Shown here: piece by piece, positions 1-51,095 of the stretch | Layout of the letters: each line of letters begins with the position of its first letter | Position numbering within the stretch: position 1 is the stretch's first letter | Origin: Minisyncoccota bacterium | GTDB taxonomy: Bacteria; Patescibacteriota; Minisyncoccia; Phycocordibacterales; SW-6-46-9 | Reading direction: 5' to 3' | NCBI GenBank assembly: GCA_040904005.1 | Contig: JBBDUH010000018.1 | Span: 1-51,095 of the forward strand | Length of the DNA: 51,095 bases | Position numbers and translations under genes: made by a program | The notes under the pieces: model-generated | What the model was told of the DNA's origin: nothing | The model's input: the letters and a program-made list of their open reading frames with translations, nothing else | Database searches by the model: none

Positions 1-1070
<1,070 letters not shown>

Positions 1071-1279
1071 GGACCACAATTCACAAATTAATTTCACCTA
1101 GTAACAAGCTAGGTGTAAGCTCACACATTTGTGCTTCTAGTTTTGCAATCCAGAAGTCTTAATATAAAAGTGTGCACTTATTGATTTGAGACTCGCCCTG
1201 CAGACGAGCATTCAAATCTGGGATTTAATGTTGGTTTGGCTACATCGTATTCGGTTTTCAAAGAACAAAAACTGGCATG

Positions 1280-1302
1280 AAAAAAGCCGCTCGAAAGCGG
1301 CT
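1280..1302 (-). terminator. Rho-independent terminator candidate upstream of the 23S gene
   Basis: On the - strand, stem-loop AGCCGCT-TTCG-AGCGGCT followed by TTTTTT. It sits between the small-gene cluster and the rRNA. Confidence 0.5.
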
Positions 1303-1403
1303 GGCAATCGCACTCCTAAGGAGCAGGGTTACCTTCGCTTTTTTCTACTAACTTTTATCATCCAATTCACAACAATGATTATACTCGATTGAGTTCTCGC
1401 GTC

Positions 1404-1540
1404 AAGGAAATAGCATCTCTTAATAAAGAGATAAATTAGCCATTGCATAAATGTATGCAATGGCAGCTATTTCCTTGTCTACCGTCGCGCCGTTCGGATA
1501 TGAATACAAGTGTTCATATCGCTCACTTTGCTCGGTAGTC
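1404..1540 (+). repeat. S-element copy 1: structured ~140-nt element (three-way junction plus two-stem tail)
   Basis: Outer stem AAGGAAATAGC/GCTATTTCCTT (1404-1414/1466-1476) encloses hairpins 1415-1432 and 1439-1464. Tail is CTACCG..GATATGAA-loop-TTCATATC..CGGTAG (1479-1538). The same architecture with different stem sequences is at 47594-47739. Confidence 0.6.
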
Positions 1541-1629
1541 AAGGGTCAGAAATCTCGCACTAATAAAAAACTGCCGGTCTGCGTAATTACAGATCCGACA
1601 GCTAAATTTTAGTGAATTTAATCTTTCTG

Positions 1630-1872
1630 TTACTTCGTCACTTCTATGGGAGCATGACGGTATTGAGATAAGCTGTTTGTAATTTCCGCCACAATAGGAC
1701 CATCTTCGGTGAAAAACCTCTTTTCTCCATTCACTACTTCTACAGTCATTAAGCAATAGTCAGGCTTACGATCTCGAGAATCCCCCTTTGTGTAATACTT
1801 TATCCGATATGTTCCGGAAGGGATTTTGCTTGCAACTATTTTTGAACCATCTTCATACATGTATTCTTCCAT
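1630..1872 (-). CDS. hypothetical small protein (80 aa)
   Basis: Track ORF 1630..1923 trimmed to the ATG at 1872, which follows the GGGAG SD of the shared leader. The upstream 17 codons (MVDITFKF..) are the conserved 5' leader read in frame. No family recognised. Confidence 0.5.
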   Translation of the reverse strand: MEEYMYEDGSKIVASKIPSGTYRIKYYTKGDSRDRKPDYCLMTVEVVNGEKRFFTEDGPIVAEITNSLSQYRHAPIEVTK

Positions 1873-1953
1873 TGTTCCTGGGCTCCCGCCCGTTTGTTTA
1901 AATTTAAATGTGATATCTACCATTATTTAAGCATTTTGTAGGTAGGTTGTCAA
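1873..1953 (-). promoter_or_regulatory. Shared promoter plus 5' leader cassette, copy 1
   Basis: TTGACA (1948-1953), 17-nt spacer ending TGc, TTAAAT, then leader GGTAGATATCACATTTAAATTTAAACAAACGGGCGGGAGCC. Exactly 81 nt from TTGACA to the ATG, as in copies 2 and 3. Confidence 0.6.
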
Positions 1954-2031
1954 TCTAAATTGCAGGCTTAGAAATACAAAAAAATACCGAACCTGACTTA
2001 TGCAGATTCGGTATGTTGATACCTTGAGACC

Positions 2032-2469
2032 TTAAACTTTCTCGCGAGAAATTGCTGTAAGTAGTGAGTTTGCTTTCGCTAGAACCCGGCACAACCGATG
2101 ATAGTCAAGTAGCTCTTTTGTGGCCTCTTCTTCTTGTTCGATAACTTTAGACAAAGAGAGAACAGCCTGACCAAGGTCTATAAGATTAGATCCTGAATCT
2201 CTTCTCACCATCCATAAAGAATTTTGGAACCACATGTAATCAATAAGAACGCGAGATACGTCTTGAGTCTCTCGTCTCGAAACTTCCGTAGTTGCATTTC
2301 TTAATTTCCGAAAAGAAACAGGGATATCGCTTTTTAGATAACTTGGATCTCCAAATAGATAATTATTATCCTCAGAAAATGGTCTGAGGTCTTGATTAAA
2401 GATCCTTCTCACTATGTCCATCTCTTCATCGGTAATTTTCAGATCTTCTTTCGTTTCTGTTGTTGTCAT
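2032..2469 (-). CDS. hypothetical protein (145 aa)
   Basis: ORF whose ATG sits directly behind the GGAGG of leader copy 2. No family recognised. Confidence 0.6.
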   Translation of the reverse strand: MTTTETKEDLKITDEEMDIVRRIFNQDLRPFSEDNNYLFGDPSYLKSDIPVSFRKLRNATTEVSRRETQDVSRVLIDYMWFQNSLWMVRRDSGSNLIDLGQAVLSLSKVIEQEEEATKELLDYHRLCRVLAKANSLLTAISREKV

Positions 2470-2550
2470 TTTCCCTAGGCCTCCGCCCGTTTATTTGAAT
2501 TAGAATGAAATATCTACCGTTATTTAAGCATTTTGTGGGTTGATTGTCAA
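2470..2550 (-). promoter_or_regulatory. Shared promoter plus 5' leader cassette, copy 2
   Basis: TTGACA (2545-2550), TGcTTAAAT, then leader GGTAGATATTTCATTCTAATTCAAATAAACGGGCGGAGGCC. 81 nt to the ATG. Here the leader is out of frame with the CDS, so it is non-coding. Confidence 0.6.
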
Positions 2551-2617
2551 CCCTTATGTAAGCAATAAAAAGCCAGCAAGGAATTAACCTCGCCGGCCAA
2601 ATTAGCACCGAATCAGT

Positions 2618-2806
2618 CTAACTTTTTTTATTTGGATCAGACCCATCTGGATAGGTAGGTATTTCTTTCCATTCATAGTCACCGCCAAACTGAATCCTCC
2701 CCCATAATGTTCCGTCATCACAGAGTGCAATTAAAAATCCGGCAGCATCTTGCGAATCAGTGTCCACGACTACTTGGATTATTTTGCGGTCCTTAATCTG
2801 TGTCAT
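2618..2806 (-). CDS. hypothetical small protein (62 aa)
   Basis: Track ORF 2618..2857 trimmed to the ATG at 2806 behind the leader GGAGG. The product (..ALCDDGTLWGRIQFGG..) resembles a single beta-propeller blade, but this is weak. Confidence 0.5.
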   Translation of the reverse strand: MTQIKDRKIIQVVVDTDSQDAAGFLIALCDDGTLWGRIQFGGDYEWKEIPTYPDGSDPNKKS

Positions 2807-2887
2807 TTGTCTTGGGCCTCCGCCCGTTTGTTCAAATTTAAATGTGATATCTACCATTATTTAAGCATTTCTTATATTATCTGTCAA
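2807..2887 (-). promoter_or_regulatory. Shared promoter plus 5' leader cassette, copy 3
   Basis: TTGACA (2882-2887), TGcTTAAAT, then leader GGTAGATATCACATTTAAATTTGAACAAACGGGCGGAGGCC. 81 nt to the ATG. Confidence 0.6.
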
Positions 2888-2912
2888 CCTTGTTAGAGTC
2901 GGATCATACCAG

Positions 2913-3042
2913 GCCTGTTAGACTTCCGAAGTCTAACAGTGGCTCATTCCGTCTGAGAAAAACATGTTTTTCTCAGACATAAATTCGCACGACCGTTCTT
3001 TTATCCCGTAAAAGCGGAATAAAAGATATCGGGTGCTCATTT
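2913..3042 (-). repeat. E-element copy 1
   Basis: The - strand reads AAATGAGCACCCGATATC, hairpin CTTTTATTCCGC..CGGGATAAAAG, core GAACGGTCGTGCGAATTTATGTC, hairpin TGAGAAAAACATGTTTTTCTCA, then hairpin 2915-2939. Confidence 0.7.
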
Positions 3043-3078
3043 AAAAACCCGCCGACCAGTTAATTCTGGTGGCGGGTT
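3043..3078 (-). terminator. Rho-independent terminator of the 126-aa gene
   Basis: The - strand has AACCCGCCACCAG-loop-CTGGTCGGCGGGTT followed by TTTTT. Confidence 0.7.
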
Positions 3079-3088
3079 AGTTGCAATA

Positions 3089-3469
3089 TCAAGAGTTTTG
3101 TTCAGCCCACAAAGTATCGACAGATGTAAACTGTCGCACACGGAAAATTCTCCCGTAAATAACGAGAAACTCTTTTGCGTTACTGAGACTTTCTCCTAAT
3201 CCTTCAGCAAGAGCCGCAAGTGTGGCTTTATAGATTGGCATTTCAACTGCCTCTTCAAGCTCCGCAATACTGTGCGTTCGAGCAGTTTTTAATAAGGATT
3301 TTATATCTGTCTTTTGTGTAACAGATAGTTTTTTATTATAAATCTCCAAAAAACATGGATCCATTTTCGTGGCAAAGTCCTCTATCGCTGCCACAAAGGG
3401 TAGTTCTAATTTTTTTGCTTCTTTGTATCCGTTACCAGTTAGAGTTTGAGTTCCATTCTTTTTATTCAT
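3089..3469 (-). CDS. hypothetical protein (126 aa)
   Basis: ORF with GGAGG SD (GACGGAGGTCTGAAACTAAATG). It has its own promoter region, unlike the three cassette genes. No family recognised. Confidence 0.6.
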   Translation of the reverse strand: MNKKNGTQTLTGNGYKEAKKLELPFVAAIEDFATKMDPCFLEIYNKKLSVTQKTDIKSLLKTARTHSIAELEEAVEMPIYKATLAALAEGLGESLSNAKEFLVIYGRIFRVRQFTSVDTLWAEQNS

Positions 3470-3630
3470 TTAGTTTCAGACCTCCGTCTGAGTTTTGTTA
3501 ATTGTTTAAGGTGCGTACCCGAGACAGTTAAACATACTGGAAACAAAAAGCAACAACTAACCATGCGACTGATTAAGAAGATGGCTTTTGCGTTATAATC
3601 AGACAGCATTAAACGCTACACAATACTTTT

Positions 3631-4866
3631 ATGTCTGAAAACCAAGCAGTCCAAACCCGACTCGATAATCTCATCAGCAGTACCGATATCACCGAGGCAG
3701 ATGTAAGCTCGCTGAGGTCTCCACGCCGCAGCGTTAGCCTATCTATTCCGATGACACTGGAAAGCGGCGAGCAAAAGATCTTCCGCGGCTGGCGCATCCA
3801 GTACGATGATACGCTTGGACCAACCAAGGGAGGGCTCCGCTACCACGAAAGCGTTACCGAGGAAGAGGTTACTGAGCTAGCCTTTCTGATGACCATCAAG
3901 TGTGCGTTGGTGAGCATCCCCTTCGGCGGCGGGAAGGGTGGGCTGAAGCTTAACCCTAAGGAGCTGTCACTAGCAGATTTAGAAGCTATTAGCCGCGCCT
4001 TTGGTAGGACTTTAACGCCAGTTATTGGCCCTGAGCGTGACATTCCGGCCCCCGATGTAAACACAACACCCGAGATAATGAGCTGGATCCGCACCGAGTA
4101 CGAGAAGCGTTTCAAGGTTTCTGCTCCGGCCGTGATCACCGGCAAGCCAGAGAGCGAAGGTGGATGTAGCGGCCGCTCCAGTGCCACTGGTCGCGGGACT
4201 TTCTTTGTCATTGAGAAGTTACGTAGCGACTGCGTTTTAAAAAGTAGTGAAGCAGGAGATATATCCGTGGTTATCCAGGGCTTTGGCAACGCCGGCCGAC
4301 ACCTGGCTGAATTTCTCCACGAGGCCGGTTACCCGATTGTCGCCGTTAGCGACTCCCGTGGTGGTATCTATAATCCTGATGGACTTGATATTGAAAAACT
4401 AGCCGCGCACAAAGATTCAGGTCAGCCCGTCGGTGAATTTTCTGCGGGCAAGCAGGTTTCCAATAATGAACTACTAGCCCTACCAGCAACTATTTTTGTA
4501 CCCGCTGCCCTCGGCGATGCCATCACAGCAGAGAACGCAGATTCTCTAAGAGCTGAGATTGTCGTCGAGGTAGCCAATGCTGGCGTTAGTAGCGAAGCGG
4601 AAGAAAAGCTTCTCTCTCGCGGCATCCAGATTATCCCTGACATTCTAGCAAACGCCGGTGGCGTGGTCGGATCATACTTTGAGTGGTACCAGAATATGCA
4701 CAATAAAACCTGGAGCGAAGCAGACTTTGACAAGAAACTCAGTGAACACCAGATAAACGCCTGGGAAAACGTACGCAAAGAAGTAGAACAGCAAAATATT
4801 TCATATCGAAGAGCAGCTTACTATGTAGCCGTTCGGCGAATAATTGAAGCAAGGACAGATAACTAG
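3631..4866 (+). CDS. gdhA: Glu/Leu/Phe/Val-family glutamate dehydrogenase
   Basis: 411 aa with the GDH signatures KGGLRYH and FGGGKGG, plus Rossmann motif GFGNAG. Confidence 0.9.
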   Translation: MSENQAVQTRLDNLISSTDITEADVSSLRSPRRSVSLSIPMTLESGEQKIFRGWRIQYDDTLGPTKGGLRYHESVTEEEVTELAFLMTIKCALVSIPFGGGKGGLKLNPKELSLADLEAISRAFGRTLTPVIGPERDIPAPDVNTTPEIMSWIRTEYEKRFKVSAPAVITGKPESEGGCSGRSSATGRGTFFVIEKLRSDCVLKSSEAGDISVVIQGFGNAGRHLAEFLHEAGYPIVAVSDSRGGIYNPDGLDIEKLAAHKDSGQPVGEFSAGKQVSNNELLALPATIFVPAALGDAITAENADSLRAEIVVEVANAGVSSEAEEKLLSRGIQIIPDILANAGGVVGSYFEWYQNMHNKTWSEADFDKKLSEHQINAWENVRKEVEQQNISYRRAAYYVAVRRIIEARTDN

Positions 4867-4874
4867 TAAGTAAA

Positions 4875-4912
4875 TAAAAAAACCGGTACAAGCATAAATA
4901 TGCTTACACCGG
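4875..4912. terminator. Hairpin between convergent gdh and a small - strand ORF
   Basis: CCGGTACAAGCAT-AAAT-ATGCTTACACCGG (2-nt internal mismatch). The T-run follows only on the - strand. Confidence 0.45.
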
Positions 4913-4938
4913 AATAAAGAGTGTTGATGGAGAGTTTT

Positions 4939-5118
4939 TTAAGACTTTGGGAAATGTCTTTCGGCCTTACATGGGTCTTCGTAAGGAGAAGGTGTGTTGG
5001 CTGGATCAATATTGTGAAGCCTGCTTTCTTGGTCTCCTGTAAAAGAGCGAAATGCTAGCGCTTTTTTCTGGTTCTGTAGTTCTGGTTCATTCGATAGATT
5101 ATTATCTTGTTCTGGCAT
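4939..5118 (-). CDS. hypothetical small protein (59 aa, below track cutoff)
   Basis: Hand-translated as MPEQDNNLSNEPELQNQKK..ERHFPKS. GAGGT lies 4 nt before the ATG and the hairpin at 4875-4912 follows. No homology recognised. Confidence 0.3.
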   Translation of the reverse strand: MPEQDNNLSNEPELQNQKKALAFRSFTGDQESRLHNIDPANTPSPYEDPCKAERHFPKS

Positions 5119-5243
5119 GATGACCTCATTATTTTGAGATTACGGTTGGTTTTTTGATTCGTCTGTAAAGAGCAAGTATGCAGATGAGTATAACAAAATC
5201 GCGGCGCTTATAAAAGTCCGGCGATTTTGGATATTAGAAATTC

Positions 5244-7394
5244 CTATGCCTGCGCCTTGATCTCTTCCGCTATGTTTGCTGGTACCACCTCGTAGTGATC
5301 AAACTCCATTGTAGAAGTAGCTCGACCCTCAGTCAGTGAACGGAGTTCGTTAGTATAGCCAAACATCTCAGAAAGCGGCACCATGGCTCGCACAACCTTG
5401 TTCATACCACGATCCTCCATACCCTTAATCTGCGCTCGCTTTCCAGAGAGATTTCCATTCACATCACCCATAAAGTCTTCTGGGGTAGTTACCTCAATCT
5501 TCATCATCGGCTCAAGGATAACCGGCCGAGCGCGCTGCACAGCATCCTGGAAGGCCTTGGAACCAGCAATCTTGAAGGCGGCCTCAGAGGAGTCAACATC
5601 ATGAGAGCTACCATCGTAAAGATCACAGGAAATATTTACCATTGGATAGCCGGCAATAACACCACGATCCATAGCTTCCTTTACTCCAACCTTTACTGAC
5701 GGAATAAACTCACGCGGAATGACACCGCCCTTAATATTATTAATAAACTCAAAGTTTTCTTCACGATCAACGTTCTTTGCTACATCATCTTCATCGACAT
5801 CCATGTCCATTGGCTTAATACGGATGTTGACGTGACCGTACTGACCACGACCACCAGACTGCTTAACATACTTACACTCAGCATCGGCCTCACCCTGAAT
5901 CGTCTCGCGGTAAGCAACGCGCGGTTGACCAACATTGGCTTCCACAGAGAACTCACGCTTCATTCGTTCCACAAGAATATTTAGGTGTAGCTCACCCATT
6001 CCGGAGATGATAGTTTCGCCAGTTTCCTGATCGGTATTAATTCGGAAGGTTGGATCTTCATCCGAAAGATTCTTGAGTGCCATACCCATCTTCTCCTGAT
6101 CGGCATTTGTCTTCGGCTCAATCTTCAGTGACACCACCGGTTCAGGGAAGTCAATTTTAGCCAATTCAATTGGGTGGTCTAGATCAGTTAAAGTATCAGA
6201 GGTTGTGGTGTTTTTGAGGCCTACAAAGGCGGCAATCTCCCCCGCATGAACCTTATCTACCTCTTCACGCTTGTTGGCGTGCAGACGGACAATTCGTCCC
6301 ACTCGCTCCTTCTCCCCCTTGGAAACGTTGTAAACATAAGATCCGGCATCAAGTGTTCCGGAGTAGACACGCACAAAGGTCAGCTGCCCAATGTACGGGT
6401 CGCTCTGAAGCTTAAAGGCAAGAGCGGCAAACGGAGCGTTTTCATCAGCTGGGCACTCCTCCTCCTCACCCGTATTAGTATTAATACCAGTCATCGGCTT
6501 TACATCGAGTGGGCTTGGCAGATAGTCAACCACGGCATCGAGCAGTAACTGAGCTCCCTTATTCTTCAAGGCAGAACCACCAAAAACAGGAACAACTTTG
6601 TTGTTTATAACAGCTTTTCGCAAAGCAGACTTAAGGTCCGCAGTCGATATTTTTTCGTCCGAAAGATAGGCATCCATCAGTTCTGGGTCTGTTTCAACAA
6701 TTGCCTCGATAAGCTCGTGGCGAGCTGCCTCAGCCTTATCTTTAAACTCATCCGGCATCTCCTTTTCCACCACCTCGTTGCCCATCTCCCCTTCAAAGTA
6801 GTAGGCCTTCATTTTGAGGAGATCGATAACACCTTCATGCATTTCCTCCTCACCAATCATGATCTGGGCACGAACAGCATTCGGAGTTAAGCGGTCGAGG
6901 ATAGTCTCGAAGGCGCGCTCATAGTCAGCACCGGTACGATCCATCTTGTTGATAAAGCAGATGCGCGGCACATTATACTTGTCAGCCTGACGCCACACTG
7001 TTTCACTCTGTGGTTCTACACCAGCAACACCCTCGAAGACAACAACAGCGCCGTCAAGCACTTTCAATGATCGCTCTACCTCGGCGGTAAAGTCGACGTG
7101 GCCCGGCGTGTCAATGATATTAATACGGCGTTCATGCGCATCATCAGCATCTTTGTCTTCATAAGTTGGAATCCAGAAACAGGTTGTGGCTGCTGAGGTA
7201 ATGGTGATACCTCGCTCCTGCTCCTGCTCCATCCAGTCCATCGTTGCTGCTCCGTCATGCACCTCACCCATTTTGTGAGAAATCCCAGTATAAAAAAGGA
7301 GCCGCTCGGTCATGGTAGTTTTACCCGCATCGATGTGAGCGATGATTCCGATATTTCTTACATCTTTTAATGGATAGTCGCGGTCTGAGGCCAT
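5244..7394 (-). CDS. fusA: elongation factor G
   Basis: 716 aa with the G-domain motifs [17 protein letters not shown] and NKMD, and a typical EF-G C-terminus. Lies downstream of rpsG. Confidence 0.97.
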
Positions 7395-7475
7395 AGTGAT
7401 TAGTTTATTGATTAAATTAATAAAAATTATTTACCCGATTAATACTTACGAGTAAATAATTTATCTACATTTAAA

Positions 7476-7946
7476 TTACCGGGCAAAGTGAGCGAATGCT
7501 TTGTTGGCATCAGCCTGCTTGTGCGCATTCTCACGCTTCTTCACTGCCTCACCTTCACCAGCAGCTGCGGCCATGAGTTCACGCGCAAGAGCATTCGCAA
7601 TCGGCTCACCCTTCTGATTTGAAAGAGTGGCCTCCTTGATCCAGCGAAGTGCTAGCTGTAGGCGACGCTTTTGGTCCACCTCGTAAGGTACCTGGTAGTT
7701 AGCACCTCCAACCCGCTTTCCGCGTACCTCCATCTTTGGACCAACATTCTCTATCGCTGCCTCAAATACATCAATCGGATCCTGCTCCTTCTTGCCCGCA
7801 ATTATCTCCATAGCATCATAGACAACCTTGCGAGCTACGGCCTTCTTTCCATCCTCCATGATGTAGTTAATAAACTTCGCGATCTCCTGCGAGTCGTACT
7901 TATGGTCTGGAGTGATCGGATGTCGTTGTGTGATTGGGAATTGCAT
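7476..7946 (-). CDS. rpsG: 30S ribosomal protein S7
   Basis: 156 aa with S7 hallmarks (..GKKAVARKVVYDA.., ..MEVRGKRVGGANYQVP..). Occupies the str-operon position. Confidence 0.95.
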   Translation of the reverse strand: MQFPITQRHPITPDHKYDSQEIAKFINYIMEDGKKAVARKVVYDAMEIIAGKKEQDPIDVFEAAIENVGPKMEVRGKRVGGANYQVPYEVDQKRRLQLALRWIKEATLSNQKGEPIANALARELMAAAAGEGEAVKKRENAHKQADANKAFAHFAR

Positions 7947-7951
7947 AAAAA

Positions 7952-8359
7952 TTAGCTTTCTTTTTTAGTACCGTAGCGTGAACGAGAGTTCTTCTTACCT
8001 TCAACACCCTGTGCATCGAGTACACCACGAACAACAGTGTAGCGGACACCAATGTCCTTAACACGACCGCCGCGAATAAGTACCACGGAGTGCTCCTGCA
8101 GGCTGTGGCCCTCACCCGGAACGTAGGCGGTGATCTCCTGCCCGTTAGTAAGACGAACCCGAACAATCTTTCGGATCGCAGAGTTCGGCTTCTTTGGTGT
8201 TGCTGTCGTCACCTTCGTGATCACTCCACGCTTGAATGGCGACGGATAGTATGACGGTCGGTTCTTGAGTGTATTAAAACCATGTCCGAGGGCGACTGAT
8301 TTTGATTTCCTCTTTGATTGTTTGCGTCCCTTACGGACAAGTTGGTTGATTGTTGGCAT
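7952..8359 (-). CDS. rpsL: 30S ribosomal protein S12
   Basis: 135 aa starting [12 protein letters not shown].., with PKKPNSA.RK. Confidence 0.95.
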
Positions 8360-8426
8360 AATTTTAGCTCTTTAGCTGCTGACTTCACGCTACTAGATCT
8401 AAATGGAGCGTTCTGCAACGCGCTTT

Positions 8427-8454
8427 AGTATACGTAACTCAACAGAAAATGCAA
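8427..8454 (-). promoter_or_regulatory. Candidate sigma70-type promoter of rpsL-rpsG-fusA
   Basis: The - strand has TTGCAT (8449-8454), a 16-nt spacer and TATACT (8427-8432). Confidence 0.45.
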
Positions 8455-8464
8455 TAGTTTTTCT

Positions 8465-9091
8465 TTAGAACGACAGCGGCCCCGTCGTCCCCACAATAAG
8501 CATAAACAACCAGCTAATTATTGGCTGGATAAGCTCGATGGCGAAAAAAATAAAGAAAAGTAGAATCATAAACCCCCAACGCTCAAGGCTGGCCTGGATG
8601 TGAGCAAACTTAGCAGGCAGGAAGTCAAAGAGGATTTTCGAACCATCCAGCGGTGGGATCGGCACAAGATTAAAGATCATCAAAACAATATTTATAAGGA
8701 TAACCCCAACCAAGAAGGTGCCAAAGGCACTTCCGACAGCAATCGGTGCCAGTCGGAGTACCAGCCCGGCAATGATCGCCAAGAGAAGATTGGAGGCCGG
8801 CCCCGCTGCGGCCACAAGCGCATTCCCGTAGCGGTTGGAGATGTTGTGCGGGTTATAAGGAACCGGCTTGGCCCAGCCAAAGATCACTCCTGTACCCGAG
8901 AGTGCCAACAGTGCCGGCACAACAATGGATCCAACGATGTCGAGATGTGGCAACGGGTTCATTGTCAATCGTCCTTGCAGCCGTGCTGTTGGGTCGCCGA
9001 GATAATTTGCCATGTAGCCATGAGCCACCTCATGAATCACGACCGAGATGACTAGAATGGCGATAAATACGATTGTGGTGGTGATGGTCAT
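8465..9091 (-). CDS. M50-family (site-2 protease-like) membrane metalloprotease
   Basis: 208 aa and polytopic, with HEVAHG and NLVPIPPLDG motifs. Confidence 0.85.
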   Translation of the reverse strand: MTITTTIVFIAILVISVVIHEVAHGYMANYLGDPTARLQGRLTMNPLPHLDIVGSIVVPALLALSGTGVIFGWAKPVPYNPHNISNRYGNALVAAAGPASNLLLAIIAGLVLRLAPIAVGSAFGTFLVGVILINIVLMIFNLVPIPPLDGSKILFDFLPAKFAHIQASLERWGFMILLFFIFFAIELIQPIISWLFMLIVGTTGPLSF

Positions 9092-9288
9092 GTATTAGTA
9101 GATTAGGAAGTTAAGTTACTAGGATACTAGATACCTAGAAGCCTGTGCTTGCTGTTGCAATTAATCGTCGCTATGGTAGCATAACCATCACAATACATAT
9201 AATGTATAGCTTGTAACGTATTAAAGTTATCGCAGTAGAGGTGACCGAGAGATGCTACACGCTTTGCGTTAAAAGCTACATAATCATT

Positions 9289-9531
9289 ATGGCTAACACG
9301 TGCCCAATTACAAACAAAAGCACCAATACCGCCGGTGGATACTCCAACCGGACGCGTGCTACCCAGTTCAACCCAACCGGCAAGCGTTATCAGAAAGTGA
9401 ACCTACAGAAGAAGAAGATTTATGTTCCAGAGCTGGATCAGTACATCCCTTTAAGGGTTTCCACTAAGGGGCTAAAGATCATCCAGAAAAAAGGTGCCTA
9501 CCGTGCACTCAAGGATGCTGGGATTATTTAG
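9289..9531 (+). CDS. rpmB: 50S ribosomal protein L28
   Basis: The track ORF starts at GTG 9241. It is trimmed to ATG 9289 (MANTCPITNK..RVSTKGLKIIQKKG), which aligns with the L28 N-terminus. Confidence 0.85.
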   Translation: MANTCPITNKSTNTAGGYSNRTRATQFNPTGKRYQKVNLQKKKIYVPELDQYIPLRVSTKGLKIIQKKGAYRALKDAGII

Positions 9532-9564
9532 AGGGTTCTAGGAAGCGTGGATTTAGGATATTAG

Positions 9565-9593
9565 AAAAACCGCCGTTTGGCGGTTTTTGTTTA
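9565..9593 (+). terminator. Rho-independent terminator after rpmB
   Basis: ACCGCC-GTTT-GGCGGT followed by TTTTTGTTT. An A-run upstream makes it bidirectional. Confidence 0.85.
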
Positions 9594-9622
9594 TCCCGCA
9601 CTTTTTCTAAAATAAGCATCTA

Positions 9623-9651
9623 TTTTGTGCAACACTCAGTGTTGCACAAAA
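9623..9651. repeat. GTGCAACA palindrome, copy 1
   Basis: TTTTGTGCAACAC-TCA-GTGTTGCACAAAA followed by AGAGTACAA. A near-identical copy is at 15934-15954. Confidence 0.6.
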
Positions 9652-9688
9652 AGAGTACAAATATAGAAATGTGGCAAGATGTAAGTTT

Positions 9689-10564
9689 TTATTTTTGCCG
9701 GCGCACCTCGCGCCCATTACTGATGAAGACAATGGTGCCCAGATCGCAGGTGCACAATGTTTCCGCACCGATGGAAACCAGCCGACCAAGCACCGTATCG
9801 GTTGGGTGGCCATAGGGGTTGTTGGCGCCAGCGGAGATAACAGCAAACGCTGGGGAAGCAGCGGCCAGAAAGCTTTCGTCCGAGGATGTATCTGAGCCGT
9901 GATGGCCAACCTTGAGCACATCGACATCGATCTGTTCAGCCAGCTGACCGACCACAAACCCCTCCATCACCTGTGAACTGTCGCCCGTAAAGAGCCAACT
10001 GGTCTCACCGTAAATGAGCTTCATGATCAGCGAGCTGTCGTTGGTATCAGCGGGAACGTGGCCAGCCAAAGGAAACAAAATCTGGAGATAAGCCTCATCA
10101 CCGAGAGAGACGACATCGCCGCGGGAAACCTGACGCACCGTGGCTCCTTCAGATTTCTCTTGAGTGGTGGCTTCTAGAAGCGCCATGTAATCACTCGTCT
10201 CACTAACCTGGGCCGGGAGAATAACGTGGCCGACATCATACTCCTCCAGCACCGTGACCAGCCCACCGATGTGATCTGCATCAGCATGGGTGGCAATAAT
10301 CATATCAATTGAACGATCGTAAAACGGTAGCGCTCGTGAAAGCGCCCGATCGACAGAACGAAAGCGACCACCATCAATCAGTACCTGCACACCAGACGGC
10401 GTCTCGATCAGAGTTGCGTCACCTTGACCAACATCAAGAAAGGAGACAACCAACTCATCATTACTGGCAGCAATGGCTAGCTGCACCAAAATCAAAACAA
10501 GGATCAAGCTACCGATGATAATCCCGGCAGCTGCTAACCCAGAAATAACGCGTGGTTTCTTCAT
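9689..10564 (-). CDS. ComEC-type metallo-beta-lactamase domain protein with N-terminal TM anchor
   Basis: Track ORF trimmed to MKKPRVISGL.. (ATG 10564). Contains the MBL motif THADADHIGG and ..LDVGQGDA.., typical of the ComEC C-terminal domain. Confidence 0.8.
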   Translation of the reverse strand: MKKPRVISGLAAAGIIIGSLILVLILVQLAIAASNDELVVSFLDVGQGDATLIETPSGVQVLIDGGRFRSVDRALSRALPFYDRSIDMIIATHADADHIGGLVTVLEEYDVGHVILPAQVSETSDYMALLEATTQEKSEGATVRQVSRGDVVSLGDEAYLQILFPLAGHVPADTNDSSLIMKLIYGETSWLFTGDSSQVMEGFVVGQLAEQIDVDVLKVGHHGSDTSSDESFLAAASPAFAVISAGANNPYGHPTDTVLGRLVSIGAETLCTCDLGTIVFISNGREVRRQK

Positions 10565-10645
10565 TACTCTTAGTATAGCAACTACATATATCGTGTAACG
10601 TGTATCGTGTAGCAAGTCTGTTAGACTCTGAGTCTGACAGGCAAG

Positions 10646-10673
10646 ACAAAAACCGCCAAAAGGCGGTTTTTTA
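10646..10673. terminator. Bidirectional rho-independent terminator
   Basis: AAAAACCGCC-AAAA-GGCGGTTTTTT. Confidence 0.8.
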
Positions 10674-10689
10674 TCCTTAAAGATAACAC

Positions 10690-10812
10690 TCCTATTTTGT
10701 TCGGACTTCGCAGAGCGAGCAGGCATGGTCTCCGACTTTAGTCGGAGGAGCGAGCCCGAGACTGAGAGAGCGTCGCCGCTGGCGGCGCTACTCGTGCCGG
10801 AACAAAATACAC
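10690..10812. repeat. GC-rich structured intergenic insert
   Basis: Long-range stem ATTTTGTTCGG / CCGGAACAAAAT encloses hairpins CTCCGAC-TTTA-GTCGGAG and AGCGTCGCCGC-TGG-CGGCGCT. It is GC-rich inside an AT-rich spacer. Confidence 0.5.
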
Positions 10813-10818
10813 GGAGGG

Positions 10819-11619
10819 TTATCGTACCTGATCATAGAGAGCAAAACGCACGGCACCAGTAGCTGGATCCTTCAAGAGCTTTACTGCCTGCTGACCTTCA
10901 GCCCAGGCCGGAGTCTGCTTCACCGCATTCGGTGAGTAGAAGTGACGCGTGGTTAGTGCCAACGGGCGAGAACTTTCCGGAGCTAAGTAAACCTCCTTTG
11001 CTATTGCTAGCGCTGTCTCCCAGGCATATCCTTCACTAGAGTACCAACGCGAGATGTTATGCTCGTAGCGTTTATCATATGGGTTAAGCCCAGAGAACTG
11101 ACGCGAGTGCTTGGCAACAGATTCATAGGTACGGCCTGTGTAACCAGTGTCAACACGGTTACGAACCACCCAACCAATAATGCGTTGCTCATCAGCACGC
11201 TTGGTTTCTGAGTACACAATTCGCGCCAACCAGAGAATTTCACGTTTATCAGTTTGTGTCATTACAGGATTGTCTGTCTGACTACGCTCGGCCCGTTTCT
11301 GTGCATCCTTATGCACCTCCTTTGGGGTCTTAGCATTCGTACGCTCGAGTGTAGAAAGCACGTTATAACCACTTACCTTCTCAGAAGCAGCTAGAGCAAC
11401 TGAGGTAAAGTTGGCCATCCAGCCACCAGCGAGGGCGAGTTTTGTATTTGTATCTTCTGCTTCCGCTGCCACCATCTCTATGGTTGCAGCCTCAGCAACT
11501 TGTGTATTGTAAAGAACGCCTCCTGCAGTGAACTGAAGACTGACAGTAGCTCCAACAAAGAGAGCAAAAAAGGCCAGTCCAAGTGTGTAAACCTCGATCG
11601 TATCCGAATGATAATTCAT
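10819..11619 (-). CDS. SleB/CwlJ-like cell-wall hydrolase (Hydrolase_2) with N-terminal TM segment
   Basis: 266 aa. The C-terminal half (LARIVYSETK..VVRNRV..RQFSG) matches the Hydrolase_2 pattern. Confidence 0.7.
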   Translation of the reverse strand: MNYHSDTIEVYTLGLAFFALFVGATVSLQFTAGGVLYNTQVAEAATIEMVAAEAEDTNTKLALAGGWMANFTSVALAASEKVSGYNVLSTLERTNAKTPKEVHKDAQKRAERSQTDNPVMTQTDKREILWLARIVYSETKRADEQRIIGWVVRNRVDTGYTGRTYESVAKHSRQFSGLNPYDKRYEHNISRWYSSEGYAWETALAIAKEVYLAPESSRPLALTTRHFYSPNAVKQTPAWAEGQQAVKLLKDPATGAVRFALYDQVR

Positions 11620-11699
11620 ACCAAATACTTAAGGGTAATGTCGTACAGGCGCGTCGGTCTTTAACAGAAAAAGCACCCTATATAAGGGCGCTGATAGCT

Positions 11700-11727
11700 A
11701 CTATAGCAGACCAGTAAAGTTTGTCAA
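11700..11727 (-). promoter_or_regulatory. Candidate promoter of the SleB-like gene
   Basis: The - strand has TTGACA (11722-11727), a 16-nt spacer and TATAGT (11700-11705). Two more TTGACA copies lie just upstream. Confidence 0.5.
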
Positions 11728-11779
11728 GTAATGTCAATACTTTTTAAAATTGTCAAGAAAACCGGTTATTTTATAATCT

Positions 11780-13279
11780 CTATTCTTCGGGCGCATTATA
11801 TAAAATAAGGCTAATTATAACAATGAAATATACACCCAAAACTGCCCAGAGCGACACATTCCCTACTGTAGCTGTAGCAGCAGAAAAATTGGCTAATTTT
11901 TCTGTGATGGTAAAGATGTACTCCGAGACAACATAGGCACCAGCAGCAAATGGCAGTACAAAAGGCGGTAAAATCCAGGCCACAGCAGCTGTCAGCGTTC
12001 CGACCGCCATCAAAAGGGGTACGACCGGCAGCACGAGCAGGTTTGCTACCACCGATACAATAGAAATCTCACCCGTCAGAAAGGCTAGAAACGGCAGTAC
12101 CGCCAGCTGAGCCGAGATGGTGGCGGTCGCGGCTTCGCGCACCCCAAACCGCTCCGGAAGCATGGTCAGCCAGCTGGAAACACCGTCACCGAAGCTAAGT
12201 AACCCAGCGGTGGCGATAGCGGAGAGTTGGAAGGAGGGATCAAACAGCAGGATGTGAGGATTAACCAGTACCATCGCAAACGCAGCAACCAGCAACCCCC
12301 GACTGGCCGCATACTGCCGTGAAGATACTCGCCCTACCAGCGCAATAATGGCCATAATACTCGCTCGCACCACTGTTGGTGTCAGACCCACCAGAAGAGC
12401 AAAGGCGGCAATGCCGAGTCCGGCCACACCCGCCGCCACGGCCAGCGGCAGACCAACAAACAAGAGAGCAGCGCCAATCGCCACAGCCACAATCGTTACG
12501 TTGTAGCCAGAAAGAACCACAATATGGATCAGGCCGGTATCGCGAAAGGCAGTTTGCAGCTCCTCACCTAGGGCATCCTCGGCGCCCAGGAGAACTCCAC
12601 CAGTCAGCGCAGCATGCGGATCGGGGATGTGCTCATGCAGCAAACTCAAAAGCTTTGTGCGCAGACGCGCCAGAGACCGCTTAATGGAATTGCCCCCATC
12701 ATGGGAAAGAACAGTAACCTGCGGTCGGCTCAGCTCATAAAAAACCTCATTGCGAGCCAGGTAACGCGGATAATTAAAGAGCCGGCCGGTATCCGTCTGG
12801 AAGGCTGATGGCTTGGCCAGCGGTCCCCGCATCTCAACCACGTCTCCATATTCTAAGCGCGGGAAGTGCCCAGCATACACCACTGCTCGAGACTCGCCTC
12901 GAGCGACCTCATCCGAACCGGCAAGCGAAACACCTCCAATCGCAACCGTTAGGTTCTGGCCAGACTCGGTAATCTCCGGAACATCCGCAACCTCTCCGCG
13001 CACAATCACCGACTGGCCGACCTGACTGTCAAACACTGTTTCGTTCGGCTGATTAATATCAAATCCAGTCCGTAGCAGGCCGGCTGCTACCGCTAGAAGC
13101 AGCACCAAGACCAAAGTTATCTGCCGACTATCACCACTCGACACCCAGACATAAAAAAGACAACCGACCGAAAGTACTAATAGAAGCCCGGCCAGACCAA
13201 AGGCTGGTACACCCAAGAGAGCAAGCACAACGCCAACGAAGAAGCCACCGACTGCGCTGTAGAGATAAATTGTCGCCAT
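11780..13279 (-). CDS. comEC: ComEC/Rec2 DNA-uptake channel protein (OB/DUF4131 plus competence domain, no MBL domain)
   Basis: 499 aa and polytopic, with the competence-domain motif GLIHIVVLSGYNV. It ends before any MBL domain. Confidence 0.85.
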   Translation of the reverse strand: MATIYLYSAVGGFFVGVVLALLGVPAFGLAGLLLVLSVGCLFYVWVSSGDSRQITLVLVLLLAVAAGLLRTGFDINQPNETVFDSQVGQSVIVRGEVADVPEITESGQNLTVAIGGVSLAGSDEVARGESRAVVYAGHFPRLEYGDVVEMRGPLAKPSAFQTDTGRLFNYPRYLARNEVFYELSRPQVTVLSHDGGNSIKRSLARLRTKLLSLLHEHIPDPHAALTGGVLLGAEDALGEELQTAFRDTGLIHIVVLSGYNVTIVAVAIGAALLFVGLPLAVAAGVAGLGIAAFALLVGLTPTVVRASIMAIIALVGRVSSRQYAASRGLLVAAFAMVLVNPHILLFDPSFQLSAIATAGLLSFGDGVSSWLTMLPERFGVREAATATISAQLAVLPFLAFLTGEISIVSVVANLLVLPVVPLLMAVGTLTAAVAWILPPFVLPFAAGAYVVSEYIFTITEKLANFSAATATVGNVSLWAVLGVYFIVIISLILYNAPEE

Positions 13280-13293
13280 TACTTAAAGAGTTC

Positions 13294-13983
13294 TTACTTT
13301 TTCACTGCTGCCAGGTCCACTCCCCACTCGCGCAATAATTCATCACGCTCAACCACAGTGCGCACCTTTCTATACTGTGCCTGCTTGCCTGCTACCCACT
13401 TCTGGCACTCCGGCCACGTCGCGTGCATACGGGCTTCACCGCCGACAAAGCTGAAGTAAACCGGACTCTTCTCCAAGTACTGAGCAGTTGGATTAAGCGA
13501 GACACCATAGTCTGCTTGCGAAACATTTTTCAAATCAGGTATCTCTCCATCAGCAAAGCTGGTAGCGACGTCATCGGCCCGCTCATTGGCCGGGATGCTG
13601 GCATGACCCTTCACTTTATGAAAATTAACCTCAAATTCAAGCGTTTTTTGCAACTCATAGTATCGCTGCCACAGCTCTTTGTTCTTGATCGGGTCGCCAT
13701 CTTTTGTCTGCCAACCACGCTTATCCCAGCTAAAGACCCAGCCGGTAGCACCGGAGATGGTGTATGTAGAGTCACTGTATATAGACACCGTCGCCACTTC
13801 TTTGCCTTGCAACCACTCCAACGCTTCGATCACAGCAGTGAGCTCCATTTGATTATTAGTGCCCTCCGGGATACCGCCACCAAGCTCCACCACTTGACCA
13901 TCATGTGCAATCACAGCTCCCCAGCCAGAGGACCCGGGATTGCCGCGCGAGGCTCCGTCTGTAAATACTAGTGTTTCCTTCAT
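13294..13983 (-). CDS. rnhA: RNase HI with C-terminal hybrid-binding (Cauli_VI-like) domain
   Basis: 229 aa. The N-terminal RNase H fold has DGASRGNPG, NNQMELTA, SDS and ERADDVA. The C-terminal ~50 aa (VYFSFVGGEARMHATWPECQKWVAGKQAQYRKV) fit the HBD pattern. Confidence 0.85.
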   Translation of the reverse strand: MKETLVFTDGASRGNPGSSGWGAVIAHDGQVVELGGGIPEGTNNQMELTAVIEALEWLQGKEVATVSIYSDSTYTISGATGWVFSWDKRGWQTKDGDPIKNKELWQRYYELQKTLEFEVNFHKVKGHASIPANERADDVATSFADGEIPDLKNVSQADYGVSLNPTAQYLEKSPVYFSFVGGEARMHATWPECQKWVAGKQAQYRKVRTVVERDELLREWGVDLAAVKK

Positions 13984-14149
13984 ACTTAAATATTATCACG
14001 CTGCTTTAAAAAATGGTTGATTTATTCACCACACAACCGGCCCAAGCCGTCGGATAAAGCGAGCGCTTCGACTTGCGATGCGAAGTGCTCGCGGCTTCCG
14101 AAGTTAAGACTTCTTATCTCGTTATTTAATTAGCGAAGTCTAACGACTT

Positions 14150-14235
14150 GAATGAGCACCGGACAACTTTTACGAGCTCTGCTCGTCAAAGTACCGTCGT
14201 GCGAATTTATGTCCAGGAACCTTTCCGCATAAATT
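14150..14235 (+). repeat. E-element copy 2 (lacks the 3' GAATWTTGTCAT hairpin)
   Basis: GAATGAGCACCGGACAA, hairpin CTTTTACGAGC-TCT-GCTCGTCAAAG, then core TACCGTCGTGCGAATTTATGTCC. Its 3' end overlaps the recJ stop codon and is antisense to recJ. Confidence 0.65.
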
Positions 14236-15895
14236 ACACTTCCACAATAGAGATATCCTCTATCTTAAACTGCAACTTCTTTTTAAAGCCAAATGTACTC
14301 TTTTCTAACGCACCCAGCACAGTCACCTGCTGACCACACTCCACCTCCTTCATTGATTTGGGCGCAAAGAAGCAGATGCCCTCCTGCTCATGCTCACCAT
14401 CGGTAAGAGTGAGTGAGACATGTTCACCACCGGCGCCAAAGATACGCTTGCCATCCACATGCACACCGCTAACCTGAAACAACGGCGCGGCAAAACCCAT
14501 CCCAAACGGGCCGAGCTGCTCTAATGAATTCAAAAGACCCCAGGAAATGTCGGCCAGCGTTGCAGCCACCGGATCATAATCACCATTATCAGCGGCCACC
14601 TCATGATCGGCAACCACTGCTGACAAGGCCGCGGCAAACTCCTCCGTCTCGCCGGCCAACTCAAAACCGCCGGCCATCTCATGACCACCGAAGGCCGGCA
14701 CCAGCGCCTCATCCAGCTGGGAGAGCATCCCCACCACATTATGGCGGGTTGAACGGGCCGAGCCCTTCTTGGTTTCACTGCCATCCGCCTGACCCCACAG
14801 AAATACCGGCCGATCATAATCATCGGAAAGTCCGTGCGCCACCGGACCCAGCAAAGCCGGCTTCCACTCCTCTGAACCAACCGCTATTACTGGCTGGTCA
14901 GCGACGGCTGCTGCCATGGAAAAGATCTCCTCACGCAATGCGCCACTACGGCGCTTGCGCTCCCGATAAAGACGATTGAGTTCATGGGCGTACTCCTTTC
15001 CCTCCGCATGGTTACGCGTTGTTAGCATACGTAGAGCTGCCAGCGGCTGATCGAGTCGACTTGCAGCATTAATATGAGCACCGAGCGTAAAGCCGATATC
15101 AACCTCCGTCAGCTCCCGCCCCTGAATCCGCCCTTTCTCAAACAGCTCCTTGAGCCCCGGCCGGGTAGTACGGCGCAAAATCTTCATCCCAAACTGAGCC
15201 AGGGCGCGGTTCTCACCCACCAGCGGCACCATGTCGCTGATGGTCGCGATAGCGGCCAGACCTAGCTGCCCCTTAGAAAAGTTTTCGTGAAGATTGAAGC
15301 GCTCGTCCATCTCTAGAGCCTGAAGGCACTTGAAGACAACACCCGCACCGCAAAGAGACTTGAACGGATACGTCTCATCTGCAAGCGCTGGGTTGATAAT
15401 AATGTCGGCCAGTGGATCCTTCTTTCCAGCCACGTGGTGATCAAGAATAATCACATCCATTCCCTTCTCCTTTGCCAGCTCAACAGCGGCGTTGGAGCGG
15501 ATGCCACAGTCAATGGTGATTATTAGGTCTGCCTTGTCGGCAGCAAACTGCTCGACCTGACCAACCTTAAGGCCAAAGCCCTCTATATCTCGCTTGGGAA
15601 TGTAAATCTGAAAATTCTCGTACCCAAGCTCACCGAAAAGATCATGCAGCATCGCCGCCGCCGGAATGCCGTCGGTATCAAAATCACTAAAGATCACAAT
15701 CTTCTGCTTTTCTTCTATCGCCTGATGCAGACGATCAACAAAGTCCCGCATCTGCCGAAACAGATACGGATCATGCAGGGCCGCGCCGTACTCGGGGTTG
15801 AGAAAGGCGTCAACGTCGGCAATATTGCGGCTGGCCAGCACGGTCTGTGCCAGTGGATGTAGGTCATCGACTGTCATGCTGGTACATACTAGCAC
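14234..15895 (-). CDS. recJ: single-stranded-DNA-specific exonuclease RecJ
   Basis: 553 aa with the DHH-family motifs DFDTDG, ITIDCG and LDHHV, plus a DHHA1 region. The start may instead be the ATG 18 nt downstream. Confidence 0.9.
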   Translation of the reverse strand: MLVCTSMTVDDLHPLAQTVLASRNIADVDAFLNPEYGAALHDPYLFRQMRDFVDRLHQAIEEKQKIVIFSDFDTDGIPAAAMLHDLFGELGYENFQIYIPKRDIEGFGLKVGQVEQFAADKADLIITIDCGIRSNAAVELAKEKGMDVIILDHHVAGKKDPLADIIINPALADETYPFKSLCGAGVVFKCLQALEMDERFNLHENFSKGQLGLAAIATISDMVPLVGENRALAQFGMKILRRTTRPGLKELFEKGRIQGRELTEVDIGFTLGAHINAASRLDQPLAALRMLTTRNHAEGKEYAHELNRLYRERKRRSGALREEIFSMAAAVADQPVIAVGSEEWKPALLGPVAHGLSDDYDRPVFLWGQADGSETKKGSARSTRHNVVGMLSQLDEALVPAFGGHEMAGGFELAGETEEFAAALSAVVADHEVAADNGDYDPVAATLADISWGLLNSLEQLGPFGMGFAAPLFQVSGVHVDGKRIFGAGGEHVSLTLTDGEHEQEGICFFAPKSMKEVECGQQVTVLGALEKSTFGFKKKLQFKIEDISIVEV

Positions 15896-15933
15896 GACAA
15901 AAATTTATAATATCTAATTCCTAATGTCTAAGT

Positions 15934-15954
15934 GTGCAACATTGAGTGTTGCAC
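15934..15954. repeat. GTGCAACA palindrome, copy 2
   Basis: GTGCAACAT-TGA-GTGTTGCAC followed by AAAAGTACAA. Lies in the divergent recJ/HIT spacer. Confidence 0.6.
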
Positions 15955-16021
15955 AAAAGTACAATCTTAAACTTTTCTGTCAAAAAAGCGCAAGAGCAGC
16001 AAAATGATATACTGATAATAT

Positions 16022-16411
16022 ATGTCAACCATTTTTGAAAAAATTATTGCCGGTGAAATTCCTGCTAATAAGGTGTACGAAGATAACGAATGTCTTTCCA
16101 TTCTAGACATCAACCCAGTTGCTGATGGTCACCTACTTTTAATACCTAAAGAATCTTATCGCTGGATCCAGGATGTGCCGGACGAACTTACTTCTCACCT
16201 CTTTGTCAAAGCAAAAGACCTAATAAAGGCACAGAAAGCCGCGCTCGGTTGTGACTATGTGCAGATCAGTGTTGTTGGCAAGGATGTACCGCACGTCCAC
16301 ATTCACCTTATCCCTCGCTACTTTGATGATGGGCTTGAAAGCTGGGAGACACATGAATATGAAAACGGTCAGCCAGAAAAAATCGCCACCCAGATCGCTG
16401 AACGTTTGTAA
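16022..16411 (+). CDS. HIT-family (histidine triad) hydrolase
   Basis: 129 aa with the HVHIHLIP triad motif. Confidence 0.9.
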   Translation: MSTIFEKIIAGEIPANKVYEDNECLSILDINPVADGHLLLIPKESYRWIQDVPDELTSHLFVKAKDLIKAQKAALGCDYVQISVVGKDVPHVHIHLIPRYFDDGLESWETHEYENGQPEKIATQIAERL

Positions 16412-16416
16412 AAGTT

Positions 16417-16472
16417 TGTTATATAACACTTCGAATCTTGTTATATAACAAATCTTTAGCTGTTATATAACA
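16417..16472. promoter_or_regulatory. Three perfect TGTTATATAACA palindromes at 22-bp phasing
   Basis: The exact 12-mers are at 16417-16428, 16439-16450 and 16461-16472. The third extends to the 18-bp palindrome AGCTGTTATATAACAGCT. The array sits between the 3' ends of convergent genes. Confidence 0.7.
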
Positions 16473-16487
16473 GCTCACCGGTGTATT

Positions 16488-16520
16488 AAAAAAGCCACTC
16501 ACTGTGTAAGCTGGGTGGCT
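16488..16520 (-). terminator. Rho-independent terminator of the 267-aa gene
   Basis: The - strand has AAGCCAC-loop-GTGGCTT followed by TTTTTT. Confidence 0.7.
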
Positions 16521-16539
16521 TTGATCTAATTGTTTGAAG

Positions 16540-17343
16540 TTAGGAAATTTGGAAAGTCTTTTCTACTTTCACGTCTCCAAATTCAGATTTCCCCTTAAGG
16601 AAAATCTCACCATTTTCTCCAATCGTTACCTTACATCCAAGATAATTAGTAGAGAATTTTGTAGTAGAAGCTTTGCCGTAAGTTGGATACATCTCACTCA
16701 CAGCTACTCCCTGACCTTTTTCCCAGACAAAAACCTGAAAATAGTCATGAGTCGCATCAACGCTTCGGCTACAATGCCTGGCAACAACAACGCATATGTC
16801 TTCATCATCGTGATAGATGTCATAATGCCAGCTTGCTCCACCAATTTTAGGAACATTATTTCCAACCCAAGGATATTTAAACTCCTCAGAGTTTTTTGGC
16901 TCTTTCTTGCTTTCAAGAGCTTCTTCATGAGCAGACATGTCAAATTTTTTAACCAATGAGACATTGCCGGCAAGATCACATTCTTTTATGAAGATTTTTC
17001 CAGTGCCATCCTTGTAACCAAAAACAACACTTTCATTATCTTCTTTCAGAAGCTTAACTCCATTTATGGAATTCCACGGCTTATTCGTTGTAAAGGCTTG
17101 ACCAGGACGCCATAACTGAAACCCTGTATCATAGATTGGGTCTGGTTTGTCGGAATGGGAAACCATTAACCTGTCGTAATAGCTCATACCATCTCCGGTA
17201 TCTACACTTTTGCCACCGTTTTTGAGGTTAAATTTGGAACCCTCGATCTCGTCAGAGGCATTAATATACTCCTCAATAATTGAGGGTATTTCTTTCGCGT
17301 CTTTTTCGTAATGAGAAAAAGGTCGTACTTTCAGATCAGTCAT
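16540..17343 (-). CDS. hypothetical protein (267 aa), AT-rich orphan
   Basis: Long ORF with its own promoter and terminator. No family recognised. Visibly AT-richer than its neighbours. Confidence 0.65.
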   Translation of the reverse strand: MTDLKVRPFSHYEKDAKEIPSIIEEYINASDEIEGSKFNLKNGGKSVDTGDGMSYYDRLMVSHSDKPDPIYDTGFQLWRPGQAFTTNKPWNSINGVKLLKEDNESVVFGYKDGTGKIFIKECDLAGNVSLVKKFDMSAHEEALESKKEPKNSEEFKYPWVGNNVPKIGGASWHYDIYHDDEDICVVVARHCSRSVDATHDYFQVFVWEKGQGVAVSEMYPTYGKASTTKFSTNYLGCKVTIGENGEIFLKGKSEFGDVKVEKTFQIS

Positions 17344-17383
17344 CTTAGTAGGATTTGATTGTTAAAGATTTAGTTCGTTTATA

Positions 17384-17411
17384 TTTATATCATACACAGA
17401 GGTATTGTCAA
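17384..17411 (-). promoter_or_regulatory. Candidate promoter of the 267-aa gene
   Basis: The - strand has TTGACA (17406-17411), a 16-nt spacer and TATAAA (17384-17389). Confidence 0.45.
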
Positions 17412-17654
17412 GTAAATACCGACGCTTCAGTTCAAAATCGTACAAAATTACTCTAATAACAGGCTTGAATTTAAACTATATTTTAGAGCAGTATGACTGT
17501 AAAAAATCCGCGAATTTTTTGAGCATGTGACTATAACACTACTTTGCGAAGATAAATTCAAGCAGTTCTAGGCGCAACTGAAGCGCAAGTGAGCCGCACA
17601 AGATGAGTGCGGTGAACGCGCCCTGGAAGGAAGCAACACCGAAATGCACCGAAT

Positions 17655-18797
17655 TTATCGCTGCAAAGCTTCGATACCGGGGAGGGTTTCCTGAGATAAA
17701 AACGTAATCATCGCCCCGCCGGCAGTCGAAACAAAGGAAAAATCATCTGGTCTCGTATCATCGAGAATTACTGCAGCGGTATCACCGCCGCCAAGAATGG
17801 TCTTACCGGCCATCTTCTTCAGGGCAGCGGCCAGCTTATCCGTCGCTTCTGAGTATCCTTTCTCATACCAGCCGAGCGGCCCATTCCAGACCACAAGCTT
17901 CGCTTCCCTGCAGGCAGCAATTATTCCCTCTAGCGTCTCAGGCCCAAGGTCAACAATCGTCTCGTCATCGGCAACATCATCAGCTGATGCAATGGTCGTC
18001 GCTCCATCTGCAGACAGCACCAGCACATCCGTTGGTAACTTAAGAGCAGCACTAGCCAGGCCACCAGAGAGATTAAACTCTTCTTCCGGCACCACAGAGC
18101 TACCGACCGACTGGCCACCGGCAGCCAGGTAAGCATTGGCCAAAGCGCCACCGACAAACACCTGATCAGCAACACTGGAGAACTTCTCGACTAGTGGTAG
18201 CTTGGTGGAGAACTTGGCACCGCCGAGAATAAACACAAACGGATGCTCCGGATCCAACACCGTACTCAGCGTTTCGTACTCCTCCATAAACTGCCGGCCG
18301 GCATAGGCTGGCAGAAGCGTCGGCAGGCCAACAATTGAGGCATGCTCGCGATGAGAAGCCGAAAAGGCATCATTAACATAGATGTCCGCATAACCAGCCA
18401 GCATCCGAGCAAACTCTGGGTCATTCGCCTTCTCCCCTTCGTACTGACGGAGGTTTTCTAAAATAATTATCTCTCCATCCTGCATGGCATCAATCGCTTC
18501 CTGGGCGGATCCATTTGCATAGTCAGTGACAAATGTTAGGTCGAAGTGCTCCCTTAAGTATGAGAAGACTGGTGCAAACGTATTTTCTGTATTGCCTGAC
18601 ATGTGGCCAGCCAAAATAATCCGCGCGCCGTGCTGGCGCAGCCAGTTAATCGTTGGTAGTAGTTTTTGCAGCCGATAATCATCAGTAATCGCGCCGTTTT
18701 CTGTCGGTACATTCAAAGCACCACGCAGAAAGACCCGTCGGCCACGCAGACCCTTTATATCTTCCAGTGTTTGTAGATTACTCATCGGCAAGTTCAT
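17655..18797 (-). CDS. pgk: phosphoglycerate kinase
   Basis: 380 aa with PGK motifs (RVFLRGALNVP, GGAKFSTKL, GGGDTAA). Confidence 0.95.
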   Translation of the reverse strand: MNLPMSNLQTLEDIKGLRGRRVFLRGALNVPTENGAITDDYRLQKLLPTINWLRQHGARIILAGHMSGNTENTFAPVFSYLREHFDLTFVTDYANGSAQEAIDAMQDGEIIILENLRQYEGEKANDPEFARMLAGYADIYVNDAFSASHREHASIVGLPTLLPAYAGRQFMEEYETLSTVLDPEHPFVFILGGAKFSTKLPLVEKFSSVADQVFVGGALANAYLAAGGQSVGSSVVPEEEFNLSGGLASAALKLPTDVLVLSADGATTIASADDVADDETIVDLGPETLEGIIAACREAKLVVWNGPLGWYEKGYSEATDKLAAALKKMAGKTILGGGDTAAVILDDTRPDDFSFVSTAGGAMITFLSQETLPGIEALQR

Positions 18798-19581
18798 CGC
18801 TTACATCGTTAACAATCCGCAGAATATCAGAGAAGTGAGTGACTTCAAGCGACGCACCACCAACAAGAAAGCCATCAACATCGGTGCCAACGAAAAGCTC
18901 CTCAGCATTATCACGCTTGACCGAACCACCGTAGAGAACATTGGTACTCTGAGCTAACTTTGCAGAAAAATGCTTGGCGAGCACCTTGCGAATAAAGAGT
19001 GCTGCCTGATGCAAATCATGCGGAGTAACCGCCTTGCTTGCGCCGCCGCCAATCGCCCAGAGTGGCTCGTAGGCAATTGTCAGCTGATCATAAAAGGGAT
19101 CCGGTACCGCGCGAAAGACATCGACAATCTGAGCCTCAAGAAAGTGGAGGAACTTGCCGTCATCATCACGCTCACTCTCACCAATGCAGTAGATGACTTC
19201 CAGATCTGCTGCCAGGGCATTCTTGATCTTTTTGTTGATGGTCGCCTCCTTCTCACCCATGGCCCGGCGCTCGGAATGGCCGATGATAACTACCTGCACG
19301 CCGGAGTCGGCCAGCATATCTGCCGACATCTCACCGGTCTGAGCACCTGTTCCAGAAAAACGCGAAACATCCTGGCTACCAAGGAGAATCTTGGCCCCGC
19401 CGTACCCTTCTGTTAGTGCACCGAGAAAAAGCGCCGGTGGGCAGAGCACTGTCGTCACTAGCTTGAGGTACGAAGCAGTGCGCTTGATACCAGAAAAAAG
19501 ATTTTGGGCGTCACGTAGGTTGCTCGGATTCATCTTCCAGTTAGCAACGACTAGCGGTGATGTTAGTTTGGGTGTTTTCAT
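18778..19581 (-). CDS. tpiA: triosephosphate isomerase
   Basis: 267 aa with VANWKMN, IGHSERR, YEPLWAIG and GGASL. Its 3' end overlaps the pgk start by 20 nt. Confidence 0.95.
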   Translation of the reverse strand: MKTPKLTSPLVVANWKMNPSNLRDAQNLFSGIKRTASYLKLVTTVLCPPALFLGALTEGYGGAKILLGSQDVSRFSGTGAQTGEMSADMLADSGVQVVIIGHSERRAMGEKEATINKKIKNALAADLEVIYCIGESERDDDGKFLHFLEAQIVDVFRAVPDPFYDQLTIAYEPLWAIGGGASKAVTPHDLHQAALFIRKVLAKHFSAKLAQSTNVLYGGSVKRDNAEELFVGTDVDGFLVGGASLEVTHFSDILRIVNDVSDELADE

Positions 19582-19599
19582 AAGGATATTGTAGCATTT

Positions 19600-19655
19600 A
19601 CCCGGTTAAATAATCCCTCGAAGGGGGATTACAGCGTAGCTGCATTTAACCGGGT
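19600..19655. repeat. F-element copy 1
   Basis: 12-bp stem ACCCGGTTAAAT / ATTTAACCGGGT encloses hairpin AATCCC-TCGAA-GGGGGATT. The second copy is at 23342-23389. Confidence 0.6.
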
Positions 19656-19790
19656 GATCCCGCCTGTCTGAAGCCTTGGGTATATGAAAGTGCTTTTCTA
19701 TTCTTTATACAAGGTTGTAACCAGAGTAAAATGATGATATATTTCGAGTAATGATGTCCGCAGCCAGCGCCGGCCCGGGCAATTATTTTT

Positions 19791-19923
19791 AAATAAGCGC
19801 CCGATATCTTTTGCTACGCTAGTAGCAAAAGAACGGTCGCGCGAATTTATGTCCGCGCCCTGAGCAAAGCGAAGAAGTGCTCTTCGAGTAAATTTTGTCA
19901 TTGATATGACAAAATTCCTGGAC
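19791..19923 (+). repeat. E-element copy 3 (carries an extra GC-rich hairpin insert)
   Basis: AAATAAGCGCCCGATATC, hairpin CTTTTGCTA..TAGCAAAAG, core GAACGGTCGCGCGAATTTATGTCC, inserted hairpin GAGCA..TGCTC, then AAATTTTGTCAT-TGAT-ATGACAAAATT and CCTGGAC. Confidence 0.7.
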
Positions 19924-19985
19924 GAAGTAAACTTATTGCCAGCGAGCAACAGACACGCAACCGATTACAACTTAATATTTTTGTT

Positions 19986-21335
19986 ATGTTTGACCTTAAA
20001 GTTATCAATTCAGTACTAAACCAGCTCGAAAACGATCGCGGAATTCCGCGTGCAAAGGCACTCGATGCCATCGAGCAGGCACTCGCTAGTGCTTATAAAA
20101 AAGAATACGGGAAACGCGGCCAGATTATCCGCGCCAGCTTTAATGAAGATGAGGGCACCGTCACCTTTCAGCAGGTAAAGGAGGTTGCCGATGATTCTGT
20201 TGTAATACTACCGGATGAAGACCCAGAATCACTAAGTAAAGACGATGAACGCGAACGCTTCGACGATGAGCGCCACATCATGATCACAGATGCAAAGCGC
20301 ATCAAGAGTAATGCTGAGGTTGGAGACGAAATAGCCTTCCCTCTCGAAGACAAAGACGACTACGGACGCATCTCAACGCAGACGGCTAAGCAGGTAATCA
20401 TCCAGAAGATTCGCGAGGCCGAGAAGGTTTCCGTTCATGACGAGTTCGCCGAGAAGAGGGGTGAGATTGTTAGCGGTACCGTCCAGCGTTTCGAGCGCGG
20501 TAATCTCTACATTGACCTAGGGCGAGCGACCGGAATCATGACATATAAAGAGCAGATCCCGGGTGAGCGATTCCGGCAGGGTGAGCGTATTCGTGCTTAC
20601 CTACTTGATGTTGAGGAGTCATCTCGAGGTATCTTCCTCAAGCTATCGCGCTCAACACCAAAGTTTCTACAAAAACTCTTTGAGCTGGAAGCACCGGAGG
20701 TTGCTAGCGGTGTAGTAGAAATCAAGTCCATCGCTCGTGAGGCCGGCAGTCGCTCAAAGGTTGCTGTTCACTCCGACGATGAGTACATCGACCCGGTCGG
20801 CGCCTGTGTTGGCCAGCGTGGTGTGCGTGTCTCTACTGTTATGAGCGCCCTCGGCAACGAGAAAATCGACATCATTGAGTGGTCTGAAAATCCAAATATA
20901 TTTGTTGAGAAGGCTCTGTCCCCGGCCGAAGTAATGCGAGTTGATCTGGATGAAGAGACTGCCGAAGCACAGGCCTACGTGATGGCCGACCAGCAATCGC
21001 TAGCAATCGGAAAGGGTGGGCAGAATGCACGCCTGGCTGCCAAACTAACTGGCTGGACCATCGATATCCGCGCCATTGGTGGCGAAGACAAAGAAGAGGG
21101 GGCTAATGAAGATGAGGAAGAGAACGACCCTTCTACAGACGAAGCAGAAACTGCGGTCGACTCAGTAGATAACGAAGATGTGGAGGTTGGCACTGAGGAT
21201 TCGGCTGCAGAAATAGGAGAAAATGAGTCTGAAGGATCAACTCCAGAGGAAGGTGAGGACAAAACCGAGGACCCTACAGAGGAATCTACAGAAACTCAGG
21301 AGGCAGATGAAAGTGTGGATGAAGATGAAGAGTAA
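19986..21335 (+). CDS. nusA: transcription termination/antitermination factor NusA with long acidic C-terminal tail
   Basis: 449 aa with NusA N-domain, S1 and KH motifs (GEIVSGTVQRFERGNLYIDLG, CVGQRGVRV, AIGKGGQNARLA). The last ~90 aa are rich in D and E. Confidence 0.95.
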   Translation: MFDLKVINSVLNQLENDRGIPRAKALDAIEQALASAYKKEYGKRGQIIRASFNEDEGTVTFQQVKEVADDSVVILPDEDPESLSKDDERERFDDERHIMITDAKRIKSNAEVGDEIAFPLEDKDDYGRISTQTAKQVIIQKIREAEKVSVHDEFAEKRGEIVSGTVQRFERGNLYIDLGRATGIMTYKEQIPGERFRQGERIRAYLLDVEESSRGIFLKLSRSTPKFLQKLFELEAPEVASGVVEIKSIAREAGSRSKVAVHSDDEYIDPVGACVGQRGVRVSTVMSALGNEKIDIIEWSENPNIFVEKALSPAEVMRVDLDEETAEAQAYVMADQQSLAIGKGGQNARLAAKLTGWTIDIRAIGGEDKEEGANEDEEENDPSTDEAETAVDSVDNEDVEVGTEDSAAEIGENESEGSTPEEGEDKTEDPTEESTETQEADESVDEDEE

Positions 21336-21384
21336 CTTTTTATTTCTAGCCAGCTAACAAGCTATTACCTAATTAAGCTAAATC

Positions 21385-21909
21385 ATGAACTATCTACACG
21401 AAATTACTTCCGGTACCCCAGAGGCCATCAACACCATTGTTGAAATTCCGAGGGGTTCTAAAAATAAATATGAAATCGATAAGGACTCTGGCTTAATCGC
21501 TCTGGATCGCCCGGCTCACACCGCCCAGGACTTCCCTTTTGACTACGGCTTCGTACCGCAAACATGGTGGGACGATGGAGACCCTGTGGATGTTATTATC
21601 CTTGCCTCCTTTCCGATCCATCCAGGTGTGCTCGTGCATGTTCGCCCAGTCGGTATCATGAACATGATCGATGACGGCGATGCCGATGATAAAGTCATCG
21701 GCGTGCCAGTCACCGACCCGCGTTTCTTCAATGTTCAAGATATTGACGATGTAAACCCGCACACCTTGCGTGAAATGGAGCACTTCTACTCAACCTACAA
21801 ACGCCTACAAGACAACGTGGTTGAGGTTGCTGGCTTCAAAGACAAAGCAGCCGCCGTGGCCGCATTCGAGCGCGGACAGGAACTTTACAAAGAAAAATTT
21901 GGTAACTAA
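21385..21909 (+). CDS. ppa: inorganic pyrophosphatase (family I)
   Basis: 174 aa with EIPRGSKNKYE, DGDPVDV and DDGDADDK. Confidence 0.95.
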   Translation: MNYLHEITSGTPEAINTIVEIPRGSKNKYEIDKDSGLIALDRPAHTAQDFPFDYGFVPQTWWDDGDPVDVIILASFPIHPGVLVHVRPVGIMNMIDDGDADDKVIGVPVTDPRFFNVQDIDDVNPHTLREMEHFYSTYKRLQDNVVEVAGFKDKAAAVAAFERGQELYKEKFGN

Positions 21910-21919
21910 CCATCAGATT

Positions 21920-22216
21920 ATGAACACTAACAACAAGAAAACAATGAATCACGAAGTGGTGCAGGATGAAGCACAGCAAAAACGCCACCCAGTGCTGGCT
22001 GTGCGCAACCTCCTGCCCAGCATTATTAAGGAAGAAAACGGTACCAACTGGTCTACTCATCTTAAGGATTTCTGGCAGCACCTATCTTCGCGACTACAGT
22101 CCTGGGGCCGTTCACTGATCGCCTCTAAAGAGACCCTGGCTGCCACGACAGCCGTAGTAATCATTGCTACTGCAGTCATCGCTCTATATATCTACGGAGC
22201 CGCCCTTGCTGCCTAA
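21920..22216 (+). CDS. hypothetical small protein with C-terminal TM helix (98 aa)
   Basis: Track ORF 21770..22216 overlaps ppa. It is trimmed to ATG 21920 (MNTNNKKTMNHE..). The C-terminal segment AATTAVVIIATAVIALYIYGAALAA is hydrophobic. Confidence 0.45.
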   Translation: MNTNNKKTMNHEVVQDEAQQKRHPVLAVRNLLPSIIKEENGTNWSTHLKDFWQHLSSRLQSWGRSLIASKETLAATTAVVIIATAVIALYIYGAALAA

Positions 22217-22253
22217 TCGAGAAGCTCACTACAAGCTTAAGTTTACGTAACAC

Positions 22254-23336
22254 ATGTCCAAAAAAGAACTCGACTACGATGCCAAAATTAAAAAACAAGA
22301 CGGAGAAGCCATTATCACGGCCGTGATCTCTTGGGATACATTGAAATCCTTCCGCCCGCAGGCGCTGGAAGGATTACGAGAAAACGTCTCCATCGACGGC
22401 TTCCGCAAAGGTAAAATCCCCGAGAAGGTACTGGAGGAACATGTTGGTCCAATGGGAATCATTTCCGAAATGGCACAGCTAGCAATCTCAGAAGCCTACC
22501 CAAAAATTATTACCGCAGAAAAGCTACAAACAATAGGTCGACCTGATGTCCAGATCACCAAAATTTCTAAAGGCAACCCACTTGAGTTCAAGGCCACAGC
22601 CACACTGATGCCAACTGTTGAGCTACCGAAGGATTATCTTAAGCCGGCTGGAAAGGCCTGGGCAGAGGCTGAAAGCGAAGCTGGTGAGGTTAGTGACGAA
22701 GATGTTACTGAAGCAATTGAGAGTATCCGTCAGCAATGGGCGCGGGCACAGGCGATGCAGGAAGCTGACGAGGACGTAAACCCGGCTGAGCTGGAGATTG
22801 ACGAAGAAGAACTACCAGAAGTAACCGATGAGTTTGTGTCTCAAATTTCTGAAGCTAAAACTGTTGCTGAGTTTAAGCAGGTTTTGAAGGAAAACATCGC
22901 CGCTCAGAACGAACGTAAAAGCAAAGAGGCAAAGCGCTCAGCTTTGCTTCAGGCCATTGTTGATACAGCTAAAGCAGACCTGCCTAGCCTTATTATTGAG
23001 AGCGAACTAGATAAGATGATGGCGCAGTTTGAAAGCGACGTTACGCGTGCTGGAATGGAACTTGATGACTACTTTAAGCAGACAGAGGTAAGCAAGGAAG
23101 AGATGCGCGACAAATGGCGTCCGGATGCCGCGCGGCGCGCCAAGACCCAGCTGGTCCTAAACAAGATTGCTGCCGATGAAAGCATCCAGGCTGATGATGA
23201 AGCGGTGGATCGAGAAGTTGAACAAATCGTCAACCAGTACAAGGAGGTACCGGAGGATCGCGCACGTATGTTTGTTCGCTCACGGATGATTAATGAGAAC
23301 ACAATCCAGTGGCTGGAAGAACAGGTGCAGTCATAA
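22254..23336 (+). CDS. tig: trigger factor lacking the PPIase domain
   Basis: 360 aa. The N-domain has the ribosome-binding signature GFRKGKIP. The C-domain follows after only ~25 acidic residues, where the ~95-aa FKBP domain normally sits. Confidence 0.85.
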   Translation: MSKKELDYDAKIKKQDGEAIITAVISWDTLKSFRPQALEGLRENVSIDGFRKGKIPEKVLEEHVGPMGIISEMAQLAISEAYPKIITAEKLQTIGRPDVQITKISKGNPLEFKATATLMPTVELPKDYLKPAGKAWAEAESEAGEVSDEDVTEAIESIRQQWARAQAMQEADEDVNPAELEIDEEELPEVTDEFVSQISEAKTVAEFKQVLKENIAAQNERKSKEAKRSALLQAIVDTAKADLPSLIIESELDKMMAQFESDVTRAGMELDDYFKQTEVSKEEMRDKWRPDAARRAKTQLVLNKIAADESIQADDEAVDREVEQIVNQYKEVPEDRARMFVRSRMINENTIQWLEEQVQS

Positions 23337-23341
23337 AGTTC

Positions 23342-23389
23342 ACCCAGTTAAATAATTTTCGAAGAAAATTGCTTCGCATTTAACCGGGT
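23342..23389. repeat. F-element copy 2
   Basis: ACCCAGTTAAAT / ATTTAACCGGGT encloses AATTTTC-GAA-GAAAATT. The inner stem is compensated relative to copy 1. Confidence 0.6.
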
Positions 23390-23450
23390 AAAAAGTAGAA
23401 AGTATAAAGTCTGCTAAAGTGTTAAAATAAATCCATAACAAAGCATTACC

Positions 23451-24053
23451 ATGTCTAATTTAATTCCAACAGTAATAGAAAAAACCAATCGTGGCGAGCG
23501 AGCCTACGACATCTACTCGCGCCTCTTAAAGGAGCGCATTGTCTTTCTGGGTGGACCGATCTACGACCAGGTCGCCAACACCGTCATCGCCCAGCTCCTC
23601 TATCTAGAGAGTGAGGCACCCGACAAAGACATCTCACTTTACATCAACTCTCCAGGTGGATCCGTCACCGCTACATTGGCGATGCTCGACACGATGAACT
23701 ACGTCCAGTGTGACATCCAGACCATCTGTGTTGGTATCGCTGCCTCTGGTGGTGCTGTGCTTCTCTCAGCCGGAGAGAAAGGTAAACGCTTCTGCCTTGA
23801 AAACTCCGAGGTGATGATCCACCAACCCCACGGTGGTGCCGAAGGACAAGCGACAGATATTGAGATCACGGCCAAGCACATTCTGAAAACGCGTGAACGT
23901 CTCAATGAGATCATGGCCGAGAATACCGGGCAGACCGTCAAGAAGATCCAGGACGATGTCGACCGCGACTTCTTTATGACCGCTGAGGAAGCCAAGGGGT
24001 ACGGGATTATTGATGAAATCATGCAGAGTAAGAAAAAGAAATCTACAAAGTAG
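23451..24053 (+). CDS. clpP: ATP-dependent Clp protease proteolytic subunit
   Basis: 200 aa. Contains [20 protein letters not shown], and the catalytic Ser, His and Asp lie in conserved contexts ([13 protein letters not shown]). Confidence 0.97.
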
Positions 24054-24086
24054 ATTTCTTCCGTAACATAAAGCGTGTAACGTAAA

Positions 24087-24110
24087 AGTGCCTTCTTGGG
24101 CGCTTTTTTA
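24087..24110 (+). terminator. Terminator after clpP
   Basis: AGTGCC-TTCTTG-GGCGCT (one G-U pair) followed by TTTTTT. Confidence 0.6.
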
Positions 24111-24138
24111 ATACCTACAAATGGCCACGATCAATAGT

Positions 24139-24166
24139 TTGACAAGTTTACTAAATATAGTATTAT
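24139..24166 (+). promoter_or_regulatory. Cassette promoter, copy 1
   Basis: TTGACAAG (24139-), a 16-nt spacer and TATTAT (24161-24166). The whole stretch 24104-24200 is homologous to 24646-24745. Confidence 0.55.
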
Positions 24167-24200
24167 AGCACCAGAAGTTGAATAGAAACGTTCATTAAAA

Positions 24201-24596
24201 ATGGTGATTGTTATGAGCACTAAATCATTAATGTTCTCTGTGGTCGCTTCCTTTTCGACCATCCCAGGATTTTTCCTGTCATATTTTTTAGTATTCTGGC
24301 CAGCTGCCATGTTTTTCTCTCTTTTATTTGGTGTATTTATCGCCACAATTGAGACAAAATACGGTCATATATCGTGGCTAGATATATGTGCAATGGGAGT
24401 AGGGATGTTCATCGGAGCCGGCGTTCTTGGCTCAGTAGATATGGCTTTTATGAACCAGTATTTCAACAATATGTTTATAGCGACTATTGTTAACGCCGGG
24501 GTCATTCCAGCAGGATTTCTCTTCGGAGTAGGAATACATGACTTTTGGCACTGGATAAAAAGAGCTGCATCAAAACAAATGTTTCTGTCTATTTAA
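24201..24596 (+). CDS. hypothetical polytopic membrane protein (131 aa)
   Basis: ORF with about 4 hydrophobic helices. The start is uncertain (ATG 24201 or 24213). No family recognised. Confidence 0.55.
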   Translation: MVIVMSTKSLMFSVVASFSTIPGFFLSYFLVFWPAAMFFSLLFGVFIATIETKYGHISWLDICAMGVGMFIGAGVLGSVDMAFMNQYFNNMFIATIVNAGVIPAGFLFGVGIHDFWHWIKRAASKQMFLSI

Positions 24597-24619
24597 TTAA
24601 ATAGACACGAAATAATCCA

Positions 24620-24652
24620 AAGTCGCTTGTGTAACCACGAGCGGCTTTTTTA
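24620..24652 (+). terminator. Cassette terminator, copy 1
   Basis: GTCGCTTGTG-TAAC-CACGAGCGGC followed by TTTTTT. A near-identical terminator is at 25079-25110. Confidence 0.75.
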
Positions 24653-24680
24653 ATACCTACACATGGCTGTAATCTCTGGC

Positions 24681-24708
24681 TTGACAAGTATTTACAATAT
24701 GTTATTCT
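24681..24708 (+). promoter_or_regulatory. Cassette promoter, copy 2
   Basis: TTGACAAG (24681-), a 16-nt spacer and TATTCT (24703-24708). Confidence 0.5.
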
Positions 24709-24762
24709 AATAGTAGAAGTTAAAATAAAAATGTTCATTCAAACACTCGAGAGGATAAGATA

Positions 24763-25053
24763 ATGAAAAAACACATTGTAATACAAAGCATAGCTACATT
24801 CGCACCTGCTGCAGAAAAAAGCTATACTGTCGCCAATACAAAGATTACAACCTTTTTTGCAGAAAAAGCCGAAGATGTACTAGACGAGTGGGAACACATC
24901 TGTAAAGAAATGGAACCTTTTGGTTACTATTGTAATTCCGAAACGAAAACAATATATCTGTTTCCAGACGGAACAAAAGAAGAGTTTGCAGAAGATTCTG
25001 ATGTAAACAAACTCTTTCTCGAGATATTAAACAAAAGATTTCGACCTAGATAA
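24763..25053 (+). CDS. hypothetical protein (96 aa)
   Basis: ORF with SD GAGAGGA. No family recognised. Confidence 0.55.
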   Translation: MKKHIVIQSIATFAPAAEKSYTVANTKITTFFAEKAEDVLDEWEHICKEMEPFGYYCNSETKTIYLFPDGTKEEFAEDSDVNKLFLEILNKRFRPR

Positions 25054-25078
25054 ACCGATCTTTTTCTAATAATTCAAA

Positions 25079-25110
25079 GCCGCTTGTGTAACCACGAGCG
25101 GCTTTTTTAT
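25079..25110 (+). terminator. Cassette terminator, copy 2
   Basis: GCCGCTTGTG-TAAC-CACGAGCGGC followed by TTTTTT. Confidence 0.8.
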
Positions 25111-25292
25111 TTTTACGATCCTTATGACGATACACGCTTTGCGCTCCACGCTACACATTTTGCGTTCCATGATTGCTTCTGGCTTTATGCTGCAGCTTGT
25201 CGTACTATGAAAACACGACTGATTACCCGCGGAACCGCCACGCCTGCATACCTGAGAAACTGAACAATTTTTATAAACTTACGAGAGTTCCC

Positions 25293-26813
25293 ATGACAAT
25301 ACTGATAACCGCCACCATCGCTGGCCTTGTGGGTCTTGCTGCCGGTTTCGCTCTGCGTCGCTTAATCCTGCTTTCACAACGCTCAACTCTTGAACTGGAG
25401 CTGAAGGAAAAGAGATTAAAGGCCAAGGAGGAAGCCGCCGAAGTGAAGAAGCAGGCAGAAAAAGAAGCAGCGAAGATAACTAAATCAGCACAAAGAGAGG
25501 CCGGGAGGCTGCGGCAGGATCTGGCTGCAGAAAAGTCTGGAGTAACCGAGGCACAAACCAATCTCACAACAGAGCGTAACCGTTTGGAGGAGGATAAAGC
25601 AGTTCTGAAAAGTAGGAAAGAGCAGCTCGAAGAAGCCAAATCTAAACTTGCGAAACGTCACACAGAACTGGAGCTTGAGCTGGCCGAAGTGGCCGGCATA
25701 AGCAAATCTGAGGCCCGCAGGATTCTGTTGACCGAGCTCCGGGAGCAGCACGCCGACGATCTGGCCATCCGCCGTAAAAAGCTTGAAACCTACAACAAAG
25801 AGAGTCTGGAAGAACGAGCCCGTGAGATTCTTGCCAGCGTTCTTCAGCGCCTCTCCCGTTCTGTCGATCCAGAAATTCTTTCTACTAAGGTCACACTAAG
25901 CAACGACGATCTCAAAGGGAAGATAATCGGTAAGGAGGGCCGCAACATTCGCGCCTTCCAGCAGGCCACCGGAGTTGAGGTCATCATCGATGAGACGCCA
26001 GAAACTGTCACCATCTCTTCCTACGACCCGATCCGTAGAGCTATCGCCAAGTACGCTCTCGATCTTCTCTTGGAGGACGGCCGGGTTCAGCCGGCTCGTA
26101 TTGAGCAGTTTGTTGCTGACGCCAAGGAGAAGGTGAATCGTATCACCAAGGAGCGCGGTGAGGCAGCGGCCCAGGAGCTTGGGCTTATGTCACTGGACAG
26201 TCGCATCATTGCCATCCTCGGTCGGCTGCACTTTCGCACCAGCTACGGACAGAATGTGCTTGAGCACTCCATTGAGGCTGCTCATATTGCCCAGATGCTT
26301 GCTTATGAGCTCGGTGCTGATCCACAGATTGCCAAGGCTGGCGCGCTTGTCCATGACATTGGCAAGGCTGTTGACCATGAGCTCTCCGGCTCACATGTTG
26401 ATATCGGTATTCATATTCTCACTAAATTTAGTGCAGACGAGAAAGTCATCAGCGCAATGAAGTCACATCACGACGACTGCCCACACGCCTCCTTAGAGGC
26501 CGTGATTGTTCAGGTTGCTGACAGCGTTTCTGGTGCTCGCCCCGGTGCCCGCAAGCAGTCGATCGAGAGCTACATCAGTCGCCTCCAGGAGCTGGAAAAG
26601 ATTGCTGATGAAATCGAGGGTGTGGTTAATTCATACGCCATCGAGGCCGGTCGGGAGGTGCGCGTGTTTGTGAACTCTAGCCAGGTGAATGAATCGCAGG
26701 CCTATCAAATTGCACGCCAAATTGCCACCCAGATCGAGAGTCGAGTCAGCTATCCGGGTGAGGTGAAGGTGCATGTCATCCGCGAAACCCGCCTGACACA
26801 CTACGCGCGCTAA
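25293..26813 (+). CDS. rny: ribonuclease Y
   Basis: The track ORF starts at 25173. It is trimmed to ATG 25293 (MTILITATIAGLVGLAAGF.., a TM anchor). Contains a coiled coil, a KH domain (GKIIGKEGRNIRAF) and an HD domain (HDIGK). Confidence 0.93.
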   Translation: MTILITATIAGLVGLAAGFALRRLILLSQRSTLELELKEKRLKAKEEAAEVKKQAEKEAAKITKSAQREAGRLRQDLAAEKSGVTEAQTNLTTERNRLEEDKAVLKSRKEQLEEAKSKLAKRHTELELELAEVAGISKSEARRILLTELREQHADDLAIRRKKLETYNKESLEERAREILASVLQRLSRSVDPEILSTKVTLSNDDLKGKIIGKEGRNIRAFQQATGVEVIIDETPETVTISSYDPIRRAIAKYALDLLLEDGRVQPARIEQFVADAKEKVNRITKERGEAAAQELGLMSLDSRIIAILGRLHFRTSYGQNVLEHSIEAAHIAQMLAYELGADPQIAKAGALVHDIGKAVDHELSGSHVDIGIHILTKFSADEKVISAMKSHHDDCPHASLEAVIVQVADSVSGARPGARKQSIESYISRLQELEKIADEIEGVVNSYAIEAGREVRVFVNSSQVNESQAYQIARQIATQIESRVSYPGEVKVHVIRETRLTHYAR

Positions 26814-27203
26814 GCACTAGCGCGAACTTCTAATACCTAATTACTAATTTCTAAAATCACTAGTATCAGCAGTGGTTATTATTACTGGGCCTGCCCCGTT
26901 AGAGAACGCTGGAGACGCTGAACCTTGTATGAAGATTATTCATTTTTCTTTAACGGGGTTGACCCGTGTTAAACAAAATCAAAGATTTTATTTCGCCTTC
27001 ACATTCTTAACCTTAGTTTTCTCAAGATTTTTTACCGAAAGCATACATTATCGTTTTTTTGATATAAAATGCTGCGAAATGTTTAACCGGGTTGACATAA
27101 AACTATACATAATGACAATGTTGCGACGGAGCGGTTTTTCCGCTATTATTTAGACAGAGGTTAACAGATATAACCTTTTTATTAGCGCTAATTCCTTATA
27201 TTT

Positions 27204-27512
27204 ATGGCTCAAATCAACAAGTCAGATCTCGTTGAGATGATCTACGATGAAATTGAAGGATGCACCAAGGCCGACGCCAAGCGTGTGATGGAGCGCATTG
27301 TCGACACCATCACCGACACACTAGCAAACGCTGAGGAGGTATCAATCGCCGGACTCGGAATCTTCAAGTCTCGTATTCGACAGGCACGTACTGCTCGCAA
27401 CCCACAAACGGGTGAAGAGATTGAGGTGCCAAAGATGCGCGTACCCAAGTTCCGACCAGCAAAAGCGCTGAAGGACGCCGTGAAGGACAAGCGCCTTGAT
27501 AAGGAGGAGTAG
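27204..27512 (+). CDS. hup: HU/IHF-family DNA-binding protein
   Basis: 102 aa with GLGIFKSRIRQARTARNPQTGEEIEVP, the beta-arm motif. Confidence 0.93.
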   Translation: MAQINKSDLVEMIYDEIEGCTKADAKRVMERIVDTITDTLANAEEVSIAGLGIFKSRIRQARTARNPQTGEEIEVPKMRVPKFRPAKALKDAVKDKRLDKEE

Positions 27513-27544
27513 TTTTACCCCTTCCTTATCCCACTTATACAAAT

Positions 27545-27568
27545 GCCTGGCTCACGCCGGGCTTTTGT
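27545..27568 (+). terminator. Terminator after hup
   Basis: GCCTGGC-TCAC-GCCGGGC followed by TTTTG. Confidence 0.7.
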
Positions 27569-27584
27569 ATTGGCTTTTTGTATA

Positions 27585-27616
27585 AATAAAACCCCAGAAA
27601 CTTACATTCCTGGGGT
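27585..27616 (-). terminator. Terminator of the - strand 422-aa operon
   Basis: The - strand has CCCCAG-loop-CTGGGG followed by TTTTATTT. Confidence 0.55.
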
Positions 27617-27636
27617 AATAAAATTAAACTTGCTAT

Positions 27637-27798
27637 CTACTCATCCTCTCCATCTTCGGCAGAAAAATTGGACGGAAGATCATCAGAGGATATTGGTTCC
27701 GCGACGCTAGCTGTACCGCGCCGAGCAAATATTGGTCGTTCCTCTTCATTCTTCTTTGATGATTTTTCATTATCTATATTTGCATCTGTATCTAACAT
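27637..27798 (-). CDS. hypothetical acidic micro-protein (53 aa, below track cutoff)
   Basis: Hand-translated as MLDTDANIDNEKSSKKNEEERPIF..SAEDGEDE. Starts 11 nt after the stop of the 422-aa gene. No SD. Confidence 0.3.
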   Translation of the reverse strand: MLDTDANIDNEKSSKKNEEERPIFARRGTASVAEPISSDDLPSNFSAEDGEDE

Positions 27799-27809
27799 GT
27801 TGTGCTGTT

Positions 27810-29078
27810 TTATAAGCTGCGATTAATCACTTCCCCGACTATTTCGAGAAGTGCGTTCTGATCAATATCATACATTGCGGTAATATTATTGTCAATCTCA
27901 ATCTCTAATTCTCGTTGATCAGCTGGGAGTTCCTTATATGTATCATGGCGGACAATAATCTTGCTAATTATTTTATACGGAATTTCTTTTTTTAAGCCAC
28001 TGTTCTTTATCACAGACGTCAGTTCAAGAGCTATATCTTTGGTACAATCCACCAGATCTTTTACGTACGCTGGGTCTTCTGTGTCTATCCAGTCAATTCC
28101 GTACTCCGCGCGTGACTCAATCACTACAGACATAAGTTCATCTATTTTTTTGTTAGTCGCGACCGAATCCTCTGCCAGCAATGCAAAAACATATACCTGA
28201 TTCTTGAACACCTCATACTCTCGCGTAGATAAATCATCTTTCATGTCCTGTAAACTAGTAAGCCCACGAATTTTCTCGATTGTCCTTGGATAAAAACTAG
28301 ACTTCGCAATGGATATTAGCCCAAGTTGAGCCAAATCTTCTCGGTCTTCTTTATTTGGTGAAGATTGATCCAGACTCATTATGATATCCGCGATTATTTG
28401 CTCCGCTTCTGGCTGCACCTCCATAAAGGTGTGAGGATAGCTTGCCCTGTTACGCAGTCTTTCGGCTAGCTCTATGTGTTGCTCGCGAATATCCTCAGGT
28501 GTTTTGTAATTTAAAGAGTTGCCCACTTGAACTAACTTCGCAATATGAATACTGTCACCACCATCTTTGGCAGGCAAGCGACCAGTCAAAACATAGTCAG
28601 TAGCGTTGCTGGCATCGATCTCATCAATAAAGATAACTTCTTTATTCAAAAGCTCATCATTTTTCCTCAGTTCACGCTCAATAGAACGAGCGGTTGTTTG
28701 TATACCTCTCTCCCAAATCTCTTTACTAAAAAATGCTTCGACTTGATCTGGATAAATAGAAGCAACCATCTTTACAAAATCTTGCCGACAGATACTTGTT
28801 GGACCATCCTCCTGAGTCAAGATTTCACGCGTTGCAATATTTTGAACGCCGGCACGTAAAATATTTATTTCATTTTCTACCTGTGGAATAGCTGTTCCTT
28901 CACTTAGTTCTTTAAAACGTTTAATTTTCTCGAGAATATTCAGCTGATTTTCAGGAGATATTTCGCTATGTTTTTCTAAATCACTCAAATACTCGGCTTC
29001 TAGTGCTCTCTGATTTCCTTCCTCTTCTATCGCAAAGTTTGGTTTCTTTTTACCAAAATTAGATTCGAAACCTTTCAT
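27810..29078 (-). CDS. hypothetical protein (422 aa), AT-rich orphan
   Basis: Long uninterrupted ORF. No catalytic or nucleotide-binding motif recognised. Confidence 0.65.
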   Translation of the reverse strand: MKGFESNFGKKKPNFAIEEEGNQRALEAEYLSDLEKHSEISPENQLNILEKIKRFKELSEGTAIPQVENEINILRAGVQNIATREILTQEDGPTSICRQDFVKMVASIYPDQVEAFFSKEIWERGIQTTARSIERELRKNDELLNKEVIFIDEIDASNATDYVLTGRLPAKDGGDSIHIAKLVQVGNSLNYKTPEDIREQHIELAERLRNRASYPHTFMEVQPEAEQIIADIIMSLDQSSPNKEDREDLAQLGLISIAKSSFYPRTIEKIRGLTSLQDMKDDLSTREYEVFKNQVYVFALLAEDSVATNKKIDELMSVVIESRAEYGIDWIDTEDPAYVKDLVDCTKDIALELTSVIKNSGLKKEIPYKIISKIIVRHDTYKELPADQRELEIEIDNNITAMYDIDQNALLEIVGEVINRSL

Positions 29079-29094
29079 ATTTTGATTTTAGCAT

Positions 29095-29130
29095 AAAAAA
29101 ACCGCATGATGCTTAATTGCACCATGCGGC
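29095..29130 (-). terminator. Terminator downstream of the 99-aa gene
   Basis: The - strand has GCCGCATGGTGC-loop-GCATCATGCGG followed by TTTTTTT. Confidence 0.6.
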
Positions 29131-29275
29131 TTAATTTAATAATTTTAGTCTAGCCATGATCTTCTTACGAAGTCAGTTTCAGACCTTCTGGTGCCAAGAG
29201 GTGTGACAATATATACATATCGTCACATTCATACCCCTCCGAATCCTTAGCTCATTTTTGGTTAATCACCAAAGT

Positions 29276-29575
29276 CTAAAGAATTGGCAAGTCGAGCTTT
29301 TCACGAAAGAGGTCTTTCACCTCTTCGCTACTCATCTCTTTCTGCGGCTTCTCCAAACCCACCCAAAGAGTGCTCGCGTCACGCGGGAATCGGTCATGTA
29401 AATGACCATAGTCTGCCTGCAAATTTTTGCGAGCGACTACAGCACGGACATGATTAATTCGTGACTGGCATGTACTGCAATGACCTTGCTCGGCCACCTC
29501 GAAGTATAATTTGCCGTCGTGCTCTACGATTTCGCGACTGGTTGACCAACCGGATAGTCGGACAAACATAGACAT
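29276..29575 (-). CDS. hypothetical protein (99 aa) with CxxC..H motif
   Basis: Track ORF 29276..29629 trimmed to ATG 29575 (MSMFVRLSGW..), which avoids overlap with the ankyrin gene. Contains HCSTCQSRINH. No family recognised. Confidence 0.45.
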   Translation of the reverse strand: MSMFVRLSGWSTSREIVEHDGKLYFEVAEQGHCSTCQSRINHVRAVVARKNLQADYGHLHDRFPRDASTLWVGLEKPQKEMSSEEVKDLFREKLDLPIL

Positions 29576-29591
29576 GTGTTTATTTAAGATG

Positions 29592-30446
29592 TTAGGCACG
29601 CTTCTTTGCACAAACGGCTGCAATTTCACGATAACCTCGCATTGCTGCTAGGTCATAAGCTCTGAAGCCGTTAGTGTTTACCGCTTCAGTATCTGCACCA
29701 GCCTCAAGAAGAACCTTGATAACTCGAAGGCCATCCTGGTTCTGGACTGCATACATCAAAGGTGTTGTCTTTCCTTCATTTGAGGCATTCACATCAGCCC
29801 CGTGCTGGATAAGCAAATTGACAACATCAGCATGTGTATTAAAGGAAGCGGCCAAGATTGCCGTCCAGTCCTTGGTTATGGAGCCATCAACATCAGCCCC
29901 ATTTTCAAGAAGAAGATTCACAACCTTTACATGGCCTCCGAAGGATGCTTTTAACAGCGGTTTGAATCCACTATTATTTGCAGCATTAATCTTGGAGCCT
30001 TGCCAAATAAGAAATTTAACAACATCTTCGTGCCCTCTTTGTGATGCATACATCAACGGTGCCCAGCCCCTTGAGTCTGACTCGTTAATATCTAACTTCA
30101 TGATACAAACGAAAATCTCAACAGTGCCAAGATCACCAACCTCAGCTGCATACATTAGTGGAGTTTTCCCCTCTTTATCAGAGAGCCCCACACAGGCACC
30201 ATGCTTCAACAGAAGCCAGATACCATCTACATATCCGTTCTTAATGACATATATGAGTGGTGTTTTGCCAGCCTCGTTGCGAGCGTTCACATCAGCTCCA
30301 GCTGTTATCGCTTGCCTGATAGCCTTCTTATTATCATCCTCCGCTGCCTTCAGAAGTTCTTTGGTTGCTTGAGACAGCCCAGAATTATCTGAAACCATTC
30401 CAATAACCACTGTCAGAGCAGCAAGAATTAAAACAAAAGTAGTCAT
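29592..30446 (-). CDS. ankyrin-repeat protein with N-terminal signal/anchor helix
   Basis: Trimmed to ATG 30446, behind a strong SD (AAAGGAGGGTTAC). Starts MTTFVLILAALTVVIGMV, followed by about 7-8 ANK repeats (..G.TPLMYA...G....V..LL..GA..N). Confidence 0.85.
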   Translation of the reverse strand: MTTFVLILAALTVVIGMVSDNSGLSQATKELLKAAEDDNKKAIRQAITAGADVNARNEAGKTPLIYVIKNGYVDGIWLLLKHGACVGLSDKEGKTPLMYAAEVGDLGTVEIFVCIMKLDINESDSRGWAPLMYASQRGHEDVVKFLIWQGSKINAANNSGFKPLLKASFGGHVKVVNLLLENGADVDGSITKDWTAILAASFNTHADVVNLLIQHGADVNASNEGKTTPLMYAVQNQDGLRVIKVLLEAGADTEAVNTNGFRAYDLAAMRGYREIAAVCAKKRA

Positions 30447-30493
30447 GTAACCCTCCTTTGGTTGGTTAGTATTTATTTTTAAAAAGAACAAAG

Positions 30494-30610
30494 TGGAGAT
30501 GCCGGGAGTCGAACCCGAGTCCAGACAGACTATACCCGTAGTGGGCACCGCGTATAATCACGATGGTCGTTTTAACGCGTCATCTGGCCGTCGAAAGCCA
30601 AATCATCCCC
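30494..30610 (-). ncRNA. ssrA: tmRNA-like gene reduced to the tRNA-like domain (~117 nt)
   Basis: The - strand reads GGGGATGATTTGGCTTTCGACGG..GGACTCGGGTTCGACTCCCGGCATCTCCA. It has a 7-bp acceptor stem with a G3:U70 wobble, T arm UCGGG-UUCGACU-CCCGG and a P2-like helix. Only 48 nt lie inside that helix, with no pseudoknots or tag ORF. Confidence 0.7.
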
Positions 30611-30687
30611 AGTTTTAAATGTGCTATAACCATCGTTTCGATCCACAAATCTTTATGAACCGAAGAATGGTGCAGAAGTAAAGCTTT

Positions 30688-30819
30688 TTACTTCTGCGGG
30701 TTAAGGTTAGTTTCGTCCGTGTTTCTCAACTCAGAAGAATCAAGAAACGGTGCAATCACTCCGGCTAATACATAAATTATGAAGAGTGTCACAAAGAAAC
30801 CTGTAATAATCATATCCAT
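30688..30819 (-). CDS. hypothetical single-TM micro-protein (43 aa, below track cutoff)
   Basis: Hand-translated as MDMIITGFFVTLFIIYVLAGVIAPFLDSSELRNTDETNLNPQK. SD AAGGTGG lies 5 nt upstream. A hairpin (GCAGAAGTA..TACTTCTGC) spans the stop. Confidence 0.4.
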   Translation of the reverse strand: MDMIITGFFVTLFIIYVLAGVIAPFLDSSELRNTDETNLNPQK

Positions 30820-31051
30820 CACAACCACCTTTTGTTTTTTTTGATTTAAAGAACTTTTTCAGTTTGTGATCACCATCGAAATGATAAGCACAAAAGAAAG
30901 CAGGATTTATTGACATGATGTCAGTGGGTTCCTGCGAACCGTTGTGTGGCAGATTGTCCGCGTGCGGGACGTGCCGTGCCAGCGGCAGCCGGTTTAGAAT
31001 TCGCAGCTACTGGTCTTTGTAGCTGCTCTTCCTCAAGCGGTGAACAAGACT

Positions 31052-31222
31052 CTAGCGAGTCGAGTTCCCCATCGGTGTGAAGATAATTCGCTTGTCCTGA
31101 GCGAGTGCTCTGCGGAGAACGAGCTTGTGAAACCCGTGCTTCTCCAGCAGTTCGTCAGTACGGCGAGCTAGCTCTGCGCGAGTTAGCTGCTCGGAATTAC
31201 CTCGATCGTTTCGTGTGCTCAT
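31052..31222 (-). CDS. hypothetical small protein (56 aa, below track cutoff)
   Basis: Hand-translated as MSTRNDRGNSEQLTRAELARRTDELLEKHGFHKLVLRRALAQDKRIIFTPMGNSTR. SD GGGGGT is present. Confidence 0.35.
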   Translation of the reverse strand: MSTRNDRGNSEQLTRAELARRTDELLEKHGFHKLVLRRALAQDKRIIFTPMGNSTR

Positions 31223-31489
31223 ACAACCCCCTGTTTTGATTAGTTAGCGTATCGTGTAAAGGCTAGCGGTTTGGAATCCTCTAATGGTATATCCACCACA
31301 GAGTTATCCTTGCTTTCGTTTAAGAGAGAAGAATTTTCTCAGCTTAAAGTACTCGTGTTCACTCCTTCCTTATGAGATAGAGCAAGCAAAGATGGCTACT
31401 TAACGAAAACCATCCTATGCACATCGAATGCCGAATTTCGCCCGGCAGCTCCCTTTTAAAGAAGTTTTTCGATAAGTGCAGCCGTCCGC

Positions 31490-31588
31490 CCGGCTCCTGC
31501 CATTCTCCATCTGAGACAGGCAAGGAATTTGGCACAGAAGCCCTACAAACTGTAGGCTACTCTTGTGCCAAACTCCTTGCGGAGCCGG
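31490..31588. ncRNA. Long imperfect hairpin, candidate structured RNA of unknown class
   Basis: CCGGCTCC..GCAAGGA.TTTGGCACA..CCCTACA-AAC-TGTAGG..TGTGCCAAA.TCCTTGC.GGAGCCGG. About 30 paired positions with a 22-nt one-sided bulge. The strand is undetermined. Confidence 0.35.
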
Positions 31589-31856
31589 CAATGAGCGTAT
31601 TGTCACAGCCATCATGTAAAAAGATCAGGTCAGCGAGCCGCAAGCTTGTTTTTGCTTATTAACTCGTAGACATTGACTAACTTATCAGAACCTTATTTTT
31701 TTGTCAAGTCTTTTTGTCATTTACTTTTCTTTTTTATTAATATCTGGCTTATATAAGCCTGTTTTATATATACATAATATGTTATTTTCTATAAACAAGC
31801 ATACCCACAGAGTTCTAAAAAGATGACAAGACTGAGAAAGTTTATGTAATTTGTGC

Positions 31857-31884
31857 TTGACAAGATTCTACTATCTGCTAAACT
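31857..31884 (+). promoter_or_regulatory. Candidate promoter of a non-coding/leader transcript
   Basis: TTGACAAG (31857-), a 16-nt spacer ending TGc and TAAACT (31879-31884). Confidence 0.5.
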
Positions 31885-31965
31885 TCCTAGTGGACGTAAC
31901 CGCACAGAAGGTTGCTCCCTGCGAAGTATTTGTTACTTAAAAACAAAATATTGGAGGTGATACAT

Positions 31966-31977
31966 ATGGGTGACTGA
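31966..31977 (+). other. 3-codon mini-ORF (Met-Gly-Asp-stop) behind a consensus SD
   Basis: GGAGGTGA (31953-31960), 5 nt, then ATG GGT GAC TGA. Confidence 0.4.
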
Positions 31978-32096
31978 AATGATCCTGTACCTAGACTGGG
32001 CTGCTCGAGCTCCAGTTTAGGTGCAGACATATCGCATCCTAAGAACACACTTCTGATTCGCAGAAACTAAAACAACAATCACAAAAAAGGAGGGTT

Positions 32097-32108
32097 ATGT
32101 GCGACTAG
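32097..32108 (+). other. 3-codon mini-ORF (Met-Cys-Asp-stop) behind a consensus SD
   Basis: AAGGAGGG (32087-32094), 2 nt, then ATG TGC GAC TAG. Confidence 0.4.
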
Positions 32109-32250
32109 AAAAACCCAAAATGAGAAGACTCTTTCTTCTCACACGCTCAGTAAACTTGATTCATCGCTGGCAACAAACGCTGCCGTGAGTGAATCATCGA
32201 GCTTTAAATTTGTAACTTTTATTTAGTTACAAAAACAGCTCATTCATAAA

Positions 32251-32283
32251 AGGCCCAGTGTAGCAACAAGCTATACTGGGCCT
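32251..32283 (+). terminator. Terminator/attenuator-like hairpin 30 nt before the TrmB-like gene
   Basis: AGGCCCAGT-loop-ACTGGGCCT followed by TAATTTTA. Confidence 0.5.
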
Positions 32284-32312
32284 TAATTTTATATGCTAGA
32301 CTACAGCCAGCT

Positions 32313-33086
32313 ATGAATACTGAAAAAAAGCTACAAGACTTAGGTTTATCCAACAAAGAGGCTAAGGTTTATCTGGCTCTTTTAGAGCTAAACCAGGCTC
32401 CAGCAAGCGATATTGCCAGGAAGGCACAGCTTAATCGTGCTACCACCTACGTAATACTCGACTCACTTATAGAGAAAGCCTTAGTTAGTACGTATGACCA
32501 GGAAAAGACTACCCAGTACGTAGCCAGTGAGCCGGAAACCCTAAAAAGCTTGGTGAAGGAAAGACAGATAGAGTGGAAAGAGAAAGAAAAAACAGCAGAA
32601 GATCTAATCCCGAGTTTAGAATCAATTCATAATGTAGGTGATGAAAAGCCAACCATCCGCTTCTTTGACGGAGAAAAAGGTTTGGAGCAAAGTGCAGAAG
32701 AATTTTATAAAAATTTCTATAAAGGTAAAGAAACTGTCAAAATCTTTTACTCCCGAGATAGAATTGAGAATAATATCTCCAAAGAACTGTTGGATCACTT
32801 AAAGAATTCTCGTTTGCGCAAAAAAGTCAGGTCAGAAACTATATATAATTATTCAAAAGGAAAGTACGACGATGACACCGGCGACCGTATTAAGGTAAAT
32901 GATGATAAATTCCCAATCTCGATCGACTTAGAGATTTACAGCGACAGAGTACTCATTTCGACACTTAAAGAAAAACTGTCGGCAATCCTGATAAAGGATA
33001 CAGATATTGCCGATTCATTTAAAACCCTTTTTCGCTTAGCACAGATTGGAGCCAAAGTTGAGGAAGAGAAAGAAAATAAAAATTAA
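32313..33086 (+). CDS. TrmB-family transcriptional regulator
   Basis: 257 aa. The N-terminal wHTH (LGLSNKEAKVYLALLELNQAPASDIARKAQLNRATTYVILDSLIEKALV) is typical of TrmB. AT-rich. Confidence 0.8.
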   Translation: MNTEKKLQDLGLSNKEAKVYLALLELNQAPASDIARKAQLNRATTYVILDSLIEKALVSTYDQEKTTQYVASEPETLKSLVKERQIEWKEKEKTAEDLIPSLESIHNVGDEKPTIRFFDGEKGLEQSAEEFYKNFYKGKETVKIFYSRDRIENNISKELLDHLKNSRLRKKVRSETIYNYSKGKYDDDTGDRIKVNDDKFPISIDLEIYSDRVLISTLKEKLSAILIKDTDIADSFKTLFRLAQIGAKVEEEKENKN

Positions 33087-33092
33087 TTAAAT

Positions 33093-33266
33093 GTGCGCGA
33101 TGCGAGACGCTTCGCTATCTCACTCGTCGCTCCGCTCCTCTTTAAGAACCCACGGTTCTCAACACTCGCTTTACCCGCCTTCGGCGAGATAAGCTCACTG
33201 CTCTCCTTTACGGAAAACTATCGTTTTCCGACCCTTTCAATAGCTCGATTCTCCCACTATCTACAC
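33093..33266 (-). repeat. X arm, left (inverted partner of 35385-35533)
   Basis: Core GAGACGCTTCGCTATCTCACTCGTCGCTCCGCTCCTCTTTAAGAACCCACGGTTCTCAAC is near-identical to the reverse complement of 35470-35532. The arm ends in a tRNA 3'-end-like fragment, CGATTCTCCCACTATCTACAC. Confidence 0.7.
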
Positions 33267-33312
33267 AAGAAGCACAAAACCACCCGGAGACCCGGATGGT
33301 TTTGTTGGCTTG

Positions 33313-33504
33313 GTGCGGGATGCGAGAATCGGGGTCAGCTCTCATCAATATTTCTCTTCGTTACACTCGTGAAATATTGTGAGGCTCCTCCCCGGACTCG
33401 TGCGTCGTACTCGCTACGCTGCGTGCGACATCACTCCGTCTTTCGATGTCTCCACACAGGCAAAGAAATTTGCCTGCTCATCCTGCTCGCTCGTGTTACT
33501 CGCT
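33313..33504 (-). repeat. tRNA-Gly(UCC) trailer element plus second copy of the tRNA 3' end
   Basis: 33313-33331 repeats 33505-33523 exactly (19 nt) and is followed by CCA on the - strand. Trailer 33332-33504 is homologous to 35159-35311. Confidence 0.7.
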
Positions 33505-33505
33505 G

Positions 33506-33576
33506 TGCGGGATGCGAGAATCGAACTCGCGACCACAGCTTGGAAGGCTGTTGTTATACCACTTAACCAATCCCGC
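33506..33576 (-). tRNA. tRNA-Gly (anticodon UCC)
   Basis: The - strand reads GCGGGATTGGTTAAGTGGTATAACAACAGCCTTCCAAGCTGTGGTCGCGAGTTCGATTCTCGCATCCCGCA. It forms a full cloverleaf with anticodon loop CU-UCC-AA. CCA is not encoded. Confidence 0.9.
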
Positions 33577-33623
33577 CGATGTTTAGTACAGACCTTATTT
33601 TAGCAAACTTAGCCCCTAATAAC

Positions 33624-33654
33624 AAAACAGCCGGCCAAAGGGCCGGCTGTTTTG
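33624..33654. terminator. Bidirectional terminator
   Basis: ACAGCCGGCC-AAAG-GGCCGGCTGT flanked by AAAA and TTTT. Confidence 0.8.
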
Positions 33655-33966
33655 CGTTCGAGAGTAATCAAAACTACTCCTCGTCTTCTTCATCATCCTC
33701 ATCATCACCTTCTTCCACTTCCTCTTCGTTTTCGTTCTCTTCGTTGTTGTCTAATTCTGACATAGTATATTTCTATTATTCGAACAATAAAACCCGGTCA
33801 CCGACTTGCAACCAGGCACAACGCATATCTTACAAAATGGGGCCAAAAAGTCAATAGGTTGTCACGGAAATAGAGAATTGTCAACCAAATTACCACTTTC
33901 CTCTCTGTTGCCTAAATGAGGTAGTTTCAACCCTTTAAACTACCTAAAAAATAGTTGTAGAGAACC

Positions 33967-33996
33967 TTCTCCAACTCTTAGTCGGGGCACCCGGAC
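33967..33996 (-). repeat. Second copy of the tRNA-Pro 3' end plus flank (30-bp perfect direct repeat)
   Basis: TTCTCCAACTCTTAGTCGGGGCACCCGGAC is identical to 34158-34187. Confidence 0.85.
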
Positions 33997-34172
33997 CCTC
34001 ACATAAACACTACTTCGTTCCCGACCCCTCAACTTTGAAAACCCACGGTTTTCAACGCCCCGCATGCGCGGGACTGCTTTCCTACACGGGAACGAATAGG
34101 TTAGAGCCCTCCTAAAACTTAAAAATCCCCAAGGTAACAAACAAAAAAATATCTGAATTCTCCAACTCTTAG

Positions 34173-42608: not shown

Positions 42609-43484
42609 ATGAAACGACTAATAATGACCTTGGCCCTAGTACTGATTGGGATGATGGTAATGTTTTTTGTTGAGCAGGTCAACGCTCAACATAACCGAGC
42701 GATAGAACTCAACGACTCAACCCTTATTGTTGTTAATAACAATAATATCATTGAAGCAAAAACTGTAGACTGGGCACTGATACCAAAACATGAATCAGTT
42801 TTTGATCTTTCGGATCTTGAAATCATCAATCTTTTTCAGACCGGAAAGATAACCACGAAAGGTTCATGGACACATAATATCGAGAAAGAACTATTTCCTG
42901 TATTACGTGGAGATGAAATGGATAAATTCACTCATTGGGAAATCTCTGATGGTTTTCTCGAAACAAAAACTGAAAATACTATCACAGGAAACAGCAAGGT
43001 AAATAAAGTTGGAACCATCGCTCTTTGGTGGGGGCTTCTGTGTGGATTATTGATGGTGCTCTTGCTTTTTAATGAACAGCAAGTGCGGAAGGTAGGTAGA
43101 GAAACCAGAATAAAGATTTACACATCTGTAAGCCTGACACATATCTTCTCACTAACTATTATTGTAGGCCTCGGTTGGCTCTATGAGACATTTCCATCAG
43201 TCTTTATGGGAATTGTAGTTTTTGTAGGCTTTATCATTATGGTAATTATCTCATCATCGCCTGCCGTATTTGCAAACAGTGAGCTTAGCCTTGGTGATAG
43301 CTTGATAGTGGCTAGTTTAGGATTTTTTGTTTTTTTGGGACTCATTATTCTAGCAGTACCAGCAAAACTTAGCTTAGCAGTTTTAGTCTTCCCAGTATTA
43401 TTATTTTTTGGCGGTTATCTAATTGCTGAAATACTAATGATATTTAACTCAGAAGGCGAGATAAACTTAGCAAAAAACCATTAA
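42609..43484 (+). CDS. hypothetical polytopic membrane protein (291 aa), AT-rich
   Basis: Signal/anchor helix, a ~110-aa external domain and then about 5 TM helices. No family recognised. Confidence 0.65.
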   Translation: MKRLIMTLALVLIGMMVMFFVEQVNAQHNRAIELNDSTLIVVNNNNIIEAKTVDWALIPKHESVFDLSDLEIINLFQTGKITTKGSWTHNIEKELFPVLRGDEMDKFTHWEISDGFLETKTENTITGNSKVNKVGTIALWWGLLCGLLMVLLLFNEQQVRKVGRETRIKIYTSVSLTHIFSLTIIVGLGWLYETFPSVFMGIVVFVGFIIMVIISSSPAVFANSELSLGDSLIVASLGFFVFLGLIILAVPAKLSLAVLVFPVLLFFGGYLIAEILMIFNSEGEINLAKNH

Positions 43485-43506
43485 ACTACAGATCTCATTC
43501 AAACTA

Positions 43507-43544
43507 AGGCCATATTCGCACATAACGCGAATATGGTCTTTTTG
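43507..43544 (+). terminator. Terminator after the 291-aa gene
   Basis: AGGCCATATTCGC-loop-GCGAATATGGTCT followed by TTTTT. Confidence 0.8.
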
Positions 43545-43646
43545 AATGAGCACCCGACATCTTTTGTCTTGCTTTAGCACGATAAAAGAACGGTCGTGCG
43601 AATTTATGTCCGAATTTTGTCATTAACATGACAAAATTCCTGGACC
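43544..43646 (+). repeat. E-element copy 4 (most complete)
   Basis: GAATGAGCACCCGACAT, hairpin CTTTTGTCTTGC-TTTA-GCACGATAAAAG, core GAACGGTCGTGCGAATTTATGTCC, hairpin GAATTTTGTCAT-TAAC-ATGACAAAATTC, then CTGGAC. Confidence 0.75.
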
Positions 43647-43713
43647 AAATAAGATTATTTTCCGTTACACGCTACACGTTTTGCGTTATACGCTACATGC
43701 TACACTAAAACTA

Positions 43714-45354
43714 ATGACCCAGAATGGTACAGCTGAAGATGCTCCCGATGCTGAGTCATCGAAAGATGACGAAGTCCCGTCTGAAGTTGAAAAATCCCCC
43801 TCTAGCGGGAAGAAGCGCGAGGTGAAAGGCTTTGCCACCGTCAAGGCGGCCCAGACCACCATGCTCCAGGCCCAGATGATAGACGTGGAGGTCGATATTC
43901 TCCGTGGGCTCCACTCCTTTACCGTCGTCGGCCTGGCTGGCAAGGCCGTGGATGAGTCGCGCGACCGTGTGTCGGCGGCAATAAAGAATGCCAGCTTTGA
44001 GACGCCGAAAAAGAAGAACCAGAAGGTTGTCATCGCCTTGGCCCCAGCGGACATCAGAAAGAGCGGGCCGGTCTTTGACCTCGCCATCGCCATCTGTTAT
44101 CTGCTAGCTGACGACCAGATCAGCGGGAAGGTGAACGACACCGTCTTTCTGGGTGAACTGTCCCTGGATGGCCGCCTGCGGCCGATCAATGGCGTCCTGC
44201 CGCTGGCGCGCCACGCGAAAGACTGCGACTTTAAAAATGTGATCGTGCCGAAAGATAATGCTGAGGAAGCCGCCTTGATTGATGGCATCGATGTGCTGGC
44301 TGCCGAGACACTGGTAGAGGTCATCGACCACGTCGATCAAGAGACAGATTTTAGGATCAGCCCACAACCGAAAACAGAGATCGAGGTTAAGAAGGGTGAG
44401 TTTACCACCGACTTTGCTGACATTCGCGGCAACGAGGTCGCCAAGCGCGGCCTGGAGATTGCTGCCGCTGGTGGGCACAACATCCTGCTTTTTGGCCCGC
44501 CCGGGACAGGGAAGACCATGCTGGCTCGCGCCTTCACCTCCATTCTGCCGCCACTGTCTGCTGACCAGCGGCTGGAAGTCACCAGTATCCACTCAGCGGC
44601 TGGCGAGACTGATGAAGTTCTTCTGACCCACCCACCTTTTCGCGCTCCCCACCACACAGCCAGCTACGTTGCCGTGGTTGGCGGTGGAACGATACCCAAG
44701 CCCGGGGAGGTGACGCTAGCACACCGCGGTGTGCTTTTCCTGGATGAGTTTCCCGAGTTCTCCCGGCAAGTGATCGAGGCGTTGCGGCAGCCACTAGAGG
44801 ATAGGCTGGTGCGCATCACTCGTTCGCGAGCCAAGGCCGAGTTTCCGGCCAACTTTACTCTCCTGGCAGCGATGAACCCATGCCCATGCGGGAACTTCGG
44901 CTCAGACGGCAAGGAGTGTATCTGCAGCCCACAAGCGCGCGAAAAGTATAAAAAGAAAATCTCTGGCCCGATCCTGGACCGAATTGATATGTGGATCGAG
45001 GTCGCCGAGGTTGACCACGAAAAGCTGGCCAATAAACATGAAGGGGAGGAGAGTGAGAGAGTGAAGGAACGCGTTGGCCAGGCTAGAGAGCGGCAGGCCA
45101 AGCGATTCATTGACGGTGCCGCCAGCACCAACAGTGACATGTCTGCCGCCGATATTGATACCCACATTAATTTAGATACTACAACAAAGAAGCTCTTGAC
45201 CCAGTCCGCCCAGAAGCTCGGTCTCTCTGCTCGCGGCCACCACAAGGCCGTCAAGCTGGCTCGCACCATCGCCGACCTCGACGGCAGTGAAAAGATTGGA
45301 GAGGAGCACCTACTGGAGGCACTGCAGTATCGACCGAAGAGTTGGAGCGCGTAA
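43714..45354 (+). CDS. comM: Mg-chelatase-like AAA+ protein ComM/YifB
   Basis: Trimmed to ATG 43714. A ~50-aa acidic N-terminal extension precedes the ComM pattern: VEVDILRGLHSFTVVGLAGKAVDESRDRV, Walker A GPPGTGKT, and a Cys cluster CPCGNFGSDGKECIC. Confidence 0.9.
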   Translation: MTQNGTAEDAPDAESSKDDEVPSEVEKSPSSGKKREVKGFATVKAAQTTMLQAQMIDVEVDILRGLHSFTVVGLAGKAVDESRDRVSAAIKNASFETPKKKNQKVVIALAPADIRKSGPVFDLAIAICYLLADDQISGKVNDTVFLGELSLDGRLRPINGVLPLARHAKDCDFKNVIVPKDNAEEAALIDGIDVLAAETLVEVIDHVDQETDFRISPQPKTEIEVKKGEFTTDFADIRGNEVAKRGLEIAAAGGHNILLFGPPGTGKTMLARAFTSILPPLSADQRLEVTSIHSAAGETDEVLLTHPPFRAPHHTASYVAVVGGGTIPKPGEVTLAHRGVLFLDEFPEFSRQVIEALRQPLEDRLVRITRSRAKAEFPANFTLLAAMNPCPCGNFGSDGKECICSPQAREKYKKKISGPILDRIDMWIEVAEVDHEKLANKHEGEESERVKERVGQARERQAKRFIDGAASTNSDMSAADIDTHINLDTTTKKLLTQSAQKLGLSARGHHKAVKLARTIADLDGSEKIGEEHLLEALQYRPKSWSA

Positions 45355-45422
45355 AAAATTACTAATTTCTAATGTCTAATATCTAAAAAACCGACTCGAG
45401 AATTCTGACGGTCTCTGTATTT

Positions 45423-46208
45423 TTACTTAAGAAGCGAATTAAGTTGTGTAAGCAATGTATCGTAATCTGATTTATATTTTGGTACCTTCACATCGCTCGG
45501 CTGAGGTCTGAAAGTTAGACCTTTTTCAAAGGGGTGTATCGTGCTACCTTTTTTTCCTGACCATATTAACCTTACGAGGTTTTTCATCATTTTTTTTGCA
45601 GCCTGAAAGTTACTAGGATTATTAACGCAGTACCTAAATGAGCCAAGAACTATATCTGACATAGAGCTTAAATTAGAAGCATTATCACAAGAAGCGGCAA
45701 AAAGTCTTATTTTATCTAAAGAGGTTGTCTTGTCTTCGTACACAAGACCAGTTGAAAATTTCTCACTCAAGAATCCATACTCCTCTGAATTTGGTAGCCT
45801 GTCCATAATCACCACACCTTGTTTATCTCTTTCTTGCAATCTGTTATTAAACTTAGAAACAATGTGATCTGCTCCCCACTTTGTTATAACTTGCATATCT
45901 TGGTTCTTCGCTATTTCATGGTGAACTACATAAAATAATGAACAGCAATCCATCTTAATTGCGTATTCAATCAATTCGTTTTTTATGGAGCTAAAATCCT
46001 CAATTGATACATTATCTGGTCTTGAGCGAGAATCAAACTTTAAACTATCAGTATATTTATAGCCATACTGGTCTCTAATGAGAGAAACTTTTTCGTGAAT
46101 AGCGTCAATGGATTTTACTGGAACTATTAATCCTCCATACACAAAAAACTTAACGTTATTTTTCTCGCTTGGTTGTACATTTGTCTCATCAGCAAAGAGG
46201 AAATCCAT
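45423..46208 (-). CDS. DUF3800-family protein
   Basis: 261 aa. The N-terminus MDFLFADETN and the overall pattern fit DUF3800. AT-rich. Confidence 0.6.
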   Translation of the reverse strand: MDFLFADETNVQPSEKNNVKFFVYGGLIVPVKSIDAIHEKVSLIRDQYGYKYTDSLKFDSRSRPDNVSIEDFSSIKNELIEYAIKMDCCSLFYVVHHEIAKNQDMQVITKWGADHIVSKFNNRLQERDKQGVVIMDRLPNSEEYGFLSEKFSTGLVYEDKTTSLDKIRLFAASCDNASNLSSMSDIVLGSFRYCVNNPSNFQAAKKMMKNLVRLIWSGKKGSTIHPFEKGLTFRPQPSDVKVPKYKSDYDTLLTQLNSLLK

Positions 46209-46298
46209 AGCAAAGAAATATTAAGTAATACTCACTTCACGCTTTCTGCTCAAGCAGTAACCAGAGTTTCGCACTGGCACTCCCCGCCATAGATACTC

Positions 46299-47324
46299 TT
46301 AGTTAAATGGGTTAGATGCGCCCCTGACCTCAAAGTGAAGGTGAGGCCCAGTAGAACGACCAGTGGAGCCAATGTAGCCAATCACCTGACCCTGCACAAT
46401 ATTTTGGCCGTGAGAAACGATCACGCTCGAGAGGTGAGAGTAGAGTGTTTCCGTGCCGTTAGGATGGCGGATAACAACGAAGTTGCCGTAGCCACCATTC
46501 CAGCCCGAACCAACACTTTTGGTAACCTGCCCAGAAGCAGCAGCGACAATGGAGGTGCCGCGCAGCGCAGCGAAGTCAACGGCGTTGTAGCCATGTAGCC
46601 GCTGGGTAACCACCGAGCCGGGTACCGGGTGAATAAAGTAGCCAGAAACATTGGTCTGAGCGGCGCTTGTCACCGCTCCTCCGGCCGCCACGTAACTTCC
46701 CGAGCTCTGTGCGCGCGCCGGTGCCTGCTTCGGCATTTTGCCACCCGGAATATCAATGATGGCACCAATTGACAGTACATCTTCTTTATCCAGCTCGTTG
46801 TAATCGCGAATCTCTGCAACACTACTGTCGTAACGCTTCGCCAAGGTAGCAAGGGTATCGCCGTCCTCCACATCGTGACGCACACCAGAAACAGGCAGAA
46901 TCACCAGGACATCATCAGGTGAAATGGTGCTACCAGAGATATCATTAGCCCAGACGATTGTATTAACAGAAACACCGAACATCTCGGCCACCTCGCCAAG
47001 CGTATCGCCCGCCCGCACTACATAAATACTGGCCTGCTTGCGGTTAGAGTGAAGGCCATTAAGGTCAGCATCCTCACCAGTAGTCGGACTCTTGGGCGCC
47101 ACCACGGCTGCATCGCCGACAATATTGAGATCTGGGCCACCCAGACCCAGCTCCTGCTTGGCAGACTGACTTGGTCGGTGCAGCGCGAGTGTCTGTAGAT
47201 TAATATCACCAGAAGTAGCGGTGATGCCACCTGTATCAGCATCAGCTCGCGAATCAAGGGTGGTAAGAACAAGCAAAAACAGCGCCAACCCTACTAGGGC
47301 AGCAACTGTCAGAATGTGTGTCAT
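46299..47324 (-). CDS. LysM-domain M23 peptidase
   Basis: 341 aa with a signal/anchor, two LysM repeats (YVVRAGDTLGEVAEMFGVSVNTI, HDVEDGDTLATLAKRYDSSVAEI) and M23 motifs (HGYNAVDF, GSTGRSTGPHLHFEV). Confidence 0.9.
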   Translation of the reverse strand: MTHILTVAALVGLALFLLVLTTLDSRADADTGGITATSGDINLQTLALHRPSQSAKQELGLGGPDLNIVGDAAVVAPKSPTTGEDADLNGLHSNRKQASIYVVRAGDTLGEVAEMFGVSVNTIVWANDISGSTISPDDVLVILPVSGVRHDVEDGDTLATLAKRYDSSVAEIRDYNELDKEDVLSIGAIIDIPGGKMPKQAPARAQSSGSYVAAGGAVTSAAQTNVSGYFIHPVPGSVVTQRLHGYNAVDFAALRGTSIVAAASGQVTKSVGSGWNGGYGNFVVIRHPNGTETLYSHLSSVIVSHGQNIVQGQVIGYIGSTGRSTGPHLHFEVRGASNPFN

Positions 47325-47593
47325 CCGAGCGGATATATGATAAGGCTCGGAGTCTTGTGTAGTAGATTTAATAAGTCAGAAAAATATAAGAGGCGAGGCG
47401 GATGGCGGTAGTGCGGCAAGGATGGTCATGCGGCCAGTCGGCGATACAGAGAATTTCTTATTTATTTGAAGCTATTGAATATCTCATGATTTTCTCTTCT
47501 TTTCATGAGATATTAAGCAGCCTCTATTTACAAGAACGATTATAACCGCCGGCAAGCGGCTGTCAACGGGATGACTATAAATACCATATTTGT

Positions 47594-47739
47594 CAAATAG
47601 ATAATGAATTTTTATTAAGGAGAGCAAGAGGCTCTCCTGTTTTCTGAATCTTCAGAAAACAATTATCTATTTGTCTCCCAACGCTCCGTTCGGACATATA
47701 AACAAGTTTATATATCGCTCACTTCACTTGGTAGTCAAA
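47594..47739 (+). repeat. S-element copy 2
   Basis: Outer stem CAAATAGATAAT/ATTATCTATTTG (47594-47605/47662-47673) encloses hairpins 47618-47638 and 47639-47660. The tail ..CCAA..ATATAAA-CAAG-TTTATAT..TTGGTAG ends at 47739. Confidence 0.6.
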
Positions 47740-47796
47740 AAGTTCCAGAGACTTACTTATCGTTCTTAGGCTAAACAACGATAATCCAGCATGATT

Positions 47797-47830
47797 CTCT
47801 AAACACGACAATTTGTTGTCGTGTTTAGAG
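47797..47830. promoter_or_regulatory. TCTAAACACGACA palindrome, copy 1 (38 nt upstream of pcrA)
   Basis: CTCTAAACACGACAA-TTTG-TTGTCGTGTTTAGAG, with 15-bp arms. Confidence 0.6.
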
Positions 47831-47867
47831 AAGGACGCAGTAGACCATAAATGTTACGATACCCTCC

Positions 47868-49775
47868 ATGCATAAGTTGCTAGACGACCTCAATGAAGCC
47901 CAGCACGCCGCCGTCACCTGGAGTGGCGGGCCGCTGAAGGTAATAGCTGGCGCCGGCACCGGCAAGACCCGCGTTATCACTCGTCGCATTGCCTACCTCA
48001 TTCATGAGAAGGGAGTCGTTCCTAGCCAGATCCTAGCCATCACCTTCACCAACAAAGCCGCCGGTGAGATGCGCGAGCGAGTTGCTGCTCTGGTAGACAC
48101 AGAAGCACTACCAACCATCTCCACCTTCCACGCTCTTGGTGCCCGCCTGCTGCGGACCTACGCACCGAAGCTTGGGCTTAAAAACGACTTCACTATTCGC
48201 GACCAAGGGCAGAGCACACGAATAATCAAGGATCTAATCACAGAGGCCGGCTACGACACAGACCAATGGAAGCCAAAGGTAATTTTGCGGGCGATCAGTA
48301 ATCTTAAAAGTGAAGGACTGGATGCTAGCGAGTTTCGCCCGGCCGTCGGCAAGAGCGGTAAGGAAGCAGTGGTTGCGGATGTCTGGCAACGCTACGAGAA
48401 ACGCTTGCGAGCCGAGAACTCTCTTGATTTCTCTGATCTCATCCTGCGGCCGTATCAGCTACTCAGAGACCATCCGGAGGTGCGAGAGAAACTCCAAGGC
48501 CAGTGGCGCTACATTCATGTCGATGAGTATCAGGACACCAGCCGGCTGCAGTACAAGCTGGTCAAGCTTCTGGTGGGAGAGAGCGGCAGTCTCTTTGTGG
48601 TTGGTGATGGCGACCAAACAATCTACACCTGGCGGGGCGCGACTCTGGATAATATTCTCTCCTTTGCCGATGACTTCAAAGGCGCCGAGACCATCACCCT
48701 CGCGCACAATTACCGCTCCACTAAGCGAATCCTAGCAGCAGCCAACGACATCATCAGCCGCAACACAATGCGTGACAAAAAGGAGCTCATCAGTTTGGGC
48801 GACCACGGCGAGAAGCTAAGGCTCGTCACTGCCTACAACGAAAAAACAGAGGCAACGGCGATGGCGGAAGTGCTGATGAGCCACGAAAGAGCCGGCGGTT
48901 CACTGGCTGACTGGGCCATCCTGTATCGCACCAACTTCCAGTCGCGCATCATTGAGGAGACGCTAAATAAGGCCGGGATTGGCTACCAGATTGCCGGTAC
49001 CGGCTTCTTCGAGCGGGCGGAGGTACGCGACCTTCTGGCGTATGTCACCTTTGCTCTCAATCGCGACTCCGTTACCGACATGCAGCGGATCATCAATACG
49101 CCGCGACGTGGGATCGGCAAAAAGACAGTAGAAAAGATTATTGCTGGGCAGCTCGACGAGCTCTCTGCGAATCGTCGGCAGGCCGTCGATGAATTCTTCG
49201 CCCTTATGGATGAGTTGGAGGCTGACATTAAAAGTAATCCCTCCAGCAAGGCGATAGAGTTAGTACTGAAAAAGAGTGGCCTGGCCGAGGAGTTGGGGAA
49301 GAAAAAGGAGGATGAAGAGCGGCTCGAGAATGCCTACGAGCTAGTTGCCGTAGCAGCTGAGTATGACAGCGAACATACTGGTGATGCAGGCGCCATGCAA
49401 ACCTTTCTAGAGAACGCGACACTTTCCAGTGATCAGGATGAGGTTTCCGAGACAGGAGTACAGCTCATGACAGTGCATGCCTCCAAAGGACTGGAATTTC
49501 CGTGCGTATGGATCTGTGGCCTAGAGGAGGATCTCTTTCCCCGCAACAAGGAGGGTGACCGCGAACGGGCCGAGGAGGAGCGCCGGCTTTTCTATGTCGC
49601 GTTGACCCGAGCACAGGAGCAGGTGGTGCTGAGCCATGCCCAATCACGGCGCTTGTTTGGTGATAGGGAGTGGAAAGCGCCGAGCCCATTTCTGAGTGAT
49701 ATTAATAATGAACTAATTGAGATGGACGAGAGCCAGGAGAGTTTTGATGATGAGGATGTTGTATTTTTTGAATGA
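47868..49775 (+). CDS. pcrA: UvrD/PcrA-family superfamily-1 DNA helicase
   Basis: 635 aa with the motifs AGAGTGKT, HVDEYQDT, VGDGDQTIYTWRGA, YRS and TVHASKGLEF. It has the only TGA stop among the conserved genes here, and that stop lies inside the first bases of E-element copy 5. Confidence 0.93.
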   Translation: MHKLLDDLNEAQHAAVTWSGGPLKVIAGAGTGKTRVITRRIAYLIHEKGVVPSQILAITFTNKAAGEMRERVAALVDTEALPTISTFHALGARLLRTYAPKLGLKNDFTIRDQGQSTRIIKDLITEAGYDTDQWKPKVILRAISNLKSEGLDASEFRPAVGKSGKEAVVADVWQRYEKRLRAENSLDFSDLILRPYQLLRDHPEVREKLQGQWRYIHVDEYQDTSRLQYKLVKLLVGESGSLFVVGDGDQTIYTWRGATLDNILSFADDFKGAETITLAHNYRSTKRILAAANDIISRNTMRDKKELISLGDHGEKLRLVTAYNEKTEATAMAEVLMSHERAGGSLADWAILYRTNFQSRIIEETLNKAGIGYQIAGTGFFERAEVRDLLAYVTFALNRDSVTDMQRIINTPRRGIGKKTVEKIIAGQLDELSANRRQAVDEFFALMDELEADIKSNPSSKAIELVLKKSGLAEELGKKKEDEERLENAYELVAVAAEYDSEHTGDAGAMQTFLENATLSSDQDEVSETGVQLMTVHASKGLEFPCVWICGLEEDLFPRNKEGDRERAEEERRLFYVALTRAQEQVVLSHAQSRRLFGDREWKAPSPFLSDINNELIEMDESQESFDDEDVVFFE

Positions 49776-49866
49776 GGGCCGGACAACTTGACTGCCCTCG
49801 GCAGTCAAGTACCGTCGCCCGAATTTATGTCCGAATATTGTCATTAGTATGACAATATTCCTGGAC
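49770..49866 (+). repeat. E-element copy 5
   Basis: GAATGAGGGCCGGACA, hairpin ACTTGACTGCC-CTC-GGCAGTCAAGT, core ACCGTCGCCCGAATTTATGTCC, hairpin GAATATTGTCAT-TAGT-ATGACAATATTC, then CTGGAC. Confidence 0.75.
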
Positions 49867-49929
49867 CGAGTGTGTGTTCGCAACTTTTAATTTTCTGTGT
49901 AAATTAAAAGTACGATCACACGAACTTAT

Positions 49930-49957
49930 GACTAGAGAATACATGTATTCTCTAGTC
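49930..49957. repeat. Perfect 28-nt palindrome
   Basis: GACTAGAGAATACA|TGTATTCTCTAGTC. Confidence 0.7.
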
Positions 49958-49960
49958 GGA

Positions 49961-50016
49961 ATAAGGGATATGACAATATTCCTGGACGAAGTGAGTGTCC
50001 AGGAATTAACCCTTAT
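49961..50016 (+). repeat. Partial E-element 3' module folded into a new hairpin
   Basis: ATAAGGG..ATGACAATATTCCTGGAC-GAAGTGAG-TGTCCAGGAATT..CCCTTAT. Confidence 0.6.
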
Positions 50017-50025
50017 CTTAGCTCT

Positions 50026-50059
50026 TTCTAAACACGACAGCCCGTTGTCGTGTTTAGAA
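50026..50059. promoter_or_regulatory. TCTAAACACGACA palindrome, copy 2 (80 nt upstream of ksgA)
   Basis: TTCTAAACACGACA-GCCCGT-TGTCGTGTTTAGAA, with 14-bp arms. Confidence 0.6.
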
Positions 50060-50139
50060 AATTATGAAAAAGTTTCTAAGATAAGCGAATCAGGTTGATA
50101 ATAATATGCAATAATCACTGTACGTAGTAGATAATATTT

Positions 50140-50922
50140 ATGGGCGAGAATCTCGGACAACATTTTTTAAAGGATAAAGAGGCGCTGGCGGCGATCGTGG
50201 CCGCTGGGGAGCTTTCGTCTACAGATACTGTTTTGGAGGTCGGGCCGGGGGAGGGAGCGCTAACACAACCGCTGCTGGAGACAGGAGCGAAGGTGGTAGC
50301 TGTCGAGAAGGACCCAGCACTCATTGCAGAATTGGAACAAACATTTCAATCTGAAATAAAAAGCGGGCAGTTAGAGCTCATACAATCAGACATCCGCGAC
50401 CTTGATGTTGCTAATAAGCTAAAAGCTGTCGACTATAAGCTAGTGGCTAATATTCCGTATTACTTAACCGGCCAATTGATCGCCGAGACGCTCACCAGCA
50501 CCCATCAACCCACAAAGGTTGTGCTTTTAATCCAGAAGGAGGTGGCCGAACGAATTATTGCGGCCGATGGCAAGGAGAGTATTCTAGCCCTTAGTGTAAA
50601 GGTTTTTGGTACTCCAGAAATAATTCAGGTTGTACCGGCCGAGAGTTTCAGTCCGCCACCAAAGGTTGATTCAGCAATCCTCCAGATCAGCGATATTTCG
50701 CGCGATTTTTTTAGTGATTTGAGCGAAGAAGAGTTTTTTGCCCTCATCAAGCGCGGCTTTGGCCACAAGCGCAAAACACTCGCCAACAACCTCGCCACCG
50801 ACCCGAGATTTACAAAAGAGCAGACCGAGAAAGCTCTTGAGGATTGCAAACTAAAGACAAACATCCGCGCTGAGCGACTCACACTTGATAATTGGCGCTG
50901 TTTATCCGAAAATTTAATCTAA
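50140..50922 (+). CDS. rsmA: 16S rRNA (adenine1518/1519-N6)-dimethyltransferase
   Basis: 260 aa with LGQHFL, EVGPGEGALT and ANIPYY. Confidence 0.93.
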   Translation: MGENLGQHFLKDKEALAAIVAAGELSSTDTVLEVGPGEGALTQPLLETGAKVVAVEKDPALIAELEQTFQSEIKSGQLELIQSDIRDLDVANKLKAVDYKLVANIPYYLTGQLIAETLTSTHQPTKVVLLIQKEVAERIIAADGKESILALSVKVFGTPEIIQVVPAESFSPPPKVDSAILQISDISRDFFSDLSEEEFFALIKRGFGHKRKTLANNLATDPRFTKEQTEKALEDCKLKTNIRAERLTLDNWRCLSENLI

Positions 50923-51095
50923 CGAGAGGTTCCCATCAAAATAATTGTTCCCGAATTTGGTATCTGGGAACAACCCGGAGGAGTCACCATTAAACAAACA
51001 CCAAAGTTTGTGTAGTTTCCTAATGTATTAACACCAATGGCTGGTGGGGTGGGTGGACTTTTTTGGGTAACTCCTGGGAAATAAACTACTGCAGC
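50919..51095 (-). CDS. 3' end of an unidentified - strand ORF that runs off the window
   Basis: Hand-translated open frame of 58 codons (..FPGVTQKSPPTPPAIGVNTLGNYTNFGVCLMVTPPGCSQIPNSGTIILMGTSR) ending at TAG 50919-50921. It overlaps the rsmA stop by 4 nt. Not in the track because no start lies in the window. Confidence 0.3.
   Translation of the reverse strand, partial: AAVVYFPGVTQKSPPTPPAIGVNTLGNYTNFGVCLMVTPPGCSQIPNSGTIILMGTSR

Follow-up and report, generated by a model that had tools for sequence, protein, structure and literature searches.

Introduction

Correia elements (NEMIS/CREE) of Neisseria carry 26-bp terminal inverted repeats, a TA duplication, and an IHF site, and occur as near-identical copies. 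They are non-autonomous palindromic insertions of ~100–150 bp at gene borders, have ends that lie in or form promoter hexamers, and give rise to long hairpins when transcribed. Pneumococcal BOX elements are modular intergenic repeats with a predicted stable fold, in which a head module is joined to variable tandem internal modules. In the IS200/IS605 group, IS608 uses a TTAC target and a TCAA end, and its site choice is guide-directed; IS200/IS605 ends and PATEs are hairpin-dependent, strand-specific, and inserted beside a fixed tetra- or pentanucleotide without true duplication, PATEs having similar subterminal hairpins at both ends. MITEs are defined by terminal inverted repeats, a target-site duplication, and a related autonomous IS. 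Integron attC sites, finally, are imperfect palindromes of 57–141 nt with inverse core sites (GTTRRRY/RYYYAAC) at the base, some bases that are unpaired or extrahelical, and a terminal structure that varies; their structure is conserved and their sequence is not.

REP/BIME/REPIN repeats of proteobacteria are mobilised by RAYT (Y1 HUH) transposases (PMC3116915, PMC3337134, PMC3733652). A REP is a 20–40-nt hairpin tagged GTAG or CGTC at one end; these short extragenic palindromes are multi-copy and patchy between relatives, occur as singles, dimers, or tandem clusters, and form subfamilies with compensated stem changes. CPR bacteria are known to carry TIGR-Tas arrays, in which hairpins follow one another in tandem, with loop motifs that are conserved and stems that diverge (PMC12045711; bioRxiv 10.64898/2026.09.09.750476). 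These are defined by a Nop-domain effector and by a box C (CUU) and a box D (UG) that flank two variable 9–10-nt spacers.

Here, we describe the S-element, a structured repeat that occurs twice in the window, i.e., the whole stretch of 51,095 nt of Patescibacteria DNA that was analysed. The closest kinds of element are REP/BIME/REPIN, Correia, BOX, IS200/IS605 miniatures, and attC, each of which fails at least one defining feature, and no tie of the S-element family to any known family is established. We consider it fairly probable that the S-element represents a phylum-wide family of non-autonomous palindromic mobile DNA repeats of a REP/BIME/MITE-like kind, placed at the edges of promoters.

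Results

Copies in the Window and Their Fold

All stems that the initial annotation had assigned to two copies of the S-element were found in place in both copies (Table 1), and the claim of a conserved architecture was borne out by minimum-free-energy folds, which gave a three-way junction for copy 1 as well as for copy 2. Copy 1 (1404–1545) folded at −59.0 kcal/mol (z = −9.3) into this junction and a rod-like tail. Copy 2 (47594 to ~47741–47745) folded at −42.4 kcal/mol (z = −5.7), its tail being drawn as a rod in the minus-strand fold only. None of 200 shuffles folded as well as the window copies, and the reverse strands of both copies folded about equally well. As had also been claimed, stem sequences are diverged: the junction stems of the two copies do not share any sequence, and the tails are ~79% identical.

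The tail of copy 1 is laid out as TTGTCTACC..CGTTCGGA-hairpin-TCGCTCACT..GGTAGTCAA and has the right GTCAAGG (1538–1544) at its end, so that GTCAAGG brackets copy 1 (1401–1407 on the left). The left boundary of this copy is at the same time the −35 box of the promoter that faces the 23S rRNA gene. In copy 2, TTGTCAA (47590–47596) precedes the junction module; the copy's own boundary TTGACA lacks a −10 box, and a perfect TTGACA-16-TATAAT is located 26 nt beyond. A proposed link to the E-element via TACCGTCGCGCC proved weak. This 12-mer had 5 matches at up to 2 mismatches versus 2.3 expected, a number equalled by 13 of 100 shuffles; as the shared 12-mer is at chance level and the architecture and fold of the E-element are different, we rejected the kinship.

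Table 1. Coordinates of the two S-element copies, their neighbouring promoters, and an empty insertion site in the window.
Feature	Position	Strand	Description and evidence
Copy 1, outer stem	AAGGAAATAGC 1404–1414 with GCTATTTCCTT 1466–1476	+	Sequence check
Copy 1, junction module	1404–1476	+	A/T-rich closing stem round two perfect hairpins, 1415–1432 and 1439–1464
Copy 1, tail unit	1475–1545	+	71-nt imperfect hairpin; covariance model R1, 86.7 bits, E = 8e-23
Copy 1, left GTCAAGG	1401–1407	+	Half-site of the target, complementary in reverse to the −35 box; left member of the direct repeat that flanks the copy
Promoter TTGACG-16-TATAAT, sigma-70	1378–1405	−	Faces 23S rRNA gene (5′ end near 1058); 11/12 matches, promoter scan
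Copy 2, junction module	47594–47673	+	Closing stem 47594–47605 with 47662–47673; hairpins 47618–47638 and 47638–47661
Copy 2, tail unit	47671–47741	+	Ends in GGTAGTCAA (47730–47738); R1, 81.7 bits, E = 3e-21
Promoter TTGACA-16-TATAAT, consensus	47539–47566	−	Faces M23/LysM peptidase gene (46299–47324); 12/12 matches
Empty site	42508–42545	+	Terminator end (..GGGTGCTTTT) directly followed by TAAGTATTTGACG-17-TATTGT; filled-versus-empty alignment, G001 filled

Anatomy of the Unit

The module shared by all lineages examined was the tail (~65–71 nt), an imperfect hairpin of fixed strand polarity. It comprises, in this order, a closing stem, CGYTCGG, an A-rich terminal hairpin, (Y)CTCRCT, and the closing stem again; closing and terminal stems co-vary. 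The asymmetric bubble formed by CGYTCGG on the 5′ side, CTCRCT on the 3′ side, and one bulged base is invariant. Selfish repeats do not usually keep such a bubble across classes, and its conservation would also be compatible with a conserved role in RNA or protein binding.

The initial annotation had described a repeated element with compensatory stem changes and had proposed a covariance-model search, which, once run, returned many more copies and revealed strong covariation. Across 65 distinct tails from 16 genomes, 91.9% of cells paired versus 68.9% in shuffles, in an alignment that is model-fitted and thus somewhat favours structure. Changes on both sides were found at 22 of 22 pairs, and slid controls paired at 36–50%.

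Tails occur alone, in tandem (1–4 units), or behind a junction module, which consists of an A/T-rich stem closing 2–3 perfect, exchangeable hairpins. In this genus, the arrangement is TTTGTCAAATAAATnn, 2–3 perfect hairpins, and nnATTTATTTGTCT, then the tail, with GGTAGTCAA as the terminus of the complete element. Where tails stand in tandem, a small hairpin (..TGAGCAGATT / CTGCCTCC..) connects the inner units, and the GTCAA end is found on the last unit only. The junction of another tail-bearing genome (G035) can shrink to one short hairpin (AAAGGGTATTAAACCCTTT) and can also grow through extra hairpins that lie between direct repeats of GGTATTAAACC; in a genome from another class (G111), tails are mostly solitary or paired. 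The two ends of the element, TTGTC..GTCAA, are inverted relative to each other, and GTCAA flanks the element as a direct repeat (in copy 1, GTCAAGG). As this flanking repeat is invariant, it is indistinguishable from an integral end of the element.

Family Size and Distribution

Copies in the host genome (G000; 553 kb in 77 contigs, 74% complete) were first extended by BLAST and pattern scans of that genome, and its eight tails were used to build the covariance model R1 (71 positions, 22 pairs). In PcrA, the host comes closest to MAGs of Nomurabacteria and Paceibacteria (47% identity), which places it among Parcubacteria-type Patescibacteria. R1 located 8 tail units at 6 loci, and the genome has a degenerate seventh locus (C41:33950–34140), a decayed copy. 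The two copies of the initial annotation were therefore too few, with at least seven loci in the own genome and many more elsewhere. The congener G001 has 26 tail units at ~15 loci, often in tandem, and three of four other genomes of the same family lack tail units. Within the order, R1 matches were obtained in 14 of 39 other genera; in a phylum-wide sample, 13 of 150 genomes had tails, one of them with 31 units. The distribution is thus patchy, with bursts in copy number. Furthermore, the core CGCTCGYTCGG..CTCRCTCGCTAG was found on more than 120 contigs from groundwater metagenomes.

The family is absent from Rfam and from the literature searched. The Rfam check that had been suggested matched neither window copy to an Rfam 15 family at gathering score; a permissive scan of 1250–1650 gave nothing better than E = 0.77, and six further copies, including the one in the infC leader, had no match either. 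Regarding phages, the type-A core had 0 matches in the viral sequences of IMG/VR. A looser pattern had 14, with 2 of them consistent with the model, and phage carriage was rejected.

Placement at Promoter Edges

The initial annotation had implied a reading of the two copies as plus-strand structured RNA lying upstream of 23S and of pcrA. What the element consistently adjoins, however, is a sigma-70 promoter on the other strand, with the −35 box TTGAC as the left boundary of the element. In G000 and G001, the junction side points towards the start of an opposite-strand gene at 16 of 18 loci, mostly 55–125 nt off, and the tail side meets, at 13 of 18, the 3′ end of a further gene that lies on the same strand as the first. 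Read on the gene strand, the boundary is TTGAC(A/G), followed 16–18 nt further by TAnnnT at 14 of 16 loci, compared to a genome background in which 13.9% of TTGAC[AG] hexamers have such a TAnnnT (binomial p = 9e-11). The order on this strand is terminator of gene A, TTGACT, tail(s), junction, TTGACA-N16-18-TAnnnT, and gene B. In this genus, the element thus abuts the −35 box of a neighbouring gene's promoter on the opposite strand, and its orientation is always the same. The genes behind the abutted promoters are mutually unrelated and include those for 23S rRNA, the M23/LysM peptidase, Ddl, FtsZ, RpoB, and small membrane proteins. Upon insertion, the promoter would survive, with its upstream DNA replaced by the A/T-rich arm of the element.

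Gain, Loss, and Probable Copying

Presence of the element is polymorphic between the two congeners, and comparison of the genomes, which are ~75% identical, yielded only two sites that are cleanly filled versus empty or alternatively occupied. At the first, G001 carries a ~190-nt tail-plus-junction element between the terminator and TATTTGAC / TATTTGACA; the insertion point is empty in the window (42517–42521), and the promoter is present in both species. As the terminator runs straight into the promoter in the window, the promoter pre-exists and the element sits just upstream of it. At the second, the flank of the 23S promoter is 77% conserved in G001 up to GGTCAAG. Beyond GTCAAG, G000 has the S-element and G001, which reads GGTCAAGGGGTC there, has a different palindromic element of ~330 nt, and homology resumes at the upstream terminator.

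The ftsA-ftsZ spacer holds an array of ~500 nt in G001 and comprises 122 nt without an element in G000; copy 2 is absent from G001. Alignment of the pcrA spacer and of the C41 locus with G001 gave no usable homology. The murF-ddl elements are orthologous, with 1 tail in G000 versus 3 in G001: flanks and outer stem are ~88% identical (estimated by eye from the alignment), and the inner hairpins are unrelated yet perfect, a comparison that points to an exchange of hairpin modules. Copying to unrelated loci is indicated in G035, where two copies on different contigs are identical at 170 of 171 nt, have sharp ends (AAATAAAAGG ... GGCAATAAAAAA), and lie in unrelated flanks. Two paralogues at unrelated loci in G001 are ~88% alike as judged by eye.

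Candidate Mobilising Enzymes

IS200/RAYT-type Y1 genes were found in 15 of 16 tail-bearing relatives versus 12 of 25 tail-free ones (naive Fisher p = 0.003, for relatives that are not independent). However, the hairpins that flank the RAYT-like genes in G000 and G001 are short REPs of other kinds, and we rejected RAYT as the cognate transposase. One G001 gene has GTTAGACTTCGGAAGTCTAAC hairpins on its flanks, and CTGTAAGG..CCTTACAG hairpins surround the G000 gene and a second G001 gene; the R1 search round these genes found no tail. An extra tyrosine recombinase or an integron was discarded as well, with a single XerC/D-like gene each in G000, G001, G035, G027, and G022. For TnpB, only sub-threshold zinc-ribbon matches inside large ORFs were obtained. 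A retron or reverse transcriptase was likewise rejected: PF00078 is absent from G001, which has 26 units, and from G035, G027, and G022, and is present on contig C4 of G000 only, away from any copy. Among the candidates searched, no mobilising enzyme linked to the element was found, nor was an autonomous parent element or parent IS.

Discussion

The reading of the S-element as a mobile palindromic DNA repeat is based on its mismatch spectrum, its random orientation to genes in the wider family, its gain and loss between congeners, its near-identical dispersed copies, and the occurrence of degenerate and tandem copies. We infer that it spreads at the DNA level, probably via a folded single strand that is recognised by a trans-acting host enzyme. 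The internal TTGTC at the border of junction and tail could pair with GTCAA at either end, and by analogy with the guide sequences of IS608 this pairing may select the GTCAA target. Selection would then retain only insertions that leave promoters intact. Like IS200/IS605 ends, the S-element would depend on hairpins and on the strand, and would insert beside a fixed short motif without true duplication. It also has an internal segment at the hairpin foot (here TTGTC) that is complementary to both cleavage-site-like motifs, Y1 genes in the genome, and a right end that finishes in a similar short motif; target and end are both GTCAA here, compared to TTAC and TCAA in IS608. However, no TnpA or TnpB gene is associated with the element, and its left-end hairpins are variable and unlike the right end. 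In comparison to MITEs, its ends are inverted, and the flanking GTCAA repeat is invariant and may belong to the element itself.

As in REP/BIME/REPIN–RAYT systems, we found multi-copy extragenic units that stand singly, as dimers, or in clusters, subfamilies with compensated stem changes, a patchy distribution, and a Y1 gene in the genome, RAYT-like genes being present in nearly all element-bearing genomes. The tail unit differs from a REP in its 65–71 nt and its invariant asymmetric bubble, which is conserved across classes, and the composite has a junction module and a precise −35 placement. GTAG lies inside the closing stem of the tail (CTACC/GGTAG), and CGTC is found in many units, 11 nt from the terminal hairpin; next to the RAYT genes of these genomes lie hairpins other than the tail. 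Correia elements, which resemble the S-element in size and in their position at promoter hexamers, have neither a tail-type bubble nor a multi-hairpin junction. BOX elements share the modular build, but differ in sequence, module structure, and host, and have no fixed relation to a −35 box.

The main rival, a reading as plus-strand small structured RNA genes that run divergently from the promoter region of the neighbour and end at its bidirectional terminator, is unlikely, although it keeps appreciable weight. Such RNAs would act in trans, e.g., as a protein-binding RNA or as a sponge that recognises the invariant bubble. The strong covariation, the unpaired nucleotides that are invariant phylum-wide, and the fixed strand polarity (~15 bits on the reverse strand vs. 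84) would all be expected of an RNA, and many copies are followed by a hairpin that could serve as a terminator in the plus direction. The mismatches in the stems speak against it: G.T and A.C amount to 58 versus 64 in the family and to 45 versus 53 within the genus, whereas an RNA selected on one strand should give G.U far above A.C, so that no single RNA strand is apparent. Promoters are a similar matter. A symmetric −10 region (TAnnnTA) 17–23 nt before the element could fire both ways at many loci; however, a consistent plus-strand promoter upstream of the junction was not found across loci, since matches are weak and variably placed (8–10 of 12 positions) and several loci have none. The patchy distribution with bursts, degenerate copies, copies gained or lost between congeners, near-identical copies at unrelated loci, and a unit number that varies at orthologous loci also argue against RNA genes, as does the random orientation to genes in the wider family, which is mixed in other genera and amounts to 17 same/same, 13 opposite/opposite, and 10 and 7 mixed cases in metagenomes. 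One copy (C50 / L046) is a special case. Placed between a conserved TTGCGA-17-TATAAA plus-strand promoter directly upstream and infC, it is ~93% identical between congeners (by eye) and has two G.U pairs on the plus strand; conservation, promoter, and G.U pairs suggest that it is selected and probably transcribed as a leader. An infC / L20-type leader was rejected as the general context, with IF3 downstream in 0 of 88 other type-A copies and no match to the Rfam L20 leader. Placement at promoters could alternatively reflect a host cis-acting accessory, in which the hairpin block, whose last junction hairpin is followed on either strand by AUUUAUUU, would insulate the promoter from read-through and would also supply an A/T-rich, UP-like sequence just upstream of the −35 box. 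The strict −35 abutment at 16 of 18 genus loci, with 23S rRNA, rpoB, ftsZ, and ddl among the genes, is what this predicts, and the closing arm beside TTGACA is A/T-rich (ATTTATT), with junction hairpins that score terminator-like. We nevertheless regard such a role as quite improbable: a canonical terminator of gene A is already present before the element, the same promoters appear from their sequence to work without it in the congener, and the conserved tail bubble, the tandem tails, and the other contexts in other genera are left unexplained.

The tail itself recalls attC sites, being a rod-like hairpin with a bulge, internal loops, and a variable tip, and it could be a folded recombination site with the junction as cargo, inserted by the single Xer at a GTCAA core. 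Three sites in direct order share the core GTC with arms swapped as in attB/attL/attR (ATTTG-T-CAAAT, ATTTG-T-CTACC, and GGTAG-T-CAAnn), both closing stems show a conserved T.T mismatch, and each genome has one tyrosine recombinase. We hold this to be very improbable, as there is no IntI and no GTTRRRY core (the cores here are TTGTC / GTCAA instead), no dif site was found as a reference, nothing ties Xer to the sites, and tandem inner units occur without GTCAA ends; furthermore, tail units are dispersed at promoters and not arranged as gene cassettes. The tandem tails also bear a superficial likeness to TIGR stem-loop arrays, which CPR bacteria are known to carry, and would in that case encode guide RNAs for a Tas protein. 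This explanation is largely refuted and retains next to no probability. The Pfam Nop model (PF01798) matches nothing in five tail-rich genomes, a weak test in view of how far the Nop domains of Tas proteins diverge; the segments of the internal loop are conserved and in part pair with one another, instead of being variable 9–10-nt spacers, CUU and UG boxes are lacking, and units are dispersed at ~15 loci and not placed beside one effector gene. More speculatively, the tail may be the recognition structure of a conserved Patescibacteria machinery that inserts small folded cassettes at −35 boxes via TTGTC-GTCAA pairing, or the family may be a self-propagating, SINE-like structured RNA gene with copies exapted as leaders and promoter insulators in genomes of only ~0.7 Mb, ideas that we judge rather unlikely.

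Although CPR/Patescibacteria genomes rank with the most streamlined known, this family adds ~2–5 kb of folded non-coding DNA, as estimated from unit and locus counts, to a genome of ~0.8 Mb. In this genus, core genes, i.e., 23S rRNA, rpoB, ftsZ, and ddl, have the element immediately beside their promoters, and it is also found in the infC leader. In practical terms, copies break assemblies and create spurious ORFs, and are worth masking or modelling in CPR annotation, for which the R1 covariance model could seed an Rfam or repeat-library entry. If the family is mobile, as we favour, it would represent a new class of palindromic element that targets promoter edges and lacks an evident transposase; if it is functional, it would be a structured element spread across the phylum, with a conserved bubble that binds protein or nucleic acid.

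Elements Adjacent to the 23S Gene, Copy 2 and infC

Upstream of the 23S promoter, exactly the same site holds S-element copy 1 in the genome of the window (G000) and a palindromic element with the internal motifs CGTCTCGGGCTCGCTCC..CCGCTCGCC in its congener (G001). Downstream of the promoter, a terminator-like hairpin lies between the promoter (1405->1378) and the 5' end of the 23S gene (~1058). Comparison with the congener revealed that this hairpin and its surroundings are nearly identical there. Instead of being a terminator, it may be a structure for antitermination or for processing of the leader.

[quoted passage not shown] The congener keeps the TTTAAT..CAGAA sequence, and the 47-aa ORF is not evidently conserved there. 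The 5' arm of the copy 2 closing stem is a 12-mer with a second, exact copy in the window, compared to a chance expectation of ~0.006 such matches.

A further S-type element is framed by a conserved promoter (TTGCGA-17-TATAAA) on one side and GTG-started infC on the other. It is about 93% identical to its orthologue in the congener, as estimated by eye from the alignment, and the flanks scarcely align. This element may be an exapted leader.

RAYT-Like Genes, REPs and Related Features

Features identified in the window, in other contigs of the two genomes, and in contigs filed as viral
Feature	Location	Strand	Remarks
Terminator-like hairpin AGCCGCTTTCGAGCGGCT, then T-run	window 1285-1302	-	
12-mer CAAATAGATAAT, exact copy	window 2352-2363	+	inside 145-aa ORF 2032-2469
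REP hairpin CTGTTAGACTTCGGAAGTCTAACAG	window 2913-2939; also 14135-14144		first site within E-element copy 2893-3062
Promoter-like TTTAAT..CAGAA, Shine-Dalgarno-like AAGAGG, 47-aa ORF (47402-47545)	window 47330-47545	+	
RAYT-like gene, 244 aa	G000:C19:7672-8406 (L062 1773-2507)		
S-type element, four-way junction and tail	G000:C50 ~23880-24135	-	
Reverse-transcriptase domain PF00078, 66 bits	G000:C4:775-1506	-	
Long-range palindromic element, ~330 nt, unlike S-element	G001:C2 ~1430-1760 (L287 ~830-1160)		
Tail-like unit	L163 1446-1511		IMG/VR UViG_3300045988_117994
Tail-like unit	L166 9292-9357		IMG/VR UViG_3300045988_143592

Units resembling the S-element tail were also found on two contigs filed as viral (30-32 bits). 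Regarding other features, the frame of the reverse-transcriptase domain is interrupted by one in-frame TGA, and no PF00078 domain was found in the congener and three other relatives.

The E-element, with the layout GAATGAGCRCCSGA-hairpin-ACSGTCGYGCGAATTTATGTCC-hairpin, is a structured repeat family of its own. Its REP hairpin also flanks a RAYT-like (Y1 HUH) gene of the congener (L060 1770-1808 and 2492-2570), which has two RAYT-like genes, each with its own REPs. The RAYT-like protein of G000 carries the HUH motif NHYHLIL and the tyrosine motif YVLVKN, and CTGTAAGGGCT(T/A)AGCCCTTACAG hairpins are present on either side of its gene. Gene and hairpins together form a classical REP-RAYT arrangement, here in a CPR genome.

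Follow-up and report, generated by a model that had tools for sequence, protein, structure and literature searches.

Small DNA-binding proteins of the swapped-hairpin fold are known mainly from three groups. AbrB, Abh and SpoVT of Bacillus (PF04014 N-domain; PDB 1yfb, 1z0r, 2k1n, 2w1t) are multimeric and act at many chromosomal sites as well as on their own promoters; the AbrB tetramer spans about two helical turns, which fits a 22-bp phasing of sites. The AbrB-fold antitoxins MazE, VapB and PrlF (PDB 2mru, 3zvk, 5l6l) bind as dimers to palindromic repeats in their own promoters. MraZ, a member of the same superfamily, recognises several short boxes in the dcw promoter, which precede its own gene in a fixed helical phase. 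Autoregulation is the rule for the AbrB-fold proteins MazE, VapB, AbrB and MraZ. A further type of system, parS/ParB, relies on palindromes with TGTT...AACA arms, present in a handful of copies per genome. In the Patescibacteria (CPR), which encode very few transcription factors, gene regulation is almost unknown, and a literature search found nothing on AbrB in this group.

The array of palindromes described here, from a member of the Patescibacteria, is probably a binding-site array for a mini-AbrB regulator specific to this lineage, with the swapped-hairpin fold of AbrB, MazE and SpoVT; from sequence comparison we assign this reading a probability of about 0.68. The proposed protein would resemble the Bacillus group in fold, small size, multimeric state and use of many chromosomal sites together with its own promoter. 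It consists of a single domain of about 60 residues that lacks the C-domain of AbrB or SpoVT, and its candidate sites are perfect 12-bp palindromes, whereas AbrB has no strict consensus; the dispersal of the arrays at gene ends and the switching of specificity between lineages are further differences. Homologues of the protein carry the database name 'antitoxin' but, unlike the genes of MazE, VapB and PrlF, the mini-AbrB gene is not adjoined by a conserved toxin partner, and the sites are scattered over the genome beyond its own promoter. In contrast to MraZ, which has two fused domains, direct TGGGN repeats and a fixed dcw location, the motif is palindromic and found at many loci. The unit differs from parS in being 12 bp rather than 16 bp long, in lacking a CACGTG core and in being arranged in phased arrays.

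The source genome (G000) is a draft assembly of 552,940 bp in 77 contigs, 74% complete and with 47% GC; the window, i.e. the whole stretch of DNA analysed, is one contig (C18) of 51,095 nt. An exact search of the window confirmed the three copies of the perfect 12-bp palindrome TGTTATATAACA reported in a preliminary description of the sequence, with a centre-to-centre distance of 22 bp between successive copies and a total array length of 56 bp; as had also been reported, the third copy is embedded in a perfect 18-bp palindrome, AGCTGTTATATAACAGCT (16458-16475). The array follows the stop codon of a HIT-family gene closely, as described, with a gap of 5 nt (16411 to 16417). It is followed after 18 nt by a terminator-type hairpin, which stands between the array and the stop codon of a convergent 267-aa open reading frame and which carries a T6 run on the minus strand, serving the 267-aa gene, and merely TTTG on the plus strand, serving HIT. 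The coordinates are collected in Table 1, together with the further loci discussed below.

Table 1. Features of the array locus (positions in the window) and further loci that carry the motif or its variants
Feature	Position or locus	Strand	Details
HIT-family (Hint-like) gene, 129 aa	16022..16411	+	ORF; Pfam PF01230 HIT, 1.2e-20
Site 1, TGTTATATAACA	16417..16428	.	perfect; inside ~44-bp stretch missing from G001
Spacer 1, CTTCGAATCT, 10 bp	16429..16438	.	
Site 2, TGTTATATAACA	16439..16450	.	perfect
Spacer 2, AATCTTTAGC, 10 bp	16451..16460	.	
Site 3, TGTTATATAACA	16461..16472	.	perfect; copy kept in G001
Terminator-type hairpin, common to both convergent genes	16491..16522	.	fold and alignment with G001
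AT-rich orphan gene, 267 aa; neighbour, not part of the element	16540..17343	-	ORF
22-bp-spaced pair	G000 C2		3 nt past L19 stop, ahead of terminator
Site and adjacent degenerate copy	G000 C41		8 nt past ArgRS stop, ahead of terminator
Site and degenerate copy 22 bp off	G000 C50		adjoining terminator
Tandem sites upstream of AbrB-like gene	L159/L181		three contiguous in L159
Four sites upstream of AbrB-like gene	L164/L183		20 nt from ATG
Motif in tandem upstream of AbrB-like gene	L122/L070		
Two contiguous sites upstream of AbrB-like gene	G001 L187		
Three sites upstream of AbrB-like gene	L191-L194		12-bp spacing (contiguous)
One site upstream of AbrB-like gene	L197		17 nt upstream; five perfect sites within 4.7 kb of locus
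TTATATAA core, twice, upstream of AbrB-like gene	L195/196		
TGTTACGTAGCA/TGCTACGTAACA upstream of AbrB-like gene	G040		7 copies in genome, 3 in control
TGTTACGTAGCA/TGCTACGTAACA upstream of AbrB-like gene	G023		6 copies in genome, 0 in control
Units TAGTATATACTA	G038		pattern TAGTAYRTACTA, one mismatch allowed: 23, control 2
Units TAGTA/TAATA-YR-TACTA/TATTA	G025		pattern TAGTAYRTACTA, one mismatch allowed: 40, control 2

The preliminary description had placed the array outside a promoter position for either neighbour, and this holds for the HIT locus, where it lies between the HIT stop and the terminator of two convergent genes. A promoter consensus scan of the array found no promoter, and the 12-mer contains no hexamer with both an A at -11 and a T at -7. 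A search of 15500-17500 against Rfam gave no match at E <= 1. In G001, a genome of the same genus, the HIT ortholog has the same 3' end and the hairpin is kept, and one copy of the motif is retained at the same place after HIT, so that the conservation in relatives proposed as a check was found for the site. It does not extend to the orphan gene, since a 166-aa orphan occupies the same slot in G001 and is unrelated to the 267-aa protein (BLASTP E = 0.79). A Pfam scan assigned no family or recognisable domain to the flanking orphan proteins. As the orphans differ between the two genomes, a module made of the array plus an orphan protein fails, and the flanking orphan was rejected as binder or module partner.

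The motif is rare. In the source genome TGTTATATAACA has seven perfect copies at four loci and three copies with one mismatch, compared with about 0.05 perfect copies expected from base composition; a reversed-pattern control gave none of either kind, and a chance origin is excluded at the level of the genome. Copies with two mismatches are at background level (13 vs 18 in the control). The genome-wide pattern search that had been recommended thus returned a rare and phased motif rather than one common at random spacing. Within the window there is no other full copy, as first noted, and this remains so when two mismatches are allowed; the half-site-like strings mentioned at 35332-35382 are present, yet they are merely the arms of an unrelated GC-rich hairpin. 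Among 201 genomes from 118 families of the order, two or more copies of the motif are found only in family f1 (G000, G001, G004 and G005), and in G002 and G003, both at least 94% complete, neither the motif nor an AbrB-like protein was found. The G001 sites lie at 20 kb and at 650-653 kb of a 784-kb contig. Arrays occupy convergent, tandem and divergent spacers in about the proportions of all spacers, and often abut stop codons; at least three of those in the source genome sit between a stop codon and a terminator. The array is characterised by a TATATA-core variant, strict 22-bp phasing, free AT-rich spacers and a placement between stop codon and terminator. Titles and abstracts in the literature offered only incidental text matches to the motif, and none in a bacterial regulatory context.

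Two array-bearing spacers of relatives (L139 and L110) coincide with breaks in the source assembly, one with a run of N in C60 (~11020-11120) and one with the start of C55 and the end of C17, and the assembly may under-report arrays. Several short freshwater metagenome contigs unrelated to the source genome (L069, L071, L075, L084, L088, L094, L109 and others) carry 5-12 dense, irregularly spaced TGTTATATAACA-like sites, which may represent a phage or plasmid origin or else a control region.

To describe the arrays as a class, those of the source genome and of the three other f1 genomes were pooled with those of metagenome relatives, that is, contigs syntenic with contigs of the source genome and encoding proteins 60-98% identical to its proteins. 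The 43 unique arrays comprise 93 sites, 78 of them perfect. The spacing is 22 bp in 43/50 cases, 12 bp in 6/50 and 35 bp in 1/50. The spacers are 74% AT and distinct in 39/43, their length being fixed and their sequence free, and a purine directly follows the site in 88% of cases. Copy number varies at orthologous loci: the three HIT-locus copies are matched in G001 by a single copy, which aligns with site 3 and is followed by the same terminator; the L19 locus has two copies in the source genome and three in relatives; the C50 locus has one copy plus a degenerate one as against three; and at the start of ksgA relatives have two or three abutting copies, the source genome having only a decayed TAGTAGATAATA. 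In the orthologous spacers at ksgA, at trmD-mnmA and at the HIT locus, arrays have been gained or lost. Since orthologous loci differ in flanks and copy number but keep perfect 12-mers, the comparison points to real, selected sites whose phase is likewise under selection, and neither copy-and-paste nor recent slippage would fit this pattern.

Two of these loci have features of their own. In the window (50090-50142) the ksgA start lies four codons ahead of the LGQHFL motif, with no Shine-Dalgarno sequence and with TAGATAAT 4 nt before the ATG; in relatives TGTTATATAACA occupies this register, with 3-9 nt between it and the ATG, a position that may resemble that of an extended -10; this arrangement suggests that the ksgA mRNA is leaderless. 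After the L19 array, a metagenome relative (L100, 3871-4536) has a free-standing LAGLIDADG-type gene (PF14528, 4e-07) where the source genome has an unrelated 260-aa coiled-coil ORF, so this slot is variable, as at the HIT locus.

Several arrays adjoin an ORF of about 60 codons whose product is of the AbrB/MazE/SpoVT type and scores above the Pfam cut-off for PF04014 (consensus ..RKLQRTGRAG.SYMVTLPK..V..LGWRERQKVT....GKKLIIEDW). The motif stands in tandem upstream of the PF04014 gene in every f1-type locus found; with near-identical metagenome contigs treated as one, there are about eight such loci with the motif on the gene's own promoter. The G001 protein has 61 residues. Only 19 clusters in 5.8 billion proteins make up this small family. 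An AlphaFold model (pLDDT 71) has its best matches in AbrB, MazE and SpoVT, and a profile search of the PDB returned C56 of pSSVi and the AbrB N-domain; the statistical weight of the matches from both comparisons is low (E 0.08-0.9). An extended -10, gaTGnTA...T, comes after the proximal site in L197, L164 and G040, and in L197 and L164 the ATG lies 6 nt beyond it, so that the regulator mRNA of these two loci is predicted to be leaderless or near-leaderless. With the extended -10 directly past the proximal site, a bound protein would occlude the regulator's own promoter.

No PF04014 gene was found in the 74%-complete source assembly. In G001 and L164 a polysaccharide-synthesis island harbours the regulator gene, which is about 4.8 kb away from secA, and in L191 and L193 it is placed among similar glycosyltransferase or flippase genes, L193 sharing genes of the island. 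The counterparts of the flanking genes in the source genome are found at the end of contig C73 and the start of C63; the regulator locus accordingly falls in an assembly gap, and it is plausible from this synteny that the gene is present in the source genome. L122 (3227-3370) and L070 contain a second, type-2 AbrB-like ORF (..RKVTRVGQRSLSVVIPAEIVDELG..), which has an in-frame TAA after MSKGK and its own TGTTACGTAcTA site ahead of a TATTAT box; this ORF is possibly a pseudogene, or its start is unusual. G001 has one perfect 24-bp TGTTACGTAGCATGCTACGTAACA dyad pair (C2, 115157-115180), which is the type-2 motif, with a TACGTA core in place of the TATATA of type 1; a search at E <= 0.001 detected no type-2 regulator gene in G001.

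In other families of the order, homologues of the AbrB-like gene have other 12-bp palindromes upstream, of the TGTTACGTAACA and TAGTATATACTA types. Each variant is enriched genome-wide, in tandem arrays, only where the AbrB-like gene carries it, and not in G000 or G001 (Table 1). Most simply, this would reflect a DNA-binding protein that regulates its own gene and whose specificity has evolved together with its sites. The 12-bp arrays of G025 are repeatedly flanked by, or interleaved with, a second perfect palindrome, TACTACAGTTAACTGTAGTA (L206, L207, L209 and L213), with 34-bp periods.

The rarity, phasing and conservation of the motif, its restriction to one family and its tie to the AbrB-like gene are direct observations; because motif and gene co-occur, we infer that the AbrB-like protein is the putative binder. 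The preliminary description had proposed that the palindromes are phased sites of a dimeric DNA-binding protein, and the array, with its rare and strictly phased motif, fits that proposal. Each regulator dimer would read one 12-bp palindrome (extended site YTGTTATATAACAR), and the fixed 10-bp AT-rich spacers would set successive dimers two helical turns apart on the same face of the DNA, allowing cooperative binding, probably as a dimer of dimers as in AbrB. Sites upstream of the extended -10 of the regulator's own gene would form an auto-repressing operator, and the HIT-locus array would be one of many dispersed copies at gene boundaries. If this is correct, the mini-AbrB and its scattered palindromes would rank among the few regulator-and-site networks of the Patescibacteria that are tractable. 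The repeated switches of mini-AbrB specificity between families would provide a natural series of protein/DNA specificity variants, and with a protein of 60 residues and sites of 12 bp the system is small enough for direct in vitro testing.

It is conceivable that a different protein, TrmB-like, ParB-like or nucleoid-associated, binds the sites and that the AbrB-like gene is only the most constant member of its regulon. The AbrB assignment rests on co-occurrence, no AbrB-like gene was seen in the source genome, and arrays are found at many non-promoter places, as sites of a nucleoid protein would be. We nevertheless consider a different binder unlikely, as the motif changes lineage by lineage together with the AbrB-like protein, always on the promoter of that gene, and autoregulation is usual for this fold. 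The nucleoid-organising sites suggested earlier are likewise not supported; comparative data single out the ~60-aa protein of AbrB/SpoVT fold. The TrmB-like protein at 32313, put forward previously as a candidate binder, has no copy of the motif near its gene and was dropped, as was a 99-aa winged-helix protein near a G001 array, whose matches are under the Pfam cut-offs and which is not recurrent. A centromere-like partition site or a replication iteron, both also suggested at the outset, would account for a 22-bp period, that of classical plasmid iterons, and for outer TGTT...AACA arms that resemble parS. However, parS requires the 16-bp TGTTNCACGTGNAACA, the present unit being 12 bp with an ATAT centre, and near-canonical parS-like 16-mers are found elsewhere in the window, about 1.1 kb apart (38036-38051, TGTTTCACCAGAAACA, two mismatches; 39124-39139, TGTTACACGTAAAACA, one mismatch), with a ParB_N gene on contig C61. 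Psychrobacter plasmids do carry GTTATATAAC iterons with a 22-bp period by a gene with a Rep_3-type-looking N-terminus (judged by eye), but these genuine iterons are identical direct repeats adjoining the rep gene, whereas the spacers vary here, neither a rep nor a par gene adjoins the array and the sites are spread across four or more chromosomal loci. A partition or replication role is thus highly improbable.

A role of the motif in RNA or single-stranded DNA, in which stems in the HIT 3' UTR would stabilise the transcript or help to terminate it like REP-type palindromes, draws on the folding of the array: a 17-bp AU-rich stem joins copies 1 and 2, copy 3 folds into a separate hairpin, the fold has -39.8 kcal/mol with z = -6.6, and three arrays of the source genome lie between stop codon and terminator. 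Such pairing is, however, automatic when any palindrome is repeated; only one copy stands at this place in G001; 12-bp spacing gives no room for a loop; the motif also occurs upstream of -10 boxes, where it is untranscribed; a loop needs no exact length of 10 nt, yet 43/50 spacings are exact; and Rfam holds no match. These points make an RNA-level role the weaker rival, with small odds in our estimation, about one in ten in plain terms of likelihood. The array might also be a selfish or neutral repeat, either a miniature mobile element or a functionless product of 22-bp slippage, given that copy number differs among close relatives, that arrays come and go at ksgA, trmD-mnmA and the HIT locus, and that many other small intergenic elements populate the genome. 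Yet the spacers vary within and between arrays while the 12-mers are perfect, which is the opposite of what copy-and-paste or slippage leaves behind; the arrays are not accompanied by terminal repeats, target duplications or a transposase, and the motif is tied to a DNA-binding gene. A selfish or neutral origin is therefore quite improbable, and a REP/BIME or MITE-type repeat was rejected on the same grounds, with only the 12-mers conserved and 39/43 spacers distinct.

A scan of all species genomes for GTTATATAAC-N12-GTTATATAAC gave 52 matches which, apart from three family members, belong to unrelated systems: the Psychrobacter plasmid iterons, a Bacillaceae site pair, and repeats in Kiritimatiellia and Paludibacter were set aside as look-alikes. 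The Bacillaceae pair (L020-L023, L029, L031, L042, L051 and others) is conserved just downstream of a TGTATAAT box, between IclR-type-like and lactate-permease-like genes (N-termini judged by eye), and has the same 22-bp phase in an unrelated phylum.

Within the mini-AbrB reading, the role of the array at the HIT locus is a separate question. With at least three arrays of the source genome placed after a stop codon and ahead of a terminator, this locus is not accounted for by a classical operator role, and since there is no promoter to regulate, the array could, speculatively, be a roadblock, an insulator or a reservoir for the regulator, bordering the conserved HIT gene and the variable orphan slot. 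Why putative high-affinity arrays should stand at gene ends and not at promoters is the question this raises. In one tentative and rather doubtful pair of linked readings, mini-AbrB arrays are protein-dependent boundary elements after stop codons and HIT enzymes are partners of the regulator. A cooperative AbrB-type filament would then block read-through or convergent transcription, or insulate variable orphan slots, and such elements, if real, would be a programmable, protein-based counterpart to terminators.

Some observations hint at a link between HIT and the regulator. Sites directly follow three different HIT genes in G000 and G001, two of them in G001, where two HIT neighbours would arise by chance about once in 1000 by a rough post-hoc estimate. 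In G023 (L199; C2, ~21.1-21.8 kb) a terminator is followed by three type-2 12-mers of the TGTTACGTA type in tandem, a TATTAT -10, HIT, a 5-nt gap and the AbrB-like gene, an arrangement in which HIT and the mini regulator are predicted to form one operon.

Follow-up and report, generated by a model that had tools for sequence, protein, structure and literature searches.

A 117-nt tmRNA relative consisting of the tRNA-like domain and P2 in an accessory islet of a patescibacterial genome

Trans-translation is considered a nearly universal pathway of bacteria, and antibiotics against it are being sought. In mitochondria, tmRNA genes are of alphaproteobacterial descent and mostly have a two-piece, circularly permuted form. 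A tmRNA consisting of the tRNA-like domain (TLD) only has been described in mycobacteriophage DS6A (PMC4131195). In the passage of that paper that cites Mao et al. 2009, a TLD-only RNA dampened tagging and proteolysis in E. coli, and the DS6A type is reported to inhibit or compete with standard tmRNA, presumably via SmpB binding (PMC4131195). The 2025 tmRNA database holds nine "Standard, no CDS" sequences, which cover Nasuia and a patescibacterial species, and three of the nine come from Patescibacteria, for which 5252 standard tmRNAs are on record in 6765 genomes (PMC11915505). Reductive loss has been proposed for Nasuia and patescibacterium 9FT-COMBO-53-11 sp001772805, and mitochondrial tmRNA without a tag frame is still thought to work with SmpB (PMC11915505). 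The first-pass annotation of the DNA analysed here had known TLD-only ssrA solely from jakobid mitochondria, a view superseded by DS6A (PMC4131195) and by the nine database entries (PMC11915505).

The window, i.e., the whole 51,095-nt stretch of DNA analysed, carries a complete tmRNA TLD at 30494-30610 on the minus strand, the gene being 117 nt. The letters there are as the first-pass annotation quoted them, and its reading of the gene as a tmRNA homologue cut down to the TLD and P2 was borne out by two covariance models. In the cmsearch on the contig that it had proposed, the Rfam tmRNA model RF00023 matched 30491-30610 (minus strand) end to end (model positions 1-374) with 57.5 bits (E 5e-20 over the window), above the curated gathering score of 47 bits at or above which family membership is assigned. 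In this alignment, 43 nt stand in place of 294 of the 374 model positions. R1, a model built from 11 viral TLD-only short forms and nothing else, matched at the same coordinates (49.7 bits, E 5.4e-9, model positions 1-79), passing over the interior via a local gap; its runner-up matches were true tRNAs with 25 and 23 bits. The fold was more stable than that of shuffled sequences (z = -3.7), and 0 of 200 shuffles was equally good. The proposed ARAGORN check was run on the window and called four tRNAs, but called neither a tmRNA nor a tRNA at 30494-30610. RF02544 (mitochondrial tmRNA) gave no match at E <= 1, and RF04321 (two-piece permuted tmRNA) reached 17.5 bits against its threshold of 47 on another span, which does not place the gene in that class. 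Among the Rfam clan mates of tRNA, tmRNA was the one matching 30494-30610. The permuted, mitochondrial, and tRNA models were rejected, having no significant match, and a tRNA-Ala identity was rejected on the lack of an ARAGORN call and of an anticodon arm in the constrained fold. The parts of the RNA are as follows.

30494..30610, minus strand: whole mini-tmRNA gene, with the 5′ G at 30610 and the discriminator A73 at 30494 (RF00023, R1)
30604..30610, minus strand: acceptor stem 5′ strand GGGGAUG, pairing with 30495-30501 (alignment, constrained fold)
30590..30603, minus strand: D-loop analogue AUUUGGCUUUCGAC, with GG and UCGAC conserved (alignment with both the Rfam and the R1 consensus)
30582..30589, minus strand: P2 helix 5′ strand GGCCAGAU in the Rfam/R1 register, with one C.U mismatch
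30579-30587, minus strand: P2 5′ strand in an alternative register, CCAGAUGAC (constrained fold)
30549..30579, minus strand: inner hairpin B, stem CGCGU/ACGCG around the loop UAAAACGACCAUCGUGAUUAU (constrained fold)
30533..30547, minus strand: inner hairpin C, UGCCC-ACUAC-GGGUA (constrained fold)
30523..30530, minus strand: P2 helix 3′ strand GUCUGUCU (Rfam and R1 alignment)
30519-30522, minus strand: conserved GGAC linker directly after the P2 3′ strand
30502..30518, minus strand: T arm UCGGG-UUCGACU-CCCGG (Rfam and R1 alignment), identical in the orthologous contig L223
30495..30501, minus strand: acceptor stem 3′ strand CAUCUCC, with U70 at 30497 (alignment, constrained fold)

The TLD thus comprises a 7-bp acceptor stem with the G3:U70 wobble and A73, a canonical T loop, the D-loop analogue, and P2. 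The GG and U of the D-loop analogue were at least 90% conserved in 59 viral forms, though they lay outside the search pattern, and the GGAC linker was present in 65 of 88 viral short forms. P2 encloses 48-51 nt, depending on the register, which fold as two simple hairpins in the constrained fold. As the first-pass annotation had judged, these ca. 50 nt leave no space for pseudoknots PK1-PK4, nor do they hold substitute hairpins around an ORF. The loop of hairpin B (UAAAACGACCAUCGUGAUUAU) is A-rich on its 5′ side and has a small inner stem CGA/UCG; the layout of this hairpin appears to be common to the window, loci L022, L004, and L215, and DS6A. Hairpin C is probably dispensable because it is absent from L223 as part of a 29-nt indel. 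The gene ends in CUCCA and is followed by CUU; the CCA is therefore not gene-encoded, which corrects the earlier account, and all four tRNA genes of the window likewise lack an encoded CCA.

The inner-module consensus of the family is UAAAG-CCG-CAUG-CGG-A, an A-rich loop followed by a 3-4-bp capped hairpin closing P2. The window has UAAAA-CGA-CCA-UCG-UGA, set within an extra stem, and L223 has a different variant, GGAGGCUUUGCAC. A planned second covariance model for hairpin B was dropped because MAFFT had shifted its stems, and its place was taken by a PWM for which 25 long forms other than that of the window were used. With this PWM, the loop motif site 30558-30572 ranked 10th among 102,158 positions (P about 0.005), a moderate match with one deviation from the consensus. 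Given the 29-nt indel relative to its own ortholog, the inner module may be unconstrained in the window lineage.

The only internal frame singled out previously, ALKRPS*, had been described as unlike an LAA-type degron, and we rejected it as a tag ORF. The motif position that holds the UGA in the window is not conserved in the family; it reads GCAA in 9/25 family members and GUGA in just 6/25. Additionally, the interior of the L223 ortholog contains no stop codon in any frame, and therefore that copy has no tag ORF. ARAGORN reported neither a tag nor a tmRNA for the mini-tmRNA. With 294 model positions missing, the RNA has no mRNA-like domain (resume codon, tag ORF, and stop), and therefore trans-translation cannot be completed. 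The element is a real, conserved 117-nt relative of tmRNA, made of the tRNA-like part only, that cannot encode a tag.

Among the closest described RNAs is that of DS6A ("Phage__Mycobacterium.9" of the tmRNA Website). Both have a complete TLD with G3:U70 and no tag ORF, a D-analogue with GGUCGAC, and apparently a P2 closed by a short A-rich loop and mini-hairpin module, and R1 matches both (DS6A, 65.6 bits; window, 49.7 bits). The DS6A RNA measures 80 nt, and its 20-nt loop ACGAAAACCGCACGCGGUAC is closed directly by a 5-bp P2. At 117 nt, the window RNA has a longer P2 that leads into a three-way junction with hairpins B and C. The DS6A gene belongs to a phage genome; the window copy is found on the chromosome of a Paceibacteria MAG, in an islet devoid of phage genes. 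With TLD and P2, no coding capacity, and recognition by R1, the element is a TLD-only (CDS-less) tmRNA of the DS6A type. The "Standard, no CDS" tmRNAs of Nasuia and 9FT-COMBO-53-11 sp001772805, compared here by their description, are likewise apparently without a tag frame, and three instances share the phylum of the window; however, the database authors treat such forms as the species' own tmRNA (PMC11915505), whereas an accessory islet houses the window copy. The window RNA has the acceptor stem and alanine identity of canonical one-piece ssrA as well as its D-loop analogue, T arm, and P2a, and the A-rich stretch after P2a in the window is similar to the P2a-GAA-P2b junction that is conserved in the Rfam consensus. 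In contrast, PK1, the resume codon, tag ORF, stop codon, and PK2-PK4 are missing from the window RNA (294/374 model positions), which therefore cannot act as a messenger. The jakobid and oomycete mitochondrial tmRNAs (RF02544) also have no apparent tag frame, but the window gene is one-piece and in standard order. The setting of the gene is described by the following features.

27517..33315, no strand: lineage-specific islet of 5.8 kb, between hupB (27204-27512) and tRNA-Gly(UCC)
29592..30446, minus strand: ankyrin-repeat protein gene, 284 aa (Pfam Ank_2, 3e-45)
30688-30819, minus strand: upstream membrane peptide of ~43 aa, with an L223 counterpart in the same order (63% nucleotide identity)
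31052-31222, minus strand: upstream 56-aa ORF, with an L223 counterpart in the same order (71% nucleotide identity)
33093-33111 (15/19) and 33313-33331 (19/19), minus strand: direct copies of the tRNA-Gly(UCC) 3′ end
37614..39122, plus strand: CCA-adding enzyme gene (Pfam PolyA_pol and tRNA_NucTran2_2)

The first-pass annotation had placed the gene before an accessory islet. The islet is present, but the gene lies inside it, beside tRNA-Gly and not at an ancestral ssrA site. According to tblastx collinearity and the gene tables, the collinear relative GCA_040905385.1 has 1.2 kb of unrelated DNA in place of the islet, and no tmRNA was found in 21.5 kb of that genome. In the closest relative, L062, the contig stops short of the tmRNA position. 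The copies of the tRNA-Gly 3′ end (33093..33331) lie between the tRNA-Gly(UCC) gene (33505-33576) and the islet and, from their sequence, look like integration scars. Fragments of the tRNA-Pro 3′ end are also present among the scars. No phage, integrase, or defence signatures were found among the islet proteins, of which a 422-aa protein is an orphan. Since the islet has no phage or integrase gene, its presumed mobile origin is based on its variability and on the distribution of the family. In the gene-poor 1.7 kb upstream (30611-32320), Rfam matches to other RNAs were at chance level only. A promoter and terminator scan beside the gene gave nothing convincing, and no consensus sigma-70 promoter was seen upstream.

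An island (att) scar at ssrA was rejected: both gene halves are present, the 3′ end is unrepeated (the 3′ 23 nt of the tmRNA do not recur in the window, even with up to three mismatches), and the scars are tRNA-Gly and tRNA-Pro fragments. Another explanation holds that this is the sole ssrA of a Paceibacteria lineage, i.e., that a tmRNA passed on by vertical descent was stripped of its mRNA-like domain in reductive evolution and performs tag-less rescue with SmpB. In favor of this, the 3′ TLD is invariant between two related genomes and P2 has changed in a compensatory manner, CDS-less tmRNAs are on record in Patescibacteria (PMC11915505), the gene lacks an encoded CCA as the host tRNA genes do, and no second tmRNA or standard ssrA was found in the 51-kb window. 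However, the segment is missing from an otherwise collinear relative that has no tmRNA at that site, the neighbours are orphan or accessory genes, the architecture is that of phage-carried forms, and the count of standard tmRNAs given above indicates that the phylum normally retains full ssrA. We consider this explanation unlikely.

The related metagenomic contig L223 (run SRR32539103) carries an 88-nt orthologous version at the same place and in the same gene order, which scored 64.3 bits with R1. The comparison of orthologous loci suggested earlier thus found the gene, its order, and its 3′ TLD retained. Between the window and L223, the 3′ TLD is identical at 27/27 positions, whereas identity is 47-81% for the intergenic flanks and 77% for the ankyrin gene; at a 77% background, the chance of this identity is P about 9e-4. 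P2 differs by two compensatory double changes, U-A to A-U, and the interior by the 29-nt indel. Given this ortholog, the mini-tmRNA is neither a product of misassembly nor the result of a recent deletion.

A non-functional tmRNA remnant in decay, produced by internal deletion and retained by chance, would fit the unstable interior, the failure of ARAGORN to recognise the gene, and the lack of a predicted promoter. On the other hand, such a remnant is hard to reconcile with a 3′ TLD that is invariant over a ~60-77% background, with the compensatory changes in P2, with the stable fold, and with a plan shared by more than 100 sequences that covary as a family, and we regard it as quite improbable. 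The same conservation, compensatory changes, and large structured family speak against the related first-pass proposal that island traffic at ssrA left behind a deletion derivative, as do the nearby scars, which stem from tRNA-Gly 3′ ends and not from ssrA. The first-pass annotation had also raised misassembly. A full-length ssrA collapsed during assembly is conceivable in a metagenome-assembled genome; however, a Logan assembly of SRR27977661 is 100% identical over 24139-33170 of the window (its reads are possibly the same as those of the window), the separate run gives the even shorter ortholog, and dozens of similar genes exist elsewhere. This explanation has next to no probability.

The mini-tmRNA lies on the same strand as the ankyrin gene, which starts 47 nt downstream, and the linkage is kept in L223, where the ankyrin ortholog P0124 (78%) adjoins the orthologous RNA. 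In the Balneolaceae contig L004, another mini-tmRNA lies between two co-directional ankyrin/PcfJ-like genes. These arrangements would suit a cis-acting tRNA-like element of the ankyrin transcript, where RNase P/RNase Z would process the RNA or the element would stabilise the 5′ end, with no trans-acting part in ribosome rescue. Against this, the full set of alanine identity elements is intact, as is the D-analogue/GGAC region that contacts SmpB, which would be superfluous for a mere processing signal, a U-rich tract follows the acceptor stem, and most family members are found in tRNA arrays or beside unrelated phage genes. A cis-acting role is improbable.

Related short forms were numerous in viral DNA. 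IMG/VR contained at least 120 loci with DS6A-like short forms of 74-88 nt; 16 of the 20 loci tested exceeded the Rfam tmRNA threshold, and ARAGORN called no tRNA among the IMG/VR short forms listed. Approximately 33 unique forms of 100-125 nt were found in metagenomes, and further ones in IMG/VR. The R1 family was aligned from a gap-free seed followed by Infernal realignment; this alignment and a register-free count superseded MAFFT alignments of the short forms and the inner module, in which P1 and P2 were off register (pairs 59.5% vs 47.7%). In 98 R1-aligned hits, 95% of the paired cells were paired compared with 66.8% in shuffles, and double-sided changes numbered 491 compared with 148. Covariation was seen in 7/7 P2 pairs and 3/3 inner pairs, and slid controls reached at most 55%. 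The genes neighbouring family members are those of phages: DnaB, UvsX/RecA, gp32, terminases, tail proteins, and HNH endonucleases. Judging by these sequences, a kind of RNA known already from one phage and a few bacteria is common in phage DNA. Conservation in CPR genomes, abundance in viral contigs, and covariation turn the single-phage anecdote of DS6A into a testable class.

Taken together, we think it reasonably probable that the element is a functional CDS-less tmRNA homologue of the DS6A kind, a kind common in phage and mobile DNA. Within an islet that varies horizontally and adjoins tRNA-Gly, the mini-tmRNA travels with the ankyrin-repeat gene and the two small ORFs. The RNA would be transcribed and then trimmed like a tRNA. 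The CCA would be added by a CCA-adding enzyme, whose gene lies 7 kb away and which is needed because neither the mini-tmRNA nor any tRNA gene of the window encodes CCA. AlaRS would charge it with alanine via G3:U70 and A73, and the intact TLD and P2 would bind SmpB and EF-Tu. On a stalled ribosome, the RNA might take over the nascent chain, which would remain untagged and might be released via drop-off and peptidyl-tRNA hydrolase or by another factor. Alternatively, it might compete with standard tmRNA for SmpB and for stalled ribosomes and thereby damp tagging and proteolysis. The smpB check proposed earlier was carried out with Pfam on 40 window ORFs, but no SmpB was found there, nor was a standard ssrA found in the 51-kb window, and the target that the competitor reading needs is putative. 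An RNA that retains all elements for charging and SmpB binding but has no message would either rescue ribosomes without tagging or inhibit the pathway naturally.

As a more tentative and rather doubtful extension, TLD-only mini-tmRNAs may form a large, barely catalogued phage and mobile family (hundreds in IMG/VR, of ~78 nt and 100-125 nt, with a shared A-rich P2 module) that hijacks SmpB, AlaRS, and stalled ribosomes so that proteolysis tagging is switched off or bypassed, and some ultra-small Patescibacteria may have domesticated one, possibly in replacement of standard tmRNA. If phages block tagging with mini-tmRNAs, hosts would be taken over by RNA in a novel way. Should a mini-tmRNA be the only ssrA of CPR bacteria, rescue without tagging would suffice for a bacterium, a question for which directly testable cases are still few. 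A domesticated replacement would mean that a free-standing bacterial lineage rescues its ribosomes without tags.

Curated tmRNA pipelines tend to drop such genes as truncated (PMC11915505). Rfam 15 labels them "tmRNA", and ARAGORN misses the same genes. In a strict pattern scan of 185,579 GTDB species genomes, among which the window genome is not included, two further matches were rejected since they lay inside full-length tmRNAs. The scan yielded two true mini-tmRNAs only: that of the Balneolaceae contig L004 and that of L001, a MAG labelled Caldarchaeales, whose interior is PK1-like.

The reverse complement of window positions 30494-30610 reads GGGGAUGAUUUGGCUUUCGACGGCCAGAUGACGCGUUAAAACGACCAUCGUGAUUAUACGCGGUGCCCACUACGGGUAUAGUCUGUCUGGACUCGGGUUCGACUCCCGGCAUCUCCA. 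The Rfam tmRNA model RF00023 (curated threshold, 47 bits) matched this RNA across model positions 1-374 with 57.5 bits (E 5e-20 for the window), 43 nt standing in for 294 internal model positions, which bears out the tmRNA homology proposed in the first-pass annotation. ARAGORN called four tRNAs but no tmRNA in the window. The permuted-tmRNA model yielded only 17.5 bits, and the mitochondrial-tmRNA and tRNA models of Rfam gave no match to the RNA. The predicted fold was better than those of 200/200 dinucleotide shuffles (z = -3.7). All elements of the tRNA-like domain (TLD) reported earlier were present:

Elements of the window RNA
Acceptor stem GGGGAUG/CAUCUCC: G3:U70 and discriminator A (RF00023 alignment and constrained fold)
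T arm UCGGG-UUCGACU-CCCGG (RF00023 alignment)
P2 helix: about 50 nt enclosed

CCA is encoded neither in this mini-tmRNA nor in any of the four tRNA genes of the window, and a CCA-adding enzyme gene is located at 37614-39122.

The Logan assembly of SRR27977661 was 100% identical to the window over 9 kb, although it may share the window's reads. L223, a contig from the separate run SRR32539103, encodes a 78% ortholog of the ankyrin protein and keeps the gene order (56-aa ORF, small membrane peptide, mini-tmRNA, and ankyrin gene). Its 88-nt RNA, GGGGAUGAACCGGUUUCGAC AGGCUGU GCGGAGGCUUUGCACUCUCGGCAGA ACAGUCU GGAC UCGGGUUCGACUCCCGG CAUCUCCA, scored 64.3 bits (E 1e-13) with R1, a covariance model built from 11 gap-free viral short forms (74-88 nt) and no window-related sequence.

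Nucleotide identity between the window and L223
3' TLD: 27/27
Three non-coding stretches: 47%, 75%, and 81%
Two small ORFs: 63% and 71%
Ankyrin gene: 77%

At a background of 77%, 27 consecutive matches in the 3' TLD have P ~9e-4. The 5' TLD was identical at 17/21 positions, allowing the D-analogue to differ by 1 nt in length; this count was taken directly from the sequences because MAFFT shifted that stretch. P2 pairs 5 and 7 are A-U in the window and U-A in L223, indicating that both sides changed. The interiors differ by a 29-nt indel, the window having two inner hairpins (B and C) and L223 one irregular hairpin. All sequence elements by which standard tmRNA is recognised as a tRNA-Ala mimic (G3:U70, A73, T loop, D-analogue GG, UCGAC/GGAC elbow region, and P2) are intact and under selection. 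Conservation in L223 means that the mini-tmRNA did not arise as an artefact or by a recent deletion. The deletion derivative that the first-pass annotation weighed, and a relic in general, are contradicted by the 27/27 identity and the two-sided P2 changes, and we regard a relic as very improbable. Mis-assembly or collapse of the contig, also raised there, conflicts with the identical Logan copy and with an ortholog from another run; the probability of an assembly artefact is practically nil.

TLD-only ssrA, given in the first-pass annotation as known from jakobid mitochondria and not from bacteria, is a kind of gene already on record in DS6A and the 'no CDS' entries. The 2025 tmRNA database contains nine unique 'Standard, no CDS' sequences, which include two ~65-bp plastid genes, mycobacteriophage DS6A, Nasuia, and the patescibacterium 9FT-COMBO-53-11 sp001772805, with three instances in Patescibacteria (PMC11915505). 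The window RNA adds a member with a longer, three-way-junction architecture in a CPR chromosome. The DS6A gene was found at 28478-28557 of JN698994, between gp33 and gp34, and is unannotated in GenBank; its 5-bp P2 closes the loop ACGAAAACCGCACGCGGUAC. DS6A also encodes an RtcB-like RNA ligase (gp76). Further members were collected by pattern scans for two TLD halves with a short gap between them.

Tag-less short tmRNA genes (minis) in the pattern scans
185,579 GTDB species genomes, strict pattern: two true minis, L001 (MAG labelled Caldarchaeales) and L004 (Balneolaceae)
JGI/ENA metagenome contigs: 46 loci, among them about 33 unique, genuine 100-125-nt forms
IMG/VR, long forms (100-125 nt): 5, then 41 loci
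IMG/VR, short forms (74-88 nt): at least 120 loci (L066-L185); 97 unique among the matches listed

IMG/VR holds more 74-88-nt minis than the at least 120 counted. None of the listed short forms was called a tRNA by ARAGORN, and 16 of the 20 short-form loci tested passed the Rfam tmRNA threshold with 48-80 bits. Several short forms adjoin tRNA genes (L066 and L095). No description of the family size in viral contigs or of the shared P2 module was found in the searchable literature, absence from which is no proof of novelty. L001 (1726-1832 of JAVVGN010000006.1) is a 107-nt mini with an Rfam score of 93 bits, and its interior resembles one PK1-type pseudoknot, in which the loop GGCGG pairs with a downstream CGCCGCC. 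It neighbors a DnaJ-zinc-finger protein gene; the bin is nominally archaeal, and the contig may be misbinned or viral.

R1 recovered 98 matches in 100 viral loci. In their alignment, which was fitted to R1 itself, standard pairs filled 95% of pair cells compared with 66.8% in shuffles, and two-sided changes occupied 491 cells compared with 148. Such changes were seen at 7/7 P2 pairs and 3/3 inner-stem pairs, slid controls reaching at most 55%. An alignment-independent, register-free count gave 5.28 of 6 P2 positions paired, against 2.6 with mismatched partners, and 73 different P2 hexamers occurred among 88 sequences. The D-analogue GG and U, the GGAC linker, and the module AAA were conserved though outside the search patterns.

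On the window, R1 scored 49.7 bits (E 5.4e-9 over 51 kb), aligning P1, D-analogue, P2, GGAC linker, and T arm and leaving a 53-nt interior as a local gap. Short forms follow the plan P2 - (U/G)AAAG - CCG CAUG CGG - A(N) - P2', in which an A-rich asymmetric internal loop precedes a 3-4-bp capped stem. In long forms, a side hairpin with a freely covarying closing stem bears a similar module:

Side hairpins of long forms and the window
Long form: CCGCG[AAAGGCCCAUUGCACAAGA]CGCGG
Long form: GGAC[GAUUAACGCCCAAGUGAAAA]GUCU
Long form: GCGC[AAUAAACGCCCUAGUGAAAU]GCGU
Window hairpin B: CGCGU[UAAAACGACCAUCGUGAUUAU]ACGCG

A loop-motif PWM derived from 25 further long forms placed AAACGACCAUCGUGA of the window (30558-30572) 10th among 102,158 window positions; for the ~50 positions that P2 encloses, this is equivalent to a P of roughly 0.005. 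L223 has a different module variant, GGAGGCUUUGCAC. These results support, though not overwhelmingly, homology of the window interior with the family module. The top PWM scores fell on two strong hairpins, 27545-27570 and 32250-32284, which hold AAAGCCCG/AAGGCCCAG; these are ordinary terminators of hupB and the TrmB-like gene region, a caution against treating the loop motif by itself as specific. The conserved P2a-GAA-P2b junction of standard tmRNA (Rfam consensus gcGAAcac) may be the ancestor of the A-rich stretch.

The mini-tmRNA lacks the messenger half. The ALKRPS frame of the first-pass annotation, GCG UUA AAA CGA CCA UCG UGA, covers the 5' side and the loop of hairpin B. No stop codon lies between the P2 strands of the L223 RNA in any frame, and none is internal to L001, as read directly from its sequence. 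At the family position giving the window UGA, GCAA (9), GUGA (6), and GUGU (4) were found among 25 other members. No resume codon, ORF, or stop codon is conserved, in agreement with the earlier view that the ALKRPS frame does not look like an LAA-type degron.

Typical phage genes flank the metagenomic and viral long forms at distances of up to 5 kb, namely those for DnaB-like helicase, UvsX/RecA, gp32, primase, HNH endonucleases, three large terminases, tail proteins, and DNA polymerase A; the mini-tmRNA family is mostly phage-carried. One PTH2-type peptidyl-tRNA hydrolase was also among these ORFs (alignment A1). Such an enzyme would be required for any peptidyl-mini-tmRNA that had dropped off the ribosome. 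The 57-kb viral contig IMGVR_UViG_3300010357_001308 carries a mini in a tRNA gene array with 10 or more members (8298-12734), and three metagenome contigs (L018, L041, and L048) have an identical RNA. Another member, L042, shares the 3' 28 nt and the hairpin B and C layout of the window and adjoins an HNH endonuclease gene.

L004 (1996-2114 of SLJB01000156.1) lies between two paralogous 650-aa proteins with a PcfJ-like domain and ankyrin repeats. Its flanking genes and the conserved 47-nt spacing to the ankyrin gene in the window would fit a cis-acting tRNA-like processing element of the ankyrin transcript, which leaves the preserved alanine identity unexplained and which we consider improbable. 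The ankyrin association was seen at only two loci, the window and L004, independent in origin, and may be a coincidence.

The window derives from a Patescibacteria genome and contains the 5' part of a 23S rRNA gene, genes for EF-G, ComEC, RecJ, PGK, TIM, NusA, trigger factor, ClpP, RNase Y, and HU, and a tRNA cluster. GCA_040905385.1 (784-kb contig; RNase Y 64% identical) is collinear with it from recJ to an NYN-domain gene except at 27517-33315, where the relative has 1.2 kb of unrelated DNA; no tmRNA was found within its 21.5 kb.

The 5.8-kb islet and its tRNA-proximal surroundings
27517-33315: 422-aa orphan protein, 117-aa ORF, ankyrin-repeat protein, mini-tmRNA, two small ORFs, and TrmB-like regulator
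33505-33576, minus strand: tRNA-Gly(UCC) gene
33313-33331: copy of the last 19 nt of tRNA-Gly(UCC), 19/19, tRNA-proximal islet edge
33093-33111: copy of the last 19 nt of tRNA-Gly(UCC), 15/19, tRNA-proximal islet edge
33967-33996: copy of the tRNA-Pro 3' end

A search of 5.8 billion proteins gave a single distant homologue of the 422-aa protein, and the islet contains no integrase or phage hallmark genes. The tRNA 3'-end copies lie 190-410 nt downstream of their genes in ~200-nt repeated units, also found near tRNAs of the relative, and resemble either a stack of integration scars, such as integrase traffic leaves at tRNA genes, or a repeat element linked to tRNAs. Since the tmRNA 3' end has no second copy in the window and the tRNA-Gly copies mark the islet edge, the mini-tmRNA is inside a tRNA-Gly-attached accessory islet. 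The first-pass annotation placed the gene directly in front of an accessory islet; it lies within the islet, and island traffic at ssrA is ruled out. A 157-aa 'ORF' over the tRNA-Gly copies (33093-33566) is spurious. About 1.5 kb upstream of the mini-tmRNA (30829-32312) is gene-poor, its sole content being the conserved 56-aa ORF (31052-31222) also present in L223; a permissive Rfam search there gave chance-level matches only, and 31223-32312 (1.1 kb) contains no convincing gene.

A sole, reduced ssrA of this lineage would fit the conservation and the patescibacterial 'no CDS' precedents. The islet location fits it poorly, and the phylum in general keeps full tmRNA (5252 standard instances for 6765 genomes; PMC11915505), making it unlikely. 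The mini-tmRNA is probably a functional TLD-only mimic of tmRNA, distributed horizontally and working together with SmpB. By analogy with established trans-translation, such a mimic would mature like a tRNA, receive its CCA tail, be alanylated, and then bind SmpB and EF-Tu. Having no resume codon, it is left with two modes of action. In tag-free rescue, the nascent peptide of a non-stop ribosome would be transferred to it and the product left untagged, with release via drop-off and peptidyl-tRNA hydrolase or via an ArfB-like factor. Alternatively, it could reduce the tagging done by a resident tmRNA through titration of SmpB and blockage of A sites, the effect reported for a TLD-only RNA in E. 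coli (PMC4131195, citing Mao et al. 2009). Either mode would shield phage or mobile-element proteins from SsrA-directed ClpXP degradation. The ClpP gene of the window is located at 23451-24053; clpX does not adjoin tig-clpP in either the window or the collinear relative. Between clpP and rny, both encode a small protein (window 24201-24596; relative 9375-9758), and the relative's copy matches the RNA-polymerase alpha C-terminal domain.

Follow-up and report, generated by a model that had tools for sequence, protein, structure and literature searches.

The BOX elements of Streptococcus pneumoniae and the bcr elements of the Bacillus cereus group are modular, ORF-free intergenic stem-loop repeats with a varying number of modules and no known mover; compensatory changes occur in some bcr groups, and bcr1 makes a TTTAT duplication. 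Integron attC sites combine a conserved fold with little sequence conservation, one strand being recognized as folded single-stranded DNA. Here we describe the E-element, a genuine, uncatalogued non-coding repeat of ~90–105 bases from a small group of CPR/Paceibacteria, which is most likely a small selfish mobile DNA of the REP/BIME kind rather than a regulatory RNA family. No description of it was found in the literature searched. Rfam 15 gave no match on the window at the gathering score, and a search with two E copies at E-values up to 10 returned only chance-level matches.

The element was noticed in a stretch of 51,095 nucleotides (hereafter the window) that forms contig C18 of a Minisyncoccota genome of 553 kb in 77 contigs, estimated to be 74% complete (G000). 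A covariance model (R1) was built from the genome's own copies and rerun on the window with filters off, which gave six full units and one remnant (Table 1). The original prediction listed five full copies, all of which lie where they had been placed (65.8–74.2 bits), but the count was one short: the partial copy reported at 49961–50016 is indeed a remnant, but a full unit directly ahead of it had been overlooked. Another possible copy at ~17600–17660 is unsupported, as it reached only 8.1 bits (E = 9.7) with filters off. The gene context assigned to the copies (recJ, tpiA/nusA, pcrA) was accurate, including the pcrA stop codon inside the element. The core, CGAAUUUAUGUC, comes with a two-hairpin layout, and CGAATTTATGTC is exact in five of the six window units. 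The string ATGACAAWATTCCTGGAC occurs four times in the window, as against 0.05 expected.

Table 1. Positions of E units and associated features in the window.
Feature	Position	Strand	Description
Host site of focal copy	43510..43543	+	Terminator-like hairpin 43510–43536, T-run TCTTTTT 43537–43543; outside the element
M1 of focal copy	43544..43611	+	R1 73.8 bits; GAAU-GA-GCAC-CCG-ACA-(variable hairpin P2)-A-CGG-UC-GUGC-GA-AUUU-AUGUCC
P3 of focal copy	43608..43645	+	GUCC / 12-bp stem GAAUUUUGUCAU..AUGACAAAAUUC / CU bulge / GGAC
3' tail of focal copy	43646..43659	+	CAAATAAGATTATT; common to a subfamily
Array unit 1	49770..49866	+	M1 49770–49832, P3 49829–49866; R1 69.5 bits
Array unit 2	49868..49957	+	M1 49868–49933, P3 GACUAGAGAAUACAUGUAUUCUCUAGUC 49930–49957; R1 71.6 bits; directly behind unit 49770
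Decayed unit(s)	49958..50012	+	Leader GGAATAAGG; P3 3' arm ATGACAATATTCCTGGAC 49970–49987; then GAAGTGAG, inverted GTCCAGGAA
M1 without normal P3	14150..14214	+	Antisense between rnhA and recJ; R1 74.2 bits
Module U	14039..14149	+	Repeated module ahead of M1 here and in several G001 copies, ending ..GAAGTCTAACGACTT; BLAST matches G001 263719, 318114, 499426
Long variant	19791..19923	+	M1 19791–19854, inserted stem GCGCCCUGAG..CUCUUCGAGU ~19855–19890, P3 ending 19923; R1 65.8 bits
Full unit	2951..3042	-	M1 2975–3042, P3 GUCUGAGAAAAACAUGUUUUUCUCAGAC 2951–2978; R1 71.5 bits
Decayed second unit	2913..2950	-	Leader GGAATGAG 2943–2950, palindrome TGTTAGACTTC-N-GAAGTCTAACA 2916–2938

A core search and nhmmer detected about 20 units on 11 contigs of G000. 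R1, applied to the genome and its relatives, found 20 copies in G000 (553 kb) and 15 in G001, the 784-kb contig of a same-genus MAG, Candidatus Paceibacterota bacterium LejiaC_46_52. All of these are intergenic or overlap gene ends by a few bases. No copy was found by R1 in four other genomes of the family, in 55 other families of the order or in 150 further genomes of the phylum; among the 211 phylum genomes searched, the element is limited to one genus. A strict sequence pattern that recovers 12 of the 20 G000 copies and 12 of the 15 G001 copies was run over 185,579 species genomes (one each); apart from G001 and two chance matches, it returned a single true copy, in Gracilimonas mengyeensis DSM 21985, an unrelated cultured bacterium of another phylum. 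This single copy in a 4.7-Mb genome scores 68.5 bits. Since it is 85% identical to the copy of a CPR relative (L122) and falls within CPR diversity (mean pairwise identity 68%), it looks like a transfer into Gracilimonas. No copy was found in 40 Gracilimonas relatives, nor did these relatives yield a matching region from which an empty site could be read. Metagenome contigs yielded 21 more matches, most from relatives 67–87% identical to G000 contigs, while viral contigs (by pattern) and phage and plasmid collections (blastn) gave none. On first impression two contigs, L111 and L118, had appeared to be non-CPR. This was rejected for L118, which is probably CPR since it carries a CPR-type RAYT-like gene with flanking palindromes as in a member of the family, G005.

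The minimal unit of ~88–105 nt consists of two adjacent hairpins, M1, which is long and irregular and has a free-to-vary tip, and P3. Folding of the M1 alignment with RNAalifold revealed a richer structure than previously described. The outer helix, P0, has four base pairs and joins RAAU to an AYUU inside the 'core'. Inside P0, a symmetric tandem G-A/A-G loop is followed by the 4-bp helix P1a. Above P1a, a UC bulge on the 3' strand leads to the 3-bp helix P1b, and a 3x1 internal loop (AYA against A) carries the variable hairpin P2. M1 and P3 are separated by AU, and P3 is closed by GUCY..RGAC, mostly with a CU bulge on its 3' strand. The sequence UUAUGUC ahead of P3 is nearly invariant, and the foot of P3 reads UGUCC..GGAC-S-A in 22 of 38 copies. 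For the copy at 43544 (the focal copy), RNA and DNA parameters predict the same fold, with z = -7.25 and -6.07, respectively. The tandem G-A loop, the UC and CU bulges, RAAUGAG, AYA and the UUAUGUC foot are read as candidate recognition features.

Covariation is strong. Among the 20 copies of G000, 95.9% of pair cells are paired compared to 78.7% in shuffles, double changes fill 66 cells versus 21, and sliding the partners destroys the pairing; the P2 and P3 pairings proposed earlier hold, and further helices exist besides. With 52 distinct copies, drawn from G000, G001, metagenome relatives and Gracilimonas, pairing reaches 97.2% of cells (82.0 +/- 0.8 in the control), 152 cells carry double changes (49.9 +/- 6.5) and 13 of 16 pairs covary. 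An otherwise invariant pair, 2:65, is switched from A-U to C-G in the L123 copy. Twelve whole elements with long-form P3 are 99.7% paired over 33 pairs, with changes on both sides at 15 of them. The fold is also strand-specific: the sense fold is more stable than the antisense fold in 43 of 52 copies, the outermost pair is G-U in 37, and G-U pairs number 74 in sense folds versus 20 in antisense folds. The T-G pairs pointed out as RNA-type are thus real features of one strand. The grounds given in the original prediction for abandoning it thus do not apply: copies extend beyond this contig, they covary strongly, and none was matched to the end of a known IS or MITE.

The family is modular. An extra stem is inserted between M1 and P3 in some units, as in the long variant of the window, and a short M1 lacking P1 and P2 occurs at C59:2658 and C26:8843. 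In three units P2 is a CCCGCC..GGCGGG hairpin; in G001 this hairpin lies inside the core, between two TTTA. Many G001 units are embedded between ..ACGACTT and CAAGTCGGCA, next to the repeated ~110-nt module U, and the module U ahead of the 14150 copy carries the same arms as the G001-type palindrome. In a subfamily bounded by ..CGACTT and CAAGTCG.., an outer closing helix is found with the compensatory variants CGACUU/AAGUCG, GCACUU/AAGUGC and CGCCUU/AGGCG. A site-specific closing stem between 5' and 3' flanks was not significant across all copies (mean duplex energy -3.40 versus -3.13 +/- 0.30 for mismatched partners). The 3' tail of the focal copy, CAAATAAGATTATT, recurs behind the L122 copy and at window 19924–19938. 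It is able to pair with the T-run upstream of the focal copy, and it contains a -10-like TAAGAT 16 nt after ATGACA. As a general outward promoter (ATGACA-16-TAAGAT) this arrangement was rejected: TAnnnT is in register in 5 of ~16 copies, too few and related by descent, and it is kept as a lead.

To see where units are present and absent, the window can be read against G001, with which it is collinear over C2:1–52.5 kb. Both are filled at rnhA/recJ, at tpiA/nusA and 3' of pcrA, with different M1 subtypes and P2 tips. G001 is empty at the sites matching the focal copy and 2975, and it holds a tandem pair at 7875 whose matching site in the window is without a unit. Genome-wide, of the 15 G000 loci that can be mapped, G001 carries a unit at 4. 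L122 is empty at the site of the 14150 copy. On L123 an 88-nt insert lies just upstream of the 23S rRNA, at the point where the window reads GAAATTAATT/TGTGAATTG, and L121 reads CTGTATT-unit-TGGTTG where C57 has CTGTGGTTG without a unit. Neither of these two filled/empty pairs shows a target duplication beyond an ambiguous T. Empty sites, which the original prediction had proposed to look for in relatives, thus exist. For the gene ahead of the focal copy, G001 supplied the only orthologue found, at 58% identity, so there is no close empty site for 43544. The matching G001 site has the terminator-like hairpin and the T-run, with the element absent. Since both are present at three empty sites, the upstream hairpin and T-run belong to the target.

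Many units lie directly 3' of a terminator. TT, assignable either to the element or to its target, stands ahead of 46 of the 48 independent loci, and a strong upstream hairpin is present at 17 of the 48, as against 17% of control TT sites. Units inside arrays have no TT ahead. The direct arrays are polar, with an intact 5' unit beside the T-run and increasingly degraded units further 3' (window 49770–50012, C59:2558, C59:10053, C50:21995, G001 7875). Truncation and decay are common among the copies; neither an excised form nor a circle junction was seen, and there were no identical copies of very recent origin. In both genomes the pcrA frame ends V-F-F-E-stop by way of the GAA TGA of an E leader, despite different M1 subtypes; in the window these are the first six bases of unit 49770. 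The single G001 unit at this site is 89% identical to the window's focal copy, which occupies a different site, and the 3'-most window remnant after pcrA keeps the P3 arm of G001's pcrA unit. The simplest account would be repeated insertion between the surviving T-run and the resident unit. P2 tips differ even between copies at matching sites, a difference that simple copy-and-paste leaves unexplained.

The strength of the covariation raises the question of whether the E-element is instead a structured non-coding RNA family, consisting of sRNA genes or cis-acting 3'-UTR elements whose fold is selected in each resident copy and whose loops serve as a protein-binding site or a catalytic core. 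All E helices covary as those of a functional RNA would, and the conserved outer G-U pair, the tandem G-A loop, the excess of G-U pairs on the sense strand and the z-score of the focal RNA fold would also suit an RNA. The copies at the pcrA site, where the two species share ~73% DNA identity, both fold perfectly, with five pairs differing on both sides. However, covariation among paralogous copies can arise from selection at the moment of copying, and the genomic setting speaks against a transcript. Of 35 copies, 15 are oriented as both neighbours, 12 are opposite to both, antisense inside co-directional gene pairs, and 8 are mixed; one array of three units runs antisense to the co-directional genes on its two sides. 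This lack of orientation bias relative to genes argues against a function within the transcript. The E copies showed no promoter in common, and, together with random orientation and placement just after terminators, this argues against either a 3'-UTR sRNA or an mRNA element acting in cis. The sister genome is empty at most matching sites, truncated and decayed copies abound, and the family is restricted to a single genus and lacks an Rfam match. We therefore consider an RNA family unlikely, and the earlier suggestion of 3'-UTR-derived sRNAs loses its footing with randomly oriented copies, many of them 3' of a terminator without a promoter of their own, and with empty sites in close relatives.

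An element copied through RNA, either a retroelement or an intron-like element homing to terminators, would also account for a strand-specific fold and for a target, directly behind a terminator hairpin and T-run, that is not duplicated on insertion. Homing to terminators is known from class C group II introns, and a reverse-transcriptase fragment is present on contig C4 of G000. However, a TGA interrupts that gene, whose contig measures 2 kb, and G001 has its 15 copies yet no reverse-transcriptase match. Intron-like domains and Rfam matches are likewise absent, and a length of ~100 nt is far below that of known self-splicing elements; copying through RNA is accordingly highly improbable. We equally disfavour, as having very little chance of being correct, the view that the copies are neither mobile nor folded but are double-stranded sites of a dimeric DNA-binding protein, i.e. 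operator-like palindromes such as TGTCAT-N4-ATGACA. As expected of such sites, P3 and many of the P2 stems come close to perfect palindromes, some of them loopless (ACATGT centre), but the element is asymmetric between strands: its conserved outer G-U pair and tandem G-A loop belong to one strand only, and its UC and CU bulges are confined to the 3' strand. Sites filled in one genome are empty in another and, since stem sequences differ freely between copies, there is no common operator sequence. The reading with the best support is a mobile repeat that would depend on its fold for propagation.

G000, G001 and Gracilimonas each encode Y1 HUH proteins; in the CPR genomes these are distant RAYT-like proteins of 220–244 aa. 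The Y1 family is not specific to carriers of the E-element, since it occurs in 39 of 61 genomes of the order and the element in 2 of 61. At the 12 RAYT-like loci inspected in the order, near-perfect palindromes lie on both sides of the gene in most cases and on one side in the rest. Their stems are lineage-specific, with the foot TGT...ACA in the G001 742212-type clade. Because palindromes flank the RAYT-like genes, a REPtron-like system is present in these genomes. RAYT-type palindromes occur within about 100 nt of E units on L118 and at window 2916–2938; the latter, TGTTAGACTTC-N-GAAGTCTAACA, also flanks a RAYT-like gene in G001. The UGUCC..GGAC-S-A foot of P3 resembles the TGT..ACA foot of the RAYT-flanking palindromes. 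No E unit was found within 1.5 kb of the RAYT-like genes of G000 and G001, where other palindromes lie (TGTAAGGGCT.., TGTTAGACTTC..), and no gene was found between an M1 and a P3. G000 and G001 contain neither a TnpB-type match over the cut-off nor an IS200-type gene, and a close RAYT homologue common to the CPR genomes and Gracilimonas was not found. Replication strand was assigned by GC skew, with the origin of G001 near 10–40 kb and its terminus near 430 kb. The sense strand is G-rich at 16 loci versus C-rich at 20 (9 versus 5 in G001), and this lack of a tie to the replication strand argues against the textbook IS200/IS605 mode. The palindrome likeness and the proximity point to a RAYT-like mover of the E-element, a suggestive link rather than proof, and the Y1 HUH enzymes are accordingly regarded as candidates for that role.

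We propose that the E-element is probably a non-autonomous repeat of REP/BIME or PATE kind mobilized as folded single-stranded DNA, a mechanism, including both the intermediate and the identity of the enzyme, that we infer from the sequence comparisons above. A unit would be mobilized as one folded DNA strand by an enzyme acting in trans, most plausibly a Y1 HUH protein (RAYT/IS200-like), and would land directly 3' of TT, often in the T-run behind a terminator hairpin, without target duplication. The T-run would survive the insertion, so that the site could be targeted again; new units would enter at the 5' side, between the T-run and the resident unit, and older ones would be pushed 3' and decay. 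Under this proposal, survival of the T-run and entry at the 5' side would lead to direct arrays and to turnover of subtypes at fixed sites, each incoming unit bringing the same leader, as at the end of pcrA. If pairing is all that is required of the helices, covariation among subfamilies would follow.

In a more radical version, the E-element would be protein-less and home, as folded single-stranded DNA, to T-runs behind terminator hairpins, and the copy in Gracilimonas mengyeensis would record DNA passed directly between an ultra-small CPR lineage, living as epibionts in saline lakes, and the bacterium that hosts it. We regard this as a long shot. If it were true, shared small repeats could be used to predict which bacteria host uncultured CPR lineages, and a cultured strain would allow the mobility of the element to be followed. 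In any case, the cultured Gracilimonas copy offers a practical route to testing transcription or mobility of the E-element, and the family offers clear, testable recognition features. CPR bacteria have among the smallest genomes known, and this lineage carries at least about 20 folded non-coding repeats as well as other repeat modules and palindrome-flanked RAYT-like genes; selfish, structure-dependent DNA can thus survive even where genomes are strongly reduced. Gene ends are reshaped by it as well, the last codon and the stop codon of pcrA coming from the element in two species. For the discovery of RNA motifs the E-element is a caution that covariation among dispersed copies, even when strong, does not necessarily indicate a functional RNA.

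Compared to known systems, the E-element is not a classical MITE, as its ends (GAAUGAG.. and ..CUGGAC) are not inverted repeats and filled/empty pairs show no target duplication. The MITE/PATE-like candidate of the original prediction therefore stands without its classical MITE features, and is favoured by copy number, filled and empty sites without duplication, direct arrays, a strand-specific fold and narrow host range. BOX and bcr elements are likewise modular intergenic hairpin repeats, but their sequences and hosts are unrelated to those of the E-element, which shows no duplication beyond an ambiguous T. Integron attC sites resemble it in having extrahelical bases on only one of the strands, a spacer that is unpaired and a terminal structure that varies, whereas the E-element has no GTTRRRY/RYYYAAC boxes, cassette array or integrase context and lies beside housekeeping genes. 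IS200/IS605-derived PATEs differ from it in that the E-element has two unlike end hairpins, no autonomous partner with E ends was found, there is no replication-strand bias, and neither a TnpB nor an IS200-type gene is present in G000 or G001. Like PATEs, however, it has a hairpin at each end, a strand-specific fold and ends without terminal inverted repeats, and it may insert 3' of a short T-rich target that would be kept at the left flank, no duplication being seen beyond an ambiguous T. In comparison with REP/BIME/REPIN repeats, the E-element is larger and has two unlike hairpins, with loops, bulges and a variable tip in M1, and forms direct arrays rather than inverted pairs; the palindromes beside the RAYT-like genes are not E units, and most genomes with the Y1 family lack the element. 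It shares with these repeats a short, intergenic, multi-copy hairpin form without coding capacity, often behind genes or terminators, mosaic arrays, and carrier genomes with palindrome-flanked RAYT-like genes; UUAUGUC and the foot of P3 are candidate counterparts of their short motif at the hairpin foot (GTAG in E. coli).

The reading frame of pcrA, which encodes a UvrD-type helicase, ends in ..V F F E followed by a stop in both species, the window genome (G000) and its same-genus relative (G001). Because this frame closes on GAA TGA, the first six bases of the dispersed non-coding repeat that we term the E-element, the last codon and the stop codon of pcrA both come from the E-element.

The E-element itself is built from a 5′ module (M1), with a variable hairpin tip (P2), and a second hairpin (P3). 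A 'long' subfamily carries an additional stem module between M1 and P3, GCGCCCUGAG-[variable hairpin]-CGAAGAAGURCUCUUGGGGU, for which Rfam gave no match. In three units the P2 tip is exchanged for a GC-rich hairpin, CCCGCC-NNNN-GGCGGG. The CCCGCC..GGCGGG hairpin is also found within an E core of G001 (C2, about 7720-7760), as GAATTTA[CCCGCC..GGCGGG]TTTATGTC with TTTA on either side, and it behaves like an even smaller inserting hairpin. A second repeated module of ~110 nt, module U, lies between or before E units and reads CAAGYCGKCGG..TAAAGCGAGCGCTTCGA..CTTATCT..GAAGTCTAACGACTT; its ends, AAGTCG and CGACTT, could pair.

Directly before the E copy between tpiA and nusA, a stretch running from TGTCCGCAGCCRG to CCGGCCCGGGCA is conserved in three species; it may represent either a conserved terminator or the terminal part of a small RNA gene. 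In about 5 of 16 copies of one E subfamily, the 3′ arm of P3 carries ATGACA, followed 16 nt on by TAAGAT, TAAACT, TAAGCT or TAAAAT. This pair forms a sigma-70-like outward promoter pattern, which may reflect chance or common descent.

Coordinates of the E-associated and RAYT-associated features
Feature	Window	G001 contig C2	Other contigs and loci
pcrA frame end within E-element	49767-49775	about 51445-51456	
Conserved stretch before tpiA/nusA copy	19735-19790	23182-23238	L122 5400-5453
Additional stem module	19855-19890		G000 C59:10211-10262, C59:2694-2722, C26 about 8800-8840
GC-rich P2 tip			G000 C29:3553, C59:10292, C76:2281
Module U	14039-14149	around 263719, 318114, 499426	
ATGACA-16 nt-TAAGAT-type pair	43628-43655; equivalent spot in copy at 19906-19935	equivalent spot in copy at 23239	equivalent spot in L122 copy
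RAYT-like genes with palindromes		742180-742965 (L079)	G000:C19 7644-8430 (L080 1221-2007); L085-L095; L118 1-750

Elsewhere in the window, Rfam matched a tmRNA at 30491-30610 (-) with 57.5 bits, spanning model positions 1-374 within only 120 nt; possible readings are a strongly shortened tmRNA, a permuted one or a match to just part of it. Positions 775-1506 of a 2.2-kb contig (G000:C4, L082) contain part of a reverse-transcriptase gene, broken by an in-frame TGA; no such gene was found in G001.

In this Paceibacteria order, RAYT-like Y1 HUH genes are bordered by near-perfect palindromes with lineage-specific stems, such as ACCTGTAAGGGCT-T-AGCCCTTACAGGT and TGTTAGACTTC-N-GAAGTCTAACA; most of the 12 loci that we examined have palindromes on either side of the gene. 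The palindrome that borders the G001 gene, TGTTAGACTTCCGAAGTCTAACA, also has one copy in the window, at 2916-2938, within the decayed second unit of an E array; the assembled 74% of G000 contains no orthologue of that palindrome-flanked gene. We found no literature connecting RAYT or REPIN with Patescibacteria. The palindrome-flanked RAYT-like genes of this order have a layout like that of REPtrons.
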